A stretch of 64,000 bases of DNA from Candidatus Lambdaproteobacteria bacterium (GTDB taxonomy: Bacteria; SAR324; JACQKK01). The translations under genes were made by a program, and so were the position numbers. Below are positions 1-64,000 of the stretch, piece by piece. The stretch lies in NCBI GenBank assembly GCA_016204605.1, contig JACQKK010000005.1:3802-67801 (forward strand), read 5' to 3'. The notes under the pieces are model-generated. The model had not been told where the DNA came from and did not search any database. It saw nothing but the letters and a program-made list of their open reading frames with translations. Positions within the stretch are counted from its first letter, which is position 1; the number at the start of each line of letters is the position of its first letter.

Positions 1-43
1 CTGCGACCAGCAGCATCGTGCGACGGGGTTTCACGGTGAGCTC

Positions 44-955
44 CTACGGTTCGAGGTTGACGAGGTCGCTGTCCTCGGGCGTGAGCCGCTGCCAGGGCAG
101 CAGCCAGCGCTCGACCAGCGCCACCAGCCCCAGCAGCACCAGGCCGATCGGCGTCAGGCAGAGGATCGCGGCGAACACCTCCGCCACGCGCAACTGGGCG
201 TTGGCGGAGAGCATCAGGTACCCGAGCCCGGCCCCGGCGCCCACCCACTCGCCGATCACCGCGCCGATGGTCGAGTAGATCGCGCTCAGCCTGAGCCCGG
301 AGAAGAACGAGGGCAGGGCCGCCGGCACGCGCAGCTTCCAGAGCATCTGGCCGGGGGAGGCGCCCATCGTGCGGAACAGGCGGATCAGGTCGGGGTCCGT
401 GCGCGCCAGGCCATCCAGCACCGCGACCGTGACCGGGAAGAACACGATCACCGCCGCCATCACCACTTTCGAGGCGAAGCCGTAGCCGAACCAGACCACC
501 AGCAGCGGCGCGACCGCGAACACCGGCACGTTCTGGGAGGCGATCAGCAGCGGATAGAGCGCCTTCTCCAGCACCCCGTAGAAGAACATCAGCACGCCCA
601 GCACCAGCCCTACCAGGATGCCGAGCGCCCCGCCCGCGAACACCTCCAGCAGCGTCACCCCGGTATGGCCGAGGAACACCGGCCATTTCTCCACCAACGT
701 CAAGCCGATCAGGCTCGGCGCGGGCAGCACGAACCGCGGGATGGCCGCGAGCCGTACGGTGGCCTCCCAGCCGATCAGCAGCACGGCGATCAGCGCCAGC
801 GGATAGAGCCAGCGGCCCGGGCGGCCCCCGAGGCTCCCCCGCGGCGGCGCCGCGCTGCGCCGGGCCTGGGCCGCCCCGCCTGCGGCGGGTGCCGGGGTGC
901 GAATGGAAGCCACAGGTTCGGCCGTGGACGATGCGGTGCGGGGTTCAGGCGTCAT
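44..955 (-). CDS. ABC transporter permease, NitT/TauT (SsuC/ThiX-like) family
   Basis: ORF 44..1051. Start taken at the internal ATG at 955, which overlaps the stop of the upstream ATPase by 11 nt. Multiple hydrophobic segments and a permease loop (LRLSAIYSTIGAVIGEWVGAGAGLGYLM) typical of this family. Second gene of an operon that follows a TPP riboswitch. Confidence 0.85.
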   Translation of the reverse strand: MTPEPRTASSTAEPVASIRTPAPAAGGAAQARRSAAPPRGSLGGRPGRWLYPLALIAVLLIGWEATVRLAAIPRFVLPAPSLIGLTLVEKWPVFLGHTGVTLLEVFAGGALGILVGLVLGVLMFFYGVLEKALYPLLIASQNVPVFAVAPLLVVWFGYGFASKVVMAAVIVFFPVTVAVLDGLARTDPDLIRLFRTMGASPGQMLWKLRVPAALPSFFSGLRLSAIYSTIGAVIGEWVGAGAGLGYLMLSANAQLRVAEVFAAILCLTPIGLVLLGLVALVERWLLPWQRLTPEDSDLVNLEP

Positions 956-1718
956 CGTCGCCCTCCAGCACCTCGAGGATGCGCTGCTTGAGTCGCAGCG
1001 TCTCGCCGGTGCGCTCGCGCAGCTCGTGGGGCACGTCGAGCGGGAACACATCGACGATGCGGCCCGGGCGCGCCGAGAGCACCACGATCCGCGTCGAGAG
1101 CGCGATCGCCTCCTCCACGTCGTGGGTCACCAGCAGCACGGTCTGCCCGAACTCGCGCCAGACGCGCAGCAGGTGGCGGTGCAGCCGGCGGCGCGTCAGC
1201 GCATCCAGCGCCCCGAAGGGCTCGTCGAGCAGCAGGATGTTCCGCTCGCACAGCAGCGTGCGGATCAGCGCCGTGCGCTGGCGCATGCCGCCCGAAAGCT
1301 GGGCGGGGTAGTGGTCGGCGAAGCCTTCCAGCCGGAACTGCCGCACCAGCTCGCGCGCCTTGGGCTCCAGCCGCACGCGGTCGTGCGGCGACTCCAGCTC
1401 CGGGCCGAGCAGCACGTTGTCCCACAGCGTGCGCCAGGGCAGCAGCAAGTCCTTCTGCTGCATGTAGGCGATGGGCGGCCGCGCCCCAGGCGGCCGGCCG
1501 TGGATGCGTACCTGGCCGCCATCCGGGGGCTCGAGGCCGGCGAGGATGTTGAGCAGGGTCGATTTGCCCCCGCCCGAGGGACCGAGCACGCCCACGAACT
1601 CGCCCGGCGCGAGCGCGAGCGTCACCCCGGCCAGCACCGGATAGGTGCCCGCCCGCGAGGCGTACGACTTGGTGAGCGCCACCGCTTCCAGCGCGGCGGC
1701 GGACGTGCCGGCGTTCAA
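945..1718 (-). CDS. ABC transporter ATP-binding protein, NitT/TauT family (ThiZ-like candidate)
   Basis: 257-aa ORF with Walker A GPSGGGKST, signature LSGGMRQR and Walker B LLLDEPFGALD. First gene downstream of the TPP riboswitch. Confidence 0.9.
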   Translation of the reverse strand: MNAGTSAAALEAVALTKSYASRAGTYPVLAGVTLALAPGEFVGVLGPSGGGKSTLLNILAGLEPPDGGQVRIHGRPPGARPPIAYMQQKDLLLPWRTLWDNVLLGPELESPHDRVRLEPKARELVRQFRLEGFADHYPAQLSGGMRQRTALIRTLLCERNILLLDEPFGALDALTRRRLHRHLLRVWREFGQTVLLVTHDVEEAIALSTRIVVLSARPGRIVDVFPLDVPHELRERTGETLRLKQRILEVLEGDDDA

Positions 1719-1825
1719 GGGGGGCCGGGCTCGGCGAAGGCTTGCACCGGCGGGACGGCGCGCGGAACCGCGTTGCGGACGGGCTGGCCGGAGGGACTTT
1801 GCCGCACAACGGGGGGAGACTTCGC

Positions 1826-1918
1826 CACGCTTCCTCCGCCGGTGCTAACCGGATCAGGTTCTGCGGGTTTGCGGATGCGCTCCGCATCTCAGCCGGCGCC
1901 ACCGGCTCCCCGGGTGTT
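1826..1918 (-). promoter_or_regulatory. TPP (THI-box) riboswitch
   Basis: The minus strand reads GGGGAGCCGGUGGCGCCGGCUGAGAUGCGGAGCGCAUCCGCAAACCCGCAGAACCUGAUCCGGUUAGCACCGGCGGAGGAAG. It has the conserved GGGG..CUGAGA..ACCC and GAACCUGAUCCGG..AGCACCGGCGGAGGAA cores. Visible helices are GCCGG/CCGGC, UGCGGA/UCCGCA and CCGG/CCGG. It lies about 110 nt upstream of the ATPase start codon. Confidence 0.85.
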
Positions 1919-2093
1919 CAGCCATTGCCGATTCAACCACGGGCTCCCGCAGGTTGCAAGCGCGCGGGGCGGCGGGTCGTGGGTCAGATTGAACATTGGC
2001 GCTTCCGCCGGCGGCCTCACGCTCCCCGGCCCTCCCTCTGCTGGAGGAACGGAAGGAGACCCCCGAACACGTGCCAGCGACCGTGGGCAGATT

Positions 2094-2166
2094 CCCCTCC
2101 CCACTTGGTGGGGAGGGGTGCCCGCAGGGCGGGGTGGGGACGCGCCAGCGGCGGGGGTGAGGCTGC
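2094..2166. repeat. REP-like intergenic repeat, family A, copy 1
   Basis: cccctccccacttggtggggaggggtgcccgcagggcggggtggggacgcgccagcggcgggggtgaggctg, with a hairpin cccctcccca/tggggagggg. Near-identical copies lie at 36781-36847 (same orientation) and 47251-47320 (inverted). Confidence 0.8.
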
Positions 2167-2344
2167 GGCGGCCGCCAGCCCGATTCCGCAGGGGTCGCCC
2201 ACCACCCCGCGACCGCTCCTGAAGCGGCTCCGGACTTGGCTTTCCGCGCGGGTTCCTGTACGAAATCAACAGGCGCGAAGAACGCGCAGTCGAACGTGCA
2301 CCCGGCGTGCGGCCACGCCGCCGGATTGGGCGAAGGGAGCCGCG

Positions 2345-2743
2345 ATGGCGGACGAGAAGGCGTTGCGGGTGCTGATCGCGGAGGACAACCCCAACCTGCG
2401 CAGGGTCATCGTCAACATCGTCAGGAAGCTCGGCTACAGCGACGTGACCGAGGCCGAGGACGGCGAAAAGGCCTGGGACGAGATCCTCAAGGGCGGGATC
2501 GGGCTGCTGCTCACCGACTGGCGCATGCCCGAGCTGAACGGGCTCGAGCTGCTGAAGCGCATCCGCCAGTCGGCGCCGCCGATCTCGACCATCCCCGTGC
2601 TGATGATCACCGCGGCGGACACGAAGAACGAGATCGTGACCGCGGGCAAATTCGGGGTGGATGCCTACGTGGTCAAGCCCTTCAACATCGCCACCATCGG
2701 CGAGAAGATCCAGGAAGCGTTCCGCAAGCGGCCCCCGCGTTGA
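2345..2743 (+). CDS. CheY-like single-domain response regulator
   Basis: MADEKALRVLIAEDNPNLRR...LLLTDWRMPELNG...VLMITA...YVVKPF. The acidic pocket, phospho-acceptor Asp, conserved Thr and Lys are all present. ATG at 2345. Confidence 0.9.
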   Translation: MADEKALRVLIAEDNPNLRRVIVNIVRKLGYSDVTEAEDGEKAWDEILKGGIGLLLTDWRMPELNGLELLKRIRQSAPPISTIPVLMITAADTKNEIVTAGKFGVDAYVVKPFNIATIGEKIQEAFRKRPPR

Positions 2744-3687
2744 ACCAGTCCTCCGCCGACTCCCGCGCGGCATCCACCTGGACCGTCGCCGCCCTGCTGA
2801 AGTGGTGCGAAGGCTACTTCCGCGAGAAGGGTCTGCCCTCGCCCCGCCTCGATGGGGAGCTGCTGCTCGCCCACGTGCTGGGGCTGCGTCGCCTGGACCT
2901 CTACCTCCAGTTCGACCGGCCGCTGACGCAGGCGGAGCTGGCGGCGTTCCGGCCGCTGGTGCAGGCGCGGGCGGCCCGCCGGCCCGTGGCCTACCTCACC
3001 GGCGAGGCGGGCTTCTGGGGCCTGACCCTGGCCGTGCGCCCCGGCTGCCTGGTGCCCCGCCCCGACACCGAGACGCTGGTCGAGGCCGCGCTGGGGGCGA
3101 TCGCGGCCCTGCGCGCCGCCATGGCCGTGCCAACGGGCAATCCTGAGGCGCCCCTGACGCTGGTCGAGCTGGGGACGGGCACCGGCGCCATCCCGCTCGC
3201 CCTCTGCGCCGAGACGCGGGGGCTGACCTGCGTCAGCGTCGAGCGCTCGGCCGAGGCGCTGGCCTGCGCCCGCGAGAACCGCGCCCGCCACGCCGCCCTG
3301 CTGGCGCCCCGCAGCAACGATCTCCGCCTGGTGCGCGGCGACCGCCTGGAAGCGCTCCACCCCGCCTTCCGGCCGCACCTGCTGGTCAGCAATCCCCCCT
3401 ACATCCCCAGCGCGGCCATCGCGGGGCTGGAGCCCGAGGTCGCGCAGGCGGAGCCGCGCGCCGCGCTCGATGGCGGCCCGGACGGGCTCGACTTCCACCG
3501 CAATCTGCTCGCCTTCGCGGCGGAACGCCTCGCTCCCGGCGGCCGGGTGCTGTTCGAGATCGGCCACGACCAGGCCGAGGCCGTCCGCGCCCTCGCCGCC
3601 GCGCATCCGACGCTGCGCGAGATCGAACTCCGCCGCGACCTCGCCAAGCGGCCGCGGGTGTTCCATGCGGAGAGGAGGGCGGGGTAG
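2740..3687 (+). CDS. prmC: Peptide chain release factor N5-glutamine methyltransferase
   Basis: HemK/PrmC layout with a SAM-binding loop ELGTGTGAIPL and the catalytic VSNPPYIP motif. In-frame TTG at 2740 overlaps the cheY-like stop (gTTGA). The start is uncertain by a few codons. Confidence 0.85.
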   Translation: MNQSSADSRAASTWTVAALLKWCEGYFREKGLPSPRLDGELLLAHVLGLRRLDLYLQFDRPLTQAELAAFRPLVQARAARRPVAYLTGEAGFWGLTLAVRPGCLVPRPDTETLVEAALGAIAALRAAMAVPTGNPEAPLTLVELGTGTGAIPLALCAETRGLTCVSVERSAEALACARENRARHAALLAPRSNDLRLVRGDRLEALHPAFRPHLLVSNPPYIPSAAIAGLEPEVAQAEPRAALDGGPDGLDFHRNLLAFAAERLAPGGRVLFEIGHDQAEAVRALAAAHPTLREIELRRDLAKRPRVFHAERRAG

Positions 3688-3790
3688 AGAGTGCGATGCG
3701 TTACGCCCCCCGGTGCGCCCCAATTAGGAACGATTTCAATAGAATTTGTAGTAGTGATCCTATGAATCTGTTCTCGGTACCTGCGACGAG

Positions 3791-4282
3791 TCAATTTCTT
3801 CGAATAACGAGGGTTCCTGCCATTATGTCGTGTAACGCTTGGCGATTCTCAGTCGCCTGCACGACGAGGAATCCAATACCGAATATCAACGCTGAAAGCA
3901 ATTTGGCGAAAAAGCGAGAGGAAGCGCGGCCAAGTGATATGCGATTGCCTGTCAAATCAGTGACTGTCAATTTCATACACATCTTTCCGAGTGTAGCCTT
4001 TCTTGTCGAGCTTTCCATTGGAGCGACGAAAACCCAGGCCAAACCGAGGCCGCAAAGCGGCTTGAGAAGCTGGCCCATCACAACTGAGAATTGGACAGAA
4101 AAAGGGTATGCAGAAAATGGGTATTCAGGCCTATATGCTTTCGGAGAGTTACCAGGAATCGATATGAATTCACCGACCAACCATGACCCAACACGATACG
4201 CAAGCGCTATTAGTGCCACGTCAATAAGAAACGCGATTGCACGTTGTTGAAAGCTCGCGTATCCGTAAGGAACCGGCTGCAT
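3791..4282 (-). CDS. RDD family membrane protein
   Basis: YASFQQRAIAFLIDVAL at the N-terminus and ATLGKMCMKLTVTDLTGNRISLGRASSRFFAKLLS...QALHDIMAGTLVI at the C-terminus match the RDD domain pattern. The gene is visibly lower in GC than its neighbours. Confidence 0.75.
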   Translation of the reverse strand: MQPVPYGYASFQQRAIAFLIDVALIALAYRVGSWLVGEFISIPGNSPKAYRPEYPFSAYPFSVQFSVVMGQLLKPLCGLGLAWVFVAPMESSTRKATLGKMCMKLTVTDLTGNRISLGRASSRFFAKLLSALIFGIGFLVVQATENRQALHDIMAGTLVIRRN

Positions 4283-4527
4283 AACATGTCCCTATGTTTC
4301 ATTCTGCCACTTGGCCCCGCGTCGGTCTTTCAGCTAACGACCCTTCACTTGTACGCATTCGGCAGGCTGGAGTCACGTGATAGGACTGCCCTGTCAAGCG
4401 CCCCAAACACCTGTTAGCAGAGTATCTTGCGCCAAACAAGACGAACGACGGAGATCGGTACCACTGCGAAAACTGAAATGAGGGGACCAGTGATCAGCTC
4501 CCTACAAGTGCGCCGCAGACGCTGACG

Positions 4528-4815
4528 CTACCCGCCCTTGATGGCGTCGCGGAGGGTACGGTTGATGCGGGTCTGCCAGCCGGCGCCGGTCGCCTTGAAG
4601 TGTTCCAGCACGTCGTGATCCAGGCGCAGGGTGACCTGCTCCTTGGTGGGGGCCTTTTGCGGGCCGCGCTCCCCCGGTTTTCGCTTCGGCAGCACGGTGA
4701 CGAGGTCGGCCGGCAGCACGTCGGCAGGCGGGCGGAAGCGGCGGATGTCGGCGCGGGTCAGCTCCCGCACCTCGCCCGCTTCATTCGTCAGGGGCTTCTC
4801 GAGTTTCTTGCGCAT
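4528..4815 (-). CDS. brnA: BrnA-type antitoxin (type II TA)
   Basis: MRKKLEKPLTNEAGEVRELTRADIRRFRP...VTLRLDHDVLEHFKATGAGWQTRINRTLRDAI. The C-terminal RHH-like signature is characteristic of BrnA. It overlaps the 3' end of brnT by 35 nt, in toxin-first order. Confidence 0.85.
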   Translation of the reverse strand: MRKKLEKPLTNEAGEVRELTRADIRRFRPPADVLPADLVTVLPKRKPGERGPQKAPTKEQVTLRLDHDVLEHFKATGAGWQTRINRTLRDAIKGG

Positions 4816-5068
4816 GGCGACGGACCTCGCGTTCGTTGGCTTTTCGGAAGCTGATGAGGCGCACCCCACCGGGGATGGGCGTGAAACAGATCACGTGCAG
4901 CCGGTTGCCCAGATGGCCGATAGCCACGAACCGGCGTTCCGTGTAGGCCCGGCGGGTGTCTTCCCGGTATGTCGCGGTCTCCCACTCGAATTCGGCTGCC
5001 AGGACGTACGGCAGGTCGCGCTCCAGGGCGTTCCGCTCGCTCTTGGCCGGATCGAATTCGATCTTCAC
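4781..5068 (-). CDS. brnT: BrnT-type toxin (DUF497 family)
   Basis: MKIEFDPAKSERNALERDLPY...RFVAIGHLGNRLHVICFTPIPGGVRLISFRKANEREV is the typical BrnT pattern. GTG start at 5068. Confidence 0.85.
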   Translation of the reverse strand: MKIEFDPAKSERNALERDLPYVLAAEFEWETATYREDTRRAYTERRFVAIGHLGNRLHVICFTPIPGGVRLISFRKANEREVRRHAQETREAPDE

Positions 5069-5074
5069 GTTTTC

Positions 5075-5102
5075 ATTGTAGCTACAAATAACGTCGAGTC
5101 AA
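5075..5102 (-). promoter_or_regulatory. Sigma70-type promoter of brnTA copy 1 (TTGACT-16-TACAAT)
   Basis: Gene orientation reads TTGACT cgacgttatttgtagc TACAAT gaaaac GTG. The -10 ends 6 nt before the start codon, which implies a leaderless or near-leaderless mRNA. Confidence 0.55.
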
Positions 5103-5240
5103 TGAACCGTCGAAGGGCGCCGTCAAACCAAATTGCGCCAGCGGTTCTTGAATGTCGCCCTCCCCATACCGGCCCCACCCATCCTTGTGCTATGGGAGGC
5201 GGAGCCCTTTGCCCTTCGCGCCCTCTCGTGGAGACCGCCC

Positions 5241-6266
5241 ATGGCGCAGACGCTGATCCTGACCGGCGACGTCAACCTGAGGGACATGGCCGACCCGCCG
5301 CGCGCGTTCAGCCAGGTGGCCGGGACGCTGCACGGCGCCGTGGGGGTGTTCGGCAACCTGGAGTGCCTGCTCGCCGAGCGGCCGGCCCAGCGGCCCCCGG
5401 AGGGGTTCTACGCCGGGGCGGCGGCGGGGCGCGCGTTGCAGGTGGCGGGCTACCACGCGGTGGGCACGGCGAACAACGTCAACTACGGCACGGTGGCGAT
5501 CCCCGCCTCGCTGGCGGTGCTGGACGGCCTCGGCATCGCCCACACGGGCTCCGGGGTCAACCGCCAGGCGGCGTGGACGCCGGTGGTGGTGGAGCGGGGC
5601 GGCCTGCGCTTCGGCTTCATCCAGCACACCTGCGTCTACTGGTCGCTCCACCACGAGGCCACGGACAAGGAGCCGGGCGTGGCCGCCCTGCGCGCCCACA
5701 CGGCCTACCGCCCGCGCGTGGAGCAGCTCCGCGCCCTCACGCGGCCGGGCATGGCGCCGGAGGTGGTGACCTGGGCCGATGCCGAGGCGCTCGGCGAGTA
5801 CCGCGCGGCCGTGGCGGCGCTGCGGGCGCGCGCCGACGTGGTGGTGGCCTCGGTGCACTGGGGGCTCGATACCGACGTGTTCCAGTACATGCGCGAGATC
5901 GCGCAGGCGGCCATCGAGGCGGGCGCCGACCTGGTGCTGGGTCACGGCCCCCACTCCCCGCTCGGCGTGGGGCTGTACCGAGATCGGCCCATCCTCTACG
6001 GCATGGGCAACTTCGCCTTCGACGTGGGCCACTACGACCGCCGCCACGGCGACTGGATCGGCCTGCTGGCGCGCGTCGAGCTGGAGGGCGAGCGGGTGGC
6101 CGGGCTGACCCTCGCCCCCGTGCGCCACAACGCGCACGGCGAGACCGTGCTCCGCTCCTGGCGGGAGGAGGCCGACGCGCTCGCCACCCAGAACGCGCTC
6201 TGCGCCCCCCTCGGCACGCGCCTGGAGGCGGAGGGCGACGCCGCCCGCGTGCGGCCGGCCGGGTGA
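5241..6266 (+). CDS. CapA family protein (PGA_cap metallophosphatase-like)
   Basis: MAQTLILTGDVNL...GNLECLL...ASVHWGLD...ADLVLGHGPHSPLGVGLY...YGMGNFAFD follows the CapA/PGA_cap pattern. ATG at 5241. Confidence 0.75.
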   Translation: MAQTLILTGDVNLRDMADPPRAFSQVAGTLHGAVGVFGNLECLLAERPAQRPPEGFYAGAAAGRALQVAGYHAVGTANNVNYGTVAIPASLAVLDGLGIAHTGSGVNRQAAWTPVVVERGGLRFGFIQHTCVYWSLHHEATDKEPGVAALRAHTAYRPRVEQLRALTRPGMAPEVVTWADAEALGEYRAAVAALRARADVVVASVHWGLDTDVFQYMREIAQAAIEAGADLVLGHGPHSPLGVGLYRDRPILYGMGNFAFDVGHYDRRHGDWIGLLARVELEGERVAGLTLAPVRHNAHGETVLRSWREEADALATQNALCAPLGTRLEAEGDAARVRPAG

Positions 6267-6327
6267 CGGAAGGGGAGAGGGCCGCCTGGACGAACCCCAA
6301 CCCAACACTCGTATCGAGGTCTTACCG

Positions 6328-7092
6328 ATGAGGCTGCGGCAGATCGCATTCGTGGCGGAGAAGCTGGCGCCGGCGACCGAGGAGCTGTGCGCCGTACTGG
6401 GGCTCGCGGTCGCCTTCCGCGACGACCACGTCGCCCGCTGGGGGCTGGAGAACATCGTGGCGCCCATCGGCGGCGACTTCCTGGAGATCGTGGCGCCGGT
6501 CAAGCCCGACGCCTCCGCCGGGCGCTTCCTGAGGCGGCGCGAGGGCGACGGCGGCTACATGGTGATCCTGCACTGCGCGGATGGCATCGCCGAGCGCAAG
6601 CGGGTGATGGGGCTGGGCATCCGCTCGGTGGCGACCAGCGACCGGCCGGACTGGGTGACCACGCACTTCCACCCCTCCGATACCGGCGGCGTGCTGCTCT
6701 CCATCGGCGCCCAGCCCGGCTCCGACCCGCGCGAGCCGATGAGCCCCTGGTCGCCCGCCGGGCCCGACTGGCGCAAGGCCGTGCGCACCGAACGCGTCAG
6801 CGAGCTGGTCGCGGCGGAGCTGCAGAGCGCCGACCCCGTGGCCCAGACCTCGCTGTGGGCGCGCATCCTCAACAGGCCGGCGGTCTCGACCCCCGGCGGC
6901 GATCACGAAATCCGCCTGGAGCGGGGTCGCCTGCGGTTCGTGCGGGCCGCGGACGGTCGCGGCACCGGCCTCGGCGCCATCGACGTGAAGGCGGCCGATC
7001 CCAGGCGCGTGCTGGTCGAGGCCGAGGCGCGCGGGCTCAAGCTCTCCGAGACGCAGGTGCTGGTGTGCGGCACCCGCGTCAACCTCGTGTAG
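6328..7092 (+). CDS. VOC/glyoxalase-like domain protein
   Basis: MRLRQIAFVAEKLAPATEELCAVLGL...GGDFLEIVAPVKPDASAGRFL...GGYMVILH resembles glyoxalase-like (VOC) domain proteins. The family call is approximate. Confidence 0.55.
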   Translation: MRLRQIAFVAEKLAPATEELCAVLGLAVAFRDDHVARWGLENIVAPIGGDFLEIVAPVKPDASAGRFLRRREGDGGYMVILHCADGIAERKRVMGLGIRSVATSDRPDWVTTHFHPSDTGGVLLSIGAQPGSDPREPMSPWSPAGPDWRKAVRTERVSELVAAELQSADPVAQTSLWARILNRPAVSTPGGDHEIRLERGRLRFVRAADGRGTGLGAIDVKAADPRRVLVEAEARGLKLSETQVLVCGTRVNLV

Positions 7093-7160
7093 AGACCGCG
7101 CAGCGCCATGCCGGCGTCCGGCCGACCGGAAACCTGCGGCGGGAGCGCCCCCCGCGCCGG

Positions 7161-8555
7161 TCATGGGCCCGAGGGCGCGCCAACCAGCGCGGCGACGCGG
7201 GCGAGCCGGCCCGGTCGGTCGAGCTGGCGCAGCGCCTCGAACAGCGCGTCCGTGCGCTCCCCCAGCACGGGCCGCACCAGCCGGTCGAACTTGGCCGCAA
7301 GGTCGGCCCACGGCATCGGGCCGGCGGCGGGTTCACGGTCCAGCCGCACCTCCGCCCCGAGGGAAGATCCGTCGGCGAGCGTCACCTGCAGGTGAGCTGC
7401 GGCAGGCGCGGGCCGGCCCGCATCCCGCGCCACCTCGACCAGGGCCATCAGCGCGCGAACCTGGGGGGCTTCCAGGCGGCGCTGGGTGAAGTCCTCAGGC
7501 ATCATGGCCGAGCCCAGCAGCGCGGAGGCCAGGCAGAAGGAGAGGCTGAACTTGGCCTCCATGGCGGTGCGGGGGTGGCGGATGCCTTCGACCCTGGGCG
7601 CATCGGGGTGCACCGAGACGCGAATCCGCGCCACGGCGCGTCCGGCCAGCCCGGGCGCCAGCAGCAGTCCCGCGGCCACGAACGGGTGCACCCCCTTGCC
7701 GCAGGCGTAGGGCTTGATCTCGTTCTCGAGCAGCGCCTGCCCCGCCGTGAGCCGTAAGGGCTCTTGGCGCACTGACCCGTCCTGCACCAGCGCGGCGACG
7801 AGCCCGCCGCCCGGCTCCAGCAGGCGCCGGGCGCCCTGGAAGCCCACCGAGGCGAGCCGGGCGGCCACCACGCCGTCCAACGCCGCCTGGCCGGCGTGGA
7901 GCGGCTTGGCCATGGTGCCGAAGGAGCCGGTGAGGCCCCCGGCCATGGTCGCCGCGAGGGCCAGCGCATGCTCGGCCGCCTCCGGCTCCAGCCCGAGCAG
8001 CGCGGCAGCCGCGCCTGCCGCGGCGATGCGCCCGAGCACGCCGGTGGGGTGGAACCGCCGCCGGAGCAGGGCCGCCCCGAGGTCGCCCGCGGCCCCCAGC
8101 CGCGCCGCCAGCTCGTAGCCGGCCGCGAAGGCGGCCAGGGCCTCTGCCCCGCTGCGCCCTTCGGCGGTGGCCAGCGCGAACACGGCCGCCCAGGCGGGGG
8201 CCGTGACGTGCACGCCGGAGGCGGGGTGGGTGTCGTCGAAGTCCAGCACGTGGGCCATGGTGCCGTTGACCAGCGCCGCTACGGGCTCGGCCGAAGGGCT
8301 GCCGAGCACCACCGCCGCGCGGCCCGACGCCGCGAAGCTCGCCGCCGCGCGCCGGACGGCGGCGGTGGTGGGCTCCCGCGCCGCGCCCAGCGCCACGGCG
8401 AACCAGTCCGCCACGGCCTGGCGGGCCGCCTCCAGCACGTCAGGCGCCAGCGGCCGGCGGGTCGCGGCGGCCAGGAAGGCCCCTGGGGTCGGTTCGTCGG
8501 AGGGGGCGAGGGCCATGGGTCGCGCTCGGGGCGCTGGGGCGAGTTCCGCCGTCAC
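7161..8555 (-). CDS. MmgE/PrpD family protein
   Basis: AVADWFAVALGA...ALVNGTMAHVLDFDDTHPASGVHVTAPAWAAVFALA is diagnostic of the MmgE/PrpD (2-methylcitrate dehydratase-like) family. Its ATG overlaps the stop of the upstream acyl-CoA dehydrogenase (ATGA). Confidence 0.85.
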   Translation of the reverse strand: MTAELAPAPRARPMALAPSDEPTPGAFLAAATRRPLAPDVLEAARQAVADWFAVALGAAREPTTAAVRRAAASFAASGRAAVVLGSPSAEPVAALVNGTMAHVLDFDDTHPASGVHVTAPAWAAVFALATAEGRSGAEALAAFAAGYELAARLGAAGDLGAALLRRRFHPTGVLGRIAAAGAAAALLGLEPEAAEHALALAATMAGGLTGSFGTMAKPLHAGQAALDGVVAARLASVGFQGARRLLEPGGGLVAALVQDGSVRQEPLRLTAGQALLENEIKPYACGKGVHPFVAAGLLLAPGLAGRAVARIRVSVHPDAPRVEGIRHPRTAMEAKFSLSFCLASALLGSAMMPEDFTQRRLEAPQVRALMALVEVARDAGRPAPAAAHLQVTLADGSSLGAEVRLDREPAAGPMPWADLAAKFDRLVRPVLGERTDALFEALRQLDRPGRLARVAALVGAPSGP

Positions 8556-9787
8556 TGGCCGGGCAGCCCGAGGATGCGCTGCGCGATCACGTTACGCTGT
8601 ATCTGCTGGGTGCCGCCGGAGATCGAATAGGCGCGCACGCGGGCGGAGCGTCGCGCCAGCTGCTGGCTCTCCGGCCCGAAGGGCTGCGCGTCCCAGGCCA
8701 TCCCGCGCGGGCCGGTCAGCTCGTGGTGGGTCTCGACGATGCGCTGCATCAGGGCGCCGCCATAGAGCTTGAAGATCGAGCTTTCCGGCCCGGGCTCGCC
8801 CCGGCGCACGAAGCGGGTCTGGGCGCGGTAGCGGGCGTAGCGCAGACAGTCGGTATCCATCTCCAGCCTGGCCACCGATCGTTGCAGGCCCGGATCGTCC
8901 CAGCGGCTGCCGCCCGTGCCGTCGGGCCCACCTTCGCCCGGCATGGCGCGCGCGTCGCGCTTGAGCGCCGCCAGCGCATGGTCGTGGTATACGGGCATCG
9001 CCGAGGGGTGGGAGAAGCGTTCGTAGCCGAGCAGGAAGTTGGCGGCCTTCCAGCCCTGGTTGAGCCCGCCCACGAGCTGCGCCTCCGGGACGAACACGTT
9101 CTCGAAGAGCGTCTGGTTGAGATGGTGATAGCCATCGATGGCGACGATGGGCCGCACCGTGATGCCGGCGCTGCGCGCGTCCGCCAGGAACAGGCTGATG
9201 CCCGCATGCCGAGGCCGGGCCGCAGGGTCGGTGCGGGCGAGCACGTAGAGCCAGTCGGCCCGGTGGGCGTTCGAGGTCCACGCCTTCTGGCCGTTCAGCC
9301 GGTATCCGCCCGGCTTGGGCTCGGCGCGCAGGGCCAGGCTGGCCAGGTCGGAGCCCGCCCCCGGCTCGGAGTAGCCCTGCGCCCAGACGATCCGGCGGCG
9401 CCGGGTGGGTTCGAGGAAGCGCGCCTGCTGCTCGGGCGTGCCCAGCGCGATCAGGGTGGGCCCCACCTTCTCGAGCCCGTCGGTGCGGAAGGGGGGCAGC
9501 CCGGCACGGAGCCACTCCTCGTCGAACACGAACTGCTCCTCCGCGCTGAAGGCCGCCCCGCCGTGCTCCCGCGGCCAGGCGGGGGCGAGCCACCCCTGGC
9601 CGTCGAGGGCGTCGAGCAGCGGCTCGTATTCGGGCCGCCCGGCCAGCTCGTCGGCGAGAGTCGAGGTAGTGAGCGGCATTGCCAGCCACTCCTGCTGGCC
9701 CAACAGCTCCGTGGGCACCGCGGCGGCGATCCAGGCGCGTATCTCCTGGCGCAGGCGAGCCTGCTGGGGCGTGTCCTTCAGGTTCAT
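8552..9787 (-). CDS. Acyl-CoA dehydrogenase family protein
   Basis: 411 aa with ACAD-like N-terminal, middle and C-terminal regions (WAQGYSEPGAGSDLASL...GQKAWTSNAHRADWLYVLART...ISGGTQQIQRNVIAQRILGL). Confidence 0.85.
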   Translation of the reverse strand: MNLKDTPQQARLRQEIRAWIAAAVPTELLGQQEWLAMPLTTSTLADELAGRPEYEPLLDALDGQGWLAPAWPREHGGAAFSAEEQFVFDEEWLRAGLPPFRTDGLEKVGPTLIALGTPEQQARFLEPTRRRRIVWAQGYSEPGAGSDLASLALRAEPKPGGYRLNGQKAWTSNAHRADWLYVLARTDPAARPRHAGISLFLADARSAGITVRPIVAIDGYHHLNQTLFENVFVPEAQLVGGLNQGWKAANFLLGYERFSHPSAMPVYHDHALAALKRDARAMPGEGGPDGTGGSRWDDPGLQRSVARLEMDTDCLRYARYRAQTRFVRRGEPGPESSIFKLYGGALMQRIVETHHELTGPRGMAWDAQPFGPESQQLARRSARVRAYSISGGTQQIQRNVIAQRILGLPGQ

Positions 9788-9968
9788 GGCTCGGACGGCG
9801 GAAGGTCCGGGGCGGCGCTGGGCGGATCAGTGTCCCTGTCGCGCGGGATCGGTGTGCTCCAGCGGCTCCTTATACCAGATTCACTGCGAACGCGCCCTGA
9901 GGCCGTGAAGCAGGAGGCGCCGCCCGTGCCCGCCCGATCGCGCGGGCCGACCGCGGGAGGCACCGCCA

Positions 9969-11486
9969 TCATTCCCCGGTCTCGGGATTGACCGTCAGGC
10001 GCAAGTTGGCGCGGATGCGGCGGGACAGGATATCGATGCCGACGTTCATCACGGCCGTGACCAGCAGCAGGAACATCATGCGGTCGAGCCGGAGCTGGGA
10101 GAGGGCGTTGTCGATGAAGAAGCCGAGGGTGTGGATGCCCAGCATGCCGAGGATCGCCGTCTCCCGCAGGATCACCTCCCAGCGGTAGAACAGGAAGGCC
10201 AGGAACTGGCCGTACACGCGGGGCAGCACCTCGAAGCCGTAGAGGTTCAGCCCGCGCGGGCTATCGGGCCTGCGCGGGATGGCGTCGGCGTGGCGGCCCG
10301 TCAGGTGGCCGATGATGGCGCCGTTGTGGAGCGCCAGCGCCACGATCGCCGGCAGCATCGAAGGTCCCCAGGCCTGCAGGAAGGTGAAGGTGAGGATGTA
10401 CTCGGGCGTGGAACGGGCGATCACGAGGAACACGTGGCCGGCCGTACGCCCCACCGGACCGAAGAAGTGTCGCGAAATCAACGGAAAGAAGACCAGCGTG
10501 AGCAGCCCCGTGCCGACCAGCGCCACCTGGGAGAGCAGCAGCGTGGCGACCATGCCGGGCAGCGCCTGATCCCTGAGCAGCATCCCCATCCAGCGGCCGA
10601 GCGCGCCGAGCGTCCCGGCGTCCAGCAGTGCGCCCGCGCGGAGGGGCGCGGGGACGATATCGGCGGTGAGGAACCGCAGCGCATTCTCCCAGGCGATCGG
10701 CATGCCGGGCGGCAGGGCGAGGATCGCCAGCACGAACAGGAGCGGCACCAGCCGCGGGCGTACCCACAGGCGGAGGGTCGAGATCAAGAGGAAGAACAGG
10801 TACAGCAGCGCCGACACCTCGGAGTACTGCCCCTGCTGGAACGCCGTCTGCAGGTGGAAGCCCAGGGTCGGCAGGCCGACGAACCCCAGTACGGCGCTCG
10901 ACCGCATCCCGCACTCCAGGCGGTAGAGGGCGTACGTCTTCATATGCTGCCAGACGGGCGGCAGCCTGGCGTAGAAGAAGCCCGACAGGATGCCGCTCCC
11001 CGCCGGCAGCGCCTTGAGCGGCGTGGCATCGGCCTCCTCCAGGATTTCCGCGAACACCTTGGCGCAGATCGCCGAGTAGGGGATGGCGATGGCCAGCACG
11101 CCGGTCAGCGGGCTCAGCCCGAACATCTGCAGGAAGATCAGCGCCCAGAACAGCTCATGGATGGCCCGCAGGAACGCGCACCCCCAGCGCACCGCGCCCA
11201 CGTGGAACACGAGCGCCAGGCAGAACCCCGCCAGCACGGCGATGCCCACCCCCGTGGCGGCGAAGGCGACGGTGTGCAGCAGCGCCGAGGCCAGCTGCTC
11301 GGTGGCGAAGAAATCCGGGGTGAGCGCGCCCCGCATCATCCGCCCGAGCTCGAACCAGGGGTCCCGGGTCGTGATCTCGATGTCGGAGAGAAGCAGGCAG
11401 GCCGCTGCCAGCCCGAGGAACCACAGGCTGGTCCTGAACGCCGCGGAGCGCGGCATCGTCTGCGGGGGCGTCGCGGGCGCGGGCAC
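9969..11486 (-). CDS. phnE: Phosphonate/phosphite ABC transporter permease (duplicated PhnE-type)
   Basis: 505-aa polytopic protein with two permease halves. It is the last gene of a phnD-phnC-phnE arrangement. Confidence 0.8.
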   Translation of the reverse strand: MPAPATPPQTMPRSAAFRTSLWFLGLAAACLLLSDIEITTRDPWFELGRMMRGALTPDFFATEQLASALLHTVAFAATGVGIAVLAGFCLALVFHVGAVRWGCAFLRAIHELFWALIFLQMFGLSPLTGVLAIAIPYSAICAKVFAEILEEADATPLKALPAGSGILSGFFYARLPPVWQHMKTYALYRLECGMRSSAVLGFVGLPTLGFHLQTAFQQGQYSEVSALLYLFFLLISTLRLWVRPRLVPLLFVLAILALPPGMPIAWENALRFLTADIVPAPLRAGALLDAGTLGALGRWMGMLLRDQALPGMVATLLLSQVALVGTGLLTLVFFPLISRHFFGPVGRTAGHVFLVIARSTPEYILTFTFLQAWGPSMLPAIVALALHNGAIIGHLTGRHADAIPRRPDSPRGLNLYGFEVLPRVYGQFLAFLFYRWEVILRETAILGMLGIHTLGFFIDNALSQLRLDRMMFLLLVTAVMNVGIDILSRRIRANLRLTVNPETGE

Positions 11487-11488
11487 GG

Positions 11489-12145
11489 TCAGGACCGGTA
11501 CAGGGAATCGAGATCGCCGGGCTGGAGGCCGGCCGTCGGGCGATCGAGCACGATCCTGCCGCCCTGCAGGCCGATCACGCGGTCGGTGAACGCGAGGGCC
11601 AGCGCCACGTCGTGCATCGCCAGCACCACGGTACGGAAATCCTGGTTGATCGCCGCCAGTACCTCGCGCGACTGCAGCTCGTCCACCGACGAGACCGGCT
11701 CGTCGCCCAGCAGCACCTCGCCCCCCTGGTGCAGCGCCCGCGCCACGGCCGTACGCTGCTGCTGCCCGCCGGAAAGCTCGCCCACGGGCGTGAACAGCTT
11801 CTCCTCCAGCGCCACCCGTCGCAGCACCGCGCGCACCGGCTCCACCTCGCGCGGCAGCGGCCAGGCCAGGTTGAGCAGGTTGTAGGCGGCGGCGTGGCGG
11901 TTCAGCCGCCCGATGTAGACGTTGTGGAACACCGAGAGCGGCTTGACCAGCGCGTAGTCCTGCGGCACCAGCGCGCAGCGGGCGGTCTGCTGCCGATAGA
12001 GCAGGTTGAGCAGGGTGGACTTGCCCGCCCCGCTCTTGCCCACGAGCGCCACGCGCTCGCCCGCCTCGATGGCGAGCGACACCTCTGCGAGCGCGCGGCG
12101 GCCGTTGTAGCTGACGTTGGCCGCCTGCAACTGGAAGACGCGCAT
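11489..12145 (-). CDS. phnC: Phosphonate ABC transporter ATP-binding protein
   Basis: MRVFQLQAANVSYNGRRAL... with Walker A GKSGAGKST, signature [15 protein letters not shown] and Walker B LLGDEPVSSVD. The start codon abuts the phnD stop. Confidence 0.85.
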   Translation of the reverse strand: MRVFQLQAANVSYNGRRALAEVSLAIEAGERVALVGKSGAGKSTLLNLLYRQQTARCALVPQDYALVKPLSVFHNVYIGRLNRHAAAYNLLNLAWPLPREVEPVRAVLRRVALEEKLFTPVGELSGGQQQRTAVARALHQGGEVLLGDEPVSSVDELQSREVLAAINQDFRTVVLAMHDVALALAFTDRVIGLQGGRIVLDRPTAGLQPGDLDSLYRS

Positions 12146-13002
12146 CAGTCGATCACGCCGATGGCCTGCCCGGTCTTGAGGATCGGGTCGTAGTCGCTGT
12201 TCTTCGCCGGGACGAACTTCGAGCGGGCGAAGACCTTCATCAGGAGGGGGTCGTCGATCGAGAGCAGCGCCTGCCTGACCCGTTCCTTGAACCCGCCGCC
12301 CCAGGTGCTGTCGACGTCGCCGCGGATCACCCAGTGGTAGTCCGGGTAAGCGGGCGTCTGCCAGATCACCTTCACCCGGCGGGTATCGATCCGCCCTTTG
12401 GCCAGCTCGGTGTTCCAGACCTCGTAGTTCAAGGCGCCCACCTCGTAGGCGCCCGACTGCACCAGGGCGATGGTCTTCGAGTGGTCCCCGCTGAAGCCCA
12501 CGCGCCTGAACACGTCGTCGGGGGCCTTGCCGAAGGCCTCGCGGATGAAGAACTCGGGCATCAGCCGGCCGGAGGTGGAGCCCTTGGAACCGAACGTGAA
12601 CGTGCGGCCGGCGATGGCCGTGGGGAACGCCTGGCTCCGCTCCAGCCCCGTGCCGGTATTGGCGATGAAGTACGAGACGAACGCCTGATCCTCGAATCCC
12701 TGCACGATCGCCTCGGAACCGGGCACCCGCAGGCGCGCCTGCACGCCCGTCAGCCCGCCGTACCAGGCCATCTGGATCTGGTTGTTGCGGAAGCCCGTCA
12801 CCGAGGCCTCGTAGGACTTGACGGGCAGGTACTTGAACTCCACCCCCAACTGCCGCGTGAGGTACCCCGCGATCTTGCCGAAGCGCTCCATCAGCCGCGA
12901 TTCGTCCTGATCGGGAATGGCGGAAATGTAGAACGTTTGCGCCGCCGCAGGCCACGCCAGCAGTGCGAGCAGCGGCGAGAGCACCCCGATTCGCTTGAGC
13001 AT
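12145..13002 (-). CDS. phnD: Phosphate/phosphite/phosphonate ABC transporter substrate-binding protein
   Basis: Signal peptide MLKRIGVLSPLLALLAWPAAAQ, then YISAIPDQDESRLMERF...MAWYGGLTGV...FGSKGSTSGRLMP, as in PhnD-type binding proteins. Confidence 0.85.
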   Translation of the reverse strand: MLKRIGVLSPLLALLAWPAAAQTFYISAIPDQDESRLMERFGKIAGYLTRQLGVEFKYLPVKSYEASVTGFRNNQIQMAWYGGLTGVQARLRVPGSEAIVQGFEDQAFVSYFIANTGTGLERSQAFPTAIAGRTFTFGSKGSTSGRLMPEFFIREAFGKAPDDVFRRVGFSGDHSKTIALVQSGAYEVGALNYEVWNTELAKGRIDTRRVKVIWQTPAYPDYHWVIRGDVDSTWGGGFKERVRQALLSIDDPLLMKVFARSKFVPAKNSDYDPILKTGQAIGVID

Positions 13003-13326
13003 GGGTCGGACTCCGCAAGCGCAGGCCGCCGAAGCGGCATGCGTTGCAACTCGGAAAGGCTGGGTGAACGAAAGGCGACCTGCTCCCTGAGGCTCCGGTG
13101 CGATCCGGCCCAGGCCCCGGGCGGGGCGGGCCAAAATGCGGTCGCTCGATCGACCGGAACGACGCGCGCCGGGCAACGCCCGTGGACGCATCGCTGGGGG
13201 CCTGCGGTCGTCCGCGCCAGGACGGCGCAAACGATTTCTGACCTCACCGGAACATAATCGACAATCGCTCGCAGGTAAAGGGGGAGCCTGTGTGCACTGT
13301 CGGCACCGGTCGCCGGCCATCCGCCG

Positions 13327-15033
13327 CTATTCCGCCGTGTGCACGATCAGCTCGCGGCGGTAGCGGTCGAACAGGGTGGACTTGGACATCATGCCCACGT
13401 AGCGCCCGTCGGGCTCGACCACGGGCAGCGACCAAGCGCCGCTCTCCTCGAACACCTGGATGGCCGAGAGCGCCGAATCCTGGGCGCCGATGGTGGGGAG
13501 CGTCTCGTCCATCACCGATCCCATCGTCATCAGCGGGTAGAGAGTGCGATCGAACAGGTAGGGGCGGATGTCGTCGAGGTTGACGATCCCGAGCCAGCGT
13601 CGGGTCTCGCGATCCACCACGGGGAAGATGTTGCGCCGGGCATGGGCGAACCGCTCGACGAATTCCCCCAGCAGCGTGTCCTCGTGCAGCACCACGTCCT
13701 CGGCATCCACCACCTCACGGCACTCCATGGTCTGCAGCAGGTGCTGGTCGGAGCCGCGCCGGGCGAGCAGGTTCTTCTCCAGCAGCTCGCGGGTGTAGAT
13801 GCTGCCCTGCTCGAAGTAGGTGGTCAGCAGCAGCGCGAGCACGGAGACGATCATCAGGGGCAGGATCAGCCGGTAGCCGCCGGTGACCTCCAGCACGAGG
13901 AACATCCCGGTGAGCGGCGCGTGCATCAGGCCGGCCACCATGCCGGCCATGCCGACCAGGCTGTAGGCCGATGGGCTCGCCGTGGCGGCGAAGGGCAGCG
14001 CGAGGCGCACCAGCTGGCCGAAGCCGTAGCCGGTGCCGCTCCCCAGCACCAGCGCCGGCGCGAACACGCCGCCCGAGCCGCCGCTTCCGAGGGTCATGCA
14101 GCACGCCGCCGCCTTGACGAGCACGAACGCGAGCACGAACCCGAGGCCCCAGCCCGGGGCGCCGCCGAGGAACTGGCGCACCACGTCGTAGCCGTCGTGC
14201 AGCACCTGGGGCATGGCCAGCCCGGCCAGCCCCACCAGCAGGCCCCCCGCGCCCGCGTTCACCCAGCGCGGCCAGCGGGTGCGGGCGAAGGCGTGCTCGG
14301 TGGCCCGCATCAGCCGCTGGACGCCCACCGAGCCGAGCCCGGTCAGGCCGGCCAGCAGCACGCAGGCGAGCAGATCGACGGTGCCGAAGGCGAACACCTC
14401 GTGGGGAAAGGCGATCTGGTTGCCCAGCACGAGGCGGCTGAACTGCGTGGCGGAGACGGCGGCGACCACGGTGGGGATGATCGCCAGCGCGCTCCACTCG
14501 CCCAGGATCACCTCGACGGCGAAGACCGTGCCGGTGAGCGGCGCGTTGAAGATCGCCGCCACCGCCCCCGCGGTGCCGCAGGCCAGCAGCAGCGTGCGCC
14601 GGCGCTCGGTGAACCCGAGCAGCCGGCCGAGCGTGCTGCCGATGGCGCCGCCGCTGGTGGCGATCGGCCCCTCCAGCCCCGCGGAGCCGCCGCTGCCCAC
14701 GGTCAGGAAGCTGGAGACGAGCCGGGAATAGATCAGGTCCGCCCGCACGGCGCCGCCGCCCACGGTGACGGAGCGGATCAGCTCGGGCACGCCATGGCCC
14801 GCCGTGTCGCGCAGCAGGTAGTGGATGAACGCCGCGGTCAGCGCCCCGCCCAGGGCGGGCAGCAGCGCCATCACCCAGGTGCCCCGCCAGGGCTCCAGCA
14901 CCACGATGGCGTTGTGCACCGCCAGGTTCAGCACGATCGCGGAGAGCCCGGAGGCCAGCCCGACCAGCACCGCCCACAGCATCACCACCCCCGTCTCGTG
15001 GGCGGTGATGCGGTGCATGCGCAGCCCGCCCAT
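13327..15033 (-). CDS. ClC-type voltage-gated chloride channel with C-terminal CBS pair
   Basis: ClC signatures GSGGSAGLEGP, GVFAPAL and GMVAGLMHAPLTG, followed by two CBS-like repeats. The start is ambiguous (15096, 15033 or 15018). 15033 was chosen to avoid overlap with the upstream gene. Confidence 0.85.
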   Translation of the reverse strand: MGGLRMHRITAHETGVVMLWAVLVGLASGLSAIVLNLAVHNAIVVLEPWRGTWVMALLPALGGALTAAFIHYLLRDTAGHGVPELIRSVTVGGGAVRADLIYSRLVSSFLTVGSGGSAGLEGPIATSGGAIGSTLGRLLGFTERRRTLLLACGTAGAVAAIFNAPLTGTVFAVEVILGEWSALAIIPTVVAAVSATQFSRLVLGNQIAFPHEVFAFGTVDLLACVLLAGLTGLGSVGVQRLMRATEHAFARTRWPRWVNAGAGGLLVGLAGLAMPQVLHDGYDVVRQFLGGAPGWGLGFVLAFVLVKAAACCMTLGSGGSGGVFAPALVLGSGTGYGFGQLVRLALPFAATASPSAYSLVGMAGMVAGLMHAPLTGMFLVLEVTGGYRLILPLMIVSVLALLLTTYFEQGSIYTRELLEKNLLARRGSDQHLLQTMECREVVDAEDVVLHEDTLLGEFVERFAHARRNIFPVVDRETRRWLGIVNLDDIRPYLFDRTLYPLMTMGSVMDETLPTIGAQDSALSAIQVFEESGAWSLPVVEPDGRYVGMMSKSTLFDRYRRELIVHTAE

Positions 15034-15046
15034 CCCCCGGCCCAAC

Positions 15047-15748
15047 TCAGCCCGCGGCGGGGGTGGAGGCGGGGGGAATGCGACTTCCGAGGGCATTCTG
15101 AATCCTCTCCATCAGGTCGCTGCGGCTGGGCTGACTCCGCAGGAAGGCGCGCAGTTCGGCGTCGTTCAGCAGGTGCGAGACGTGGGAGAGCATGCTCAGG
15201 TGGCCTTTGACCGTGGCGCAGAGCAACACGAACAGCACGTACACCGGGTTGCCGTCGAGCGCCTTGAAATCCACCGGCCGCTCGAGAAAGAAGATGCCCA
15301 CCACGGGCTCCCCCAGCCCCCAATCCTGGGGATGGCGCGGGTGCGGCACGGCCACGCCATGGCCGATCCCGGTCGAGTGCAACTGCTCGCGCTCGATCAG
15401 CGTGGCGACGAGCCGGTCGCGATGCTCCTGGGTGAGGTGGGGCGCGAACGGGAACAGGTCCACGAGGTTGCGGTAGATGGCTTCCGGCGTGTCACCCTCG
15501 ATCTTGTAATGGATGCCGCCCCGGCGCATGGCCGCGATGGGGTCCAACGTCTCGACGCCGCCCGCTTCGAGCAACCCCTGGCCGGTGCCGTAGCCGATGC
15601 GCTTCTGGCGTGCCCAGCTCTCCAGTTCCCTGCGGTCGAACCGGTACTGCCCCTGGAAGCGATAAGTGGGGATCACGCCTTGGCGTATCCAGCGGTAGAC
15701 GGTCTTTTCGGAGACTTTGAGCAGCGCGGCCGCGTCCTTGACCGACAT
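15047..15748 (-). CDS. Fusion protein: excisionase/MerR-type HTH + PTS EIIA (PtsN/fructose type) domain
   Basis: N-terminus MSVKDAAALLKVSEKTVYRWIRQGVIPTYRFQGQYRFDRRELESW (HTH_17-like). C-terminus LIEREQLHSTGIGHGVAVPHPRH...VYVLFVLLCA...HLSMLSHVSHLL (EIIA-2 with the conserved His). Confidence 0.8.
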   Translation of the reverse strand: MSVKDAAALLKVSEKTVYRWIRQGVIPTYRFQGQYRFDRRELESWARQKRIGYGTGQGLLEAGGVETLDPIAAMRRGGIHYKIEGDTPEAIYRNLVDLFPFAPHLTQEHRDRLVATLIEREQLHSTGIGHGVAVPHPRHPQDWGLGEPVVGIFFLERPVDFKALDGNPVYVLFVLLCATVKGHLSMLSHVSHLLNDAELRAFLRSQPSRSDLMERIQNALGSRIPPASTPAAG

Positions 15749-15995
15749 GTCGTCCACGTGTCCGCTCCTTTCGGGACAACTACGCCCATCACTGCCCACG
15801 ATGGAACAATCCATTTGACTTTAAAGAAGGCCCGCGGGCTTGGCAATCGGATTGTGCGCGGAGCGTTCAGCCCCCGATGGCGCTGGCCGGGCCGTGCAGT
15901 GTGGCACACAGCCCCCTGCCGTGCCCGGCGGCGTGGCGCCCCGGCGCGACCGAGGCCACCCCGGACGGGCGGCGCGACCCGCGCAGCGACGGTAC

Positions 15996-17927
15996 TTACC
16001 GGAAGCGGCCCATCTCCTTGATGATTTCTCCGAGGATTGCGGCGTCCGGCTTGGCGCCGGGAATCTCGCGATAATCCTGGTCCACGACGTCGGCGTGGCC
16101 GAGCTCGTTGAACACGGTGATCCTGTCGGGCTGGCGGATCGCCAAGTTGTCCCAGTTGCCGATCACCAGGTACGGCCGCTGGCTCGCATCGAGCAGGTGG
16201 CGACCGCTGCTGTACCGGTCGATGGGCGTGGTGCAGTCGAGCAGGTCGCGCAGCAGCGTGGGCGCCACGTCGAGATGGCTCGTCAGGTGGGAATAGGTGC
16301 GCGGGGGCTTGCCGGGCCAATGCACGATCAGGGGCGACTGGGTCTGCCAGCGCGAGAAGTTGCCATTATGGCCCCAGTAGTTCAGCCGGTTCTCGTTGAA
16401 CTCCTCGCCATGGTCGCCCGTCACCACGATCACGGTGCGCTCCAGTAACCCTCGCGCGTCCAGTTCGTCGAGCACGCGGCCCACCTGCGAATCGACGAAG
16501 TGCACCGCGTTCTTGTAGCGGTTGAGGAAGGGCGTGGCGTCGTATTGGTTGTCCAACGCCATGTGATTGATACCATTGAGGATCGGTGAGAAATAGCGGG
16601 GGTAGTCCGGCGGAAACGTGAAGGCGTGCGAGCTGTCGTAGAACAGCCAGCCGAAGAACGGGCCGGTACCCGGCTGCCCGAGGAACGCCAGGAAATCGTC
16701 GGTGATCTGCCGGTCCCGACCCCAGGCCTTCTCGCCGGGGGTTTCGAGGGGAATGCGCGCCCGCACGGCGGCGAACACGGTGCGGTCGAGCTCGGGGCTG
16801 GTGAGCCTGGCGCTGCCGTGGATGCTGAACCGGTACTGCTGCCGCAGCAGCTCATCCACCAGCACCGGGCCGCGCCGCTCGCCCAGGAACCCGTTCCAGT
16901 AGGAGGAATAGAGGCCGTACATCAGGCCGAATACGCCGAAGCGCGTGGCGTTGCCCGAGCTGAAGTGGCGCTCGAAAACGAGGCTGTCCTGCGAGAGTCG
17001 CCACAGGTGCGGGGCCACCTCGCGGGTGGCCATATCGAAGCGCCAGCCGTCGATCAGGATCATCAGCAGGTTGAGCGGCTCTCGCGGCGGCCGGCAGGCC
17101 AGCGGCTCCAGGGGATAGCGCAGCCGGCGTTCGCCCGTGGGCGCCTCGATGGCGAGGCGCGCGCGCTTAGCCACCCACCCCCAGCGGTCCAGCGCATTGT
17201 CCATGCGCACCATCTGCGGCCAGGGCAGGAAGCGCACGATGCGGGTCACGGCCGTGTCCTGGCGGGCATCGGCGAGGGCGTACGCGAATTGCCCGCCCAG
17301 CACGATCAGCGCCATCAGCCCCAGGGCGGGCAGGCCCAGCCGACCCCGACCCCGCGCCACCCCCGCCCACACCAGCCGCGCCATGAGCAGCTCGGCCAGG
17401 AGCAAGGCCAGCGCCACCAGCCCCGCGATCGCGAAGACCTGGCCCTCGACCGGCAGGATCTGCGCCACCGCGCCGCCGCTGAGCAGGTTCAACACCATGC
17501 CGTTGAGGTGGAAGCGGTACAGCAGATAGACCCGGGCGTCGATCACGATCACCAGCGCAAGCAGCGCGTAGAGGGTAACCGCGCTGGCCATCACCACCCG
17601 CCGGCGCGGATACAGCGTCGCCAGCGCCGCGAGCGGCAGGTAGGGCAGCAGGCCCAGCAGCGCCCAGTGGCCGGGCACCGCCAGCGCCAGGAACACCCGC
17701 CCCCGCACGGTCTGGGGCAGGTCGGCGTTGAGGAAGTACTGGATCGAGATCAGGCACAGCAGCCCGACGTTCGCGAGCAGGAACCACCCCAGCCAGCGCA
17801 GCAGCACCCGCCGGGGCGGGGAGGGTTCCGATCGGGAGGCTGTTCGCTGAGATCGACGCATCGCACGCCTGCGAGATCGGGGTGTGCCGTGCAAACCCGA
17901 CGCGTTGCCGCGCCGCAGTCGTTCCAT
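15996..17927 (-). CDS. YejM/PbgA-like inner-membrane sulfatase-family protein (DUF3413 + alkaline-phosphatase-superfamily domain)
   Basis: Five N-terminal TM segments, then LNLLMILIDGWRFD...HFSSGNATRFGVFGL...VVTGDHGEEF...HLDVAPTLL. The alternative start at 17861 (MRRSQRT) is equally plausible. Confidence 0.8.
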   Translation of the reverse strand: MERLRRGNASGLHGTPRSRRRAMRRSQRTASRSEPSPPRRVLLRWLGWFLLANVGLLCLISIQYFLNADLPQTVRGRVFLALAVPGHWALLGLLPYLPLAALATLYPRRRVVMASAVTLYALLALVIVIDARVYLLYRFHLNGMVLNLLSGGAVAQILPVEGQVFAIAGLVALALLLAELLMARLVWAGVARGRGRLGLPALGLMALIVLGGQFAYALADARQDTAVTRIVRFLPWPQMVRMDNALDRWGWVAKRARLAIEAPTGERRLRYPLEPLACRPPREPLNLLMILIDGWRFDMATREVAPHLWRLSQDSLVFERHFSSGNATRFGVFGLMYGLYSSYWNGFLGERRGPVLVDELLRQQYRFSIHGSARLTSPELDRTVFAAVRARIPLETPGEKAWGRDRQITDDFLAFLGQPGTGPFFGWLFYDSSHAFTFPPDYPRYFSPILNGINHMALDNQYDATPFLNRYKNAVHFVDSQVGRVLDELDARGLLERTVIVVTGDHGEEFNENRLNYWGHNGNFSRWQTQSPLIVHWPGKPPRTYSHLTSHLDVAPTLLRDLLDCTTPIDRYSSGRHLLDASQRPYLVIGNWDNLAIRQPDRITVFNELGHADVVDQDYREIPGAKPDAAILGEIIKEMGRFR

Positions 17928-18144
17928 GCTGACGAAAGGCTAACACCGTTCGGGCGCCCTGTGAAACCTTGGCGCGGCCGTTGGCTCGGTTGCTTACCTG
18001 GGGTCGGTGTCGCGAGACGAGCCTCAACCTTTTCGTGCCCGGATTGTCCAAAGCGCGCCCCGTGTGCCAAGATGGCCTGACACGGTCAGCTCCGGCGGAT
18101 CAGGGTGCAGGGCGCGATCCGCGGTGAACCCCGGGGGCCACGAA

Positions 18145-18837
18145 ATGGATGGCGCGAACCGCAGGGCATCCCCGAGGGTTGCCTTCCTGCACACGGGGGA
18201 GGCGCTCGTTCAGCAGCGGATCGCCATCGAGATCGTGGACATCTCGGACGGGGGCGTGGCCCTCAAGACCAGCCAGGCCCTGTCGCTCGGCAGCCTGGTC
18301 AACCTCGTGCTCTTCAAGGGCAACCTGGCGATCGAGGCGGAAATCGTCTCCTGCGCGCCCCTGCCGCGGCGCCGGAACCGGTTCCGGGCCGGGGCGCGCT
18401 TCACGACCCATTCCCGCGACCTCCTGGAGGAAGTGCTGGCGATCGGCCGCCGGATGGCGAACGACGCCTTCGCCCTGGTCCATCGGCGCCGGGGGAAGCA
18501 CTCGGCGCGGGCGGTCGAAGTGCGGCTGCCGCCCCAGGTGACGCCGGCGCACCTCCACGAGCTGGAGGCGGTGGTGGATCAGGAGCTCGACGAGGGCATC
18601 CGGCGCCTGGCGATCGATCTCGCGGCCGTCAGCGCCTGGGACGAGTCGCTGCCCCCAATGCTGGCGCGCGTCGCACAGCTCGTCCGGGAAGAGCAGGGGT
18701 GCCTCGTGCTCGCGGGGGGAGCGCCTGCGCTGCTGGCGGCCGTGCAGGCGTATCCCGATGCGGCGGGCATCGCCCGGCTTCCCTCCATGGCGCACGCCCT
18801 GCATGCCCTGGAGAGCGGAGCGGCGGGTGCCCGTTGA
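18145..18837 (+). CDS. PilZ domain + STAS-like domain protein
   Basis: PilZ motifs RRASPR (RxxxR) and DISDGG (DxSxxG) at the N-terminus. The C-terminal half (LHELEAVVDQELDEGIRRLAIDLAAVSAWDESL...GCLVLAGGAPALLAAV) resembles STAS/anti-sigma-antagonist folds. ATG at 18145. Confidence 0.65.
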   Translation: MDGANRRASPRVAFLHTGEALVQQRIAIEIVDISDGGVALKTSQALSLGSLVNLVLFKGNLAIEAEIVSCAPLPRRRNRFRAGARFTTHSRDLLEEVLAIGRRMANDAFALVHRRRGKHSARAVEVRLPPQVTPAHLHELEAVVDQELDEGIRRLAIDLAAVSAWDESLPPMLARVAQLVREEQGCLVLAGGAPALLAAVQAYPDAAGIARLPSMAHALHALESGAAGAR

Positions 18838-18903
18838 CGTGGTGCCCGTCGCGGCCGCCCCGCCGCGGCCGGCCTCAGATCCAGCCCAGGGAAGGGCGCA
18901 CCG

Positions 18904-21900
18904 ATGTCCTCCGAACGCTCCCCCGAACTCCGGTGCGCCCCCGTGACCCACCGAGCGCCTTGGCCCCAGCGGGCAGTCCTGCCGGAACCGCTCCCGCGCG
19001 GGTCGGAGCGGCCCGCGGCCCTGCGTTCCCGCCCCACCCGGGCTTCGGGGCCGGCCTGGCTGGGGCCGGCCTGGCTGGGGCTGGCCTGGCTGGGGCTGGC
19101 CTCGCTCGCGCTGACGGCGGCCCTGCCCGTGGCCGCGCAGAGCCCGCCATCGCCCGGGGAATCGGGGCGGGTGGCCGTGGTGCACACCTGGCGCCGCATC
19201 TACTACGGCGAGCTGGACGGCAAGGAGAGCCTGCTGTTCGGCGGCGATTTCTCCCGTGCCAAGCCCACCCTGGGTGACCTGGATGGGAATGGCACGGCGG
19301 ACCTCGTGCTCGGGACGGCGCAAGGTCATCTCCTCTATTTCGAGAACCAGGGCACCGCCCGCGAGCCCCGCTGGCGGCTGCTGAACGAATCCCTCGCGGC
19401 GCGCACGGGGCCGCGCACGTCCGGCGGCGAGGCGCCGCTGGCGCCGATCGGGGTCGGCGGCAACGCCGCGCCCGCGCTGATCGATATCGATGGCGATGGG
19501 GCGCTGGACCTGTTCGTCGGCTCGGGCTCCGGCAAGCTGTTCTACTTCCACAACGACGGCCACAAGTACCTGCCGGTGTTCCGGCTGGTCAGCAGCGACT
19601 TCCTCGGTCGCTCGTTCGGGCCGAATCTCGTCGTCAAGTTCGCCGACGTCAACGGCGATGGCCTGCCCGACATGACGCTCGGCAACGACCAGGGCGAGGT
19701 GTGGCTGCTGCTCAACCAGGGCTCGCGCTTCGAGCCCGCCTTCTGCACCGATGCGCAATCCGGCGCCGGCTGCCGCTTCCCGCCGGTCAAGCTCCTGCAG
19801 ATCAGCCCGGAAGACAACGCGGTGCCGGAGTGGGTGGACTGGGACGGCGATGGCAACCTGGACCTGATGGTCGGCAAGAGCGATGGCCGCATCGCCTACT
19901 ACCGCAACCTGGGCACCCGCCAGGCCGGCGTGTGGGAGCTGGCCGACCCCCGCTTCCACATCATCGACGCGGGCGGCTATGCCGCGCCCCTGTTCGTCGA
20001 CCTCAACGGCGATGGACGCACCGACCTGCTGGTGGCCAGCGACAGCGACCAGCTGCTGCTGTACCTCAACCGCGCCGGGAAGCAGGGCCCGGAGCTCTGG
20101 CTCGAGGAGCGCAACGCGCTCCAGGTGCGGCGGCTCGGACGCTTCCAGTCCCGGCTGCACGTGGCGTCGGGCGACCTGACCGGCAACGGCCTGCCGGATC
20201 TGGTCGTCGGCACCCGCGGCGGAAACCTGCTGCTCTATTACAACGAGAGCCGGGGCGAGCGGGTGATCCTGCGCTCGGCGCCGGAGCCGATCCTGCCCAC
20301 CCCCAAGCGCTCGTTCAGCGCCCCCGCGCTGGTGGACCTCGATGGCGATGGCAAGCTGGACCTGGTGGTGGGCGACCGCAACGGGCGGCTGGAGTGGATC
20401 CAGAACGTCGGCACCCCCAAGGAGCCCCGCTGGCAGGTGCGGGACCTGTTCTTCGCCGGGGTCGACGTGGGCTCGCTGAGCGTGCCCCTGTTCCGTGCCG
20501 TCACGGGCGGCCGCCTGCCGGACCTCATCGTCGGCAACGGGCGCGGCAACGTGATCCTGTTCGCGAACAAGGGCACGGCGCAACGACCCGAATTCGTCCT
20601 CTCCACGGTGCGCTTCGCGGGGCTGGCGGTGGAAGGCGATGCCTCGCCGGCGGCGTTCCCCTGGAAGCCGCAGGCGCCGGCCGATCTCGTGGTGGGCAGC
20701 CGCACGGGCGCGCTCGTGCCGGCCATCGCGGACCCCGCCCTGCAGGCGAGCGATGCGGTGGCCCATGGCTACAAGGCGCAGCCGCCCTGGCGCAACCTGC
20801 GGGCGAGCGCCTATGCCGCCCCCCACTTCGTGGACCTGTTCGGGCGGGGGCGGCCGGACCTGCTGCTGGGGAGCGACCTGGGTACGCTGGCGCTCTGGCG
20901 CAACGAGGGGGCGCTCTCGCCGGAGGATCTGGCCCGGCTGGCACCCGCCCGCCCCCGCAACATGCTGCCCCAGGAGCGGGTGCGCGAGGAGATGCTGCCC
21001 GGTACCGTCGGCGCGCGGCCCCAGGGCTCCGAGCCGACCCCCGCCGCGGCGCTGGCCTCGCTTCAGCAGCGGGAGCTGCCGCTCGAGCCGGTGTTCATCG
21101 CCGAGCGCGCCCCGATCAGCGACCTGCGGCTGGGCTCGGGCAGCAAGCCCGCCTTCTTCGATGGCGATGGCAAGGGGCGGCAAGACCTGCTGGTCGGCAC
21201 CCGCAGCGGGAGCCTCGCCCACTACGAAAACCTGGGGCCCAAGGACGGCCCGCGCTGGCGTCTCGTCACGGCCCGCTTCGCGGGCTACCAGCACGGGCGC
21301 AATGCCGCCCCGACCTTCCAGGACCTCGATGGCGATGGCCGGCCCGAGCTGATCGTCGGGACGGAGAACGGCCGCATCTACGTCTGGCGCAACCAGAGCG
21401 CCTCCGGGCCGCCGGCCTACACGGCGCCGCCGATGCCGCTGGTCGGGGTCAACGCCGGGCCCAACTCCGTGCCCTGCTTCTACGACCTGGATGGCGATGG
21501 CACGCCTGAGTTGCTGGTGGGCCACCTCAAGGGCTGGGTCTCGCTCTTCCGCCGCAAGCCCGGCGGCAGCTGGGCCGATTTCGAGCTGGTGGAGCGGCGC
21601 TTCGCCGGGATCGATGTGGGCGTGAACGCCGCGCCCGCCGTCGTGCGCCTCACCAATCGCCCGCTGCCCGTGATGCTGGTGGGCACCGACCGCGGCCCGA
21701 TCGTGGTGCTCGAGGCGCTCGACGCCCGCCCGCTGGCCTCCTCGCGCTGGCAGGTCAACAAGACCTACCTCGAAGGGCTGACGTTTCCCATGGGCAGCGC
21801 CCCCGTGCTGGCCGATCTCGACGGCGATGGCGACCTGGACCTCTATATCGGCAGCGATGGCGGCGCGATCGCCTTCTACCGCAACAACGCCTTCGCCGGC

Positions 21901-21906
21901 AGATAG
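18904..21906 (+). CDS. Secreted FG-GAP/VCBS-repeat (integrin-alpha-like beta-propeller) protein, 1000 aa
   Basis: About 15 repeats of the pattern D-x-D/N-G-D-G-x-x-D-L-x-V-G ... G-x-L-x-Y/L-Y/F-x-N, for example LGDLDGNGTADLVLG, LIDIDGDGALDLFVG and LADLDGDGDLDLYIG. There is a hydrophobic signal-like segment ending VAAQ. The true start is uncertain because the N-region is long. Confidence 0.8.
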   Translation: MSSERSPELRCAPVTHRAPWPQRAVLPEPLPRGSERPAALRSRPTRASGPAWLGPAWLGLAWLGLASLALTAALPVAAQSPPSPGESGRVAVVHTWRRIYYGELDGKESLLFGGDFSRAKPTLGDLDGNGTADLVLGTAQGHLLYFENQGTAREPRWRLLNESLAARTGPRTSGGEAPLAPIGVGGNAAPALIDIDGDGALDLFVGSGSGKLFYFHNDGHKYLPVFRLVSSDFLGRSFGPNLVVKFADVNGDGLPDMTLGNDQGEVWLLLNQGSRFEPAFCTDAQSGAGCRFPPVKLLQISPEDNAVPEWVDWDGDGNLDLMVGKSDGRIAYYRNLGTRQAGVWELADPRFHIIDAGGYAAPLFVDLNGDGRTDLLVASDSDQLLLYLNRAGKQGPELWLEERNALQVRRLGRFQSRLHVASGDLTGNGLPDLVVGTRGGNLLLYYNESRGERVILRSAPEPILPTPKRSFSAPALVDLDGDGKLDLVVGDRNGRLEWIQNVGTPKEPRWQVRDLFFAGVDVGSLSVPLFRAVTGGRLPDLIVGNGRGNVILFANKGTAQRPEFVLSTVRFAGLAVEGDASPAAFPWKPQAPADLVVGSRTGALVPAIADPALQASDAVAHGYKAQPPWRNLRASAYAAPHFVDLFGRGRPDLLLGSDLGTLALWRNEGALSPEDLARLAPARPRNMLPQERVREEMLPGTVGARPQGSEPTPAAALASLQQRELPLEPVFIAERAPISDLRLGSGSKPAFFDGDGKGRQDLLVGTRSGSLAHYENLGPKDGPRWRLVTARFAGYQHGRNAAPTFQDLDGDGRPELIVGTENGRIYVWRNQSASGPPAYTAPPMPLVGVNAGPNSVPCFYDLDGDGTPELLVGHLKGWVSLFRRKPGGSWADFELVERRFAGIDVGVNAAPAVVRLTNRPLPVMLVGTDRGPIVVLEALDARPLASSRWQVNKTYLEGLTFPMGSAPVLADLDGDGDLDLYIGSDGGAIAFYRNNAFAGR
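19047..19106 (+). repeat. 15-nt tandem repeat x4 inside the signal-peptide coding region
   Basis: ggggccggcctggct / ggggccggcctggct / ggggctggcctggct / ggggctggcctcgct, encoding AWLGP-AWLGL-AWLGL-ASLAL. Confidence 0.9.
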
Positions 21907-21990
21907 GCCGCGCGGCCCCACGCCTGCGACGCCTGGCGCCGGCGTCCTGGCGCGGCCCCCGCCCGGCACGCACTCCATCGGCGGGAAACC

Positions 21991-22554
21991 ATGACCGACC
22001 GCTGCGCCTGGGCCGGAGACGACCCCCTCTACGTCGCGTACCACGACCGCGAGTGGGGCGTGCCCGTCCACGACGACCGCGCGCTGTTCGAGTTCCTCGT
22101 GCTCGAAGGGGCGCAGGCCGGGCTGAGCTGGATCACCATCCTGCGCAAGCGGGAAGGCTACCGGCGCGCCTTCGCCGGGTTCGACCCCGAGCGGGTGGCG
22201 GCCTTCGACGAGGCGCGGGCTGCGACGCTGCTGACCGACCCGGCGCTGGTGCGCAACCGGCTCAAGATCGCCTCCGCGATCGGCAACGCCCGGCGGCTGC
22301 TCGAGGTGCGCCGCGAGTTCGGCAGCTTCGATGGCTTCATCTGGCGCTTCATCGGGGGCGCGCCCCGTCGCAACGCCTGGCGCTCGCGCGACCAGGTGCC
22401 CGCCGTCACCGCCGAGGCCACCGCCATGAGCAGGGAGCTGAAGCGGCGCGGATTCCGGTTCGTCGGCCCCACCATCTGCTATGCGTTCATGCAGGCGGTG
22501 GGCATGGTGAACGACCACACCACCGACTGCTTCCGCCACCGGGAGATCGGCTGA
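21991..22554 (+). CDS. tag: DNA-3-methyladenine glycosylase I
   Basis: CAWAGDDPLYVAYHDREWGVPVHDDRALFEFLVLEGAQAGLSWITILRKREGYR...CYAFMQAVGMVNDH is a near-canonical Tag sequence. Confidence 0.92.
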   Translation: MTDRCAWAGDDPLYVAYHDREWGVPVHDDRALFEFLVLEGAQAGLSWITILRKREGYRRAFAGFDPERVAAFDEARAATLLTDPALVRNRLKIASAIGNARRLLEVRREFGSFDGFIWRFIGGAPRRNAWRSRDQVPAVTAEATAMSRELKRRGFRFVGPTICYAFMQAVGMVNDHTTDCFRHREIG

Positions 22555-22558
22555 GGCC

Positions 22559-22670
22559 GCCACAACCTCAGCCAGCCCGACCCTCTCGCTCCAAGAATCG
22601 GAGCGGGAGGGTGCGCCACAACCTCACCCACCCCGATCCTCCCGCTCCAAGAATTGGAGGGGGAGGGTGC
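22559..22670. repeat. 56-bp tandem REP-like unit x2
   Basis: gccacaacctcaSccaSccYgaYcctcYcgctccaagaatYggagSgggagggtgc occurs twice back to back (22559-22614 and 22615-22670). Each unit contains a hairpin ccctcNcgctcc-aagaat-ggagNgggaggg. Confidence 0.85.
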
Positions 22671-22703
22671 GTCAAATTGAACGCTGGGGGCGCGAGCCTT
22701 GGC

Positions 22704-22812
22704 CTTCTCCCCCGCTCCAACTTCTTGGAGAGGGGGCCGGGGCGAGAGGTCGCCGGCGGCCTCGCCCCGCCGCTGACGCGGCTGCCCCCTCTCCCGGGGG
22801 TGAGGGTGCCCC
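22704..22812. repeat. REP-like G-rich palindromic elements (family C-like)
   Basis: tctcccccgctccaacttcttggagagggggccggggcgagagg and gccccctctcccgggggtgagggtgcc. The same ...ggccgggg(t/c)gaggg... tail appears in the elements at 63461-63631. Confidence 0.65.
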
Positions 22813-22982
22813 GCCAAATCGCTCCGGTGGCTGGTGCGGGGCTGCCTCCCCTTTCCCGCGCCGTCCGTGCTACGCTGCGGCCGTCCGCGGCGGGAGGCTA
22901 CGCTGCAACTGACTGCGGCGTCCCCGCGGGGGCCGCATCCGGGTCGCCAGGGCACAGAGAGGCCACAGATAGGAGGCTGCGC

Positions 22983-24062
22983 ATGAGCACCACCCACCGC
23001 ATCGCCGTGATCCCGGGGGACGGGATCGGCGTGGAGGTCGTCACCGAGGGCATCCGGGTGCTGGATGCCGTGGGCGCGGCGATCGGCGTCCGCTTCCAGT
23101 GGGACTGGAAGGACTGGTCCTGCGCGCGCTATGCGAAGACGGGGGCGATGATGCCGAAGGACGGCCTGGCCACGATCGCCAACCACGATGCGGTGTTCCT
23201 GGGCGCCGTGGGCTGGCCCACCGTGCCCGACCACATCAGCCTGTGGGGGCTGCTGATCCCCATCCGCCGGGAGTTTCAGCAGTACGTCAACCTGCGCCCG
23301 GTGCGCCTGCTGGAGGGGGTGCCGAGCCCCCTCGCCGGCCGCAAGCCCGGGGATATCGACATGCTGATCGTACGGGAGAACTCCGAGGGCGAGTACTCCA
23401 ACATCGGCGGCATCCGCAACGAGGGGCGCGACGACGAGGAGTGCTGGCAGGAGACCCGCTTCACCCGGCGCGGGGTGGACCGCATCCTGCGCTTCGCCTT
23501 CGGGCTGGCGCGCGCGCGGCCGAAGAAGCACCTCACCAGCGCCACCAAGTCGAACGGGATCGTCCACACGATGCCCTACTGGGACAAGCGCTGGGAGGCG
23601 ATCCACGCGGAGTACCCGGACGTCAGGACCGACAAGTTCCACGTCGATATCCTGACCGCCCACTTCGTGCGCAACCCCCACTGGTTCGACGTGGTGGTGG
23701 GCTCGAACCTGTTCGGCGATATCCTCTCCGACCTGGGCCCGGCGGTGACGGGGACGATCGGCATCGCGCCCTCGGCCAACATCAACCCCGAGCGCACGTT
23801 CCCCAGCATGTTCGAGCCGGTGCACGGCTCCGCGCCCGACATCGCCGGCAAGGGCATCGCCAACCCGATCGGGCAGATCTGGAGCGGCGCCCTGATGCTC
23901 GACCACCTCGGCCACCCCGAGGCGGCCCGCGTGGTCGAGCGCGCCATCGAGGCCACCCTGCGCGACAGCGACGTGAAGACGCCCGACATGGGCGGCAAGG
24001 CCAACACCGTCGAGCTGGGCCAGGCCATCGAGCAGGCCGTCAGGGCCGCCCTCAGGCGCTAG
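22983..24062 (+). CDS. Tartrate dehydrogenase/decarboxylase-like (isocitrate/isopropylmalate dehydrogenase family)
   Basis: HRIAVIPGDGIGVEV...PDHISLWGLLIPIRREFQQYVNLRPV...VRENSEGEYS...TSATKSNGI...SNLFGDILSDLGPA..GTIGIAPSANINP...FEPVHGSAPDIAGKGIANPIGQIW matches TtuC-type enzymes closely. Confidence 0.88.
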   Translation: MSTTHRIAVIPGDGIGVEVVTEGIRVLDAVGAAIGVRFQWDWKDWSCARYAKTGAMMPKDGLATIANHDAVFLGAVGWPTVPDHISLWGLLIPIRREFQQYVNLRPVRLLEGVPSPLAGRKPGDIDMLIVRENSEGEYSNIGGIRNEGRDDEECWQETRFTRRGVDRILRFAFGLARARPKKHLTSATKSNGIVHTMPYWDKRWEAIHAEYPDVRTDKFHVDILTAHFVRNPHWFDVVVGSNLFGDILSDLGPAVTGTIGIAPSANINPERTFPSMFEPVHGSAPDIAGKGIANPIGQIWSGALMLDHLGHPEAARVVERAIEATLRDSDVKTPDMGGKANTVELGQAIEQAVRAALRR

Positions 24063-24364
24063 CGGCGCCCCGTTCCCCGCCGCGCGGGAATCCGCGCCAT
24101 CGACCAGCGGCCCCGGGGATCCAGCGCGCCGGTCTGCTCCCTGCGGCAGCGGAAAGAGCACCGGCTGCGGGGGGGGGGTGGGGTGGCGCGGACGGTCGAA
24201 GTCCTGTCCTCGTCCCGCCCGACTGTGGTAGAGAGGAAGCGAGGCGCGCCCGCGGGTCGGGGCGGCGTGATCCGGAACTTGGCGGCGAAGCGTTTCGGGC
24301 GCGATTCCGGTCGGGGTCGTCGAGGCCCGTGCCTCATCGTCGGACACACCGAGGGGGACGGCGG

Positions 24365-25264
24365 ATGGACTACGTTCGCTATATCGACAAGACCCGCGAG
24401 TACTACCGTGGGCTGGGCTATACGCGCTCCTACCAATGGGCACACTACGAGGGCGCGCCGTTCACGCCGCTGCGCAAACCCTTGGCGGAATGTCGGGTGG
24501 CGCTGGTTTCCACCGCGGGCTTCACGCTCGTGCCGGAGGGCGGATTCAGTGCGGAGGAGCTGGCGCGCGTCAAGACCGGCGGCTCGAACGTGGGTTCCTA
24601 CGCGCTGGAGGTGTGGCCCATCCCCAGCGAGATCGCAGAAGACCGGATCCTATACGTGGTGGCGAATCACGACCGCTCCCAGAGCGACATGTCGGACGCC
24701 AACACGTTCTTTCCGGTGACCCGGCTGCGGGAGTTCCGGGACGAGGGCGTGCTGGGCAGCCTCGCCACGAACTTCTATCGCCTCAAGGAGAATTACAGCC
24801 AGCGCAAGACGGTGGAGGTGGACGCGCCCGAGGTGTTGCGCCTGCTAAAGGCAGACCGGGTGGATGCGGCGCTGTTGAGTCCCGTCTGACCGGTCTGCCA
24901 CCAGACCGTGAGTCTGGTCGCCCGGCACCTGGAAGCCAACGGCATCGCGACGGTCACCTTCAGCAATGCCCGCGACATCACCGCGAGTGCCTGCAATCCC
25001 CGCACCGTGTTCACCGATTATCCCCTCGGCAATGCCTGCGGCCGGCCCCACCAGCGCGAAAACCAGCGCGAGGTGCTCCGGACGGGCTTCCGCCAGCTCG
25101 AAAGCGCGACGGAGCCCGGCACCATCGTCGACACGCCCTTCCGGTGGTCGGCCGACGAGGAGTGGAAACGGCTGGTCTTCACGAATGAGCGCCCCTGGCT
25201 CAGCGAACAAGCGGAAGCGGAACGCCGCGCGATCCTGGAACGGAACCGGTCGGCGCGCCCATGA
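24365..25264 (+). CDS. GrdB/PrdB-family (glycine/sarcosine/betaine/D-proline reductase B-like) selenoprotein. In-frame TGA at 24887-24889 read as Sec
   Basis: Two same-frame ORF pieces (..24889 and 24908..25264) join into ...LLKADRVDAALLSPV-U-PVC-HQTVSLVARHLEANGIATVTFSN.... The U-x-x-C sits where this family carries its Sec/Cys redox centre. The N-terminal half has family-like VALVSTAGF and FFPVTRLREFRDEGVLGSLA. A hairpin follows the UGA. Confidence 0.8.
24891..24918 (+). promoter_or_regulatory. Candidate bacterial SECIS hairpin(s) for the UGA at 24887
   Basis: There are two mutually exclusive 7-bp stems. One is ACCAGAC-CGUGA-GUCUGGU (24900-24918, with GU in the loop, starting 11 nt after the UGA). 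The other is CGGUCUG-CCAC-CAGACCG (24891-24908). Confidence 0.5.
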
Positions 25265-25277
25265 CGAGAGCCCTGCC

Positions 25278-25508
25278 GTGAAACACGTGATCGTCTACAC
25301 CACCCCGTTCTGAGCGCCCTGCGCGGCCCTGAAGACGTATCTGGCCGACAAAGGCGTGTCCTTTGAGGAACGGGACCCGATGGTCGATCCGGCAGCCGAG
25401 GCCGAACTGGCCGCACTCGGCCTCTATTCCACGCCGGTGACGCTGGTCGACGGCGAAGCCATCTTGGGGTTCGATCCGGATGCACTGGATCGGGTGTTGA
25501 CCCCGTAG
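25278..25508 (+). CDS. Glutaredoxin-like (thioredoxin-fold) selenoprotein. In-frame TGA at 25311-25313 read as Sec
   Basis: (V/M)KHVIVYTTPF-U-APC-AALKTYLADKGVSFEERDPMVDPAAEAELAALGLYSTPVTLVDGEAILGFDPDALDRVL. This is the classic small-Grx layout, with the first Cys of CxxC replaced by TGA. GTG start 13 nt after the GrdB-like stop, with GAGAG 8 nt upstream. A weak stem CGGCC/GGCCG (25324-25347) follows the UGA. Confidence 0.75.
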
Positions 25509-25516
25509 CCCCGCAC

Positions 25517-25562
25517 CCACCCCGAGGCGGCCCGCCTGCTCGAGCGCGCCAGTGCGGCCACC
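25517..25562 (+). repeat. Direct repeat / decayed copy of the 3' end of the dehydrogenase gene (compare 23912-23957)
   Basis: ccaccccgaggcggcccgcCtgCtcgagcgcgccaGTgCggccacc against ccaccccgaggcggcccgcGtgGtcgagcgcgccaTCgAggccacc. About 41 of 46 nt are identical by hand count. Both read HPEAAR(V/L)(V/L)ERA..AT in frame. Confidence 0.7.
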
Positions 25563-25612
25563 GTCAGGAGGTCCGGGCGCCGGGATTACGCGCCCTCTGC
25601 CGGGAGCGCCCC

Positions 25613-26839
25613 TCAGAACAGCTCCCGCACGAAATGCCGGGCGCGGCGCACGACGCCCGGCCGGGGGCCGTGCGTCGGGGTGCGCTCGGCGACCATGTGG
25701 TAGGCCTGCAATACGTTGTGGCCAAAGGCGTAGGCGCCGCTCCACAAGTACAGCCAGAACGCCCGGTACACCTGCTCGCCCCAACGCCGCAGGATCATCT
25801 CCCGGTTGGCCTGGAAGCGCTCCGCCCAGTGGCGCATGGTCAGCATGTAGTTGTGGTTGTCCTGCACCACCTGGCGCGGCATGAACCCGTGGAACAGCAT
25901 CTCCTGGATCACGTCCTGCAGACACATGTAGCTGTGAGTGCCGGGGTAGATGTAATGGCGGATATATCGGCTCACGGCATACTTTTCCAGGTCCGCCGAG
26001 GCGTCCATGTAGATCAGGCCGCTCGGCTTCAGAAGCTCCCACGCCCGCTGGAAGAACTTGCGATAGTAAGGGATGTGCTCGATCACGCCCAGGATGACGA
26101 TCGCGTCGTATGGCTTCTCCGCCTTGTGGACGAGAAAGTCCTCCTGCAGCACTTCGCCGGGGTACTTCTTCTCCGTGAGCAGCCGCTGAATATGGGCGTA
26201 GGAGTCGTTGGCGAGCGTCAGGCTGGTGACGTGGACATCGCGGGGCCCGCAGTAGCGGGTCACGCCGCCCCAGCCGGCGCCGATATCCAGCACACGCATG
26301 CCGGGCTTCAGTTGCGCCCAGTCGTACATGGTCTCCAGCTTGCGCTCACAGGCCTTTTCCAGCGACTCATCATCCGTCTGGAAGAATCCGTGGGAATAGA
26401 GATGGTAATCCGTATCGATGAAGCAGAGGAAGAAATCGTCGCCGAACTCGTAGTGGTGCTGGATCGCCTTCTTGTTGACCTTGGTGGGCGCCTGGATCAG
26501 TTGCTGGGCCCAGAAGTGAAGTTTAGGCGTCAACCCGCCGAGCGCATGCTTCAGGCGGGTACGTATATCGAAAAACGTCAGCATATCGCCTTCAATGTCG
26601 AACTCGCCGTTCACGAAGGAAGTCCCCAGCGTAAACTCGTCGGGGCCCTTGGCGAGGACGCGGTCCGTATGAAGGGTCACGCGGAACTTCGGGGCGCCGC
26701 TCCCGAAGCGTAGCGCCTTGCCATTGGCCAGGACGACTTCACACGGAACGTCGAAATCATTCAGCATGCGCTCGACGCGTTCGGTCACCTTCGTGCGGGA
26801 AGCAGAGGGTTCCTGTTCCGCAGTGGCGGATGAAAGCAT
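25613..26839 (-). CDS. cfa: Cyclopropane-fatty-acyl-phospholipid synthase family SAM-dependent methyltransferase
   Basis: HHYEFGDDFFLCFIDTDYHLYSHGFF...VLDIGAGWGGVTRY...YDAIVILGVIEHI...IYPGTHSYMCLQDV...HWAERFQAN matches the CFA-synthase/mycolic-acid-methyltransferase family. ATG at 26839. Confidence 0.85.
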   Translation of the reverse strand: MLSSATAEQEPSASRTKVTERVERMLNDFDVPCEVVLANGKALRFGSGAPKFRVTLHTDRVLAKGPDEFTLGTSFVNGEFDIEGDMLTFFDIRTRLKHALGGLTPKLHFWAQQLIQAPTKVNKKAIQHHYEFGDDFFLCFIDTDYHLYSHGFFQTDDESLEKACERKLETMYDWAQLKPGMRVLDIGAGWGGVTRYCGPRDVHVTSLTLANDSYAHIQRLLTEKKYPGEVLQEDFLVHKAEKPYDAIVILGVIEHIPYYRKFFQRAWELLKPSGLIYMDASADLEKYAVSRYIRHYIYPGTHSYMCLQDVIQEMLFHGFMPRQVVQDNHNYMLTMRHWAERFQANREMILRRWGEQVYRAFWLYLWSGAYAFGHNVLQAYHMVAERTPTHGPRPGVVRRARHFVRELF

Positions 26840-27295
26840 GGGTGCTCTCGTGATTGCTGGTGAAGGTGTGGCGGATCGGCCGTCCGATTCGCAATGCCCG
26901 ATCCCTCTAGCGGTGCTCTGTCCATCATGGACACGGCATACAGTCACGGCCCTTGCGCGTCCAAGCGCTCCGCGCCCGTGACGTCGCAAGCGGCGGGCTG
27001 ATCGCGCGCACCTCGGCGTGATGGTTCCCCCCTGCGGCGGTTTTTGCACAGTGGAGCGCCGGATGTAAAGAGGCCCCTCCCGGCGATGCCCCCGGCAACC
27101 GACCGGCCAGCCCGAATCCGGCGCACCGGCGGGGCCTTGCAGGCTGCCCGCCGCCACGCCGCGATCGCGGCCATACGCGAGTTACCCAACGAGATCGGCG
27201 ACTTCCTCACCAATGAAAAGCCGAGCGGCCTGCTTCGAGAACGCCTACGTCTCCACAATCGCTACAAGCCGAGTCGACGTGAAGTGGGCTGCGGC

Positions 27296-27315
27296 ATTGC
27301 CGTATCGACGGCAAT
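27296..27315 (-). terminator. Stem-loop immediately 3' of the speB stop codon (possible terminator or RNA stabiliser)
   Basis: ATTGCCG-tatcga-CGGCAAT, a perfect 7-bp stem abutting the stop at 27316-27318. No U-tract follows, so it is not a canonical intrinsic terminator. Confidence 0.3.
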
Positions 27316-28275
27316 TCAGAGCTGGCGGAACCCCCCGGGCGGTGACCCCCTCATATCCCCCACCGTGGCATAGCCGATCATCTTGTACACCAGCCTTGCG
27401 GCGAGGAAGTCGGCGGCGTGGAGGCCGGGCAGGGGAGCGAACTCGGTCAGGTCCAGCCCGACAATCCTGCGGCGGGCGCTGACCGCACGGAGCAGGCGCA
27501 GGGCGGGGTACCAGCCCAGGCCGCCGGGGACGGGGGTGCCGGTGGCGGGCATCAGCATCCCGTCCAGCCCGTCGATGTCGCAGGTGATGTAGACCTCCGG
27601 GCCGAGGCGCGCCACCACCTTCTCGATCCAGCCCAGGTCGCTGCGGGCGCAGATGTCGTGGGCCCAGAACACGTTGCGCTCGAGGCCGGTCTTGCGCAGG
27701 AACTGGCGCTCCTCGACCGAGAGGGCGCGGATGCCCACTTGCACGAACGGCAGCCCCAGCTCGTGGGCGCGGGCCATGATGCTGGCGTGGCTGTAGGGCG
27801 TGCCGCCGTAGCTCGGGCGCAGGTCGGCATGGGCATCGATCTGGAGCAGCGAGAAGGGCCGTCCGGCGCGCCGCTCCAGCAGCGCCGTCCACACGCCGTA
27901 GCTGAGCGAGTGCTCGCCGCCGAGCGCCACCAGCAGCTTGCCCGCGCCCAGGGGCTCGCGCGCGGCGGCGTGGATGCGGCGCATGGCCTCCTCGGGCGTG
28001 GCGCCAGCGCACCCGACCGGCGGGAGGGTGGCGAACCCGACCTCGTCCACGCACCAGTCGAGCTCCTCGTCGTACATTTCGAGCTGGCCCGAGGCGGCCA
28101 GGATCGCCGCGGGGCCGCGCGCGGTGCCCCCGCCGTAGGAGATGGTGCCCTCGTAGGGCACGGGCAGGATCGCCACGCGCGCCTCGGCGTAGGGCACCAC
28201 CCGGGCGTCGGGGGCGGCGAAGGCGGGCAGCGAGGCGGGGTCGGGCGGGCTGCTCATGTCAGGCGGGATGCTCAT
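27316..28275 (-). CDS. speB: Agmatinase (arginase/ureohydrolase family)
   Basis: LLQIDAHADLRPSYGGTPYSHASIM...YITCDIDGLDGMLMPATGTPVPGGLGW shows the arginase-family metal-binding motifs. It lies directly downstream of speA. Confidence 0.88.
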   Translation of the reverse strand: MSIPPDMSSPPDPASLPAFAAPDARVVPYAEARVAILPVPYEGTISYGGGTARGPAAILAASGQLEMYDEELDWCVDEVGFATLPPVGCAGATPEEAMRRIHAAAREPLGAGKLLVALGGEHSLSYGVWTALLERRAGRPFSLLQIDAHADLRPSYGGTPYSHASIMARAHELGLPFVQVGIRALSVEERQFLRKTGLERNVFWAHDICARSDLGWIEKVVARLGPEVYITCDIDGLDGMLMPATGTPVPGGLGWYPALRLLRAVSARRRIVGLDLTEFAPLPGLHAADFLAARLVYKMIGYATVGDMRGSPPGGFRQL

Positions 28276-28311
28276 GGCGGGCTGCGGCGAGGGTAACGGG
28301 GGCCGGACGGC

Positions 28312-30330
28312 TCAGCGCCAGGCGATCGCGCGGGCGGGCGGCTTCGGTGCGCGGCGGCGGGCGGATTTTCGCGCGGAGCTGCCTGCGGCGCCGCGCCCGG
28401 TGCCGGCCTCCGTGCCGGGTTCGCCGCGGGCGTCGAGGTAGGTCATCCCCTGGAGCCCGGTGGCGTAGAGCGTGCGCAGCGTCTTGCCGTCCGCGGCGGT
28501 CATCAGCCCCGCCTTGACGGCGGCCTGCACCTGCCGCGCGATGCGATCCATCAGCGTGTCCGGGCTGAACTGCACATAGCCGAGCACGCGCGCGACGCTC
28601 TCCCCGTGGATGATCTGCTCGTAGCGCCAGGTGCCGTCCTCGTTCAGCGCCACGTGGATGGCATCGGTATCGCCGAACAGGTTGTGGATGTCGCCGAGAA
28701 TCTCCTGGTAGGCCCCCGTGAGGAACACGCCCAGGTAGTACGGCTCGCCGTTCCGGAGCGGGTGCAGGGGCACCGAGGTCTTGTCGGGGAAGCGCCCGAT
28801 GTAGCGCTGGATGCGGCCGTCGGAATCGCAGGTGATGTCCTGCACGATGCCGTGGCGGGTGGGGTGCTCGCGCAGCCGGTGCAGCGGCACGATCGGGAAC
28901 TGTTGGCCGATGGCCCAGGAATCGGGCAGCGACTGGAACACCGAGAAGTTGCCGAAGTACTTGTCGGCCAGCAGCTCGTCCAGCCGGGCGAACTCCGCCG
29001 GGCGGCGCTCCGGCCGGGCCAGCCGCACCACCCGCGTGGCGATCTTCCAGAACATCTGGTCCGCCCAGGCCCGGTGGTGCAGCGAGAGCAGCCCCAGCTC
29101 GAAGCGCTTGCTGATCTCGTCGCGCGCATCGAGGGCATCGTGCCAGGCCTCCTCCGCGTTGCGCGCGGTCAGCCGCTTGCGCAGCTCGTCGAGCTTGAGC
29201 ACGACGTCGGGCGCATCGGGCCCGGGCGGCGGCAGGGGCTGCTCGGTGTCGAGCGCGGCGGTGTCGAGCACGTTGATCGCCAGCATGGCGTGGTGCGCCG
29301 TCAACGCCCGCCCCGATTCCGTGACGATGTTGGGGTGGGGCAACCCCTCGGCGCGGCAGGTTTCGGCGAAGGTCGCCACCACGTCGTTGGCATACTCTTG
29401 CTCGGTGTAGTTGATGCTGGAGGCGGCGTTGCTGCGCGTGCCGTCGTAGTCCACCCCCAGCCCGCCGCCCACGTCCACGAAATCCACCGGGCAGCCGAGC
29501 TTGCACAGCTCCGCGTGGAAGCGCGCCATCTCGCGCAGGGCCTGCTGGATGCGGCGGATGTTGGTGACCTGGCTGCCGATATGGATGTGGATCAGGCGGA
29601 AGCAATCGAGATAGCCGGCAGCGCGCAGGCGCTCCACCGCCTGCTCCAGCTCGAGCACGGTCAGGCCGAACTTCGAGTGGTCGCCGCCCGAGTCCTCCCA
29701 CTTGCCTTCGCCCGCGGTGACCAGCTTGATGCGGATGCCGAGGTGCGGGCGGATGCCCGTCTCGCGCGCCTCCTGCAGGATCAGCCCCAGCTCGGCCGGC
29801 TTCTCGACGACCAGGAACACCGTCTTCCCCAGGCGCTGGCCCATCAGCGCCAGCCGCACGTAGGCCACATCCTTGTGGCCGTTGCAGACGATGATCGGCT
29901 CGGGCTGCTCGTGCAGGGCGAGCACGGCGTGCAGCTCCGATTTCGAGCCGGCCTCGAGCCCCATCCGGAACTCGGCACCGAAGCGCACCACCTCCTCGAC
30001 CACCTGCCGCTGCTGGTTGACCTTGATCGGGTACACGCCGAAGTAGGCGCCCGTGTAGCCTTCGGCCTCGATGGCGTTGACGAAGCACTGCCGCAGGTGG
30101 GCGACGCGGTCGTACAGGATATCGGAGAAGCGGATCAGGAGCGGCAGCGACAGCCCCTGCGCCTGGGCATCCTCGACCAGGTGCCGCAGGTCGATGCCGA
30201 TGGCGCTGTCCTTGCTCGGATGTGCCTGGAGATTGCCCTTGCCGTTGACGCTGAAGTAGCCGAGCCCCCAATCGGCGAGGCCATAGAGCCGCGCGGAATC
30301 CTCCGCCGTCCACTTCTTCTTCCCGCCCAT
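28312..30330 (-). CDS. speA: Biosynthetic arginine decarboxylase
   Basis: MGGKKKWTAEDSARLYGLADWGLGYFSVNGKGNL...GVYPIKVNQQRQVVEEVV...HIHIGSQ...VDVGGGLGVDYDG is typical of SpeA. ATG at 30330. It has an unusually basic 35-40-aa C-terminal tail. Confidence 0.9.
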   Translation of the reverse strand: MGGKKKWTAEDSARLYGLADWGLGYFSVNGKGNLQAHPSKDSAIGIDLRHLVEDAQAQGLSLPLLIRFSDILYDRVAHLRQCFVNAIEAEGYTGAYFGVYPIKVNQQRQVVEEVVRFGAEFRMGLEAGSKSELHAVLALHEQPEPIIVCNGHKDVAYVRLALMGQRLGKTVFLVVEKPAELGLILQEARETGIRPHLGIRIKLVTAGEGKWEDSGGDHSKFGLTVLELEQAVERLRAAGYLDCFRLIHIHIGSQVTNIRRIQQALREMARFHAELCKLGCPVDFVDVGGGLGVDYDGTRSNAASSINYTEQEYANDVVATFAETCRAEGLPHPNIVTESGRALTAHHAMLAINVLDTAALDTEQPLPPPGPDAPDVVLKLDELRKRLTARNAEEAWHDALDARDEISKRFELGLLSLHHRAWADQMFWKIATRVVRLARPERRPAEFARLDELLADKYFGNFSVFQSLPDSWAIGQQFPIVPLHRLREHPTRHGIVQDITCDSDGRIQRYIGRFPDKTSVPLHPLRNGEPYYLGVFLTGAYQEILGDIHNLFGDTDAIHVALNEDGTWRYEQIIHGESVARVLGYVQFSPDTLMDRIARQVQAAVKAGLMTAADGKTLRTLYATGLQGMTYLDARGEPGTEAGTGRGAAGSSARKSARRRAPKPPARAIAWR

Positions 30331-30596
30331 GCCTCCCTGCCTTGCGCCCCTCGTGGCGAGGCCCGTACCGCGGCCGGTCGTCACGACACTATACGGACGC
30401 GGGCGCCGAAACGCAAAGCGGCGGGCGGCCCAGCACAGGTGTCGCTTTCCACTGAGCCGCGGTGCTGATAGAGTGAGCCCACTTGCACCCCAGCCCAGAG
30501 GCGCGGCCGCGCGGTCAGAGTGCGGCGGCCACTGGGCCGGCTGGCCGCCGGCGGCGCTGGGGCGGCACGACCGCAGTCCAACGGGACGACGATGCG

Positions 30597-30812
30597 ATGG
30601 CGAAAAAGATCGAGTTGACGTCGGAGCAGGAATCGCTCTGGCATGAGCTGTGCGCATCGGTCGAGATCGACCCGCACTGGCTCCTCAACGCGCTCAATCA
30701 GTATTACGATCTGGCGGAACGGTACGGGATCATGGAGCTGGACGACGAGCTGCTGCGCACCAAGCACAACTTCGGCTGGATCGAGTACGCCGTGTTCTGG
30801 AAATTCGAGTAG
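30597..30812 (+). CDS. Hypothetical small protein (71 aa)
   Basis: MAKKIELTSEQESLWHELCASVEIDPHWLLNALNQYYDLAERYGIMELDDELLRTKHNFGWIEYAVFWKFE. The composition looks protein-like and I recognise no family. The SD is weak. Confidence 0.4.
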   Translation: MAKKIELTSEQESLWHELCASVEIDPHWLLNALNQYYDLAERYGIMELDDELLRTKHNFGWIEYAVFWKFE

Positions 30813-30902
30813 CCGGCGCGCCCAAGCTCGCTGCGCGGCGTCCCGGCGCCCGGCGTGCTCCCCCCGCTGCCCGGGCGCGGCCGCCCGCGCATGCGGCGGG
30901 GC

Positions 30903-31124
30903 TCAGCCCGCGCGCATCAGCCGCACCACTTCGCCCGTGCCGGGGAAGCGCCTGGTGGCCCGCTTCGAGAAGACGAGCTTGCCATCGGTCTTGACTTCGA
31001 AATCTCCGCCTTTCCCTTCCACGAGGTGGGCATCCACTCCGAAGGCCTGCTTGATCTCGGCGGCCAGACTGGTCGCCTGAGGCAGGTAGTTTCACATCAC
31101 GCAGTACGCGATCTCGACGTTCAT
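30903..31124 (-). CDS. SelW-like (Rdx family) selenoprotein. In-frame TGA at 31092-31094 read as Sec
   Basis: Hand translation gives MNVEIAYCVM-U-NYLPQATSLAAEIKQAFGVDAHLVEGKGGDFEVKTDGKLVFSKRATRRFPGTGEVVRLMRAG. It has the C-x-x-U motif and the G-x-F-E-V...G...FSK...RFP pattern of bacterial SelW-like proteins. GGGAG lies 4 nt upstream of the ATG. The gene is missed by the ORF track because the first segment is only 10 codons long. Confidence 0.8.
31059..31077 (-). promoter_or_regulatory. Candidate SECIS hairpin for the SelW-like UGA
   Basis: GGCGACC-AGUCU-GGCCGCC has 6 base pairs plus one A.C mismatch and GU in the loop. The stem starts 15 nt after the UGA. Confidence 0.45.
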
Positions 31125-31287
31125 CGTGCTCCCGTCAGGGTTGGTGTGGTAGGCTGGCTCAGCCGGCGTGGCCGCCAACTCCCCGCCACGTATCCGATCA
31201 TTTTCGCAAAACGGCCTTGGCCCGTCAACGGCAGGGGCAACCGGCTCTGCCGCCGCCAGGGCGTTTCCGTGGCAACGCGCCCCGCCG

Positions 31288-32616
31288 ATGACTCCTCCGC
31301 CTGGCTACGAAGTGCGCTGCCCGCTGCACGGCTCGATCGCCTTCAACGAGCGCGAGCGGCGCCTGATCGACCACCGGTGGTACCAGCGCCTGCGCTCGAT
31401 CAGCCAGCTCGGCTTCGCCGAGGCCGTGTTTCCGGGCGCCACCCATACCCGCTTCAGCCACGGGCTCGGCGTGATGCACCTGGCCGGGCGCATCTTCGAC
31501 CAGGTGATGGACGCCGCGGGCTCCCCGGTGCGGGCACGGTTCGCGCCGGCGGAGCGGGCCTACTTCCGCCAGCTCGTGCGTCTGGCCGGGCTGTTCCACG
31601 ATCTGGGCCACGCCCCCTTCTCGCACTCCTTCGAGGCGCTGATGCCGCCCCGCGGGTCGCTGCCGCTGCCCTGGCCCTGGTACGGGGAGGACGGCCACGA
31701 GGGCCGGGCCAGTCACGAGGACTACTCGGTGGCGATCATCTCCGCCATCGCCCGGGAGCCCGCTGCGCCGCTCGGCGCGGAGGAGGCGCAGGAGCTGTGC
31801 GCACTGATCGACCACCGCATCCGCCCGACCGCGCGGCTGACCGGCTCGGGCGATCCTGCCCGCAATCTCCACCCGCTGCTGCGCCAGATCATCAGCGGCG
31901 AGATCGATGCGGACCGCATGGACTACCTGCGCCGGGATGCGGTCTACACCGGCGTCGCCTACGGCCACTTCGACCAGGACCGGCTGATCCAATCGCTGGC
32001 CTGCGTCGAAACCCCCCAGGGGCTCGCACTGGCGCTCGACCGCGGCGCCATCTACACCTACGAGAACTTCCTGATGGCCCGCTTCCACATGGCCATGCAG
32101 GTGTATTTCCACAAGACCCTGCTGCCCTTCGACCATTTCCTCGCCATGGCGGTGCGCGAGCACGAGATCCCCTTCGCGCTCGATGGGAGCCTGGAGAACT
32201 TCCTCTCCGCGCGGGAGGACCTGATCCGGGCGCAATTGCTCGCCGCGCGCCACCGGCGCTGGGCCTCGCGCATCGTCGATCGCCATCCGCTCACCCGGCT
32301 GCTCCCGCTGCACGAGGGCATCCCGGCAGAGCAGCGCGAGGCGCTGTTTGCCGCGCTCGCCGCGGCGGGCATCGAGACCCTGCACCTGCGGGAAGAGCGC
32401 CGGCTCTCGACCCTCGGCGGCGAGCACCCCGCCTCCGCGCCCCCACCGCTGCTGGTGCAGGAGCAAGTGCTCGGGCGCGCCCGCCTGCGCGCGCTGCCGG
32501 AGGTGTCCGTGCTGCTCGAGCGCTACAACCAGACCTTCGTCGTCGAGAACCTCTACTGTGACCGGGCAGTGGCGCCGGCCGCGACGGCGGTGCTCCGCCG
32601 TGTGCTCGGCGCGTGA
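31288..32616 (+). CDS. HD-domain phosphohydrolase (COG1078, SAMHD1/dNTPase-like)
   Basis: RRLIDHRWYQRLRSISQLGFAEAVFPGATHTRFSHGLGVMHLA...LFHDLGHAPFSHSFE...EIDADRMDYLRRDAVYTGV. The HD motifs and family layout are present. Confidence 0.8.
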   Translation: MTPPPGYEVRCPLHGSIAFNERERRLIDHRWYQRLRSISQLGFAEAVFPGATHTRFSHGLGVMHLAGRIFDQVMDAAGSPVRARFAPAERAYFRQLVRLAGLFHDLGHAPFSHSFEALMPPRGSLPLPWPWYGEDGHEGRASHEDYSVAIISAIAREPAAPLGAEEAQELCALIDHRIRPTARLTGSGDPARNLHPLLRQIISGEIDADRMDYLRRDAVYTGVAYGHFDQDRLIQSLACVETPQGLALALDRGAIYTYENFLMARFHMAMQVYFHKTLLPFDHFLAMAVREHEIPFALDGSLENFLSAREDLIRAQLLAARHRRWASRIVDRHPLTRLLPLHEGIPAEQREALFAALAAAGIETLHLREERRLSTLGGEHPASAPPPLLVQEQVLGRARLRALPEVSVLLERYNQTFVVENLYCDRAVAPAATAVLRRVLGA

Positions 32617-32683
32617 TGCCCCCCTTGCGGGCCCGGGGGCGGCGCTGCCAGACTCCGGGTGCGGGCGTCGTCCTGCCACGGAC

Positions 32684-34150
32684 TCAAGAAAGCGCCGGGC
32701 GGCGCCGGTGGTGGTCGGTGGCCTGTTCGAAGGCCCAGGCGGCCTGGATCAGGCGATCTTCGCGGAAGTGGTCGGCCATCAGCTGCAACCCCAGGGGCAG
32801 GCCGGCGCGCGTGAAGCCGCCGGGGATCGAGACGGCCGGCAGCCCGGCCAGGTTGGCGGGCAGCGTGTACGCGTCGGTCAGGTACATTTGCAGCGGGTCG
32901 TCCAGCTTCTCCCCCAGCCGGAACGCCGGGATGGGCGAGGTGGGGCCGGCGATCAGCTCCACCCGGGCGAAGGCGCGGCGGAAGTCCTCGCGCAGCAGCT
33001 CGCGGATCTTCATGGCCCGCACGTAGTAGGCGTCGTAGTAGCCCGCGCTCAGGGCGAACGTGCCCAGCATGATCCGGCGCTTGACCTCGGCGCCGAAGCC
33101 CTGCTGGCGGGTCTTGCGGTAGAGCTCCCTCAAATCGCTCGCCCCTGCGGCGCGCGGCCCCAAGCGGATGCCGTCGTACCGCCCCAGGTTCGAGCTGGCC
33201 TCGCAGGGCGCGAGGATGTAGTACACGGCCACGGCGTACTCGATCGACGGCATCGAGATTTCGACCGGCTCCGCGCCGAGCGCGCGCAGCGTCTCCAGGT
33301 TCGCCTGGAGCGCGAGGCCCACCTCGGGGTCGAGCTGGCCCGCCTGCCCGATCTCCCGCACCAGCCCCACCCGCACGCCCTGGAGATCGCCCTGGAGGTA
33401 GCGGGTGAAATCGGGTACGGGACGGCGGGCCGACGTGGAGTCGCGCGGGTCGTGGCCGCTGATGACGTTCAGCAGCAGCGCGGCATCGCCGATGTCGCGG
33501 GTGATCGGCCCGCCCTGGTCCAGCGAGCTGGCGTAGGCGATCATCCCGTAGCGGCTCACCCGACCGTAGGTGGGCTTGAGCCCGACCAGCGACGTGAAGG
33601 CGGCCGGCTGGCGGATCGAGCCGCCCGTGTCGGTGCCGAGCGCGGCCAGCGCTTCGCCGGCCGCCACCGCCGCCGCCGAGCCCCCCGAGGAGCCGCCAGG
33701 CACGCGGTCGAAGGCCCAGGGGTTGCGCGTGGGGCCGTAGGCCGAGGACTCCGTGGAGGAGCCCATGGCGAACTCGTCGAGGTTGGTCTTGCCGAGCAGA
33801 TTGAGGCCGTGGGCCTTCAGCCGCTCGACCACGGTGGCATCGTAGGGGGGCTTGAAGCCCTTCAGGATGCGCGAACCGCAGGTGGTCTCGATGCCCGCGG
33901 TGATGAAGATGTCCTTGAGCGCGAGCGGCATGCCCTCGATCGGTCCCACCGGCTCGCCGCGGGCGAGCTTGGCATCGGCGGCCTCCGCGCCGGACAGCAC
34001 GTCCCCCGTCGTCAGCGTGATGTAGGCCCTGACGCGCGTCTCGTACCGTTCGATCCGCCCGAGCACCGAGCGGGCGATCTCGGCCGTGGAGATTTCGCGC
34101 GCCAAGCGGCGCCGGTGCAGCTCGCGGATGGGGCTCTCGCACAGTTCCAT
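32684..34150 (-). CDS. gatA: Glutamyl-tRNA(Gln)/aspartyl-tRNA(Asn) amidotransferase subunit A
   Basis: GMPLALKDIFITAGIETTCGSRIL...GKTNLDEFAMGSSTESSAYGPTRNPW...PGGSSGGSAAAVAAG...GTDTGGSIRQPAAF...EASSNLGRYDGIRLG...MYLTDAYTLPANLAGLPAVSIPGG matches the GatA consensus throughout. Confidence 0.9.
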   Translation of the reverse strand: MELCESPIRELHRRRLAREISTAEIARSVLGRIERYETRVRAYITLTTGDVLSGAEAADAKLARGEPVGPIEGMPLALKDIFITAGIETTCGSRILKGFKPPYDATVVERLKAHGLNLLGKTNLDEFAMGSSTESSAYGPTRNPWAFDRVPGGSSGGSAAAVAAGEALAALGTDTGGSIRQPAAFTSLVGLKPTYGRVSRYGMIAYASSLDQGGPITRDIGDAALLLNVISGHDPRDSTSARRPVPDFTRYLQGDLQGVRVGLVREIGQAGQLDPEVGLALQANLETLRALGAEPVEISMPSIEYAVAVYYILAPCEASSNLGRYDGIRLGPRAAGASDLRELYRKTRQQGFGAEVKRRIMLGTFALSAGYYDAYYVRAMKIRELLREDFRRAFARVELIAGPTSPIPAFRLGEKLDDPLQMYLTDAYTLPANLAGLPAVSIPGGFTRAGLPLGLQLMADHFREDRLIQAAWAFEQATDHHRRRPALS

Positions 34151-34268
34151 GCGTCTTCCGGATCGGTCTCGGCAGCCCGCCGCGCCGGGGCAGCGGCGAC
34201 ACGGGCCGGGCGTCACGGGTCAAGCGGCGCGGGGGTCGGTCGGCGCATGCGACCCCAGGCGGGCCGGC

Positions 34269-34727
34269 TCAGAGCCGGATTCCGCTGAGCAGATCCAAGA
34301 AGAACCGCTCGTCGAGAATCAGCACCCGGCTCAGGCGGAAGCGGATCTTCTGCAGGATCATTTCCTTCGGCCATTCGGCAGGATACGCCAGCCCGCCCTC
34401 GATCTCCCGGTAGCGCGTGCGGCTGAGGCGGATGCGCCGGGGATCGGGCGGCAGGGCCAGCGCCAGCGTCGATCCCGGTCGCTTTGCCAGATAAGCCAGG
34501 CTCTTCACGGAGAGCGCCGCGCGGGTTTCGCTGAGGAAGCCCTGCACATCGAGCAGCAGGCCGCGTTCGCTCATGCTGGGGTTCTCGAAGTGCCAGATTA
34601 TGGACGAATCGGCCCTGGGCCGCAACTGGAAGCCCTCCAGGCCGATCACCTGGTCGAACGGCTCCCGGAACAGACCCACGTCCACCTCACGGACGGTGTA
34701 GATATCCAACCGGTTTCTCGCATCCAT
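34269..34727 (-). CDS. Hypothetical protein (152 aa)
   Basis: MDARNRLDIYTVREVDVGLFREPFDQVIGLEGFQLRPR...EWPKEMILQKIRFRLSRVLILDERFFLDLLSGIRL. The composition looks coding, but I recognise no family. Confidence 0.45.
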   Translation of the reverse strand: MDARNRLDIYTVREVDVGLFREPFDQVIGLEGFQLRPRADSSIIWHFENPSMSERGLLLDVQGFLSETRAALSVKSLAYLAKRPGSTLALALPPDPRRIRLSRTRYREIEGGLAYPAEWPKEMILQKIRFRLSRVLILDERFFLDLLSGIRL

Positions 34728-35121
34728 GCGTGCTCGAGCGAAGCCGCCGCCGCCGGAGGAACCCGCAACGTCGGGCGCCCCCGGGCGCGCACGCGACCGG
34801 GAGATCGCGCGCCGTCCGCCGGGCGAGGATCGGCCGCGTACGGCCTCGAAGGTTGTAAGCCCTCGGCCGGCGCTTCGCAAGCGGCGACGCTCCGCCGTGC
34901 GTGCACCCCACCCCCCTTCGCGAGGAGGGGCGCGGGCAGCCAGGTTGCGGGCCGACTGCGCGTTCGGCTCACCGACGCGGTGCCGAGCTTCCACCCGGCC
35001 TCGCCACTGCGTTGCGGCCCGTGCGCTCGGTCGTGGACGGCCGCGAGCCGATCGTGCATACTGACGCTACCGGCCGCCCGCGGGCGGCGGCCGGCCCACA
35101 CCGCCACCAGGATCGCCACGG

Positions 35122-35514
35122 ATGCAGGAACGGCAGCGCGTCGAGCGGATCATCGCGGCGGCGCAGGAGACGAAAGCGGAGCAGATCGTCCTCTACGACA
35201 TGGAGAACCGGTCGGCGATCACCGACTACGTCCTGATCTGCAGCGGGCGTTCGCAGGCCCACGTGCGCGGAATCGCCGCGCGCATCGAGGAAGTGCTCAA
35301 GAAGGCCGGCATCCGCAGCCTCTCCATCGAAGGCTACCAGGAAGGCAGCTGGGTGCTGCTCGATTACGACGTGGTGATCGTCCACATCTTCCATCCCGAA
35401 ACCCGCCAGTACTACGACCTCGACGGCCTGTTCAGCGGCTACCCCGTCGAGCGGCTCGGCACCCACGCCCCCTTGCGCCATGGCTCGCCCGAGGACGCCG
35501 CCGCGTCTGCTTAA
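35122..35514 (+). CDS. rsfS: Ribosome silencing factor
   Basis: KAEQIVLYDMENRSAITDYVLICSGRSQAHVRGIAARIEE...GYQEGSWVLLDYDVVIVHIFHPETRQYYDLDGLF is the canonical RsfS/iojap pattern. Confidence 0.9.
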   Translation: MQERQRVERIIAAAQETKAEQIVLYDMENRSAITDYVLICSGRSQAHVRGIAARIEEVLKKAGIRSLSIEGYQEGSWVLLDYDVVIVHIFHPETRQYYDLDGLFSGYPVERLGTHAPLRHGSPEDAAASA

Positions 35515-36652
35515 GGGCCGGGAAAAGCCGCGCCACCGCTACTTCGCCTCCACCCCGCGCGGGCTCGAAGAGGTGCTGCTCGCGGAGCTCCAGGCGCTGG
35601 GGCTGGAGGAGTGCCGCTCCGTGCCGGGCGGCGCCTACTTCGAGGGGCCACTCGACGCGTGCTACCGGGCCAACCTCTGGCTGCGCAGCGCCGTGCGCGT
35701 GCTGCGCATCGTGGCGGAGTTTCCCTGCCGCGACGAGCGGGAGCTGTACGAGCAGGTGTGGAAGCTGCCCTGGCACCAGCACATGGCCGTGGAACAGACC
35801 CTTGCGGTGCGCGCCCGGCTGGGCCGCACGCCGATCGGCCACTCCCACTACGCCGCGCTCAAGATCAAGGACGCCATCGTGGATCGGTTCCGGGCCGATT
35901 TCCGGAGCCGCCCCAACATCGATGCGCGCCAGCCGGATATCCAGGTGCACGCCTGGATCGATGACGAGCGTTGCACGCTGGGGGTAGACGGCTCCGGCTG
36001 GCCGCTCTTCATGCGCGGCTACCGGGCGGAGGAGGGCGCCGCGCCCCTCAAGGAGAACCTGGCAGCCGGGCTGATCGCGCTCACCGGCTGGCACGGCGAG
36101 CGGCCCTTCTACGACCCGATGTGCGGCTCCGGCACCCTGCCGATCGAGGCCGCGCTGATCGCCGGGCGCCGCGCGCCGGGCCTGCTGCGGGGCCGCTTCG
36201 GCTTCCAGAGCTGGCCCGATTTCCACGCGGCCGAGTGGAAGGCCATCCAGGCGGAGGCCCGGGCCGCGGCCCGGCCCATCGCGGTGCCCATCATGGCCGC
36301 CGATCGGGACGCGGCGGCCGTGCGCCAGGCGCGGCAGAACGCCGGGCATGCCGGCGTGGCCGACGCCATCGCGTTCTCCACGGCGCCGATCGAAAGCTTC
36401 CAGCCCCTGCCCCAGGGCGGGCTGCTGCTGATCAATCCGCCCTACGGCGAACGGCTGGAGCGCAACGCCGGACTCGCGCCGCTCTACAAGCGCCTGGGCG
36501 ATATCCTCAAGCACCGCTGCACGGGGATGGACGCCTACATCTTCACCCTGCACGGGGAGCTGGCGAAGGCCATCGGCCTGCGCCCCTCCCGCCGCCACAT
36601 CCTCTTCAACGGCCCGCTCGAGTGCCGCCTGCTGCGCTACCAGATGTATTGA
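35480..36652 (+). CDS. THUMP-domain class I SAM-dependent RNA methyltransferase (RlmL N-terminal-like, COG0116)
   Basis: YFASTPRGLEEVLLAELQALG...ALKIKDAIVDRF...PLKENLAAGLIALTGW...FYDPMCGSGTLPIEAAL...LLLINPPYGERL. It overlaps the rsfS 3' end by 35 nt if the ATG at 35480 is used. Confidence 0.8.
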   Translation: MARPRTPPRLLKGREKPRHRYFASTPRGLEEVLLAELQALGLEECRSVPGGAYFEGPLDACYRANLWLRSAVRVLRIVAEFPCRDERELYEQVWKLPWHQHMAVEQTLAVRARLGRTPIGHSHYAALKIKDAIVDRFRADFRSRPNIDARQPDIQVHAWIDDERCTLGVDGSGWPLFMRGYRAEEGAAPLKENLAAGLIALTGWHGERPFYDPMCGSGTLPIEAALIAGRRAPGLLRGRFGFQSWPDFHAAEWKAIQAEARAAARPIAVPIMAADRDAAAVRQARQNAGHAGVADAIAFSTAPIESFQPLPQGGLLLINPPYGERLERNAGLAPLYKRLGDILKHRCTGMDAYIFTLHGELAKAIGLRPSRRHILFNGPLECRLLRYQMY

Positions 36653-36780
36653 TACATGACTCGGACCTCCGCAAACCGCCTTCCTGGGGCGCGGCGCACG
36701 GCCACACCCTCCCCGACCCTCCCTCACCTGGAAGGAGAAGGTGGAAGCCCCGAACCAGCCACCCGCGCAGGCTGCCATCA

Positions 36781-36847
36781 CCCCTCCTCACTTGGTGGGG
36801 AGAGGCAGGGGTGGGGACGCCGCGCCAGCGGCGGGGGGTGAGGCTGT
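36781..36847. repeat. REP-like intergenic repeat, family A, copy 2
   Basis: cccctcctcacttggtggggagaggcaggggtggggacgccgcgccagcggcggggggtgaggctg closely matches 2094-2166. Confidence 0.8.
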
Positions 36848-36866
36848 CGGCCAGGGTGCCCCAAAG

Positions 36867-37685
36867 TCAGCGCAGCGACTCGCGAAACCAGTGCAGCTCC
36901 GACTCGCGCAGGTCGCTGACGAACATGTGGCCGGGGGCGTGGGTGATGGCGAGGGGCAGCTTCGCCCGCAGCAGCGCCTCCTGGGGCGTGACGCCGCAGG
37001 CCCAGAACACGGGGAGCTCCCCCGCCTCGATCGGCACGGGGTCACCGTACTCGGGGCGGGCCAGGTCGGCGATGCCGATCGCCGCCGGCTCGCCCTGGTG
37101 GATGGGCGCCCCGTGCACCTCGGGGAAGGCGCCGGTCACCAGCGTGGCCCGCAGCGCATCGGCGGGCCGGAACGGCCGCATCGAAACCACCAGCGGACCG
37201 GAGAACGGCCCCGCGCTGCGGCAGGGAATCGACGTGCGGTACATGGGCACGTTGCAGCCGCAACGCAGGTGGCGCACCTCCAGCCCCGCCGCGAGCAGCG
37301 GCTGCTCGAAGCTGAAGCTGCAGCCGAGCAGGAACGACACGAAATCGCCGCGCCACAGGTCGCGCACCTCGCTGCGCTCCTCGCTCATCACCCCGTCGCG
37401 GAACACCCGGTAGCGGGGCAGATCGGTGCGCAGATCGGCGCCCGGCGCCAGCCGGGGCGGCGCCGTCGCGCCTGCCTCCACCACCTCCAGCAGCGGGCAG
37501 GGCTTGGGGTTGCGCTGGCAGAACAGCAGGAAATCGAACGCCGCCTCCCGCGGCACCACGACCAGGTTGGCCTGCACGTAGCCGGGCGCCTGCCCGGAGG
37601 TCTGGCCGGTGAAGCGCCCGGCCCGGATCTCGCGGCGAAGCGCCCGCGCCGATGCCACTGCCCGTTCCAGCTCGACCGTGCCCAT
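36867..37685 (-). CDS. Putative hydro-lyase (DUF1445/UPF0317 family)
   Basis: [38 protein letters not shown]...[10 protein letters not shown]...[14 protein letters not shown]...NVPMYRT...LVVSMRP...HGAPIH...[11 protein letters not shown] matches this family's conserved blocks. Confidence 0.8.
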
Positions 37686-37968
37686 CTGCGCCTGCCCCGT
37701 ATGATGGCCCGCCACGATGGCCCCGTTGGACGACCCCGTGCCCATCCACGCTAGCATCCCCGCCCGCCCGCGGCCAAGAGGGCGCCGCGACCGGCGCACG
37801 GGGCGCCGCGCAGCGACGGAATCCGCGCGCTGCGCTCGTTCAACGGTGCACAGGTGGAATGGGCGCAGCGGGTACAGTTGGCGCGTGGAAAGGTGTAGGA
37901 TGGAGCGGATGCCCGATTAGCATCGGCCGCGCGGGGGCGCGACCGCCGCCGGTGGGGGGGCGGGCTGT

Positions 37969-38610
37969 GTGCGGAGCTGGGCGCGCGTCCACCGAGACCA
38001 ACCGCTGCGAAAGAAGACTGACGGCGTGGAGCTGGAGCCGCTCAAGGATCAGCAGGCCCGGGATGCGGAGCTCACGCTGATGCGGCGCGTGGCGGCAGGC
38101 GATCCCCAGGCGTGCGCCGAACTGGTCGATCAGCACCTGCGCCGGGTCACGCGGTTCGCCTACCGCATGCTCGGCAGCCTGGCGGAAGCCGAGGACTTGA
38201 GCCAGGAAGTGTTCCTGCGGCTCTGGCGCCACGCGGGCCGCTGGGAGCCCAGGGCGCGGCTGGCGACGTGGCTGCACCGGGTCGCCTACAACCTGTGTCT
38301 GGACGTCTTGCGGCGGCGCCGGAACGTCGCCCTGGACGACGTGCCCGAGCCGGCCGACCCGGGGATCGGGCCGGCGGACGCTCTGCTGCAGGAGCAGATC
38401 GCGCGGGCGGTCGAAGCCGCCTTGGCCCGCCTGCCCGAACGGCAGCGGGCCGCGCTGGTGCTCGTGCACTACGAAGGCCTCAGCGGGGTCGAGGCGGCCG
38501 AGGCCCTCGCGTGCAGCGAAGAAGCGCTGGAATCGCTGCTGGCCCGCGGGCGTCGTACCCTCCGCCAACGGCTGGCGAACCTTCGGAACGAGAGGAGCGG
38601 CATGCCATGA
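37969..38610 (+). CDS. ECF-type RNA polymerase sigma factor
   Basis: Region 2: AEDLSQEVFLRLWRHAGRWEPRARLATWLHRVAYNLCLDVLRRR. Region 4: LPERQRAALVLVHYEGLSGVEAAEALACSEEALESLLARGRRTLR. The start is uncertain (GTG at 37969 or a later codon). Confidence 0.85.
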   Translation: MRSWARVHRDQPLRKKTDGVELEPLKDQQARDAELTLMRRVAAGDPQACAELVDQHLRRVTRFAYRMLGSLAEAEDLSQEVFLRLWRHAGRWEPRARLATWLHRVAYNLCLDVLRRRRNVALDDVPEPADPGIGPADALLQEQIARAVEAALARLPERQRAALVLVHYEGLSGVEAAEALACSEEALESLLARGRRTLRQRLANLRNERSGMP

Positions 38611-39116
38611 GCGAACACACCCCATCGCTCCCGGGCGAGCGCGATACGGAAACAGAAGATACCGCCATGAGGATCGAGCGCCTCGACGCGCTGTTGCTGG
38701 CCTATGGCGCCAGCCCGGCGGCGTGGCCGCCCCCGGAGCGCGCGGCCGCGCTCGCGCTCGTCGGGCGCTCCGCCGCCGCGGCCGCCCGGTTGAACGAGGC
38801 CGCGGCGCTCGATGCGCTGCTGGAACGCGCCCGGGCTCCCGAGCCGTCCCGCGGATTGCGGGCGCGCGTATTGGCGGCCGCGCCCCGCGGCTGGCCGGCC
38901 TGGGGCGCCCGGGTGCGGCTGGGGGCGTACGCGGTGTGGCCATTCGGCCCGCTCTGGCGCCCGGCCCTGGCCCTGATGGTCGCCGCGGTGCTGGGGGCGG
39001 TGATCGGCACGGTGGCCTCCCCGACCCGGATGTTCACCGCCGATGCCGCGCCGGTCGCCGAGGAGATCGCCACGCTGGCATTCGGACCGCACTTCGGCCT
39101 GGAGCGAGAGGAATGA
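38607..39116 (+). CDS. Putative anti-sigma factor (single-pass membrane protein)
   Basis: Translationally coupled to the sigma gene (ATGA overlap). It has one TM segment (LALMVAAVLGAVIGTV). The call rests mainly on position. Confidence 0.5.
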   Translation: MSEHTPSLPGERDTETEDTAMRIERLDALLLAYGASPAAWPPPERAAALALVGRSAAAAARLNEAAALDALLERARAPEPSRGLRARVLAAAPRGWPAWGARVRLGAYAVWPFGPLWRPALALMVAAVLGAVIGTVASPTRMFTADAAPVAEEIATLAFGPHFGLEREE

Positions 39117-39589
39117 AGTCCCTGCGATCCAATCCCTGGGCGCTGGCCCTGCTGGCCTCGCTGGTGCTGAACCTGTTTCTGGCGGGGCTGCTCGCCGGGC
39201 GGATTCTCTCGAGCGCGGACAGGATGGATGCCATGTTCCGGCATTACACCATGCGCTGGGCGACGCGGGTGCTGGGCGACGAGGGCCGGCCGCTGATGGA
39301 CCAGGTGTGGAGCCGGCACAACAGCCGGCTGGAGCCCAGGCTGCAGGAGCTGCGGGCCTCCCGGAAGGGCGTCGCCGACGTGCTGGCCACGGAGCCCTTC
39401 GACGCGCAGGCCCTGGCGCGGGCGTTCGATCGGCTGAGCGCCGCGACGCAGGCCGCCCAGCAGGCCCTCCATCCCGCGCTGGTGGAGCTGGCGGGGCTGC
39501 TCACGCCAGCGCAGCGCAAGCGGCTGGCCGCCGCCGACTACCGCAAGTCCTCCTCCCCCAAGTCCGGCGCGGAACCGCCCCGGAAATGA
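39113..39589 (+). CDS. Periplasmic LTXXQ-motif (Spy/CpxP/ZraP-like) protein
   Basis: Signal/anchor segment WALALLASLVLNLFLAGLLAG, a helical body and LLTPAQRKRL (LTXXQ). Coupled to the anti-sigma gene (ATGA overlap). Confidence 0.65.
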   Translation: MKSLRSNPWALALLASLVLNLFLAGLLAGRILSSADRMDAMFRHYTMRWATRVLGDEGRPLMDQVWSRHNSRLEPRLQELRASRKGVADVLATEPFDAQALARAFDRLSAATQAAQQALHPALVELAGLLTPAQRKRLAAADYRKSSSPKSGAEPPRK

Positions 39590-39675
39590 CGCCCGCGCCG
39601 GGAGAACGCGATCACCCGCACCCTCCCCCACAGGTTTCCGTGAGGGGCCGGGGCAGGGAGTAGAGACACGATACC

Positions 39676-41409
39676 ATGACCCCCATCACCCACCTGCTCG
39701 CCTGGCCGGCGCGCGTGCTCGCAAGCCCGGAGCGCGCCGCCATCCGCCGTGCCCTGGTCGGGAGCGTGGCCGCAGCCATCGCGTTGGCCGCCGGCGGCGC
39801 GTATTACGCGCTTGCCCTCCGGCAGAACGAGGGGCCCGGCTACCGGCTGGCCAAGGCGGAACGCGGGGAGATCCTGAGCACGGTTTCGGCCTCCGGGTCG
39901 CTCAGTGCGGTGACCACGGTGCTGGTTGGCTCCCAGGTGTCGGGCCAGATCGCGGAGCTGAACGTCGATTTCAACTCTCCCGTCAAGGCGGGTGCGGTCA
40001 TCGCGCGCATCGACCCCTCGAACTTCGCCTCCAAGGTGCGCGAGGCGGAGGCACAGCTCGGCGTCTCCCGGGCCAACGCCGCCAAGGAACGGGCCACGGT
40101 GGCCCGCACCGAGGCGGATCTCGTCAACGGTCGCGCCGCCCACAACGCGGCGCTGGCCGACGTGGAAAAAAGCCGCGTGCTCGTCGCCAACGCGCGGCTC
40201 GCGTATGCCCGGCAGCGCGAGCTGTTCGCCCGCGGCATCATCGCCCAGAGCGACGTGGACGATGCGCGCACGGCCGCCGAATCCAGCCAGGCCCAGCTCA
40301 ACTCCTCCGACGCCAACGCCAAGGCCGCGGCCTCCGTGGTGCAGTCCCGCGAGGCGCAGATCAGGATGCAGCAGGCCCAGGTGCAGTATGCGGAGGCGCT
40401 GGTGCTGCAGCAGCAGGCCGCGCTCCAGACGGCCCGCATCGACCTGGAGCGGACGGTGATCCGCTCGCCGGTGGATGGCGTGGTGATCGACCGCAGCGTC
40501 GACGTGGGCCAGACGGTGGCCGCCAGCCTGCAGGCGCCCACGTTGTTCACCATTGCCCAGGATCTGCGCAAGATGCAGGTCAACGCCAACGTGGACGAGG
40601 CCGATATCGGCCGCGTACGTGTCGGGGAGCCCACGACTTTCACGGTGGATTCCTTCCCCGGCGTGGAGTTCGGCGGGGAGGTGGTGCAGATCCGCAAGGC
40701 CCCGCAGGTGGTGCAGAACGTGGTGACCTACTACGTCATCATCTCGGCCGACAACCCCGATCTCAGGCTGTTGCCGGGCATGACGGCGAACGTGCGCATC
40801 ATCGTGGAGCGGCGCCCCTCGGCGCTGAAGGTGCCCAACGCGGCGCTGCGCTACCGGCCGCCGGGGGAGACCGGCTCCGCCGTCTCGGGCGCGGCGCTCG
40901 CCCAGCCCGGCCAGCCCGGCGGCGGTGCGGCCGAGGGCGGCGCCGGCAGCGGGCGCGGGAACTCCGAGGAACGCCTGGCCGCCCTGACGCGCCAGCTGAA
41001 GCTCTCCGAGGAGCAGCGCCAGCAGGTGCGGGCCATCTTCAGCGAGACCGGCCCCAAGTTCCGCGCCCTGCGCGAGCAGGGGCTCGGCCCCGACGAGATG
41101 CGCCAGGAGCGGCAGCGCATCGTGAACGAGAACACCGAGGCCATCGCCAGCATGCTCACGCCCGAGCAGCGCGAGCAGTTCCGCCAGCTGCGCGCCCGCC
41201 GGGCCGGACAGAGCCTGACGCCGGGCCAGCTGTGGACGCTCGCCGACTCCGGCACGCCGCAGCGCCTGGCCGTGCTGACGGGCATCAGCGACGGCCAGTT
41301 CACCGAAGTCGTCCGGGGCGAGCTGCGCGAAGGGATGCAGGTGATCACGGGCGGCGGCCCGGTCCCGAAAGCCGCCACCAGCGGCAGCGGCCCGCGCCTG
41401 AGGTTTTGA
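39676..41409 (+). CDS. MacA-like periplasmic adaptor (HlyD/RND MFP family) with an internal LTXXQ-motif insertion
   Basis: Includes the lipoyl/hairpin/barrel pattern ([32 protein letters not shown]...coiled coil...[20 protein letters not shown]...[16 protein letters not shown]), then a roughly 120-aa Gly/Gln-rich insert with [10 protein letters not shown] and [10 protein letters not shown]. The final strands are [24 protein letters not shown]. Confidence 0.8.
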
Positions 41410-41410
41410 G

Positions 41411-42160
41411 ATGGCCACCGCGCTGATCGAGACCCTGCGGCTGTGCAAGCAATACCGCATGGGGACGCAGGTGCTGCCGGCGCTTCGCGACGTGACGGTG
41501 CGTGTCGAGCGGGGGGAGTTCGTCGCCGTGATGGGACCCTCGGGCTCCGGCAAGTCCACCTTCATGAACCTGCTGGGCGGCCTGGATCAGCCCACTTCCG
41601 GCGGTTACCTGCTCGACGGGGCCGACGTCGGGCGGCTGAGCGGCCTCGACCTTGCGCGCATCCGCAACCAGAAGATCGGCTTCGTCTTCCAGTCGTTCAA
41701 CCTGCTCGCCCGCACCACGGCGCTCGACAACGTGGCGCTGCCGCTGGTCTACTCGCGGGTGCCCCGCCGCGAGCGGCGCGCGCGCGCCGAGCGAGCGCTG
41801 GAGAGCGTGGGGCTCAGCGACCGCAAGCACCATCTGCCCACGCAGCTTTCCGGCGGCCAGCAGCAGCGGGTGGCGATCGCCCGGGCGCTGGTGAACCACC
41901 CGCTGCTGATCCTGGCCGATGAGCCCACGGGCGCGCTCGACAGCCGCACCGGCGAGGAGATCATGGCGCTGTTCGAGCGGCTGAACGGCGAGGGCAACAC
42001 CATCGTGCTGGTCACGCACGAGCCCGATATCGCGGCCCATGCCGACCGCATGCTGCGCTTCCTCGATGGGCGCCTCGTCTCCGATGCGCGCGTGGAGCGC
42101 GCCGCCGGGGCGTTCCCGGCGGAGCGGAGCGCGTCGTTGCCGGAGGGACTGCCCGCATGA
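41411..42160 (+). CDS. MacB/LolD-type ABC transporter ATP-binding protein
   Basis: Walker [10 protein letters not shown], signature [15 protein letters not shown], Walker [12 protein letters not shown]. Confidence 0.9.
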
Positions 42161-43389
42161 GCTTCGGCGACTCCATCCTGACCGCGCTCGGCGCATTGAA
42201 GCTCAACGCCATGCGCAGCGTGCTCACGATGCTCGGCATCATCATCGGCGTGGCGGCCGTGATCACGATGGTCGCCGTGGGCGCCGGCGCCGAGGCGCGC
42301 GTGGCCGAGCAGATCCGCAGCCTGGGCTCGAACCTGATCATCGTGCTCTCGGGCAGCGCCTCGGCCGGCGGCGCCCGGCTGGGCTCGGGCTCCCAGCTCT
42401 CCATCACGGAGGACGATGCGGCCGCGATCCAGCGCGAGGTGTCCCCGGTTCAATACGCGGCCCCCAGCGTGCGGGGCTCGGCCCAGGTGGTGAGCGGCAA
42501 CCAGAACGTCTCGACGAGCGTGCAGGGCATCACCCCGGATTACCTGGAGGTGCGCGAGTGGAGCATCACCTCGGGCCGGGGCTTCACGCCCGACGAGATG
42601 CGGAGCGCCGGCAAGGTGGCCCTGCTTGGCCAGACCGTGGTGGACAACCTGTTTCCCGGCCAGGACCCCCTGGGCCAGTCCATCCGCATCAAGAAGGTGC
42701 CGCTGCGGGTGATCGGGACCTTGGAGCGCAAGGGGCAGAGCATGATGGGCCAGGATCAGGACGACCTGATTCTGGTGCCGATCGCAACGGCCAAGACCCG
42801 CGTGCTGGGCGGCAACCGCTTCAAGGGGCGCGCCGTGAGCGCCATCATGGTCAAGGTGCGCGAGGGCGAAGACATGGCCGCGGCCGAGGAGGAGCTGAAG
42901 AACCTGCTCCGCCAGCGCCACCGCATCCAGGCCGGCCAGCCCGACGACTTCTACGTGCGCAACCTCTCCGAGATCATGCAGGCGCGCGAGGCTTCCTCGC
43001 GCGTGCTGAAGCTGCTGCTGGCCGCGGTGGCCTCGGTCTCGCTGCTGGTCGGCGGGATCGGCATCATGAACATCATGCTGGTCTCCGTGACCGAGCGCAC
43101 GCGCGAGATCGGCCTGCGGCTCGCCGTGGGCGCCTCCGGTCGCGCCGTGCAGACCCAGTTCCTGGTCGAGGCGGTCACGCTGGCGCTGATCGGGGGGCTG
43201 ATCGGGATCGCCCTCGGCATCGGCTCCGCCATGGTGATCGCCCGGCTCGCCGACTGGCCCACCCTGCTCCAGCCGAGCTCGATCGCGCTGGCGTTCGGAT
43301 TCTCCGGGGCGGTGGGCATCTTCTTCGGCTACTACCCGGCGCGCAAGGCCGCCGGCCTCAACCCCATCGACGCGCTGAGGCACGAGTGA
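42157..43389 (+). CDS. MacB-type ABC transporter permease (FtsX-like with periplasmic domain)
   Basis: [18 protein letters not shown]..., a large periplasmic domain, then the FtsX-type C-terminal bundle [13 protein letters not shown]...[20 protein letters not shown]. Confidence 0.9.
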
Positions 43390-43429
43390 GGGGGCCACGA
43401 ATAGAAGCCAGGGGCAGCCGTGAGCCCGT

Positions 43430-43894
43430 TCATCGGAGCAGCCAGAGCGCGCCCAGCGCGGCGGCGAGCAGGATGAGCCCAGCCAGGGCCGCGTACGTGA
43501 GCAGCCGGTAGAAGGACACCTGGCGCTCGACCCGGATCAGGCGCGTGGCGATCTTGACGATCACCCGCTCGTCGAGCGCCAGCCGGTCGTGGCGCTGCGG
43601 GACTTCGGCCGGCAGCCTCTCCTCGGTGACGAACAGCGGCAGCTCGGGCTCGTCGGGATCGCCCATGAACTTGCCGATGATCACGACATCGCGCGGCACG
43701 CGGCGGTTGGGCCAGAGCCCGAGTTTGACGCTCCGCTGGACTTCGGCCTCCGCGGCGGCGATCGCCCCGCCGATCTCGACCTTGCTCGCGCTGTAGGTGA
43801 GCCACGGCAGGCCCATCGCCTCGCGGCGCCTCTGGTTGCCCGGGAGCCGCTCCTCGAGGATGAACTTTCCGAGAATCGTTCTTCCCAAGCGCAT
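43430..43894 (-). CDS. Hypothetical tail-anchored membrane protein (154 aa)
   Basis: GAGGAG SD before the ATG at 43894, and a single C-terminal TM segment [24 protein letters not shown] recognise no family. Confidence 0.5.
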
Positions 43895-43947
43895 CGGCTC
43901 CTCACTCGAAACCGCGGCCGGCCGGAGCGGTCCCCGTGGCGTCGCCC

Positions 43948-46900
43948 TCAGGCGCTCGCCGCGCCGGGAGGCGGCGAGGGGCGCAGGGGGGCGTACTGGA
44001 AGCGCTGGCCCTTGGTCGTCTGCAGCGCCAGCACGAGCGCGCGGGCCGCTTCCACCGTGGTGCAATAGGGGATGTTGTAGGTGAGGATCAGCCGGCGCGC
44101 GTGGCTGTGGTCGATGCGCTGGCGGCGCGCGTGGGTGGTGGTGTTGATCACGAGGGCCAGCGTGTCGTCGAGCATGTACTGGATCAGGCTGCCAGGGGTC
44201 AGGCTGCCCGGTTCGCCCATATGGAAGCGGGTCTCGGTGACGTCGGCGAGCCCGGCCTCCATCAGCGCGCGGCGTGTGCCGGGCGTGGCCAGCAGCTTGA
44301 AGCCGAGCCGCTGCAGCGATCCGGCGATGGGCACCACCGCCGCCTTGTCGCCATCGACCACGCCGAGGAAGACGAAGCCCCCGTGGCGCAGCCCGTTCGA
44401 GGCGGCGATCTGCGACTTGAGGTAGGCCTCGGCGAAGGTGGCGCCGCGCCCCATCACTTCGCCCGTCGAGAGCATCTCCGGGCCGAGCGTCAGGTCGCTG
44501 CCGGGGAACTTGGCGAAGGGGAACACGACCTCCTTGACCGCGAAGGGCACCAGCGGCCGGCCGTCGAAGGGCAGGTCGGCCAGTCGTTCGCCGAGCATGA
44601 GGCGGGTGGCCAGCTTGGCCACCGGCACGCCCATGGCCTTGCTCACGAACGGCACCGTGCGCGAGGCGCGCGGGTTGACCTCGATCAGGTACACGCGGCC
44701 GTCCTTGACGGCGAACTGCGCGTTCATCAGCCCCACCACCCCCAGCTCGAGCGCCAGGGCGAAGGACTGGCGGCGGATCTCCTCCTGGATGGCCGGCTCC
44801 AGGCTGTAGGGCGGCAGGGAGCAGGCGCTGTCGCCGGAGTGGATGCCCGCCAGCTCGATGTGCTCCATCATGCCGGCCATGACGGCCTGCCGGCCGTCGG
44901 CCAGCACGTCCACGTCCACCTCGATGGCGCCGCCGAGGAACTTGTCCACCAGCACCGGATGCTCGGGCGCGGCGCGCAGGGCCTCGGCGAACAGCTCGGC
45001 GAGCTGCGCCTCGCTGCGCACCACCTCCATGGCCCGCCCGCCCAGCACGTAGGAGGGGCGCACCAGGATCGGGTAGCCCAGCCGCCGGCCGATCGCGCGG
45101 GCCTCCTCCAGCGAGTGGGCCGTGCCGTGCTCGGGCTGGTTCAGCCCCAGCTTGGTCACCAGCTCGGCGAAGCGCCGGCGGTCCTCGCTGCGGTCGATGC
45201 TGTCGTAGGGGGTGCCGAGCAGGCGCACGCCGGCCTCTTCAAGCTGGCGCGCCAGCTTGAGCGGGGTCTGCCCGCCGAGCTGGACGATCACGCCGGCGGG
45301 CCGCTCGCGGTCGAGCACCTCCATCACGTCCTCGAACGTGATCGGCTCGAAGTAGAGGCGGTCGGAGATGTCGTAGTCGGTCGAGACCGTCTCCGGGTTG
45401 CAGTTGATCATGATCGATTCCCACCCCGCCGCGCGCAGGGCCATCGAGGCGTGCACGCAGCAGTAGTCGAACTCGATCCCCTGGCCGATCCGGTTGGGGC
45501 CGCTGCCCAGGATCACCACCTTGCGCCGGCCGGTGGGCAGCGATTCCGACTCGTCCTCGTAGGTGCTGTAGAAGTAGGGCGTGGCGGCCTCGAACTCCGC
45601 CGCGCAGGTGTCCACCTTCTTGTAGACGGGGCGGACGCCCAGCCGCAGCCGCGCCGCGCGGATCGCCTCCTCGGGCGCTCCCATCAGCCGCGCGATGCGC
45701 CGGTCCGCGAAGCCCCACTGCTTCCAGCGGCGCAGGTCGGCCGCCTCCAGCGCGGGCAGCGCGACCTGCCGGATGCGCCGCTCCTCCTCGACCAGGCTGC
45801 GGATCTGCGCCAGGAACCAGGGGTCGATGGCCGTCAGCCCATACAGGCGCTCGTCGCTCCAGCCCGCGCGCATGGCGTCGGCCAGCACCAGCAGCCGGTC
45901 GGCGGTGGGCCGGGCGAGCCGATCGGCGACGAACCGCTCCCACTCGGCGGGCGAGAGCGGGCCGTAGCCCAGCTCGTCGAGGCCGGAGAGGCCGGTTTCC
46001 ATCGAGCGCAGCGCCTTCTGCAGCGACTCGCGGAAGACGCGCCCGATGGCCATCGCCTCCCCCACCGACTTCATCTGCGTGGTCAGGTGGGGGTCGGTCA
46101 TGGGGAACTTCTCGAAGGTGAAGCGCGGCACCTTCGTCACCACGTAGTCGATGGTGGGCTCGAACGAGGCGGGGGTCATGCGCGTGATGTCGTTCGGCAA
46201 CTCGTCGAGCGTGTAGCCCACCGCCAGCTTGGCGGCGATCTTGGCGATGGGGAAGCCCGTGGCCTTCGAGGCCAGCGCCGAGGAGCGCGAGACGCGCGGG
46301 TTCATCTCGATCACCACCACGTCGCCGTTCCGCGGGTTGACGGCGAACTGGATGTTCGAGCCGCCCGTGTCGACCCCGATCTCGCGGATCACCGCGATCG
46401 AGAGGTCGCGCAGGTGCTGGTACTCGCGGTCGGTGAGGGTCTGCGCCGGGGCCACCGTGATGCTGTCGCCGGTGTGCAGCCCCATCGGGTCCACGTTCTC
46501 GATGGAGCAGATGATGACCACGTTGTCGCGCGTGTCGCGCATCACCTCCAGCTCGTACTCCTTCCAGCCCAGCACCGATTCCTCGATCAGCACCTCGTGG
46601 ATGGGCGAGGCCGTCAGCGCCAGCTCGACCTGCCGCTCCAGCTCCTCCAGCGTGCGGGAGATGCCGCCGCCCGTGCCCCCGAGGGTGAACGAGGGGCGGA
46701 TGATCGCCGGCAGCCCCTGGCGGGCCACGATGGCCTGGGCCTCGGCCACGGAGCGCGCGATGGCGCTCTTGGGCATCGCGATCCCCAGCTTCTCCATGGC
46801 CTTGCGGAACTGCTCGCGATCCTCCGCCTTGTTGATGGCCTCGATGTTGGCGCCGATCAGCCGCACGCCGTACTTCTTCAGCACGCCCTCCTTCTCCAGC

Positions 46901-47202
46901 GCGATGGTCAGGTTGAGCGCCGTCTGCCCGCCCATGGTCGGCAGCAGGGCATCGGGCCGCTCCCGCGCGATCACCGCCTCCAGCGCCTCGACCGTCATGG
47001 GCTCGATGTAGGTCGCGTCCACCAGGTCCGGATCGGTCATGATCGTGGCCGGGTTGCTGTTGACCAGGATCACCCGGTAGCCCTCCTCCTTGAGGGCGCG
47101 GCACGCCTGGGTGCCGGAATAGTCGAACTCGCAGGCCTGCCCGATCACGATGGGGCCGGAGCCGATGATCAGGATCGAACGGAGGTCGGTGCGCTTGGGC
47201 AT
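43948..47202 (-). CDS. carB: Carbamoyl-phosphate synthase large subunit
   Basis: [57 protein letters not shown]... Two ATP-grasp halves and an MGS-like C-terminus, 1084 aa. Confidence 0.95.
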
Positions 47203-47250
47203 GGACTGCCGGGCAATGACGTCGGTTGGCGGGGCGGGTGGGCGTGCTAT

Positions 47251-47320
47251 CGCGCTGGCGTCCCCACCCCGCCCTTCGGGCACCCCTTCCCACCAGGTGG
47301 GGAGGGGCTGGGGGAGGGGA
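47251..47320. repeat. REP-like intergenic repeat, family A, copy 3 (inverted)
   Basis: cgcgctggcgtccccaccccgcccttcgggcaccccttcccaccaggtggggagggg is the reverse complement of the family-A core seen at 2094 and 36781. Confidence 0.8.
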
Positions 47321-47464
47321 CCCGCACCTGGCAGCACAGTCTAGCGCAGAGGGGACCGCGCGTCACGGGGGGAACGAGAGGCAATGGCGGGCTTGCGCTT
47401 GACCGTCGCGGCTGGCTGGACGCAGCCGCATCCCTGTGCTCGCCCTCTCGTCTCGATTGCGGCC

Positions 47465-47493
47465 TTGACCCCTTGAAATAACGTCACTACAAT
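47465..47493 (+). promoter_or_regulatory. Sigma70-type promoter of brnTA copy 2 (TTGACC-17-TACAAT)
   Basis: TTGACC ccttgaaataacgtcac TACAAT aatac ATG. The -10 ends 5 nt before the ATG at 47499, which implies a leaderless transcript. Confidence 0.65.
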
Positions 47494-47498
47494 AATAC

Positions 47499-47783
47499 AT
47501 GCGGATCGAGTTCGACCTGGCCAAGCGGACGATAACGCTCAAGAATCGCGGCTTGGATTTTCGGGATGCCGAGCACGTGCTTGCCGGGGAACAGTTTACG
47601 TTCCAAGACCTTCGCCAGGACTATGGTGAGCCCAGGTTCATCACCATCGGGTACCTCGATGAGCGGATAGTCGTTATCGGATGGACGCCGCGCAAACACG
47701 ACGGGGAAACCGTGTGCCGGGTGTTTTCCATGAGGAAAGCCAGTGAAAAAGAAATCGCGCGCTTTCAAGAGCGACTTCGCTAA
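47499..47783 (+). CDS. brnT: BrnT-type toxin (DUF497 family), second copy
   Basis: MRIEFDLAKRTITLKNRGLDFRDAEHVLAG...RFITIGYLDERIVVIGWTPR...RVFSMRKASEKE. Confidence 0.85.
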   Translation: MRIEFDLAKRTITLKNRGLDFRDAEHVLAGEQFTFQDLRQDYGEPRFITIGYLDERIVVIGWTPRKHDGETVCRVFSMRKASEKEIARFQERLR

Positions 47784-48078
47784 AGTCGACGCCACCCGCG
47801 GTATGCCGGACGAGGAGTTGCCGGAAATCACCGACGACATGCTGGACCGCGCCGTGTATAGCGTCGGCGGCACCGTGCTGCCCACACCACGCCGAAGGGG
47901 GCGTCCCTCGGGCACCGGCAAGAAGGTAGCCACCACGATCCGTTTCGACCGCGACGTGGTCGCAGGCTTTCGCGCCCTCGGTCGCGGCTGGCAGACGCGG
48001 ATGAACGAAGCCCTGCGCGACTGGCTCAGCACTCATGAGGGTGAAACCAAGCCCCGGCAGACCCCTCGCGCGGGGTAG
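47743..48078 (+). CDS. brnA: BrnA-type antitoxin, second copy
   Basis: ...KKVATTIRFDRDVVAGFRALGRGWQTRMNEALRDWL. Overlaps brnT by 41 nt. Confidence 0.85.
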   Translation: MKKKSRAFKSDFAKVDATRGMPDEELPEITDDMLDRAVYSVGGTVLPTPRRRGRPSGTGKKVATTIRFDRDVVAGFRALGRGWQTRMNEALRDWLSTHEGETKPRQTPRAG

Positions 48079-48222
48079 GGTTCACCCTGTCAGGGGCGCC
48101 AACGCCAGGTTAGGTCTGCCAATTCCCCATGCAATACATGGCCGAAGCGCGCCGCAAAAGGAAAGTCAATAAATCAGAATCTTACAGTGTCCCCGCGCGG
48201 CGGATTCGCGATCTGCACCTGC

Positions 48223-48531
48223 TCACGCGCTGGCCCGCGCCGGCCGCACTTCCCTGCGGATGCGCGAGCCATGGGCCTTGCGCTCGATCTGCAGATCGTA
48301 CTCCGCCTGATTCTGTAGCCAGTACGCGGCGGGCCAGCCGAACAGGGCTTCCAGGCGCAGGGCGGTCTCGGGCGTGATGGTGCGCTGTCCCTTGACGATC
48401 TGGGTGATGCGGTTGGCGGGCACTCCCAGGCGCCGCGCCGCCTCCGCCCGGCTCATGGCCAGCGGCTTCATGAACTCCTCCTCCAGCATCACCCCCGGCG
48501 CCACCGGCGCCACAGCCCGTCTCGTCTTCAT
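48223..48531 (-). CDS. higA: HigA-family antitoxin (XRE-type HTH)
   Basis: VMLEEEFMKPLAMSRAEAARRLGVPANRITQIVKGQRTITPETALRLEALFGWPAAYWLQNQAEYDL. Confidence 0.88.
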   Translation of the reverse strand: MKTRRAVAPVAPGVMLEEEFMKPLAMSRAEAARRLGVPANRITQIVKGQRTITPETALRLEALFGWPAAYWLQNQAEYDLQIERKAHGSRIRREVRPARASA

Positions 48532-48542
48532 CGCGTCCCGTC

Positions 48543-48824
48543 CTATCGGTGGTAGTCCACGATTTCTACGTCGTACGCCCCGTCGTCGCGCCACTCGAAG
48601 CAGATGCGCCACTGGTCGTTGATGCGGATGGACCATTGTCCTTCCCGGTCGCCGTGGAGCTTCTCCAACCGGTTGCCCGGCGGAATATTCAAGTCCGATA
48701 CCCTGCCGGCCAGGTGCATCTGGTAGAGCTTGCGCGCGGCCGGCGCGGCGATGGCCCGGAACCGCCGCACCGGCTCCCCCGCGGCCAGCGTCTCCGTATC
48801 CTTGTCCGCAAAGCTCCAGATCAT
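48543..48824 (-). CDS. higB: HigB-type toxin (RelE/ParE superfamily, killer protein)
   Basis: MIWSFADKDTETLAAGEPVRRFRAIAAPAARKLYQMHLAGRVSDLNIPPGNRLEKLHGDREGQWSIRINDQWRICFEW. Confidence 0.88.
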   Translation of the reverse strand: MIWSFADKDTETLAAGEPVRRFRAIAAPAARKLYQMHLAGRVSDLNIPPGNRLEKLHGDREGQWSIRINDQWRICFEWRDDGAYDVEIVDYHR

Positions 48825-48843
48825 GGTGCGCCCGGTTTTCCCC

Positions 48844-48872
48844 ACGCTATGACGCCGGACGTCACGTGTCAA
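48844..48872 (-). promoter_or_regulatory. Putative higBA promoter with an operator palindrome in the spacer
   Basis: Gene orientation reads TTGACA cgTGACGTCCGGCGTCA TAGCGT. The spacer is 17 nt. The 15-nt palindrome TGACG-nnnnn-CGTCA (48850-48864) fills it. Confidence 0.5.
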
Positions 48873-48923
48873 TGGGCCGATCGGTGCAACGTCTGCGTCC
48901 GCGGCGTCGGGCGAACTGCCGCC

Positions 48924-50264
48924 TCACAGCAAGGTTCCCCGCAGCAGCACCTGGGCCAGGCCGAAGTAGATGACGACGCCGAAGACGTCGACCAGGGTGG
49001 CGACGAAGGGGGCGGAGGCGGTGGCGGGGTCGAGCTTGAGGCGGCGCAAGAGGAAGGGCAGCATGGAGCCGATCATGGTGCCCCAGGCCACCACGCCGAT
49101 TAGGCTCAGGCCGACCGTGGCGGCGAGCAGGGCGAAGTGCTCGCCGTAGGAGCCGAACAGGCCTTGCCAGAGCACGATGCGCAGGAGACCGAGCACGGCG
49201 AGCACGGCGCCGAGCGCCAGCCCGGCCGCCAGCTCGCGGCGCAGCACCAGCCACCAGTGGGCGATGCGCACCTCCCCCAGGGCCATGGCGCGGATGATGA
49301 GGGTGGTGGCCTGGGAGCCGGCGTTGCCGCCGCTGGAGATGATGAGCGGGATGAACAGGGCCAGCACCACGGCGCGGGCCAGCTCGGCTTCGAAGTAGCC
49401 CATCGCGCTGGCGGTGAGCAGCTCGCCGAGGAACAGCACGGCCAGCCAGCCGCCGCGCTTGCGCACCATGCTCAGCAGGCCGGTGTACATGTACGGGCGT
49501 TCGAGGGCCGCCAGCCCGCCCATGCGCTGCATGTCGCGGGTGACATCCTCCTGCATGGCCTGCATCACGTCGTCGGCGGTGACGATGCCCTGCATGCAGC
49601 CCTGCGCGTCGACGACCGGCAGGGCCATCAGGCTGTTGCGGGTCATCAGGCGCGCCACGCGGCGCTGGTGCACGGTGGGGGAGACGGAGATCACCTTGGT
49701 GTGCATGACCTCGCTCACGCGGCTCGTGCTGGGCGCGGTGAACAGCGTGCGGAAGGAGACCACCCCCAGCAGATGCTGCCCGCGATCGAGGGCGTAGGCG
49801 TAGTAGACCGATTCCAGCGGCTCGTGGAATTGGCGGCGCAGGTAGCGGATCGCCTCGTCCACGGTGGCCTCGGGCCGCACCCGCGCGAAACGGGGGCTCA
49901 TCAGCCCGCCGGCGGCGTCCTCGGCATAGGAGAGCAGCCCCAGCACGTCGGCGCGCGTCGTGTCGTCGAGCAGGGCCAGCAGCTCCGCGCGCTCGGGCTC
50001 CTCGACCTCCTGCAGCACGTCCACGGCATCGTCGGGCGCGAGCGTGCGCATCCAGATGCGCCGCTCGCGGGGCGGCAGCGTGCGGATCAGCTTGGCCTGG
50101 TCCCGCGGGCTGAGCCACTGGAAGAAGTCGTCCGCCTCCTCCCGCGAGAGCTGGCCGAAGCCCTGCACGCGCTGGTCGGCGGTGAGGATGGGCCAGATTT
50201 CCTGGAGCAGGTCCGCCGAGAGCTCCTCCTGGGCGATCTCGGGCGTCGGTTGCTGATCGGGCAT
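48924..50264 (-). CDS. mgtE: Magnesium transporter MgtE
   Basis: N-domain, CBS pair (GGLMSPRFARVRPEATVDEA...LPVVDAQGCMQGIVTADDV) and the TM domain IPLIISSGGNAGSQ...PFVATLVDV. Confidence 0.92.
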   Translation of the reverse strand: MPDQQPTPEIAQEELSADLLQEIWPILTADQRVQGFGQLSREEADDFFQWLSPRDQAKLIRTLPPRERRIWMRTLAPDDAVDVLQEVEEPERAELLALLDDTTRADVLGLLSYAEDAAGGLMSPRFARVRPEATVDEAIRYLRRQFHEPLESVYYAYALDRGQHLLGVVSFRTLFTAPSTSRVSEVMHTKVISVSPTVHQRRVARLMTRNSLMALPVVDAQGCMQGIVTADDVMQAMQEDVTRDMQRMGGLAALERPYMYTGLLSMVRKRGGWLAVLFLGELLTASAMGYFEAELARAVVLALFIPLIISSGGNAGSQATTLIIRAMALGEVRIAHWWLVLRRELAAGLALGAVLAVLGLLRIVLWQGLFGSYGEHFALLAATVGLSLIGVVAWGTMIGSMLPFLLRRLKLDPATASAPFVATLVDVFGVVIYFGLAQVLLRGTLL

Positions 50265-50560
50265 GGGTGCTCCCTGGCGATCTGCCGTGCCGGTTCGGAT
50301 ATCCGCCGACGTGAGGCGCCGTCGGCGCCGCCTGTGAGTTTGTAAGCAAACGTCCCGCTTCTTCTATCCGTTCCGTGGTCGAATGGGGAGTGGGGAAGGT
50401 CACCCGCCTGCCGAGATGCTGCCGCGCCGCTGGGATGGCCCGCCGTATTCCCGACCGCGCTCGAAGCCTGGCGACTGCCCGCCGCGGCCGGGCTGCCGCT
50501 GTGCATGCCCGCCGAAGGGCTGTGGCCATGGCGCCGGGCGCGAGCCCCGAGGGCGTGGTG

Positions 50561-50749
50561 CTGTTCCGGATGCTGCTGCTGGCCCAGGCGCAGCGCCAGC
50601 ACAGCGATCCGCGCCGGCCCGACGGCCTGGATCGCCTGCTGCGCCGGATGATGGTCACGCCCGACACGCACCGCGTCCATCGGTCCGTGGTGCGGCAGGA
50701 GACCGATGCCAACTTTGCCACGGTGCTGAGCCTGTGGGATCGTAACGGC
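50561..50749 (+). pseudogene. C-terminal fragment of a fatty-acid hydroxylase / sterol-desaturase-family gene
   Basis: ...QRQHSDPRRPDGLDRLLRRMMVTPDTHRVHRSVVRQETDANFATVLSLWDR resembles the family's HSN...l..vlvTP..HrvHHs....d.NfG..lslWDr tail, but one histidine is lost (HRVHRS). The upstream two-thirds of the protein is absent. Confidence 0.4.
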
Positions 50750-50894
50750 GTGACGTTGCGTAGGGTTCGCCCCGGCAGACCATCCGCAGCGGGCTGCCGG
50801 CATACCGCGAGCCCGCGCAGGTCACGCGGCCCCGGCTGCTGCTGATGCCGTTCCGGCCCGCTGCGGCGGAGCCGCCACCCCGACAGGAGAGCCG

Positions 50895-51919
50895 ATGAGG
50901 TCGCGCCGACTGCTCCGCGTGGTCGTGCTGCTCGTGCTGGCGGCCGGGATCGCCCTGGTGATCGCCAACCGCGGGGCGTTTGCGCTGCCCCGGCTCGAGG
51001 CCACGCTGGAGAACCTCGGGCCGTGGGCGCACGTGGCCTACGTGGCGTTCTGGATCGTCGCACCGGTGCTGTTCATCCCCGGCGGGCCGATCACCCTCGC
51101 GGGCGGCGCGCTGTTCGGGTTCGCGCTCGGCACCCTCTATACGATCCTCGGCGCGACCGCGGGGGCCACCCTCGCGTTCCTGGCGGGGCGTTACTTGGCC
51201 CGGGAATGGGTCGAGCGCAGGGTGAGCGGCATGCTGGCCAGGATCAAGGAGGGCGTCGAAGGGGAGGGCTGGCGATTCGTGGCCTTCGTGCGGCTGGTGC
51301 CGCTGTTCCCCTTCAACGCCCTCAACTATGCGCTGGGGCTCACGCGCATACCGCTGCGCACGTATGTGCTCACGTCGCTGGTGTGCATGCTGCCGGGCAC
51401 GGCGGGCTATGCCTACCTGGGGGCGTTCGGCCGGGATGCGCTCACGGGCGGGGCGAACCTCGTGCAGAAGGGGCTGCTCGCGCTCGGCGTGTTCGCGGCG
51501 CTGGTGTTCCTGCCCCTGTTTCTGCGGCGCCTGCGGGCCGGGCGCTCCGGAGCGGCTGCCCAGCCGGTTGCGGAAACCCTCCCGCCCGAGCGGCTGATCT
51601 CGCCCGCGGCGCTCCAGGCGCGGCTCGGCATGCCGGCTGGCGTGCTGGTGCTCGATGTGCGCAGCGCGGAGGAGTTCACGGGCCCCCTGGGGCACATCGC
51701 CGGGTCACGGCTGATCCCGATCGACGAGCTGACCGCGCGACTGGGCGAGCTCGAGCCCGTCCGCGGCCGACCGATCGCGCTCGTCTGAAGGACGGAGCGC
51801 CGTTCGCGCCTGGCCGTGGACGTGCTGAGCCGCGCGGGGTTCCCGCACGTGTACCTGATGACCGAAGGGCTGGAAAGCTGGGTGCAGCAGGGCCTGCCCA
51901 CCACCCGCGCCACGGAGGG

Positions 51920-51923
<4 letters not shown>
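50895..51923 (+). CDS. TVP38/TMEM64 (DedA-related, VTT-domain) membrane protein fused to a rhodanese domain. In-frame TGA at 51786-51788 read as Sec at the catalytic position
   Basis: The N-terminal 200 aa are polytopic (FIPGGPITLAGGALFG...FVRLVPLFPFNALNYALG). The C-terminal part reads LVLDVRSAEEFTGPLGHIAGSRLIPIDEL...GRPIALV-U-RTERRSRLAVDVLSRAGFPHVYLMTEGLESWVQQGLP, which is the rhodanese active-site loop (..vvyCrsG.RS..a...L...Gf..v..l.GG...W) with TGA at the Cys. The frame stays open for 45 codons to the TAG at 51921. AGGAGA SD before the ATG. Confidence 0.8.
51792..51817 (+). promoter_or_regulatory. Candidate SECIS hairpin for the rhodanese UGA
   Basis: ACGG-A-GCGC-CGUUC-GCGC-CUGG-CCGU. 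There are two 4-bp helices around an internal loop, with GU in the apical loop. It starts 4 nt after the UGA. Confidence 0.4.
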
Positions 51924-53032
<1,109 letters not shown>

Positions 53033-53188
53033 ATCGGCTTCGCTCGGCCTCGCGTCGGCTGTGGCAGCCGCCGCGAACGTGGCCCTGGGCGACCGCACCG
53101 CGTGTACCGAGCCGGGCGGCCGGGGGAATTCGGAGCGTTGGTTTCGACGCGCGGAGCCTATCAAGGGGCGAATCTCCAGACAAGCCGC

Positions 53189-54910
53189 TCAGGCGGCGGG
53201 CGGCGCCGCGGCGGCCGGCGACGGCGGGACGCCGGGCGCCGCCGGCCGAGCGGCCACCCGATAGCCGGGCCGCGAGCGGGCGATGGCCAGGCTGAGCAGC
53301 AGCACCGGCACCACACCCACGAGCACGATGGCCAGCGCGGCGGTCGAAGCCTCGGCCAGCCGCTCGTCGGCCGCGAGGACATACACGCGCACCGCCAGCG
53401 TATCGAAGTTGAACGGCCGCACGATCAGCGTGGCGGGCAGCTCCTTCATCACGTCCACCAGCACCAGCAGGGCTGCGGTGAACATCCCGCCGCGCATCAT
53501 CGGCAGGTGCACGGCGAGCATGGTCTGCCCCGGGCTGTAGCCGAGCGTCCGCGCGACCTCTCCCATCGAGGGCTTGATCTTGGCCAGGCTCGCCTCGATG
53601 GAGTTCGAGGATACGGCGAGGAAGCGCACCAGGTAAGCGAACACGAGCGCGAGGGTGGTGCCGCTGAGCAGCAGCCCGGTCGAGAAGCCCAGCGTCCTGC
53701 GCGCCCACGCATCGATCGCGTTGTCGATGGCGGCGAAGGGGATGAGCACGCCCACGGCGATGACCGTGCCGGGGATGGCATAGCCCATCGCAGCGATCCG
53801 CGCGGCGCCCCGCAGCAAAGGCGTCGGGTGCAGCCGCCGTCCGTAGGCGATCACCAGCGAGATCAGCACCGCCAGCGCGGCCGTCGTGAGCGCCAGCCGC
53901 AGGCTGTTGCCCGCCAGGCGGAAGAAGGAGGGGCCGAGCAGCGCATCCCCCTGCAGGGACGCCAGGTGCAGGAGCAGCCCCGCGGGCAGCAGGAATCCCA
54001 GCGCCAGCGGCAGCAGGCACGCCAGGAACGCCAGCGCGCCGCGCATGCCCGTCAGCGGCAGTTCGGGCAGCCGGCGGTAGACATCGGTTGTGTGGTGGAA
54101 GCGGATGCGCCCGCGGCTCCAGCGTTCGAGCAGCAGCACCGCCAGCACGAACAGCAGCAAGGCGGCGGCGAGCTGCGCCGCGGCGACGGGCCGGCCCATC
54201 GCGAACCAGGTGCGGTAGATGCCGGTGGTGAACGTGTTCACCGCGAAATACTGCACGGTGCCGAAATCGGCCAAGGTCTCCATCATCACCAGCGCCACGC
54301 CCGCGGCGATCGCCGGCCGCGCCAGCGGCAACGCCACGGTGGCGAACGACCGCCAGGGGCCGCAGCCGAGCGTGCGGCTCACCTCCAGCACGCAGACCGA
54401 CTGCTCCAGGAACGCCGTGCGCGCCAGCATGTATACGTAGGGATAGAACACCAGCATCATCACCACGATCGCGCCGCCGGGCGACTGGAGCGGCGGGAAC
54501 CAGTAGTCCCCGTGGCGCCAGCCCGTGAGCTGCCGCAGCGCCGTCTGCACCGGCCCGGCGAACTGCAGCCAGTCGGCGTAGGCATACGCCATCACATAGG
54601 CCGGCATCGCCAGCGGCAGCAGCAGGCTCCACTCGAACCAGCGCCGGCCGGGGAACCGGCACATCGTCACCAGCCATGCCGTGCCCGTCCCGATCAGGGC
54701 CGCGCCCAGGCCCACGCCGGCCATCAGCAGCAGCGAGTTGCGCACGTAATCGCCGAGCACCGTGTCGGCGAGGTGCCGCCACACGTCGCCGCTGGGCACG
54801 AACACCTGGCCCAGCACCACCAGCACCGGCACGGCGATGAGCAGGGCCATGGCCGCCGTGAAGGTGCTCCACGCGCTGGGCACGATCCGCTGCAGGATGC
54901 GCTGGGCCAT
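53189..54910 (-). CDS. fbpB: Iron(III) ABC transporter permease (duplicated FbpB-type)
   Basis: 573 aa with two MetI-like permease halves. The N-terminus MAQRILQRIVPSAW... is typical of FbpB/ThiP-type fused permeases. Confidence 0.88.
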   Translation of the reverse strand: MAQRILQRIVPSAWSTFTAAMALLIAVPVLVVLGQVFVPSGDVWRHLADTVLGDYVRNSLLLMAGVGLGAALIGTGTAWLVTMCRFPGRRWFEWSLLLPLAMPAYVMAYAYADWLQFAGPVQTALRQLTGWRHGDYWFPPLQSPGGAIVVMMLVFYPYVYMLARTAFLEQSVCVLEVSRTLGCGPWRSFATVALPLARPAIAAGVALVMMETLADFGTVQYFAVNTFTTGIYRTWFAMGRPVAAAQLAAALLLFVLAVLLLERWSRGRIRFHHTTDVYRRLPELPLTGMRGALAFLACLLPLALGFLLPAGLLLHLASLQGDALLGPSFFRLAGNSLRLALTTAALAVLISLVIAYGRRLHPTPLLRGAARIAAMGYAIPGTVIAVGVLIPFAAIDNAIDAWARRTLGFSTGLLLSGTTLALVFAYLVRFLAVSSNSIEASLAKIKPSMGEVARTLGYSPGQTMLAVHLPMMRGGMFTAALLVLVDVMKELPATLIVRPFNFDTLAVRVYVLAADERLAEASTAALAIVLVGVVPVLLLSLAIARSRPGYRVAARPAAPGVPPSPAAAAPPAA

Positions 54911-55063
54911 GGGTGGAATCCGGCCGGGTGCGCCGGGACGATGGTGAAAAAATGAGCCGCGGGCCCCGGCATCATGCCCGCGGGCCCGGCCCCCGCCGCG
55001 CCGAGCCGGAGCGCCGGGCGATACGCCTTCGCCGCCGGCCCGCGACTTCCCCGCGTGCGGCCG

Positions 55064-56107
55064 TCACTTCCAGCCGGCGCGATCCATCAGCTTCAGGGCC
55101 GCCTCGTTGTTGCGCCCGAACACCGCGGCATCGAGCGGATCCTCCTTGAACGTCCCGAAGGCGGCAATGGTGGGGTCCGTCGCCACGCCCGCGACGATGG
55201 GGTACTCGAAGTTGCCCCGCGCGAAGACCTGCTGGGCCTCCGCGGTCACCAGGTAGTCGAGGAAGCGCACGGCCGCCTCGCGGTTCGGCGCGTGGCGGGC
55301 CACGCCCCCGCCGCTGATGTTGACGTGGGTGCCGCGATCCTGCTGGTTCGGGAAGAATACGGCCACCTGGGCCGCCGCCGCCCGCTCCTCCGGGCGCCGG
55401 GAGTTGATGAGCTGTCCCAGGTAGTACGTGTTGGAGATGGCCACGTCGGCCTCGCCGGCCGCCACGGCCCGGATCTGGTCGCGGTCCCCGCCGCTGGGGG
55501 GGCGCGCGAAGTTCGCGACGAGCGCCCGCGCCCAGGCCTCGGTGGCGGCTTCGCCGTGGGCGGCGATCAGGGCGCCGGTCAGCGACTGGTTGTAGACGTT
55601 GGAGGAGCTGCGCACCACGATCCGTCCCTTCCAGCGCGGATTCGCCAGCCCCTCGTAGCTGGCGAGCTCGGCGGGCTTCACGCGGGCCTTGCTGTAGACG
55701 AGCACCCGCGCGCGCTTGGTGAGCCCGAACCAGTGGCCGCCCGGTTCGCGGAATCGTGGCGGAATCGCCTGCTCGAGGGCGGGCGAGGCGACGGGCTGCA
55801 GGATGCCGGCGGCCTGGGCGCGCCAAAGCAGCCCGGCGTCGGCGGCGATCAGGACATCGGCCGGGCTGTTCGGCCCTTCCGCCTTGATGCGCTCGATCAA
55901 CTGATCGCCGCCGCCTTCGATCAGGTTCACGCGGATGCCGGTCCGGCGCGTGAATCCCTGGTACAGCGCCTTGTCGCTATCGTAGTGGCGCGCCGAGTAT
56001 AGATTCACCGCGGCCTCCGGCGCCGCCTGCGCCGGCACTACCAACCCGGCCAGCGCCCATCCGGCCAGCCCTGCCAGCATCGCCACCCGCTTCAGCAATC
56101 CGTCCAT
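55064..56107 (-). CDS. fbpA: Fe(3+) ABC transporter substrate-binding protein
   Basis: Signal peptide MLAGLAGWALAGLVVPAQA, then VNLYSARHYDSDKALYQGF...VLIAADAGLLW...ISNTYYLG, as in FbpA/AfuA-type ferric-binding proteins. Confidence 0.88.
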   Translation of the reverse strand: MDGLLKRVAMLAGLAGWALAGLVVPAQAAPEAAVNLYSARHYDSDKALYQGFTRRTGIRVNLIEGGGDQLIERIKAEGPNSPADVLIAADAGLLWRAQAAGILQPVASPALEQAIPPRFREPGGHWFGLTKRARVLVYSKARVKPAELASYEGLANPRWKGRIVVRSSSNVYNQSLTGALIAAHGEAATEAWARALVANFARPPSGGDRDQIRAVAAGEADVAISNTYYLGQLINSRRPEERAAAAQVAVFFPNQQDRGTHVNISGGGVARHAPNREAAVRFLDYLVTAEAQQVFARGNFEYPIVAGVATDPTIAAFGTFKEDPLDAAVFGRNNEAALKLMDRAGWK

Positions 56108-56187
56108 GCTCCTCCCGCTCCCCGGTCAGCGGCGTGCTCCCCCGCTCCGCGTCCATCCCGCAGCCCCCTGGCGCGCCTTGTTAGTGT

Positions 56188-56202
56188 TGAGACTCAATCT
56201 CA
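56188..56202. promoter_or_regulatory. Fur-box-like 7-1-7 palindrome upstream of fbpA
   Basis: TGAGACT-C-AATCTCA (TGAGATT-G-AGTCTCA in gene orientation) lies in an AT-rich patch 81-95 nt upstream of fbpA. It matches about 10 of 14 positions of TGATAAT-n-ATTATCA. A related TGAGACT...GACTCAAT is at 56265-56288. Confidence 0.4.
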
Positions 56203-56329
56203 GTATAAACACATGCCAACGCATCCGCAAGGGGAATAAAATCGGCTCTCTTTCGGCGGAATTAAATGAGACTGGGACTCAATAAAGACATCGCGGGCGG
56301 CGCCCGAGGCCGCGGGCATGGCGCGGCGG

Positions 56330-57253
56330 TCAAGGCAGGCCGCGGGCGCGGAGGAGCCGCAGCAACGCGTCGACCTGCGCCTCGACCCCGTGTTCGGCCG
56401 GCACGATGGCGCCGCCGGAGGCGGGCGGGGCCGCCAGCAGGGCGTCGATGCGCGCCTCGGGCGGCAGCGCCGGGTCCGCGGCGGGCAGGCGCCTGACGCG
56501 CGGGACAGGGTCGCGCAGCCGCACCTCCCCGGCCAAGGGCATCTGGCCGGGCGCCGTGGCCAGCCGGATCGACGCCGTGCGGCTCGCCAGCCACGCAGCG
56601 AGCGACGGCACGGGCTTTGGCGCCGGCGGCCCGGCCCAGGTGACGACCGCCGGCAGGGCGAGCTCGAGCGCCTGCCCGTAGCCCCGCTCCAGCTTGACGC
56701 GCACGCGCCAGCCGCGCGGCACCGGGGCGATCTCTTCGGCGCGGTGGGCGAAAGCGGCGCCCAGGGCGATCGCGAGGGCGGCGCCGAAGCTCTCCGTCCC
56801 GAAATCGGCGCTGCGCGCCCCGGTCAGGACCAGCGCGGGCGCCCATTCCGCCAGGGCGGCTGCGGCCGCCACGGCATGGGCGCGGGCGCGGGCGGTCGTG
56901 GGCGCCGCGGGGGGACCCGCCTCCCAAGCCGGGTTCCACACCCGGATCGCCTCGTCGGCGCCGGCGGCCAGGGCTTCGCGCAGCGTCTCCTCGTCGCCGG
57001 CGGGGCCGACCAGCAGCGCCAGCAGGCGCGGCGCGGGCGGCGGCAGGCGTTCGCGCAAGGCCAGCGCGGCGCCGAGCGCGGCCGCGGCCGCGGGGTCGGT
57101 CACGCGGATCGCCTCCTCCCCGCGCACGCCGACGCCCTGCGGGCCCAACCGGATCGGCACCCTGGGGCTCGCCACCCGCGCCAGGCACACGGCGAGGGGC
57201 GGCGGCGGGCGATCGCGGGAGGGCACGGAGCGAGATGGCACAGAGCGGGACAC
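56330..57253 (-). CDS. Electron-transfer-flavoprotein beta-subunit-like protein (divergent)
   Basis: The layout follows ETF-beta/FixA: AALGAALALRE...LLALLVGPAGDEETLREALAAGADEAIRV...ALVLTGARSADFGTESFGAALAIALGAAFA...LPAVVTW. The N-terminus is atypical and carries a SRSVP-SRSVP repeat. No ETF-alpha gene is nearby. Confidence 0.55.
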   Translation of the reverse strand: MSRSVPSRSVPSRDRPPPPLAVCLARVASPRVPIRLGPQGVGVRGEEAIRVTDPAAAAALGAALALRERLPPPAPRLLALLVGPAGDEETLREALAAGADEAIRVWNPAWEAGPPAAPTTARARAHAVAAAAALAEWAPALVLTGARSADFGTESFGAALAIALGAAFAHRAEEIAPVPRGWRVRVKLERGYGQALELALPAVVTWAGPPAPKPVPSLAAWLASRTASIRLATAPGQMPLAGEVRLRDPVPRVRRLPAADPALPPEARIDALLAAPPASGGAIVPAEHGVEAQVDALLRLLRARGLP

Positions 57254-57289
57254 GGGCGCTGCTCGCAGTCGGGGCGCAACGGTGGCCGA

Positions 57290-57658
57290 TCAGGCGGGGC
57301 CGATCAGCTGTTTCAACTGTTCGGGCAGCAGGTGCAGATCGGCCTTGTCCAGCAGCCCCACGGCGAACTCGTTGATGAAGGCCAGCGATTCGCCGCCGAC
57401 GTTGGCGGCGCTGACGCAGATCACCGGCAGCGCCGCGAGCCGGGCATCCCAGCGGATGTTCTCCAGCACCTCGATGCCCGAGCGGTCCGGGAGCATGATA
57501 TCGAGCACGACGCAATCGGGCAGCCGTTCCTGGAGCAGCTTCAGCGCGCCGATGGCGCTGCTCGCCAGCCACACCTCGTAGCCCGCCCGGCGCAGCGTGA
57601 TGCCCATCAGATCCAGGAAATCCTGATGGTCGTCGATCACCAACACGGCTTTGGACAT
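57290..57658 (-). CDS. CheY-like single-domain response regulator
   Basis: MSKAVLVIDDHQDFLDL...VVLDIMLPDRSG...PVICVSA...LLDKAD. All receiver-domain key residues are present. Confidence 0.88.
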   Translation of the reverse strand: MSKAVLVIDDHQDFLDLMGITLRRAGYEVWLASSAIGALKLLQERLPDCVVLDIMLPDRSGIEVLENIRWDARLAALPVICVSAANVGGESLAFINEFAVGLLDKADLHLLPEQLKQLIGPA

Positions 57659-57720
57659 CTCTGCCCTCCGCGAGCTTGCGGGCGCCGGCGCGCCACGCTG
57701 CGGCGCAGCGCCGTTGACGG

Positions 57721-58473
57721 TCAGCGCGGACCGCCGTTCCAGCGGCCGGCCAGCTCGAGCAGCAGCGCGACCCCGACGCCGGTGGCGCCCTCGTCGGGGA
57801 CGTGGCCGATCCCCTACACGCCCCAGGCGGTACCGGCGATATCGAGGTGCACCCAGGGCACGGCGCCGGCCGCCTCCTCGGCGAGCCGAAGCGGCGTCAT
57901 CACGTTGCCGGGGTGGTGGCCGAGGTCGCGCGCACGGCAGATCGCCTCGCCGCGCACGACGCCGCGCTCCATCGAGGCGGCCGTGGCGGCGCGGGCCGGG
58001 TCTATCAGAGCAACGTCCGCCAGGTCGACTTTGTTCCCCGCCTCGGCGTTCTTCTTCTTGTACGGCCGGAACGCGTAGCCGCCCAGCAGCATGCCCTCCG
58101 CCAGCGTCTCGCCGATCCGCCCCTCGAGGCCGGGGGCCGCGCATGCGGGCACCCACGCGGCGGCGGCGAGGTTCAGCCCGGCGTGCTGCTTGGCGGCCTG
58201 CCCGGCCGCGCGCCGCAGCGTCTCCCGCTCGAGTGCATCGGCCTTGCCGAGGCCGATCAGCAGCAGGCGCGGCGCCGCCCCGCCGCGGGTGAGGACCAGC
58301 TGGCTCTGGCCGCGCTTGCCCCGGAAAACGCCGAGCGCGAGCGCGGCGCGCACCTCGCGCCGCAGCGCAGCGTCCAGCTCCGGCGGCGCCGCGCGGCGTT
58401 CCTCGCCCAGGAACAGCACGAGACAGCCCACCGGCTCCGGTGGCGGCCAGCTGGTGTGATAGGCGAATTTCAA
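57721..58473 (-). pseudogene. pepA: Leucyl aminopeptidase (PepA, M17) remnant: internal deletion plus nonsense codon
   Basis: The N-terminal domain is intact (TTG start at 58473 behind GGAGGA). The sequence then jumps from ...RDLGHHPGNVMTPLRLAEEAAGA straight to VPWVHLDIAGTAWGV, so about 280 aa of the catalytic domain are missing. An in-frame TAG (57814-57816) follows, and the C-terminal tail GIGHVPDEGATGVGVALLLEL continues in the same frame. Confidence 0.65.
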
Positions 58474-58507
58474 ACCGGTTCCTCCTGCGCGGGGGTCGGG
58501 CGGGTGG

Positions 58508-59461
58508 CTATCCCGCCAGCAGGGTCGGCAGCGGGAAGGAGACCTGCTCGTCCACCACCGGCAGCTCGCGCACCCGGGCGCCATGGCGGAGCGCCAGGTT
58601 GCGCACGAGCTCCTGCACGATCTCCTCCGGCGCCGAGGCCCCGGCGGAGATGCCCAGCCGCCGCACGCCCGCCAGGCAGGCCGGGTCGAGATCGGCATAG
58701 GATTCGACCAGGGTGGCCGCGACGCCGCGGGCCCGCGCCACCTCGACCAGCCGGTTCGAGTTGGAGCTGTTGGCCGACCCCACCACCAGGATCGCATCGA
58801 CCTGGGCCACCAGCTCGTGCACGGCATTCTGGCGGTTCTGCGTGGCGTAGCAGATGTCGTCCTTGCCGGGGCCGGCCAGCCGGGGGAAGCGCCGCTTCAG
58901 CACCTCGACGATGGCCCGGGTATCGTCCACGGAGAGCGTGGTCTGGGTCAGGTAGGCCACCCGCTCCGGGTGCGCCACCTGCACCCGCTCGGCATCCTCC
59001 GGCGTGCCGATGACGACGATCCGGTGGGGGGCCTCGCCCGAGGTGCCCTCCACCTCGACGTGGTTCTTGTGGCCGATCAGGAAGATCGTGCGTCCCTCCC
59101 GGTCGAACCGGCGCGCCTCCATGTGCACCTTGGTCACCAGCGGGCAGGTGGCGTCGACGACGGTGAAGGCGCGCCGCCGCGCTTCCTCGCGCACCGCCGG
59201 GGAGACGCCGTGGGCGGAAAAGATCAGCCGGGCGCCCGCCGGCACCGCGGCGAGCTCCTCGACGAATACCGCCCCCATCCGCTCCAGCCGCTCGACGACG
59301 TGTCGGTTGTGAACGATGGCGTGCTTGACATAAACGGGCGGGCCGAACTTCGCCAGTGCCCGTTCCACGATCTCGATGGCCCGCTCGACGCCGGCGCAGA
59401 AGCCGCGGGGGCGCACGAGCACGATCTCCTCCAGCCGCACGCCCGAACCGCTCATGACCAT
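58508..59461 (-). CDS. ispH: 4-hydroxy-3-methylbut-2-enyl diphosphate reductase
   Basis: RPRGFCAGVERAIEIVE...VYVKHAIVHNRHVV...SAHGVSP...VDATCPLVTKVH...TTLSVDDT...ICYATQNRQ...VVGSANSSNSNRL is canonical IspH with its three Cys ligands. Confidence 0.93.
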   Translation of the reverse strand: MVMSGSGVRLEEIVLVRPRGFCAGVERAIEIVERALAKFGPPVYVKHAIVHNRHVVERLERMGAVFVEELAAVPAGARLIFSAHGVSPAVREEARRRAFTVVDATCPLVTKVHMEARRFDREGRTIFLIGHKNHVEVEGTSGEAPHRIVVIGTPEDAERVQVAHPERVAYLTQTTLSVDDTRAIVEVLKRRFPRLAGPGKDDICYATQNRQNAVHELVAQVDAILVVGSANSSNSNRLVEVARARGVAATLVESYADLDPACLAGVRRLGISAGASAPEEIVQELVRNLALRHGARVRELPVVDEQVSFPLPTLLAG

Positions 59462-59814
59462 CCCCTGAGAGTCGCTGCCGCGCAAGGTCGGCGGGCGGGC
59501 ACAGGCCCCGCGCCCCGGCACGCGTGCCGCACGGCGAGGCGAATCCCCGCCGCAGCATCGGGGCGCGCGGCCGGACGCCCCAGCGCCCGCCGGCGCGGGG
59601 CCGCGTGGTCGCCCCATGGGACTGCGCCCGCCCCCGCAGCTTAGACGCTCGACCGAAAAAGGGCCAGACTCCGGCGGTGATCCGCGTTCCCCGCCCCCGC
59701 GCGTGAGGGCGCACCGACGGAAGATGCGATATCCTGCGTTTCGAGTCTCAGGGTGGCAAGGGCACGGTCGTCATCATGTCAGCGGTTCAGCACCAGCCGA
59801 ACGAGGAGCGCGCC

Positions 59815-60600
59815 ATGAACACGCGAACGGGGAACACTCGAACGGGCGGGAACGGGGGTCGACGCGGATTTCTCTCGATGGTCGGGGCCATGGCGGCGGG
59901 GGCGGCCTTGTACGCGCTGCCGCTGGTCGCGCCACCGCCGGTCGCTATTGCGCAGCCCGCGCCGGGCGGCGACCGCCTCAAGATCGGCATCATCGGCAGC
60001 GGGCGCATCGGCGGGACGCTCGGCGAGCTGTGGGTGAAGGCGGGCCACCAGGTGATGCTCTCCTCGCGCCACCCCGAGAACCTGAAGGAGCTGGTGACGC
60101 GACTGGGGCCGCTGGCGCGGGCCGGCACCCCGCGCGAGGCGGCCGCCTTCGGCGACGTGATCCTGGTCTCCGTTCCCTACGGGGCGCTCCCGCAGATCGG
60201 GCGCGACTACGCCGCGGAGCTGCGCGGCAAGGTCGTGCTCGATACCGGCAACCCCGTGGCGCGGCGCGACGGAGCCATGGCCGATGAGGCGAAGGCCAAG
60301 GGCACCGGCGTCGCCTCGGCGGAGTTCCTGCCCGGCGTGCGCCTCGTGCGCGCCTTCAACACCATTCCCTCGCGCCTGCTCCGCGGCGAGGCTCACCGCG
60401 CAGGGGAACGCATCGGCGTCCCGCTCGCCGCCGACGATGCGGAGGCGATGCAGATCGCCATGCGCCTGGTGAAGGATGCCGGCCACGAGCCGGTCGCGGT
60501 CGGCCCGCTGGCCCGCGCCAAGGAGTTCGACGTGGGCACCCCCGTCTACGCCAAGGGGCTCACCGCCCGCGAGGTGAAGAAGGGGCTCGGCATCGAGTAG
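59815..60600 (+). CDS. NAD(P)-binding F420-oxidoreductase/NpdG-like Rossmann protein with an apparent Tat signal peptide
   Basis: N-terminus MNTRTGNTRTGGNGGRRGFLSMVGAMAAGAALYALPLVAPPPVAIAQP (twin-arginine RRGFLS, hydrophobic core, AxA). This is followed by the dinucleotide fold KIGIIGSGRIGGTLG...VILVSVPYGA. GAGGAG SD. Confidence 0.7.
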   Translation: MNTRTGNTRTGGNGGRRGFLSMVGAMAAGAALYALPLVAPPPVAIAQPAPGGDRLKIGIIGSGRIGGTLGELWVKAGHQVMLSSRHPENLKELVTRLGPLARAGTPREAAAFGDVILVSVPYGALPQIGRDYAAELRGKVVLDTGNPVARRDGAMADEAKAKGTGVASAEFLPGVRLVRAFNTIPSRLLRGEAHRAGERIGVPLAADDAEAMQIAMRLVKDAGHEPVAVGPLARAKEFDVGTPVYAKGLTAREVKKGLGIE

Positions 60601-60756
60601 GGCGCGCGGCGGGGGCGCAGGGACTTATCCGCTCCCCGTCGTGCGCGCCGTGGTTCCATCCGCCGCACCCACCGCGCCCCAGGCGCCCGCTTTGCGTGTC
60701 CGTCCCCGGTCCCGTATCGTCGAAGTATAGCCAAGACCACAAGGGAGCGATCGACC

Positions 60757-60996
60757 ATGGACACGAAAGTGGCGAAGTGGGGCAACAGCATGGGGCTGCG
60801 GCTGCCCAAGCAGATCGTGACCCAAGCCGCGCTGCATCCCGGCGACGAGGTGACGATCGAGGTGCGGGAGGGCCGGATCGTCGTCACGAAGAAGCGGCGA
60901 CCGTACACCCTCGATGAGCTGGTGAGGCAGATGCGCCCGGATCAGCAGCACGAGGAAATCGATTGGGGTCACAGCGTTGGTGAGGAATTTTCGTGA
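60757..60996 (+). CDS. MazE/AbrB (SpoVT) family antitoxin-like DNA-binding protein, no cognate toxin downstream
   Basis: MDTKVAKWGNSMGLRLPKQIVTQAALHPGDEVTIEVREGRIVVTKK is the swapped-hairpin AbrB/MazE signature. Only a 5-codon ORF (GTGAATCGCGTTCGCTGA) follows before the AT-rich restriction gene. Confidence 0.8.
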   Translation: MDTKVAKWGNSMGLRLPKQIVTQAALHPGDEVTIEVREGRIVVTKKRRPYTLDELVRQMRPDQQHEEIDWGHSVGEEFS

Positions 60997-61017
60997 ATCG
61001 CGTTCGCTGAGTTCACT

Positions 61018-61815
61018 TCATAAGCCAAGGTCTTCTAACGTCAGCCGCTTTGTGGAACTTTGGCGTTTCGCCATCCGATACCTGTCCTTCGACGACGCGA
61101 GTTGGACGATGGCTCGCCAATCAATATTTCCATCGGGGCAAAAGGACTGGATGAATTCACCAGTGAATTGGTTTATTAACTTGTTATAGGCAACGTAGAA
61201 CTCTTCATTCCGCTCCCTCGCCATATGGCCCAGCGGCCCAATAATTTTCTTATAGAAGTCGTCATCACCAGAAATCAACTCCCAGAATGGTTGTCCGCAT
61301 AGCTTCAAATAGTTCTCATTCTTCTCAGGTTTGTTGTCTCGCCCATAGCAACAACCATTCACTGCAATGATATTTGTCGTGCTCCGACCGGATCCACGGA
61401 TTCGCTTGGCTTTATTGAAATTGTCGATCAATTTCTTGATCTGACTGCTATTTCCCCAATTGGGCCCTGACTTGATCGATACAATATACTCTATGCCATC
61501 CCGCCCGAATTCAAGGTCAATCCCTTCAGCGGAAGACTTATGGCCGTGGAATACTCGGCCACACACAAAGATCGCAAGTTCCTCTAGGAAGGTTCCAAAT
61601 GCCGTTTCCTCACTGGACGACAAGTGGGCATCGACGATGCTACGCACGAACTGCTCTGCGGTCGTGATATTCTTGGCTCGGAATAAGTAACTATTCTTAC
61701 GCTGTATCAATTTTTGCAACTCAAGTGCCTGAACGCTCTCCAGCCGCTTCCTATGGAATAGAGAGATATTCTCCTCAACAAATTTAATAATTTCGTCGTC
61801 ATTGATGCCAGTCAT
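61018..61815 (-). CDS. Probable type II restriction endonuclease (AT-rich gene)
   Basis: 265 aa, translationally coupled to the methyltransferase (TAA-a-ATG). It has a PD-(D/E)xK-like stretch GIDLEF...IEYIVSIKSGPNWGNSSQ. I believe it resembles Eco47II/PmeII-type enzymes, but I cannot verify that. Confidence 0.6.
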   Translation of the reverse strand: MTGINDDEIIKFVEENISLFHRKRLESVQALELQKLIQRKNSYLFRAKNITTAEQFVRSIVDAHLSSSEETAFGTFLEELAIFVCGRVFHGHKSSAEGIDLEFGRDGIEYIVSIKSGPNWGNSSQIKKLIDNFNKAKRIRGSGRSTTNIIAVNGCCYGRDNKPEKNENYLKLCGQPFWELISGDDDFYKKIIGPLGHMARERNEEFYVAYNKLINQFTGEFIQSFCPDGNIDWRAIVQLASSKDRYRMAKRQSSTKRLTLEDLGL

Positions 61816-61816
61816 T

Positions 61817-62644
61817 TTACTTGCTCTCCAAGAGAGGCAATTGAATGCTGGTCAAATTCTGCTTCGCCAGCGCCACATTCTCCTCCAGCACCTCGATCCC
61901 GATGCAGTTCCGGCCCAGCTCCAGCGCGGCCACGGCGGTGGTGCCGGAGCCGAGGAAGGGGTCGAGCACCCAATCCCCAGCACGGGTGAAGAGCCGGATG
62001 AACCAGGCGGGCAGCTCCTTGGGGAAGACGGCGCTGTGGTTCCTGTTGCCGGTCTCCGTGGCCAGGTGCAGCACGTTGGTGGGGTAGGCCAGCTCCCGGC
62101 CGACCCAGCGCGAGACGTTCTTGCCGAAGCCGCTGCCGACCCGGGAGGGGTCGCGACGGCGGTCGGTGGCGCTCAGGTTCTTCAGGCGCGGTCCGGCCCA
62201 GTCGCCCATGGGCACCATCACTGCCTCCTGGTTCATGGTGAAGCTTTTCGTCTTGTTGAACTGGAGCAGGCGCTCCCAGGCGTCGCGGAAGCGGTTGGGC
62301 CACTTGCCGGGGTAGCAGTTCCGCTTGTGCCAGATGAACTCCTCCGTCCAGAGCCAGCCCTGACGGCGCATTTCCAGGATCAGCTCCAGCACATAGACGT
62401 GGCGCTCCCCGGCGACCACCTTCTCCTTGATGTTGAGGATGAAGGTGCCGCTGGGCTTGAGCACCCGCCGCAGCTCGGCCGCAATCGGGAGGAACCAGGC
62501 CACGTAGTCGTCGGGCCGGATGCCGCCGTAGGTGCGGGCGCGGCTGTCGGCATAGGGCGGCGAGGTGACGATCAGGTCGATCGAGTCGGCGGGCAGCCCG
62601 GCAAGCTTCTCCCGGCAGTCGCCCAGGATGATGCGCGATTCCAT
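61817..62644 (-). CDS. DNA methyltransferase, beta-class N4-cytosine/N6-adenine type (SPPY motif IV)
   Basis: Motif IV DLIVTSPPYADS precedes motif I VLDPFLGSGTTAVAA, which is the beta permutation. SPPY favours m4C. ATG at 62644 (MESRIILGDC). Confidence 0.85.
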   Translation of the reverse strand: MESRIILGDCREKLAGLPADSIDLIVTSPPYADSRARTYGGIRPDDYVAWFLPIAAELRRVLKPSGTFILNIKEKVVAGERHVYVLELILEMRRQGWLWTEEFIWHKRNCYPGKWPNRFRDAWERLLQFNKTKSFTMNQEAVMVPMGDWAGPRLKNLSATDRRRDPSRVGSGFGKNVSRWVGRELAYPTNVLHLATETGNRNHSAVFPKELPAWFIRLFTRAGDWVLDPFLGSGTTAVAALELGRNCIGIEVLEENVALAKQNLTSIQLPLLESK

Positions 62645-62748
62645 GGCGGCGCGGTTCCTCTTCCGTGAGTGCACTCGGGCTGCGGAGGATGTGGGGACCC
62701 CCCAGCCTCCACCCTAGCAAATCTGTCCCTGTTGGTCCACCCCCGTCT

Positions 62749-63396
62749 TTACAGTGCCCCCAGCGCCTCCTCGAACCGGGCGAGCGCGGCCACGGGATCG
62801 GGGGCGGCCCAGACGGCGGAGATGGCCGCCACCCCCCAGGCTCCGGCGGCGAGGCAGTCGCGGGCGCGGGCGGGCGTCACGCCCCCCAGCGCCAGCAGCG
62901 GGAGCGCCGTGCGGGCGGCCGCCTGCTCGAGAGCGTGCAGCCCCACCGGTGGGCCGTAGCCGGCCTTTGAGGGCGTCTCGTAGACGGGGCCGAAGGTGGC
63001 GAAGGCGGCGCCGGCGGCCTCGGCCGCCCGCACGCCCTCCGGCGAGTGGGTCGAGACGCCGTAGCGCAGCTGCGCCCGCAGCAGCGGCGCGTGGCGGGCC
63101 AACGGCAGGCTGTCTTCCCGCAGGTGCACCCCCGCCAGCCCCAGGCTCAGCGCCAGATCGGCCCGGTCGTTGAGGAACAGCGCGCAGCCGTGGCCCGCCG
63201 GCAGCGCCGCCAGCAACGCCTCGCAGAAGCGGGCCAGGTCGGCTGGCGATAAGTCCTTCTCCCTCACCTGCACCGCGCGCAGCCCCGCGGCCACGAGCCG
63301 CGGCAGCACGGTCGCCGGCGCCGGGCGCCTCGCCGCCCGGTCCGCGAGCCGGTCCGTGATCAGGTAGAAGCGGAAGGGGAGAGGCGGAGCGGCCAT
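62749..63396 (-). CDS. thiE: Thiamine-phosphate synthase
   Basis: FYLITDR...AVQVREKDLS...LFLNDRADLA...GVHLRED...GVSTHS...ATFGPVYETPSK...LALGGV follows the ThiE pattern. Confidence 0.88.
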   Translation of the reverse strand: MAAPPLPFRFYLITDRLADRAARRPAPATVLPRLVAAGLRAVQVREKDLSPADLARFCEALLAALPAGHGCALFLNDRADLALSLGLAGVHLREDSLPLARHAPLLRAQLRYGVSTHSPEGVRAAEAAGAAFATFGPVYETPSKAGYGPPVGLHALEQAAARTALPLLALGGVTPARARDCLAAGAWGVAAISAVWAAPDPVAALARFEEALGAL

Positions 63397-63460
63397 GAGG
63401 GGTCGAACACCGTTCCCTGGTCGCAGGCCGTCCGGCTGCGATTGTGTGCCGGAGTCGTTC

Positions 63461-63631
63461 TGCCTCCCCCCTTGCGGGGGAGGGCCGGGGTGAGGGCGCA
63501 GGCCCCCTCACCCCGGCGCCTACGTCGCCACCCCTCCCCCCGCGTCCGGGAGAGGGGATCGGCCACGAATTGCCACCAGAACGATCTCCCCTCTCCCGGA
63601 CGCGGGAGAGGGGCCGGGGGTGAGGGCGCGC
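63461..63631. repeat. Cluster of REP-like G-rich palindromic elements (family C)
   Basis: ctccccccttgcgggggagggccggggtgagggcgc, cccctccccccgcgtccgggagagggg and ctcccctctcccggacgcgggagaggggccgggggtgagggcgc. These are hairpins with a shared ggccgggg(g)tgagggcg tail, lying between thiG and thiE. Confidence 0.8.
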
Positions 63632-63633
63632 GC

Positions 63634-64000
63634 TTACCCTGCGCCGCCGCCGACCCGCCGCCCGTGGCGCTCACCCACCATGCCCACCGTGGGGCTGGAG
63701 GGGTCGGCGTAGGACTTGCGCGGGATGCGCCCGGCGAGGAAGGCCTTGCGACCGGCCTCGCAGCCTTGGCGCATGGCTTCGGCCATCAGCACGGGATCGC
63801 GGGCCTTGGCCACGGCGGTGTTGAGCAGCACGCCGTCGCAGCCCAGCTCCATGGCCAGCGCCACGTCGGAGGCGGTGCCGAGGCCGGCATCCACGATCAG
63901 CGGCACGGTGACCTTCTCCCGGATCAGCCGGAAGTTGTAGGGGTTCAGCACCCCCATCCCCGAGCCGATGGGCGAGCCGAGCGGCATCACCGCCACGCAC
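63634..64000 (-). CDS. thiG: Thiazole synthase (3' part; gene runs off the window)
   Basis: ...[73 protein letters not shown] is canonical ThiG. TAA stop at 63634. Confidence 0.9.

Follow-up and report, generated by a model that had tools for sequence, protein, structure and literature searches.

An in-frame UGA and the frame beyond it

On the forward strand of the 64-kb stretch of DNA analysed here (the window; 70.5% GC), which carries all the features described below, an ORF starting at ATG 24365-24367 encodes 174 aa ending ...LLKADRVDAALLSPV at TGA 24887-24889, and past that TGA the same frame continues as PVCHQTVSLVARHLEANGIATV... up to TGA 25262-25264. Does the first TGA end a truncated protein, or does it specify selenocysteine within a longer one? 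An initial annotation made from the sequence took the second view and foresaw that gene callers would report two truncated genes; the public calls on the identical contig are indeed of two ORFs, 174 aa and 118 aa long. The ATG is preceded, at a distance of 6 nt, by the Shine-Dalgarno-like sequence GAGGGGGA (24351-24358), whose function is presumed from its sequence. A scan of 23900-25800 for promoters and terminators found none.

Homologues bear on the question at the codon itself. TGA is present at the position of 24887-24889 in 28 distinct Sec-form loci from several phyla, while 62 distinct Cys-form loci have TGC or TGT exactly there and continue CPVCHQT[IV]SLVARHLEANGI, i.e. C-P-V-C-H-Q-T where the window product would have U-P-V-C-H-Q-T, within the stretch LLSPV-U-PVCHQTVSLVAR. 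All full-length relatives have Cys in this column, the full-length Cys homologues being 43-50% identical to the window protein with homology that runs on through CPVCHQT. The closest relatives (63-82% identity) all stop at one and the same residue, with lengths of 173-176 aa, and the nearest named ones are from SAR324 MAGs. In a prdA-prdB operon, the TGA of prdB is in register with that of the window (LLTAG-U-GTCHRS versus LLSPV-U-PVCHQT), and alignment A6 puts the prdB TGAs of Terrisporobacter and P. acidaminophilum in this column, with x-x-C-H after it. Sec comes out as the ancestral state in a neighbour-joining tree that has PrdB as its root.

After the UGA, GC content at the three codon positions is 0.66/0.53/0.85, a coding-type composition found in that frame only, and comparison with the Sec-form locus L002 over 110 codons gives 35 synonymous versus 18 amino-acid differences. 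Purifying selection on the frame after the UGA is clearly indicated by comparison with Sec-form relatives. Given the Cys and Sec codons at one position, the alignment with the PrdB TGA and the selection downstream, the UGA at 24887-24889 can be taken, on this comparative evidence, to be recoded to selenocysteine, the U of U-P-V-C, and the initial proposal that it joins the two ORFs holds.

An ordinary stop codon or a nonsense mutation, under which translation would yield a fragment of 174 aa and perhaps, from GTG 24908, another product of 118 aa, is what the gene callers' annotation amounts to, and Sec machinery is not seen in the window. Such a stop is scarcely credible when TGA occupies the identical codon in loci of several phyla, the column is otherwise Cys, purifying selection acts on the downstream frame, a 19-nt element just 3′ of the UGA is kept only in TGA-bearing loci and the neighbouring gene has the same in-frame TGA arrangement (the last two are described below). 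Neither the 64-kb window nor 857 kb of flanks of related loci contains selA, selB, selD or tRNA-Sec, and E. coli SelA, SelB and SelD gave no tblastn match, so the Sec machinery is assumed, not seen. ORFs of a size compatible with SelA, SelB or SelD instead encode MgtE, components of ABC transporters and the like. A 90-nt ‘tRNA-Pro’ reported by ARAGORN at 56864-56953 was considered as tRNA-Sec; it lies in GC-rich ORF sequence with Rfam unsupportive, and is probably false.

The SECIS element

A 7-bp hairpin 3′ of the UGA had been put forward as a bacterial SECIS, and this proposal is strongly borne out. The stem ACCAGAC/GUCUGGU (24900-24906 with 24912-24918) encloses the loop CGUGA (24907-24911), its first base being the 11th nt, and the first base of the loop the 18th nt, after the UGA. 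Across a C.C mismatch, two more G-C pairs (G-C, C-G) lengthen the hairpin to 24897-24921, which falls within codons for H-Q-T-V-S-L-V. Bacterial SECIS elements are likewise stem-loops placed shortly after the UGA and bearing G/U in the apical loop; their expected spacing from the UGA is part of the bSECISearch criteria. In genuine prdB, too, a hairpin of 7 bp follows the UGA at the corresponding position.

What is decisive is the comparison of Sec with Cys forms. Of 28 distinct Sec-form loci, drawn from many phyla, 27 carry the 19-mer of 24900-24918; of the 62 Cys-form loci none does (Fisher p = 4e-22). Against the 70% GC of the window, Val is encoded by GTG in 28/28 Sec loci versus 2/62 Cys loci, and Ser by AGT in 28/28 versus 6/62. 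Within the hairpin, conservation at third codon positions is 100% for Sec forms versus 0.68-0.89 for Cys forms. Among 35 Sec sequences 99% of cells are paired, and the pair 24904/24914 is G-C in 29, A-U in five and G.U in one, the compensatory change from G-C to A-U and its G.U intermediate being in marine (Sargasso) members. The covariation score of this pair was reached in 0 of 500 shuffles, with covariation limited to that one base pair and the five A-U sequences perhaps reflecting a single event or lineage. When the region after the UGA is folded, z is not significant at 60 nt (-0.55), modest at 39 nt (-2.45) and -3.3 at 27 nt (-12.6 kcal/mol); in DNA of 70.5% GC folding energy by itself is weak evidence. 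A lower CCGG/CCGG helix (24890-24893 with 24922-24925), predicted in the window fold, was dropped, being only 58% paired. An Rfam scan at gathering thresholds returned a TPP riboswitch only and no SECIS family match. With synonymous sites frozen where the codon is UGA, and decaying where it is UGC or UGU, the sequence record identifies the hairpin at 24897-24921 as the SECIS.

Family placement and the missing partners

The comparisons firmly place 24365-25264 as one gene for a predicted 299-residue selenoprotein (Sec175) of the GrdB/PrdB superfamily, in keeping with the initial assignment to this family with its U-x-x-C centre. With its two parts joined, the protein hits the NCBIfam model for PrdB (TIGR04483) at E = 6e-28 over residues 33-263. 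The match crosses the UGA, so that the downstream segment belongs to the family and is not an unrelated appendage, though at 97.8 bits it is below the equivalog cut-off of 300. Pfam GRDB (PF07355) gives 27.3 bits against a gathering cut-off of 22 over residues 18-171, the model ending just ahead of the Sec column. The broader-subfamily NCBIfam model TIGR01918 was not reached (39.9 versus 65.45), nor were the cut-offs for GrdB, GrdF and GrdH (35.7 versus 602, 37.8 versus 800 and 44.6 versus 775), of whose profiles the 299-aa protein matches only positions ~206-429. Invariant residues after the Sec that are common to PrdB are C178, H179, R187, E190, G193, R213, P220, G222 and Q234; of polar residues away from the CxxC, D103, D111, R213, D218 and Q234 are invariant in the family and present in PrdB. 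Searches for relatives of solved structure by phmmer, profile search and Foldseek found none (best Foldseek E-value 0.058).

The annotation's statement that Grd and PrdA partners are lacking holds well beyond the window. Queries with PrdA and with the L101 PrdH-like protein gave no tblastn match in the window or in ~100 related loci, and Pfam and NCBIfam scans of the 40 GC3-supported ORFs of the window found no GrdA, GrdC or GrdE; Grd genes are likewise absent from the flanks of the ~100 loci. With no such partner nearby, the protein is not expected to belong to a classical reductase. Could it nevertheless be the B subunit of a D-proline or glycine/betaine reductase whose PrdA or GrdE and other subunits are encoded elsewhere in the genome? 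Its best NCBIfam match is PrdB, and it has in common with genuine PrdB both the column of the Sec and the C-H after it. Against this are the low score and the 27-28% identity to PrdB, replacement of the PrdB segment GFMGGGG, N- and C-terminal extensions specific to the family, PrdA near 0 of ~100 homologous loci, a conserved neighbour that is a redoxin instead of PrdA, PrdC or PrdH, and the existence of Cys forms in Bradyrhizobium and Bordetella, which are aerobes not known for Stickland metabolism. A classical B subunit is accordingly very improbable.

A second selenoprotein gene downstream

The neighbour in question, on which the initial annotation was silent, is a predicted glutaredoxin-like selenoprotein gene at 25278-25508, with 76 codons, a GTG start and the motif T-P-F-U-A-P-C. 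It starts 14 nt past the stop codon of the PrdB-like gene; across the clade the distance is 3-30 nt. Its in-frame UGA (25311-25313), the putative U of an N-terminal U-A-P-C redox motif, aligns with a Cys of the CxxC in Cys-form neighbours, and the TGA is kept in nine distinct loci in which both genes have Sec. The product scores 42.9 bits with Pfam Glutaredoxin PF00462 (cut-off 22.9), and is below the cut-offs of its best NCBIfam matches, TIGR02196 YruB (E = 1e-17, 64.5 bits versus 88.55) and TIGR02194 NrdH (43.8 versus 85.75 bits). With NrdH/YruB-type and Grx-like selenoproteins it shares the Pfam Glutaredoxin match and the U-x-x-C motif. The Sargasso Sec-glutaredoxins carry VFWQPH-U-TSC where the window gene has VYTTPF-U-APC.

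A candidate SECIS for this gene spans 25314-25359, with an inner helix of 25324-25329 paired with 25342-25347. In an RNAalifold consensus of seven Sec-form Grx-like sequences, the CGGCC/GGCCG inner helix is mostly kept and three pairs have compensatory changes; the single-sequence fold has z = -1.0. The evidence is weaker than that for the PrdB-like hairpin.

A Grx-like gene is directly 3′ of the PrdB-like gene in SAR324, Acidimicrobiia, Methylomirabilia, Burkholderiales, Bordetella and alphaproteobacterial loci, where other neighbours vary. The states of the two genes (PrdB-like/Grx-like) are Sec/Sec in nine loci, Sec/Cys in seven, Cys/Cys in 12 and Cys/Sec in none. Two other clades of the PrdB-like family lack the Grx-like neighbour, and a downstream redoxin sought in the Sec clade of Dehalococcoidia/Myxococcota type was not found. 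A redoxin partnership between the two gene products is suggested solely by this synteny. A GST gene is upstream in two related loci (L095 and L096), and SelO adjoins the Roseomonas Cys form.

Possible mechanism and substrate

The reading favoured here, at a probability of roughly 0.8, is that the locus encodes an orphan PrdB-type selenol/thiol reductase that is decoded with Sec and re-reduced by a co-encoded redoxin. Sec175 and Cys178 (U-P-V-C-H) would be its redox centre. In an AF2 model of the Cys homologue P0009 (pLDDT 89), CPVC is at the start of the helix 167-182 and follows a beta-strand, so the motif may be placed at an alpha-helix N-terminus. The scheme of Sec attack and Cys resolution is a mechanism model taken from PrdB (PMC11229817): by analogy, the selenolate would attack an electrophilic atom of a small substrate and Cys178 would resolve the adduct on Se, giving a selenenylsulfide. 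Re-reduction of this selenenylsulfide of the PrdB-like protein would fall to the 76-residue glutaredoxin/NrdH-like selenoprotein, with its U-A-P-C, perhaps with electrons drawn from thioredoxin reductase or glutathione.

In C. difficile PrdB the Sec is U151, and U151C is inactive (PMC11229817), in contrast to the present family in which Cys forms are common. Since natural Cys forms are so many and U151C is dead, the chemistry probably differs from C-N cleavage and could be thiol-disulfide exchange. In a rival reading, the pair would retain only the PrdB fold and be a general antioxidant or thiol-disulfide relay, working as a peroxidase or as a reductase of protein disulfides or sulfoxides and lacking any dedicated cleavage of C-X bonds in small molecules. 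The modelled position of U/C-x-x-C at a helix N-terminus, a redoxin as partner, the frequency of Cys forms against the dead PrdB U151C, and the GST and SelO neighbours would all fit. A relay of this kind is still quite unlikely, as the invariance of D103, D111, R213, D218 and Q234, also in PrdB, suggests a defined substrate pocket, and gene fusions and neighbours of Cys forms point to metabolite chemistry. The fusions are to AMP-binding enzymes (P0131, P0132 and P0134), and a family-III CoA-transferase is directly downstream in 12 loci of two Cys clades. Both links are confined to Cys clades; the clade of the window has neither.

For the favoured reductase, the lack of a PrdA/GrdE pyruvoyl subunit nearby, together with the commonness of Cys forms, argues that the substrate is not pyruvoyl-bound D-proline or glycine. 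The fusions and the CoA-transferase hint, and no more, at a carboxylic acid activated as adenylate or thioester. A self-sufficient two-selenoprotein reductase performing PrdB-type carbon-heteroatom cleavage on an acid presented as acyl-adenylate or CoA-thioester, in place of a pyruvoyl-bound amino acid, is a speculative extension and unlikely as it stands. If true, aerobic bacteria of soil and ocean would widely carry a class of enzyme that has gone unrecognised under the wrong label of proline/glycine reductase.

For annotation, three public calls (174 aa, 118 aa and a 42-aa fragment) become two predicted selenoprotein genes, and the same split-gene error recurs in hundreds of database clusters. 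The ‘PrdB’ family ranks with the most abundant families of selenoproteins in metagenomes of the surface ocean, and it has no pyruvoyl subunit, the hallmark of proline and glycine reductases. Experiments could take hold at the invariant SECIS, at the conserved redoxin, or at the links to AMP-binding enzymes and CoA-transferases, and Cys forms are found in culturable, genetically tractable bacteria.

Comparison with known systems

The family itself has been known since 2005 and the window gene adds one member, so the initial annotation overrated the novelty: family, U-P-V-C motif and SECIS were all published that year. ‘Proline reductase PrdB’ is listed, with a UxxC motif, pfam07355 and 42 genes, in the Sargasso Sea selenoproteome of Zhang, Fomenko & Gladyshev (PMC1088965). 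The motif ...u-PVCHQTVSLVARHLE... of the window protein recurs in the marine proteins, and so does its SECIS, either as ACCAGACCGTGAGTCTGGT or in the variant form ACCAAAC/GTTTGGT (PMC1088965); PVCHQT occurs 13 times in the 2005 supplement, where the exact 19-mer is also present. The GOS study of 2008 counted 235 Sec and 110 Cys forms of the PrdB family (PMC2398784). The searched text of these two papers files the family under proline reductase and does not discuss a missing PrdA or a Grx-like neighbour. The marine sequences are from low-GC organisms, in contrast to the 70.5% GC here.

D-proline reductase PrdB of Clostridioides, Terrisporobacter and Peptoclostridium is homologous over ~230 residues, with the same Sec column, x-x-C-H and a hairpin likewise. 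Unlike it, the window protein has no prdA, prdH or prdC nearby, an added conserved N-terminal segment (YIDKTREYY...YxWA), a C-terminal extension of ~45 residues, and RLKENYSQRKT where PrdB has GFMGGGG. With GrdB, GrdF and GrdH (~430 aa) the U-x-x-C centre is common; the window protein aligns to their C-terminal half and lacks the N-terminal half. The Grd motif is UxxCxxC (quoted in PMC13188914), whereas U-P-V-C-H-Q-T has no third Cys, and the GrdA, GrdC and GrdE partners of protein B are absent around the window gene.

The Cys-form proteins that RefSeq names ‘glycine/sarcosine/betaine reductase selenoprotein B family protein’, from Bradyrhizobium, Bordetella, Burkholderiales and Roseomonas, are of the same family, with 42-50% identity to the window protein. 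Burkholderiales and Bordetella Cys forms retain the downstream Grx-like gene, and the Bradyrhizobium-type clade has an N-terminal extension and P-N-C-PVC without a Grx neighbour. In Cys forms the SECIS has decayed at synonymous sites, unlike that of the window gene, where it is intact.

Predicted selenocysteine decoding of the PrdB-like gene

The PrdB-like gene is a single frame on the forward strand from ATG 24365, preceded by GAGGGGGA, to TGA 25262-25264. Its first 174 codons end ...LLKADRVDAALLSPV at TGA 24887-24889, past which the same frame goes on as PVCHQTVSLVARHLEANGIATV..., and this frame alone has coding-type composition there (GC3 0.85). The GC content of the window is 70.5%. Gene callers do give two truncated genes, as had been anticipated: on an identical 7.4-kb public contig it is called as two ORFs, of 174 aa and 118 aa.

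When Cys is substituted for U, the joined protein matches Pfam GRDB (27.3 bits against a cut-off of 22) and, across the UGA, NCBIfam PrdB (TIGR04483, E = 6e-28, residues 33-263), in agreement with the proposed GrdB/PrdB-family assignment. A search of 5.8 billion proteins returned 2792 hits. The closest, 63-82% identical, are every one 173-176 aa long and terminate at L-[ST]-P-V. Full-length homologues (291-342 aa, 40-50% identical) have C-P-V-C-H-Q-T-[IV]-S-L-V-A-R-H-L-E-A-N-G-I at the UGA site, and so have Cys in that column and continue past it. When genuine prdB genes, from a Terrisporobacter prdA-prdB operon and Peptoclostridium acidaminophilum, are compared, their TGA and that of the window fall in one alignment column (LLTAG-U-GTCHRS and LLSPV-U-PVCHQT), with 27-28% overall identity to the window protein. 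The equivalent residue of C. difficile PrdB is U151, whose replacement by Cys (U151C) gives an inactive protein (PMC11229817). These alignments place the gene in the PrdB superfamily as a predicted selenocysteine-decoded member. Every sequence fact given by the initial annotation is correct, its observation is real and its interpretation is right.

The predicted recoding hairpin

Related loci carrying a PrdB-like gene number 99 and reduce to 90 distinct sequence contexts, 28 with TGA (Sec forms) and 62 with TGC or TGT (Cys forms). The hairpin string proposed as a SECIS, ACCAGAC-CGTGA-GTCTGGT (24900-24918), whose first base lies 13 nt past the T of TGA, is carried by 27 of the 28 Sec forms but by no Cys form among 62 (Fisher p = 4e-22). 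Its six third-codon positions are 100% conserved in Sec forms against 0.68-0.89 in Cys forms, flanking third positions in Sec forms being conserved at 0.32-0.82; the Val GTG it contains occurs in 28/28 Sec but 2/62 Cys forms, and the Ser AGT in 28/28 and 6/62. MAGs labelled SAR324, Acidimicrobiia, Dehalococcoidia, Methylomirabilia, Myxococcota and Syntrophus supplied Sec forms, as did alpha- and gammaproteobacteria. Because the Sec-form proteins are just 42-60% identical to the window protein after Sec, the shared string reflects selection rather than recency.

In the conserved structure, 24897-24921, the 7-bp stem, capped by the loop CGUGA, is extended across a C.C mismatch by two G-C pairs. 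A lower helix folded from the window only was rejected, as it is absent as a conserved feature across relatives. Once nine Sargasso Sea members of the family (2005 supplement) are added, pair 24904/24914 is G-C in 29, A-U in five and G.U in one, the A-U variants arising by synonymous CAG to CAA and CUG to UUG changes. Hairpin cells are 99% paired and the covariation score was reached in 0 of 500 shuffles, though the five A-U cases may be one event. Genuine prdB also has a 7-bp hairpin in the equivalent place. On this comparative evidence 24897-24921 is the predicted SECIS of the PrdB-like gene.

Base 24919 (+32 from the T of TGA), next to the 3′ arm of the hairpin, is C, T or A in Sec forms and G in none of the 28, while GTG codons place G there in 22 of 62 Cys forms; because G at 24919 would base-pair with C24899, closing the C.C mismatch, the mismatch seems to be selected itself. 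In other Sargasso 'PrdB' subfamilies (u-PFCTRAV, u-PACTS.V and u-PRCTR.V) the stems after the UGA differ, yet most of them have retained either CGTGA or CGTGT around the loop (PMC1088965 supplement), which may be a SelB recognition motif shared across the subfamilies.

A neighbour-joining tree of 89 family members, a non-random sample, rooted on PrdB and without support values, has Sec ancestral with about four state changes and the window within an all-Sec clade. This fits one inherited SECIS that decays after every Sec-to-Cys replacement.

A second predicted selenoprotein gene

Beginning at GTG 25278, 14 nt after the PrdB-like stop, is a 76-codon glutaredoxin-like frame (25278-25508, +) with its own in-frame TGA at 25311-25313 (VKHVIVYTTPF-U-APC-AALKTYLADKGVSFEE...), an addition to the initial annotation. 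Its product matches Pfam Glutaredoxin at 42.9 bits; the best NCBIfam matches, YruB and NrdH-type glutaredoxin-like, are both under subfamily cut-offs, and public gene calls give only a 42-aa C-terminal fragment. Comparative and fold evidence moderately supports 25314-25359 (+) as its candidate SECIS.

Throughout the window's clade this gene lies 3-30 nt 3′ of the PrdB-like gene, whereas other neighbours differ (CMAS-type methyltransferase, GST, PhoH, M20 peptidase, ABC transporters). The PrdB-like/Grx states in the 90 distinct loci are Sec/Sec in 9, Sec/Cys in 7, Cys/Cys in 12 and Cys/Sec in none; the 62 without a Grx-like neighbour are mostly of Bradyrhizobium-type (P-N-C-PVC) and Dehalococcoidia/Myxococcota-type clades.

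Partners, machinery and possible chemistry

That classical reductase partners are missing was borne out: no PrdA or PrdH-like protein had a tblastn match in the window or any related locus, and Pfam and NCBIfam scans of 40 GC3-supported window ORFs contained no Grd/Prd partner. Neither the window nor 857 kb of flanks contains selA, selB, selD or tRNA-Sec. ARAGORN calls a 90-nt 'tRNA-Pro(tgg)' at 56864-56953, which is probably a false positive and no tRNA-Sec, being GC-rich ORF sequence with no Rfam tRNA.

In an AlphaFold2 model of P0009, a 47% identical Cys homologue, the fold is alpha/beta (pLDDT 89, pTM 0.89) and C-P-V-C follows strand 159-163 and starts helix 167-182 at its N-terminal end. 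Such a position is the usual setting of a redox-active dithiol. Sequence and fold searches returned no similar solved structure.

The gene context shows no pyruvoyl partner nearby and a conserved redoxin neighbour. Sec175 would attack the substrate, Cys178 would resolve the adduct and the Grx-like protein would re-reduce the resulting selenenylsulfide. Natural Cys forms are frequent although PrdB U151C is dead; that contrast speaks for a reaction less demanding than C-N cleavage and keeps a plain thiol-disulfide or peroxidase role as the main functional rival. Three cluster representatives, P0131, P0132 (805 aa) and P0134, join an AMP-binding (acyl-activating, ANL) enzyme at the N-terminal side to a PrdB-like domain of the Cys form (P-N-C-PVCHQ), which may be a Rosetta-stone hint to substrate class. 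A family-III CoA-transferase gene is the immediate 3′ neighbour, on the same strand, at 12 loci belonging to two separate clades of Cys forms; these include loci where it comes after the Grx gene (L012, L017, L019, L023, L087) and others where it directly follows the PrdB-like gene (L067, L069, L080-L082). Both associations, seen in Cys clades only, hint at activated carboxylic acids as a possible substrate class. Acyl-CoA dehydrogenases lie nearby in L087 and L088. In a single case, L102 5878-7350 (Roseomonas haemaphysalidis plasmid), a SelO-annotated protein adenylyltransferase gene is tail-to-tail with a Cys-form member.

Other features of the window

Downstream of the cassette are a CFA-synthase-like methyltransferase gene (25613-27157) and then, at 27316-30657 (-), an agmatinase-like gene (Arginase family) adjoining a long ORF that by eye looks like a biosynthetic arginine decarboxylase; the two would make a polyamine pair. 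CMAS-type methyltransferase genes also flank the cassette in L091 and L092, with no similarity to the window at tblastn E <= 1e-10. ABC-transporter genes, with the ATPase at 945-1844 and the permease at 44-1126, have a TPP riboswitch upstream (1813-1922, -; Rfam RF00059, 70 bits). Three ORFs (4528-4890, -; 47734-48078, +; 48543-48923, -) are possible toxin-antitoxin remnants, two of them BrnA-like antitoxins and the third a HigB/RelE-like toxin, and the ORF at 36867-37916 (-) encodes a D-glutamate cyclase domain (PF07286, E = 3e-63).

Comparison with known systems

The window protein is far below the PrdB and Grd equivalog cut-offs, consistent with the earlier view that this is not a classical reductase. 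Unlike PrdB it has a conserved N-terminal segment, a C-terminal extension of ~45 residues and RLKENYSQRKT in place of GFMGGGG, and it lacks the third Cys of GrdB (UxxCxxC). The gene joins an already catalogued selenoprotein family: the 2005 Sargasso Sea selenoproteome had 42 genes under the name "Proline reductase PrdB", with a supplement that includes ...u-PVCHQTVSLVARHLE... sequences with the same SECIS DNA as the window (PMC1088965), and in GOS the family, with 235 Sec and 110 Cys members, was among the most abundant (PMC2398784). Searching 1.84 billion cluster representatives by profile gives 219 clusters at E <= 1e-30, with split annotations evident because many end at, or begin just past, the Sec column. 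Our literature search turned up no functional study of this orphan family, and a 2026 review still has PrdB under D-proline reductase, the prdB-grx pair being missing from its selenoprotein-operon list. To this are added comparative proof of the SECIS, a two-selenoprotein cassette with a glutaredoxin-like partner, and leads to activated-acid substrates.

Follow-up and report, generated by a model that had tools for sequence, protein, structure and literature searches.

Two adjacent genes in a stretch of 64 kb from a SAR324-like bacterium (the window, i.e. the whole of the DNA that was analysed) each carry an in-frame TGA at a position where homologues encode cysteine. This raises the question whether both genes encode selenoproteins and, if so, whether the smaller one, a glutaredoxin (Grx)-like protein, serves the larger one, a relative of PrdB and GrdB, as its reductant. 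The conservation of the pair, as described below, suggests a dedicated redox partnership that is built from two known selenoprotein families. The locus had been noticed in a sequence-only reading, which placed a 76-codon frame 13 nt past the stop of the PrdB/GrdB-like gene and put its TGA at 25311-25313. These coordinates were all correct (Table 1).

Table 1. Features of the two-gene locus, in positions of the 64 kb window
Feature	Position	Strand	Details
PrdB/GrdB-like selenoprotein gene (putative)	24365..25264	+	299 codons + stop TGA 25262-25264; motif U175-P-V-C178
In-frame TGA, predicted Sec (U175), PrdB-like gene	24887..24889	+	aligned with the Cys of 26 Cys-form homologues; every Sec-clade locus has TGA
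SECIS-type hairpin, PrdB-like gene	24900..24918	+	ACCAGAC-CGUGA-GUCUGGU; starts 13 nt after U of UGA
Intergenic spacer, 13 nt	25265..25277	+	Shine-Dalgarno-like GAGAG at 25266-25270
Grx/NrdH/YruB-like redoxin gene	25278..25508	+	76 codons + TAG (25506-25508); active site U12-A-P-C15
In-frame TGA, predicted Sec (U12), Grx-like gene	25311..25313	+	same column as Cys of homologues
Candidate SECIS, Grx-like gene	25314..25357	+	outer helix 25314-18/25353-57; apical GA/UC 25331-32/25340-41; MFE folds

The frame of the small gene opens with a GTG at 25278, runs through VKHVIVYTTPF (11 codons) to the TGA and continues with APCAALKTYLADKG...GFDPDALDRVLTP up to the TAG, the predicted product after U12 being APCAALKTYLADKGVSFEERDPMVDPAAEAELAALGLYSTPVTLVDGEAILGFDPDALDRVLTP. 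The sequence-only reading had treated the 11 codons ahead of the TGA as a piece too short to be called as a gene. That piece is indeed conserved as coding sequence, but the frame is actually open much further upstream, to 24966 (ORF 24966..25313). The stretch ahead of the GTG overlaps, in a different frame, with the PrdB-like gene and lacks conservation at the protein level, and the start codon aligns with an ATG, GTG or TTG in six of the eight lineages that have the Sec form. The GC content of the window is 70%, and the GC3 amounts to 0.85 in the PrdB-like gene and 0.79 in the Grx-like gene. Beside these values, the GC3 of 0.91 of the 11 codons makes them look coding. That such a gene would normally be missed was borne out: the gene callers gave the 42-aa tail alone (in the window and in a second assembly, L070) or nothing, as in four SAR324 MAGs (L052-55), where the gene downstream of the PrdB-like gene is wholly unannotated. 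A scan of the 64 kb window revealed no further convincing genes with an in-frame TGA. The window's IspH protein resembles most closely proteins that are named SAR324 cluster or Deltaproteobacteria (about 70-72%; the top match, without such a name, 77%), which makes an uncultured SAR324-like bacterium the probable host.

The gene callers treat the TGA as a stop, and the 64 kb window contains no gene for SelA, SelB, SelD or tRNA-Sec (including a six-frame motif search for SelD, SelA and SelB). Both observations would fit a true stop at 25311, which would leave a pseudogene or a mere tail of 42-50 aa, or else an error of sequencing or assembly. Nevertheless, the comparison with relatives makes this extremely improbable. 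The TGA occupies the same column in eight lineages of the partner clade, where 24 Cys-form partners have TGC or TGT, and in these eight lineages the amino acids encoded by the 11 upstream codons are kept while the codons change synonymously (e.g. in 16 of 28 pairs at K2, 18 of 21 at V6 and 20 of 28 at P10). Such conservation ahead of the TGA implies purifying selection on a full-length Grx-like protein, and a TGA that recurs in eight lineages, with conserved coding sequence before and after it, is more than chance. Moreover, L070, a sequence with 99.96% identity along 2.5 kb that may stem from the same sample, retains both TGAs. The tail by itself comprises neither strand 1 nor the active site and would not form a thioredoxin fold. 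A reassigned genetic code is excluded, as TGA serves as an ordinary stop within the same operon (25262-25264).

With U replaced by C, the small protein shows the thioredoxin-fold homology that had been predicted for it. It matches the Pfam family Glutaredoxin (PF00462; gathering score 22.9) with 42.9 bits, and residues 4-62 cover the whole domain (profile positions 1-60 of 60). The best match in a search of the PDB sequences was 7C10 (E 8e-13, residues 2-74 aligned), followed by 3ZIJ, a thioredoxin-like protein from Bacillus, and by several NrdH redoxins (including 1R7H). U12-A-P-C15 is aligned to the CPHC of 7C10 and the CPPC of 3ZIJ, with U12 in the place of the leading Cys of CxxC; the sequence STPV corresponds to the cis-Pro loop, aligning with AVPV and STPT in the solved structures. 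The NCBIfam scores all stayed below the curated cut-offs, namely 64.5 versus 88.55 for YruB (TIGR02196), 43.8 versus 85.75 for NrdH (TIGR02194) and 37.3 versus 66 for Uxx_star, and the protein thus belongs to no curated subfamily. It is not of the classical Grx1/Grx3 type either, considering that the Grx3 models of NCBIfam gave only 20-27 bits versus cut-offs of 90-129. Classical glutathione-dependent Grx proteins have a CPYC-type site and a GG-x-DD motif that binds glutathione; inspection of the sequence showed no counterpart of these motifs, and UAPC and ..DGEAILGFDPD.. are read instead. These comparisons group the small protein, as a redoxin with a thioredoxin fold, with NrdH, YruB and cGrx1. 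A homologue search with the protein retrieved only four proteins, all of them truncated.

The larger gene reads ..DAALLSPV-U-PVCHQTVSLVARHLE.. around its TGA (beginning with PVCHQT after the U). Its product has 27.3 bits with the Pfam family GRDB (PF07355; gathering score 22), in a match that stops three residues before U175, and 97.8 bits with the PrdB model of NCBIfam (equivalog cut-off 300), nearly the whole of which is covered. In the alignment with the GrdB-family model TIGR01918, residues 73-254 fall on profile positions 248-429 and U175 at about position 350. The score with the NCBIfam model for GrdB was 35.7 versus a cut-off of 602. In short, the protein matches the family profile, with U-x-x-C at the Sec position of the family, and stays below the equivalog level. 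The 2792 relatives detected in a homologue search form two groups. The first consists of fragments of 174 residues (63-82% identity, some of them named SAR324) and represents Sec forms that break off at the TGA; the second consists of full-length proteins of 293-311 residues with the sequence CPVCHQT. A PDB sequence search found no relative at E values up to 1. A confident AlphaFold model that was computed for a Cys-form homologue (pLDDT 87, pTM 0.88) has the CPVC at a strand-to-helix junction (E159-163, H167-182). In this predicted structure the position resembles that of redox-active CxxC centres, and we count it in favour of a redox role of the PrdB-like protein. A Foldseek comparison of the same model with the PDB yielded nothing significant (best E 0.048, TM 0.34).

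Decoding of the two TGAs would call for SECIS elements, and candidates were found in both genes. In the PrdB-like gene RNAalifold recovered a 7-bp stem just past the UGA, in which two compensatory pairs distinguish the close relatives from L030, a distant Sec homologue from the Syntrophaceae. In the close Sec lineages the nucleotides of the hairpin are invariant, and the rate of synonymous differences just past the UGA is 0.07-0.12, versus a mean of 0.41 for the gene (rank 5 of 294 windows). The Cys forms of the PrdB-like gene fold equally well in the hairpin region, the z-scores not separating Sec from Cys. Folding alone is therefore not diagnostic in this gene, and we relied on the synonymous freezing.

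In the Grx-like gene the synonymous rate is 0.19-0.24 over codons 17-25, versus about 0.43 (eight lineages), and all eight have identical nucleotides at the codons L22, A23, G26 and F29. As a control, the synonymous dip is absent from the Cys forms of both genes. Every Sec-form Grx of the eight lineages folds a hairpin that begins 11-14 nt after the UGA. Over the 45 nt past the TGA the eight Sec forms, all better than their shuffled versions, have a mean z-score of -1.64, versus -0.33 for the Cys forms (Mann-Whitney p 0.0012, for sequences that are phylogenetically non-independent). A weak stem that had been seen by eye, CGGCC 25324-25328 with GGCCG 25343-25347, reappears in the MFE fold as the inner stem. 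RNAalifold gave no common central stem for the eight Sec forms, because the register of the stem differs between sub-lineages, and a 70-nt segment of the window gene folded no better than its shuffled versions (z -0.01). The Rfam scans (of the window at gathering thresholds, and of 24800-25520 in a permissive mode) returned no SECIS family and only a chance match to a C4 RNA. Taken together, it is plausible from the sequence comparison that the Grx-like gene has a SECIS, and we regard the structure in Table 1 as a candidate element.

To what extent the two genes belong together was judged from their relatives. A scan for the PrdB-like protein in one genome per species yielded 27 loci; since the back-translated patterns held Cys, these were Cys forms only, and the Sec-form loci were collected via contigs that encode truncated homologues. 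The truncated Grx matches led to the metagenome contigs L001-L003, which have the same arrangement as the window with both TGAs (in L001 the Sec Grx-like gene sits behind the tail of the PrdB-like gene). The truncated PrdB-like matches led to further Sec/Sec pairs, in L052-55, L056-58, L059 and L061-64. Besides the window, about seven further lineages show the Sec/Sec arrangement. In fact, wherever the DNA continues downstream of a Sec PrdB-like gene, a Sec Grx-like gene adjoins it, and the proposed pair is thus conserved in relatives. The proposal that the genes are translationally linked holds strictly for L002 and L003, where the GTG start of the Grx-like gene overlaps the TGA stop of the PrdB-like gene (GTGA) and replaces the spacer; in the window itself the linkage is loose, as the small gene follows after a gap and with a GAGAG of its own. 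In the Cys-form loci L068 and L069 the gap is 4 nt, and there the source's own Pfam call for the downstream gene is Glutaredoxin.

A comparison of Cys versus Sec at the two active-site positions revealed that their states always match. The proteobacterial Cys-form loci are Cys/Cys without exception (24/24), and no mixed Sec/Cys pair was seen among the loci examined. The Cys-form Grx-like partner reads TPLCAPC and is found in Burkholderiales (e.g. Bordetella bronchiseptica and Lacisediminimonas) and in several Alphaproteobacteria. In a neighbour-joining tree the Grx-like proteins fall into three clades, made up of the Sec partners, the Cys partners and another group of Sec-Grx proteins. Between the clades of Sec and Cys partners the identity is about 45-50% for both proteins, as expected for, and thus fitting with, co-inheritance. 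As each state corresponds to a single clade, the match may count as one evolutionary event and not as repeated co-conversion. No other neighbours are conserved across the Sec-clade loci, and the conserved unit is therefore the pair itself. The neighbours in the window are an isocitrate/isopropylmalate-type dehydrogenase (Iso_dh) and a convergent CMAS-type methyltransferase. A link between the latter and the gene upstream of the pair in L061-64 was dismissed as coincidental, the identity being only 29% over 119 aa.

A dedicated Grx is not universal for the PrdB-like fold, as there are subfamilies that have no adjacent Grx: the subfamily of 311-312 residues (L065 of the Bradyrhizobium type, and L067) and two distant loci from the Desulfobacterales (L028, L029). 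The second Sec-Grx clade (QPG-U-xFC; 12 sequences with the TGA at the same column) has no PrdB-like neighbour. The occurrence of this sister clade in unrelated contexts, together with the promiscuity of small redoxins, might indicate that we are dealing with a general-purpose redoxin that is merely co-located or co-transcribed with the PrdB-like gene and has no specific partnership with it. We consider this quite improbable: the gap of 0-13 nt or the GTGA overlap has been kept between clades in which both proteins share only about 48% identity, and the adjacency spans at least the Burkholderiales, the Alphaproteobacteria and SAR324-like lineages.

We therefore favour a dedicated redox pair, encoded in one operon as two selenoproteins, in which the Sec-Grx would recycle a Se-S bond of the PrdB-like enzyme, and we put the probability of this reading at roughly 60%. 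The reading is based on the tight and conserved operon, the matched Sec/Cys state, the homology to cGrx1 and the known need of proline and glycine reductases for an electron donor. The recycling of PrdB in D-proline reductase depends on a dithiol donor, and that of GrdA on thioredoxin (PMC13188914). A possible course of events is as follows. Sec would be inserted at the UGA at 25311-25313, aided by the hairpin 13-36 nt downstream. The PrdB/GrdB-like enzyme would reduce a substrate via U175-x-x-C178 at the N-terminus of a helix and be left with an intramolecular Se-S bond. The selenolate of U12 of the Grx would attack this bond to form a transient Se-Se or Se-S mixed intermediate, which C15 of the Grx would then resolve, and the oxidised Grx could be re-reduced by thioredoxin reductase, like the NrdH-type redoxins, or by glutathione. 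To the extent that sequences can tell, the interpretation of the sequence-only reading as an electron-donor/reductase pair is thus supported; the donor and reductase functions are what we infer from it, as are the insertion of Sec, the co-transcription, the direction of the electron flow and the ultimate reductant.

The same conservation could be explained by a different division of labour. GrdB hands a carboxymethyl group to the Sec of GrdA, and by analogy the PrdB-like enzyme might pass a substrate-derived group to U12 of the small protein, after which the latter's own Cys would resolve the adduct and thioredoxin would recycle it. The strict conservation of the pair and its matched Sec/Cys state would suit such a carrier, and a small selenoprotein gene beside a GrdB-family gene, with two in-frame TGAs, mirrors grdA-grdB (PMC13188914). 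However, the small protein is a UxxC redoxin of the thioredoxin fold, homologous to cGrx1 and NrdH, and not a GrdA (CxxU, PF04723); there is no GrdC-like acceptor nearby, and the larger protein scores best with PrdB, D-proline reductase being an enzyme without protein A. A carrier role consequently strikes us as unlikely. More generally, no PrdA, GrdE, GrdA or GrdC is found near the pair in the window or in any Sec-clade locus, which limits the analogy with the chemistry of the proline and glycine reductases.

This leads to the question whether the pair carries out a PrdB-type reductive C-N cleavage at all. It might instead function in the trafficking of sulfur or selenium (persulfide, perselenide or organosulfur acid metabolism), where the Grx, jointly with the larger protein, would act on persulfides of small molecules or of proteins. 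The genomic context offers some indications in this direction. Many of the Cys loci in the Burkholderiales are flanked by genes for a four-domain rhodanese, an unannotated cupin-like protein with HxH and a family III CoA-transferase, and further by acyl-CoA dehydrogenases, an IclR regulator and TctC. In L056-58 a GST is encoded directly upstream of the pair. Yet the Burkholderiales-type neighbours are absent from the window and from the other Sec-clade loci, so that the association is confined to one order, and the cupin-like protein has neither a Pfam match nor a counterpart in the window. We hold this role to be rather unlikely, though somewhat less so than a carrier function.

The redox pair could also be formulated in a more specific way, namely as a self-contained reductase made of two selenoproteins. 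In that case the PrdB fold would operate without a pyruvoyl subunit, the Grx fold would replace GrdA/thioredoxin, and the exchange between the matched Se atoms (Se-Se) would be obligatory. This extended version is tentative and on balance rather doubtful. If true, it would provide the 'PrdB' selenoproteins of marine aerobes with a function as well as a physiological reductant. The matter is of wider relevance, as selenoproteins of the 'PrdB' type are abundant in the ocean and yet occur in organisms without the rest of the proline reductase. One clade of PrdB-like proteins that always comes with its own, state-matched partner of the Grx fold defines a minimal two-component system, which is open to reconstitution in vitro; the Cys versions from culturable Burkholderiales offer an easy entry. 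The pair would moreover be a second case in nature in which an enzyme and its reductant both rely on selenocysteine. In addition, the locus exposes a systematic gap in annotation: in every Sec-form locus examined the Grx gene was missed or truncated and the reductase-like gene was split.

With respect to the literature, the two families are not new as such. Catalogues of selenoprotein families have included 'Proline reductase PrdB' (UxxC, PF07355) and 'Grx / Grx-like' (UxxC, PF00462) since 2005, and PrdB, with 42 genes in the Sargasso Sea and 235 in GOS, belongs to the selenoproteins that are most abundant in marine metagenomes (PMC1088965, PMC2398784). The proteins described here share the Pfam families and UxxC motifs with those of the surveys, and the SAR324 MAGs carry the pair; the surveys, however, list the families separately, and no statement on their adjacency was found there. 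The section of a 2026 review that deals with selenoprotein operons names grdA-grdB, prdB-prdC, frhA-frhD-hdrA, Prx+SelW-like, Prx-like+AhpD-like, SAO and Tso, and the PrdB-like/Grx pair is absent from that section (PMC13188914). Within the literature searched, which was of limited coverage so that novelty is not proven, there was no description of a PrdB-like/Grx operon.

Among the known systems, the operons grdA-grdB and prdB-prdC of amino-acid-fermenting anaerobes resemble the locus in that a gene of the GrdB family with UxxC lies beside that of a smaller redox selenoprotein, so that a single transcription unit holds two in-frame TGAs. They differ in that the partner here is a thioredoxin-fold UxxC protein and not GrdA (CxxU) or PrdC, that the pyruvoyl subunit (PrdA, GrdE) and GrdC are lacking, and that the larger protein misses the equivalog cut-offs of PrdB and GrdB. 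The small redoxins NrdH, YruB and BC3987 are similar to the Grx-like protein in size and fold and in missing the classical glutathione-site motifs, and they provided its top NCBIfam matches as well as the PDB matches 3ZIJ and 1R7H. Unlike these, it lacks both the CVQC and the WSGFRP motif, its genomic context includes neither nrdEF nor rubredoxin, and Sec takes the place of Cys. The closest parallel is cGrx1 of Clostridium (Alkaliphilus) oremlandii OhILAs, the protein of structure 7C10 and a native selenoprotein with U-P-H-C (PMC7642778). It has been proposed to be the direct reductant of the selenoprotein MsrA, a 'tandem use of selenocysteine' (Kim et al. 2011; structures 7C10/7C12, PMC7642778). 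Like the Grx-like protein, cGrx1 has a thioredoxin fold of approximately 80 residues, a native U-x-x-C at the same position and the same ..VVGFD.. motif at the C-terminus, and for both a Sec-enzyme is the suggested client. Here, however, the presumed client is PrdB/GrdB-like and not MsrA, the two genes are joined in an operon that is tight and conserved, the active site reads U-A-P-C, and the host is a SAR324-like bacterium with 70% GC in place of a clostridium. The Grx-like gene thus is of a known Sec-Grx kind, and its conserved operon, either Sec/Sec or Cys/Cys, is a variation on the known tandem arrangements of selenoproteins.

The UGA codon of the PrdB-like gene is bracketed by a perfect 10-bp inverted repeat, GGCAGACCGG / CCGGTCTGCC. 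This pairing is probably due to chance, since the 5' arm is not kept in L002 or L003, the metagenome contigs that carry the same Sec/Sec pair. In the Cys-form PrdB-like genes (L004-L027, n=23) the 45 nt past the Cys codon fold better than shuffled sequences, with a mean z of -1.73, and within the same 45 nt the codons CACCAG (His-Gln) and CTGGTG (Leu-Val) are mutually complementary. This fold may be the relic of a former SECIS, or else a side effect of the encoded peptide and of GC-rich codon choice.

The Grx-like genes of metagenome loci L031-L045 form a second Sec-containing clade (motif QPG-U-xFC). Their SECIS hairpin has a clean stem of 7 bp that shows covariation, and in none of these loci is there a PrdB-like neighbour. 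In L034, L036 and L044 the gene lies 3' of ORFs that, by eye, resemble a CsoR-type repressor and a MerT/HMA-like membrane protein, and in L032 it adjoins a GST gene. In the Syntrophaceae MAG locus L030 two PrdB-like paralogues stand in tandem, a Sec form (PV-U-PKCHQ) and a Cys form (PVCPVCHQ), and a Grx-like gene is absent from their surroundings.

The GC content is 0.59-0.68 across window positions 24200-27200, versus 0.70-0.77 in the flanks. The PrdB-like/Grx pair and the convergent methyltransferase gene may together form a small acquired block. Elsewhere in the window, the TPP riboswitch precedes an ABC transporter operon and the HigB-like ORF adjoins an MgtE transporter gene.

Coordinates of features in the window and in the compared loci
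Feature	Position	Strand	Remark
TPP riboswitch	window 1813-1922	-	Rfam RF00059, 70 bits
Large ORF	window 2665-3723	-	GC3 coding-like; no Pfam match at E 1e-5
Large ORF	window 9969-12152	-	GC3 coding-like; no Pfam match at E 1e-5
Inverted repeat	window 24849-24900		
CMAS-type methyltransferase	window 25613-27181	-	convergent with the pair
Large ORF	window 34269-35066	-	GC3 coding-like; no Pfam match at E 1e-5
ORF with HigB-like toxin domain	window 48543-48923	-	PF05015
PrdB-like tandem	L030:3349-5008		
Second-clade Sec Grx-like gene (example)	L036:3001-3219		
76-aa ORF	L052:3623-3853		
76-aa ORF	L061:2391-2621		
Methyltransferase	L061:2975-3808		

In the Burkholderiales loci L004, L006, L008-L011, L013, L019, L020 and L068, two genes lie divergently upstream of the Cys pair: one encodes a four-domain rhodanese and the other a protein of about 205 aa that has an HxH cupin-like motif and is without a Pfam match. 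Frequent neighbours in these loci are family III CoA-transferase, acyl-CoA dehydrogenases, IclR, TctC and molybdopterin oxidoreductase. This neighbourhood hints at the catabolism of organosulfur acids.

Upstream in two Sec/Sec lineages there is a conserved ORF to which no function is assigned (..CWK.L.DG...EWRKELARL..). In one of these lineages (L061-L064) a methyltransferase gene immediately precedes the Sec PrdB-like gene, and the N-terminal motif of its product resembles, by eye, that of sarcosine/dimethylglycine-methyltransferase.

Follow-up and report, generated by a model that had tools for sequence, protein, structure and literature searches.

RESULTS

A VTT-rhodanese gene with an in-frame TGA at the catalytic position

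The gene described here lies on the + strand of a 64-kb stretch of DNA, hereafter the window. It begins with an ATG at 50895, and direct reading of the sequence places a Shine-Dalgarno-like AGGAGA (50885–50890, + strand) 4 nt 5' of this start. Codons 1–297 (50895–51785; Pfam VTT_dom, 2.5e-27, with hydropathy and charge) are followed by an in-frame TGA at 51786–51788, a putative selenocysteine (Sec) codon in the catalytic Cys column of a rhodanese active-site loop, U-R-T-E-R-R-S. The same frame then continues (51789–51923) through 44 sense codons, translated as RTERRSRLAVDVLSRAGFPHVYLMTEGLESWVQQGLPTTRATEG, to a TAG at 51921–51923, and completes the rhodanese domain up to its last residue, 331 (nt 51887). 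A preliminary description of this DNA had placed the start, the TGA and the TAG correctly; the 45 codons that it counted after the TGA do stay open to the TAG, but the figure includes that stop and the sense codons number 44. From base composition, the chance that a 44-codon frame stays open in DNA of 70.5% GC is estimated at about 40%. The open frame alone is thus unremarkable, and it is the homology downstream that exceeds chance: the near-invariant family positions 3' of the TGA are kept at six of six (R303, L311, G315, V319, G325 and W329), and full-length homologues have, at the position of the TGA itself, the invariant catalytic Cys of the motif C-R-T-[DE]-[RK]-R-S.

A domain search of the readthrough product identified a VTT domain (PF09335, DedA-type) at residues 61–177 (nt 51075–51425, + strand; 96.2 bits, cut-off 33.9; profile positions 1–122 of 123) and, when position 298 was translated as Cys, a Rhodanese domain at residues 237–331 (49.2 bits, cut-off 22.2). 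The rhodanese domain starts at nt 51603 (+ strand), and its first two thirds are encoded 5' of the TGA. Because residues 237–331 cover profile positions 2–101 of 102, the match runs across the TGA, whereas the precomputed annotation of the truncated 297-aa product contains PF09335 only. These data agree with the initial proposal of a polytopic TVP38/VTT protein with a C-terminal rhodanese whose homology continues after the TGA.

Hydropathy and charge delimit a membrane part of about 215 residues, with an N-terminal transmembrane helix, a polytopic hydrophobic core and a last transmembrane helix at residues 192–210, as well as a basic linker, RRLRAGR. The positive-inside rule suggests an N-in/C-in topology, so the rhodanese would sit at the membrane on its cytoplasmic side. 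The loop shows the rhodanese pattern of C-X4-R followed by S/T, here in the form U-RTER-R-S. A structure model was made of the orthologue P0002 as a proxy for the window protein. In this model, which also contains the helices of the membrane core, the active-site residue follows a strand (282–285) and precedes a helix (289–301), and the part after the TGA contributes two helices and an intervening strand to the rhodanese fold. Among solved domains, the closest is the rhodanese of BpPRF (5VE3), a fusion of persulfide dioxygenase (PDO) and rhodanese. Its sequence matches at E = 8e-13, and a fold search with the proxy model superimposed it over 104 columns at 1.5 Å with 42% identity. No solved structure matches the VTT part.

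TGA and Cys forms of the VTT-rhodanese family

Most of the 7543 homologues are full-length Cys forms with the motif C-R-T-[DE]-[RK]-R-S, and some Cys forms carry an additional DsrE domain. Thiohalobacter (P0190) is one carrier of the Cys form. About 35 protein clusters of 271–297 aa stop at exactly the TGA column. At the DNA level, TGA occupied the catalytic column in 22 of 22 Sec-form loci examined, the window included, and TGC or TGT in the Cys forms; the TGA loci fall into at least three clades. The survey therefore upholds the earlier assignment of the UGA to the catalytic Cys position, which is invariantly Cys in full-length forms and TGA in 21 other loci. Cys and Sec forms are interleaved in the family, and the catalytic residue reads as Sec in about one third of the sampled loci. 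The loop among the TGA forms is U-[RKNQ]-[TGSA]-[EQ]-x-R-[SA]. JGI labels the family YdjX (TVP38/TMEM64).

In 20 of the 21 loci outside the window, 41–59 conserved codons after the TGA finish the domain; the exception is L111, where the downstream frame runs on. The region after the TGA is under purifying selection, with dN/dS values of 0.07–0.58 overall (0.07–0.48 among relatives and 0.21–0.58 for pairs that include the window). For the window pairs, the values before the TGA (0.19–0.40) are slightly below those after it. A second TGA terminates the readthrough ORF in nearly all non-window TGA loci; since these ORFs themselves end in TGA, UGA serves those organisms as an ordinary stop and the catalytic one alone is recoded. 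Given the recurrence of the TGA in at least three clades, the conserved coding downstream, dN/dS values below 1 and hairpins of SECIS type (see below), Sec is by far the best reading of the catalytic-column TGA in the family, where this TGA very probably is a genuine Sec codon.

Candidate recoding hairpins

The published model of the bacterial SECIS element specifies a loop of 3–9 nt with a G in its first two positions, a stem of at least 4 bp, a spacing of 16–37 nt from the UGA and an energy of -7.5 kcal/mol or lower; bacterial elements are diverse, and some genuine ones fail this consensus (PMC13188914). Hairpins that comply with the model were found in 20 of 22 TGA forms and in 4 of 21 Cys forms (Fisher P = 2e-6), the two TGA forms lacking one being the window and L111. 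Clades A and B show compensatory changes in their hairpins, and the hairpins of clades B and C have loops GUC, GGC or GGUCA at a spacing of 17–18, close to the loop position in Escherichia coli fdhF. In clade C, third-codon positions are invariant at 4 of 4 sites inside the stem versus 2 of 13 outside. No covariation was found in the clade C hairpin; the invariant core provides none, so the argument for this clade is one of synonymous-site invariance. The Cys form L016 (TGT) retains a hairpin, and it is apparently a recent Sec-to-Cys switch that still carries the element.

The window copy is atypical in its hairpins, none of which passes every criterion of the published model. The SECIS candidate put forward in the preliminary description, ACGG-A-GCGC-CGUUC-GCGC-CUGG-CCGU (nt 5–30 counted from the U of the UGA; hairpin (i), 51790–51815, + strand, -10.4 kcal/mol), pairs G5G6 with C29C30, C8G9G10 with C25U26G27 and G12–C15 with G21–C24, leaving A11 bulged and a loop CGUUC. 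Its spacing of 12 nt falls outside the required 16–37 nt. It also competes with hairpin (ii) (51801–51822, + strand), which lies within that range at a spacing of 20 nt and is both the minimum free energy and the centroid fold of the 50-nt segment. The two are mutually exclusive, and the earlier candidate is not supported. Hairpin (ii) has a stem of 8 bp (C16–G23 with C30–G37); its stem-loop by itself reaches -9.0 kcal/mol, and -18.6 kcal/mol when outer pairs are counted; its 6-nt loop, CCUGGC, has no G at the first two positions. Its spacing and loop length match those of the SECIS of a DsrE-like TGA gene at the related locus L173. A third hairpin, at nt 36–51, reaches only -5.7 kcal/mol, and 4 of the 9 pairs of the clade A hairpin are disrupted in the window.

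The 50-nt window segment folds no better than its shuffles (z = +0.37 to +0.46). Relatives with textbook hairpins themselves span only -2.65 to +0.05, which shows how weakly shuffling discriminates among GC-rich 50-mers. An Rfam search of 51700–51930 detected neither a SECIS nor any other family, even at E values up to 10.

Descent and surroundings of the window copy

The window copy is sister to clade A and nested in a clade whose members all carry TGA. Of 70 near-invariant residues it retains 65; among the five differences, at least three (H46, F76 and A142) also occur in its nearest relative, P0003. Identity to L003 is 65% after the TGA and 60% across the whole rhodanese domain. At L168, the nearest relative, which shares the carB synteny, the VTT domain is 76% identical and the protein stops in the linker without a rhodanese, so the rhodanese is dispensable in the window's lineage; the domain is deleted in L169 as well. 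No full-length member of the window's own subclade was found: besides these two loci, the searches recovered only L094, cut off past the linker by the contig edge, and P0007, on a contig of 824 nt. Among the carB-adjacent loci of relatives checked for an orthologue, L170 and L171/172 have none, and the contig of L173 ends before the site. A scan of genome contigs returned no close relative, the best match having 49% identity.

Upstream of the window copy lies a pseudogene remnant of its FA_hydroxylase partner (50537–50889, + strand) in two frames, 50537–50761 and 50764–50889, which are 64% and 55% identical to the intact gene of L168. The remnant corresponds to residues ~157–274 of ~287 and lacks the N-terminal ~155 residues; its His box HRIHHS has become HRVHRS, and its Pfam score of 24.2 bits is below the cut-off of 31. 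Homologues of the ArsR-rhodanese regulator (ArsR-Rhd), DsrE, the methyltransferase and SQR genes that accompany the family elsewhere are absent from the entire window. The window copy is therefore an orphan, with its upstream partner pseudogenised and its other operon partners gone. A scan of 50200–52100 for promoters and terminators, which is weak for such an organism, returned nothing.

Genes for selA, selB, selD and tRNA-Sec are absent from the 64 kb of the window. At L173, whose CarB is 77% identical, a DsrE-like gene has a TGA at the first Cys of CGSC followed by a canonical hairpin. This second TGA gene suggests that the window's lineage probably decodes Sec.

Operon context in relatives

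In relatives, the operon that holds the VTT-rhodanese gene also encodes an ArsR-rhodanese regulator, FA_hydroxylase, DsrE, SQR and a methyltransferase; no PDO was present in the operons examined. The DsrE-like gene of this operon family is a second selenoprotein in some genomes. At L003 and L004, the neighbours (SQR, DsrE, regulator and methyltransferase) have ordinary stops, with no second selenoprotein among them. The SQR near these two loci best matches a 'selenoprotein subtype' model. Because the conserved neighbours are the ArsR-rhodanese regulator, DsrE, SQR and methyltransferase, the operon context points to the handling of sulfide or sulfane sulfur (persulfide), and not specifically of selenium. 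The same neighbours give no contextual support to the selenium trafficking that had been suggested earlier from a link between DedA proteins and selenite.

DISCUSSION

A probable membrane-bound Sec-rhodanese

The account that we consider probable is that the window gene belongs by descent to a selenoprotein clade and encodes a VTT domain joined to a single-domain Sec-rhodanese that transfers sulfur at the membrane. Given SelA, SelB, SelC and SelD, SelB acting on a hairpin 12–20 nt past the UGA would bring Sec-tRNA, and readthrough would yield a 342-aa protein. The Sec would take up sulfane sulfur as a selenosulfide (Se-S-) and hand the sulfur on. Its likely source would be polysulfide or persulfide made by SQR at the membrane, and its likely acceptors DsrE/TusD-like carriers or thiols, as part of a response to sulfide or reactive sulfur under the ArsR-rhodanese regulator. 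The VTT domain may serve as an anchor or as a transporter of a sulfur anion or a lipid. A version in which the protein is a membrane-coupled chalcogen device, the VTT domain moving a Se/S oxyanion or a lipid-linked species through the membrane or along it and the Sec directly binding it in a Se-Se or Se-S adduct that is then delivered to carriers such as DsrE, or to SelD, appears improbable.

The gene could instead be the relic of a selenoprotein gene, its UGA undecoded here after loss of the Sec machinery or decay of the SECIS, so that translation now ends at 51788; the product would be a VTT protein of 297 aa carrying a non-functional stub of the rhodanese, and the gene would be on its way to the rhodanese-less state of L168. 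The window and L111 being alone among the 22 TGA forms without a model-compliant hairpin, the lost pairs of the clade A hairpin, the pseudogenised FA_hydroxylase and absent partners, the rhodanese-less L168 and L169, and the lack of sel genes in the 64-kb window are all in keeping with such decay. The loss would need to be very recent, however, as the 44 codons after the TGA contain no frameshift or stop and retain all six near-invariant residues, identity to L003 after the TGA is as high as over the whole domain, and dN/dS there is below 1. Another TGA gene appears to be decoded in a related organism, and real bacterial SECIS elements sometimes fail the consensus model (PMC13188914). We consider a relic unlikely, though a possibility of some weight, and current decoding of the window copy as Sec likely.

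Two further readings dispense with Sec altogether. One is that a gene of the Cys type here acquired a nonsense mutation of its own, or was misread in sequencing or assembly; a single base change, TGC to TGA, would suffice, and a downstream frame as long as this one is open by chance in an estimated 40% of cases at 70% GC. Yet the window sits in a clade with TGA in every member and the position of its stop recurs in 21 further loci and in about 35 protein clusters; that the same codon was hit independently in the one lineage nested among TGA forms is very improbable, and this explanation is scarcely credible. It is also very improbable that the UGA is read through or recoded as something other than Sec, whether by a near-cognate tRNA inserting Trp, Cys or Arg or by reassignment of the codon in the lineage. 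Purifying selection downstream shows continued translation and leaves the inserted residue unspecified, which suits this reading. Against it, the invariant catalytic Cys of the homologues makes a classic Cys/Sec pair, the position and loop of the hairpins fit a SECIS of SelB type, the second TGA that ends the ORFs at most loci argues against reassignment, and Sec-rhodaneses and DsrE-like UxxC proteins are recognised selenoprotein families.

The Sec-rhodanese as a kind is already known, while its VTT-fused form is uncatalogued yet widespread. A search of NCBIfam and review catalogues found no curated model or paper for the VTT-rhodanese architecture with Sec, in line with the earlier remark that no characterised example was known. 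Gene callers cut all clade members at the UGA and annotate them as plain 'VTT domain-containing protein', so that a widespread selenoprotein family would be invisible in annotation. Its members would place a Sec enzyme on a polytopic membrane domain in a conserved sulfide-responsive operon, and the interleaved Cys and Sec forms offer a natural series for asking how selenium benefits a rhodanese and what a DedA/TVP38 domain does beside sulfur transfer. The lesson of the window is narrower: one lineage is dismantling the operon in different ways, one relative losing the rhodanese and the window losing the partners.

Comparison with known systems

Predicted Sec-containing rhodanese-like families have been described as 'forms 1-5' (PMC13188914, PMC9312934), having first been seen in the Sargasso Sea survey (PMC1088965). 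Like the window protein, these forms, NF041203 (rhodanese_LYCAU) and NF045694 (TsoB) belong to PF00581 and have the UGA/Sec in the active-site region; they were identified from Cys/Sec pairs and bacterial SECIS elements, and their function is uncharacterised. Their motifs, UxxS, UxxG, CxU and UxxxxU, contrast with the U-[RKNQ]-[TGSA]-[EQ]-x-R-[SA] loop of the VTT family, and unlike the window protein none has been described with a VTT/DedA membrane fusion. The window protein is not a member of NF041203, scoring 23 bits against a cut-off of 115. A fusion of PF09335 with PF00581 (DedA-rhodanese) does exist, its connection being called 'unclear' (PMC10127716). The DedA/VTT proteins of that study share the PF09335 domain, with predicted re-entrant loops, but the fusions are Cys proteins of the COG0586 subfamily, described with no Sec form, operon or function.

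The DsrE-like selenoprotein (PF02635, UxxC) belongs to another protein family in the same operon family, and serves here as a partner and as evidence for Sec decoding in the lineage. SQR-rhodanese fusions occur in sulfide oxidation (PMC9163753). The rhodaneses of SQR-PDO operons, such as BpPRF, resemble the window family in their association with SQR and in the proposed handling of SQR-made sulfane sulfur; the partner is PDO or SQR in those proteins and a membrane VTT domain in the window family.

Escherichia coli YgaV-YgaP offers a further likeness, in that an ArsR-family regulator stands beside an inner-membrane rhodanese with a cytoplasmic catalytic domain. YgaV is a repressor of the ArsR/SqrR/BigR type, and the YgaV-YgaP operon is derepressed by sulfide. 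YgaP consists of an N-terminal rhodanese with a catalytic Cys and a two-helix C-terminal anchor. The YgaP rhodanese (2MOI) is homologous to that of the window (E = 5e-5), the homology being limited to the rhodanese domains. The domain order is reversed in the window protein, where a VTT part of ~215 residues takes the place of the short anchor, and in the VTT-rhodanese operon, unlike YgaV-YgaP, the regulator itself has a rhodanese domain.

A TGA-interrupted VTT-rhodanese gene

The window carries a VTT-rhodanese gene whose TGA-interrupted reading frame agreed with the preliminary description: ATG 50895, preceded just 5' by a Shine-Dalgarno-like motif read from the sequence (AGGAGA, + strand), 297 sense codons, a TGA at 51786-51788 in the catalytic Cys column of the rhodanese domain (residue 298), 44 further sense codons and TAG 51921-51923. 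The GC content of the window is 70.5% overall, and by our own estimate from base composition a 44-codon open stretch has a chance of about 40% at this value; the open frame alone is therefore weak evidence and the weight rests on homology. With Cys put at the stop, Pfam searches matched VTT_dom to residues 61-177 with 96 bits and Rhodanese to residues 237-331 with 49 bits, the latter over profile positions 2-101 of 102. The proposed VTT-rhodanese fusion was borne out, as this single rhodanese match crosses the TGA; for the shortened 297-aa product the annotation lists only the VTT domain. The window protein retained 65 of the 70 positions of at least 93% family conservation, including all six 3' of the TGA, and at least three of its five departures (H46, F76 and A142) also occur in its nearest relative, protein P0003. 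By these conserved positions the protein itself looks healthy. At 51920-51923 the TAG shares bases with the stop codon (51920-51922, - strand) of a convergent ABC-ATPase gene, and neither an intergenic spacer nor a terminator separates the two genes.

TGA at the catalytic column recurs across the family

In a database search we obtained 7543 homologues, the majority being full-length VTT-rhodanese proteins with the loop C-R-T-[DE]-[RK]-R-S, and a second search with a short-match seed revealed about 35 protein clusters (271-297 aa) that all stop one residue before the catalytic Cys. DNA was read for 21 loci of this kind, drawn from contig look-ups and from scans of genomes and metagenomes. TGA occupied the catalytic column in all 21, and in 20 of them 41-59 conserved codons after the TGA complete the rhodanese domain; in the exception, L111, the frame runs on. 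Over the 38 codons 3' of the TGA, dN/dS was 0.07-0.58 (14 pairs, Nei-Gojobori), and the 38 codons 5' were similar. Most readthrough ORFs of the relatives terminate at a second TGA, which indicates that these organisms use UGA as an ordinary stop and recode only the one in the catalytic column.

The TGA forms comprised clade A (motif ...VVVV-U-R[TS]E[RG]RSR), clade B (...V[PT]V-U-[KN]TE.R[SA]V) and clade C (...VTI-U-RTEKRS[AS]S), the last with two Cys forms (L016 and L099) nested within it. A rough NJ tree placed the window as sister of clade A, whose named genes come from 'Candidatus Lambdaproteobacteria' MAGs, within an all-TGA clade A+B. Judged from these sequences, the TGA at the catalytic column is no private accident of the window.

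SECIS-type hairpins downstream of the UGA

The consensus bacterial SECIS combines a stem no shorter than 4 bp with a 3-9-nt loop that has a G in its first two positions, the loop lying 16-37 nt from the UGA and the energy being at most -7.5 kcal/mol (PMC13188914). We coded this model and ran it on TGA and Cys forms. A compliant hairpin was present in 20 of 22 TGA forms versus 4 of 21 Cys forms (Fisher p = 2e-6; the loci are not phylogenetically independent). In the TGA forms these hairpins sit at a fixed place: 17-18 nt from the UGA in clades B and C (loops GUC, GGC or GGUCA), a spacing close to that of the E. coli fdhF loop, and 33 nt in clade A (8-9 bp; loops GUC or GUG).

The 6-bp stem core of clade C is invariant, so that no covariation could be counted there; its third-codon positions were invariant at 4 of 4 sites inside the stem versus 2 of 13 outside. 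For the clade A hairpin, 87% of cells were paired in register versus 26-41% with the partner slid, and in L002 a G-C pair has become A-U, the single true compensatory change. Clade B showed a G-U in L121 where L007 has U-A. One of the four Cys forms passing the model, L016 from a Binataceae MAG (10826-10880), has TGT at the active site yet retains the hairpin (10 bp, loop GGC) seen in its TGA sisters, and looks like a recent Sec-to-Cys switch with a leftover SECIS. In the TGA form at L111 (6830-7070) the hairpin is weakened (-6.7 kcal/mol), R-L replaces R-S in the active-site loop and the 80 codons 3' of the TGA contain no stop; this may be a decaying copy.

No hairpin 3' of the UGA in the window met all criteria of the model. 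The SECIS candidate of the preliminary description (nt 5-30 after the U, + strand; loop CGUUC, -10.4 kcal/mol with bulges) fell short in its UGA-to-loop spacing, only 12 nt where the model asks for 16-37. The 50-nt segment has as its MFE and centroid fold a competing, mutually exclusive hairpin at 51801-51822 (nt 16-37 after the U, + strand; 8 bp, spacing 20, 6-nt loop CCUGGC), whose first two loop positions hold no G. Of the 9 pairs of the clade A hairpin, 4 are disrupted in the window. Folding energy could not be told apart from that of shuffles (z about +0.4), a test that is also weak for relatives with clear hairpins (z = -2.65 to +0.05).

Operon context in the relatives and in the window

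In the relatives the gene order is ArsR-HTH+rhodanese regulator, FA_hydroxylase, VTT-rhodanese, SHOCT, DsrE, methyltransferase and SQR-like flavoprotein, common to Sec and Cys forms, with the regulator divergent in some cases. The regulator (L003, L004, L007, L089 and most others; ~225 aa) joins an ArsR/SmtB HTH to a rhodanese of its own with the loop C-R-G-P-Y-C, and adjoins nearly every Sec or Cys form with enough flank. It runs in the same direction as the VTT-rhodanese gene in clades A and B, whereas clade C and the Cys clade have it divergent. Some Cys forms of ~463 aa (P0026, P0036, P0057, P0063, P0081, P0085 and P0113) bear DsrE (PF02635) as a third domain at the C-terminus, so that this partner is sometimes fused to the VTT-rhodanese.

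In the window this operon is gone and the gene is an orphan. Its sole surviving partner is an FA_hydroxylase remnant (50537-50889, + strand) covering residues ~157-274 of 287 in two frames, with the His box changed from HRIHHS to HRVHRS. Between carB and this remnant lie a HigB-like toxin gene (48546-48923, - strand), overlapped by an HTH antitoxin-like ORF (48223-48636, - strand), and mgtE (48927-50264, - strand). Whereas carB directly abuts the operon in L168, L170 and L173, the toxin/antitoxin/mgtE stretch is interposed in the window (47743-50264), and looks like the event, an insertion or a rearrangement, by which the FA_hydroxylase gene was truncated. Synteny at carB is shared with the nearest relative, L168/L169 (CarB 79% and VTT 76% identical), in which the FA_hydroxylase is intact and the VTT protein ends in the linker, without a rhodanese domain. 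In L094 (67% identity) the rhodanese domain begins and the contig then ends.

Elsewhere in the window, two low-GC islands (3501-4750 and 60751-62000; 46-58% GC) adjoin a BrnA-type antitoxin gene (4531-4890, - strand) and an N6/N4 DNA methylase gene (61820-62713, - strand), respectively, and were probably horizontally acquired. A TPP riboswitch (1813-1922, - strand; 70 bits) precedes an ABC-transporter ATPase and permease pair (948-1844 and 47-1126), and ThiG and TMP-TENI genes lie at the opposite end (62752-63999). A 90-nt 'tRNA-Pro(tgg)' called by ARAGORN (56864-56953) is most likely a false positive, being extremely GC-rich and missed by the Rfam tRNA model; the surrounding 56126-58507 holds no ORF with coding-like GC3.

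Indirect support for Sec decoding in the lineage

Neither SelA, SelB or SelD (among ~45 ORFs scanned) nor tRNA-Sec was found in the 64-kb window. The closest CarB matches (71-76% identity) came from MAGs labelled SAR324 cluster or Deltaproteobacteria; GTDB places the Lambdaproteobacteria class in phylum SAR324, and NCBI taxonomy has no link between the two. The relative L173 (CarB 77% identical) carries an ArsR-Rhd/SQR/DsrE/FA_hydroxylase operon beside carB. In its DsrE-like gene (1202-1576, - strand) an in-frame TGA (1346-1348) takes the place of the first Cys in a CGSC motif, and beyond it the frame stays open up to a normal C-terminus (...KVIVF*). A canonical hairpin follows, with 7 bp, a spacing of 20 nt, the loop UGGUAU and an energy of -11.4 kcal/mol; the gene caller cuts the protein to 76 aa. 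The gene fits the recognised DsrE-like UxxC selenoprotein family (PMC13188914, PMC9312934) and provides the best of the indirect support for Sec decoding in this lineage. The competing hairpin of the window is identical to this element in spacing and loop length, a likeness that is suggestive at most. We consider it rather likely that the window copy is currently decoded.

Predicted structure, function and relation to known systems

The active-site loop U-X4-R-S is of the six-residue sulfurtransferase type. As a proxy we modelled the Cys orthologue P0002 (57% identical to the window protein) with AlphaFold (mean pLDDT 84; 92-95 within the rhodanese domain). In the model the catalytic residue follows the central strand and precedes the next helix, and the post-UGA part contributes a helix, a strand and a helix to the fold. 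Basic segments at the N-terminus (MRSRR), in loop residues 99-127 and after the last TM helix (RRLRAGR) suggest that both ends of the protein lie inside (N-in, C-in), with the rhodanese domain in the cytoplasm.

The selenium-trafficking role envisaged in the preliminary description found no specific pointer in our data. The best-supported function is a predicted relay of sulfane sulfur close to the membrane, as part of a response to sulfide or reactive sulfur, based on the SQR, DsrE/TusD-like and ArsR-rhodanese partners, the DsrE domain fused in some homologues, and published work on YgaV-YgaP and on rhodaneses in SQR operons, which ties the latter to SQR-produced sulfane sulfur (PMC9163753). 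For the VTT domain, the DedA literature would favour lipid or undecaprenyl-phosphate flipping (PMC10127716).

We found no curated model of, and no paper describing, a VTT-fused Sec-rhodanese; the sole curated rhodanese selenoprotein model matched, NF041203, was hit weakly, below its cut-off. Sec-rhodaneses as such are already known as predicted families (PMC13188914, PMC9312934), and the DedA-rhodanese fusion has been noted, its connection being called 'unclear' (PMC10127716). Among solved structures, the VTT part had no match, and the nearest domain was the rhodanese of the persulfide dioxygenase-rhodanese fusion BpPRF (E = 8e-13 with the window domain by sequence; 42% identity and 1.5 A against the P0002 model by fold search), the YgaP rhodanese being a more distant match.
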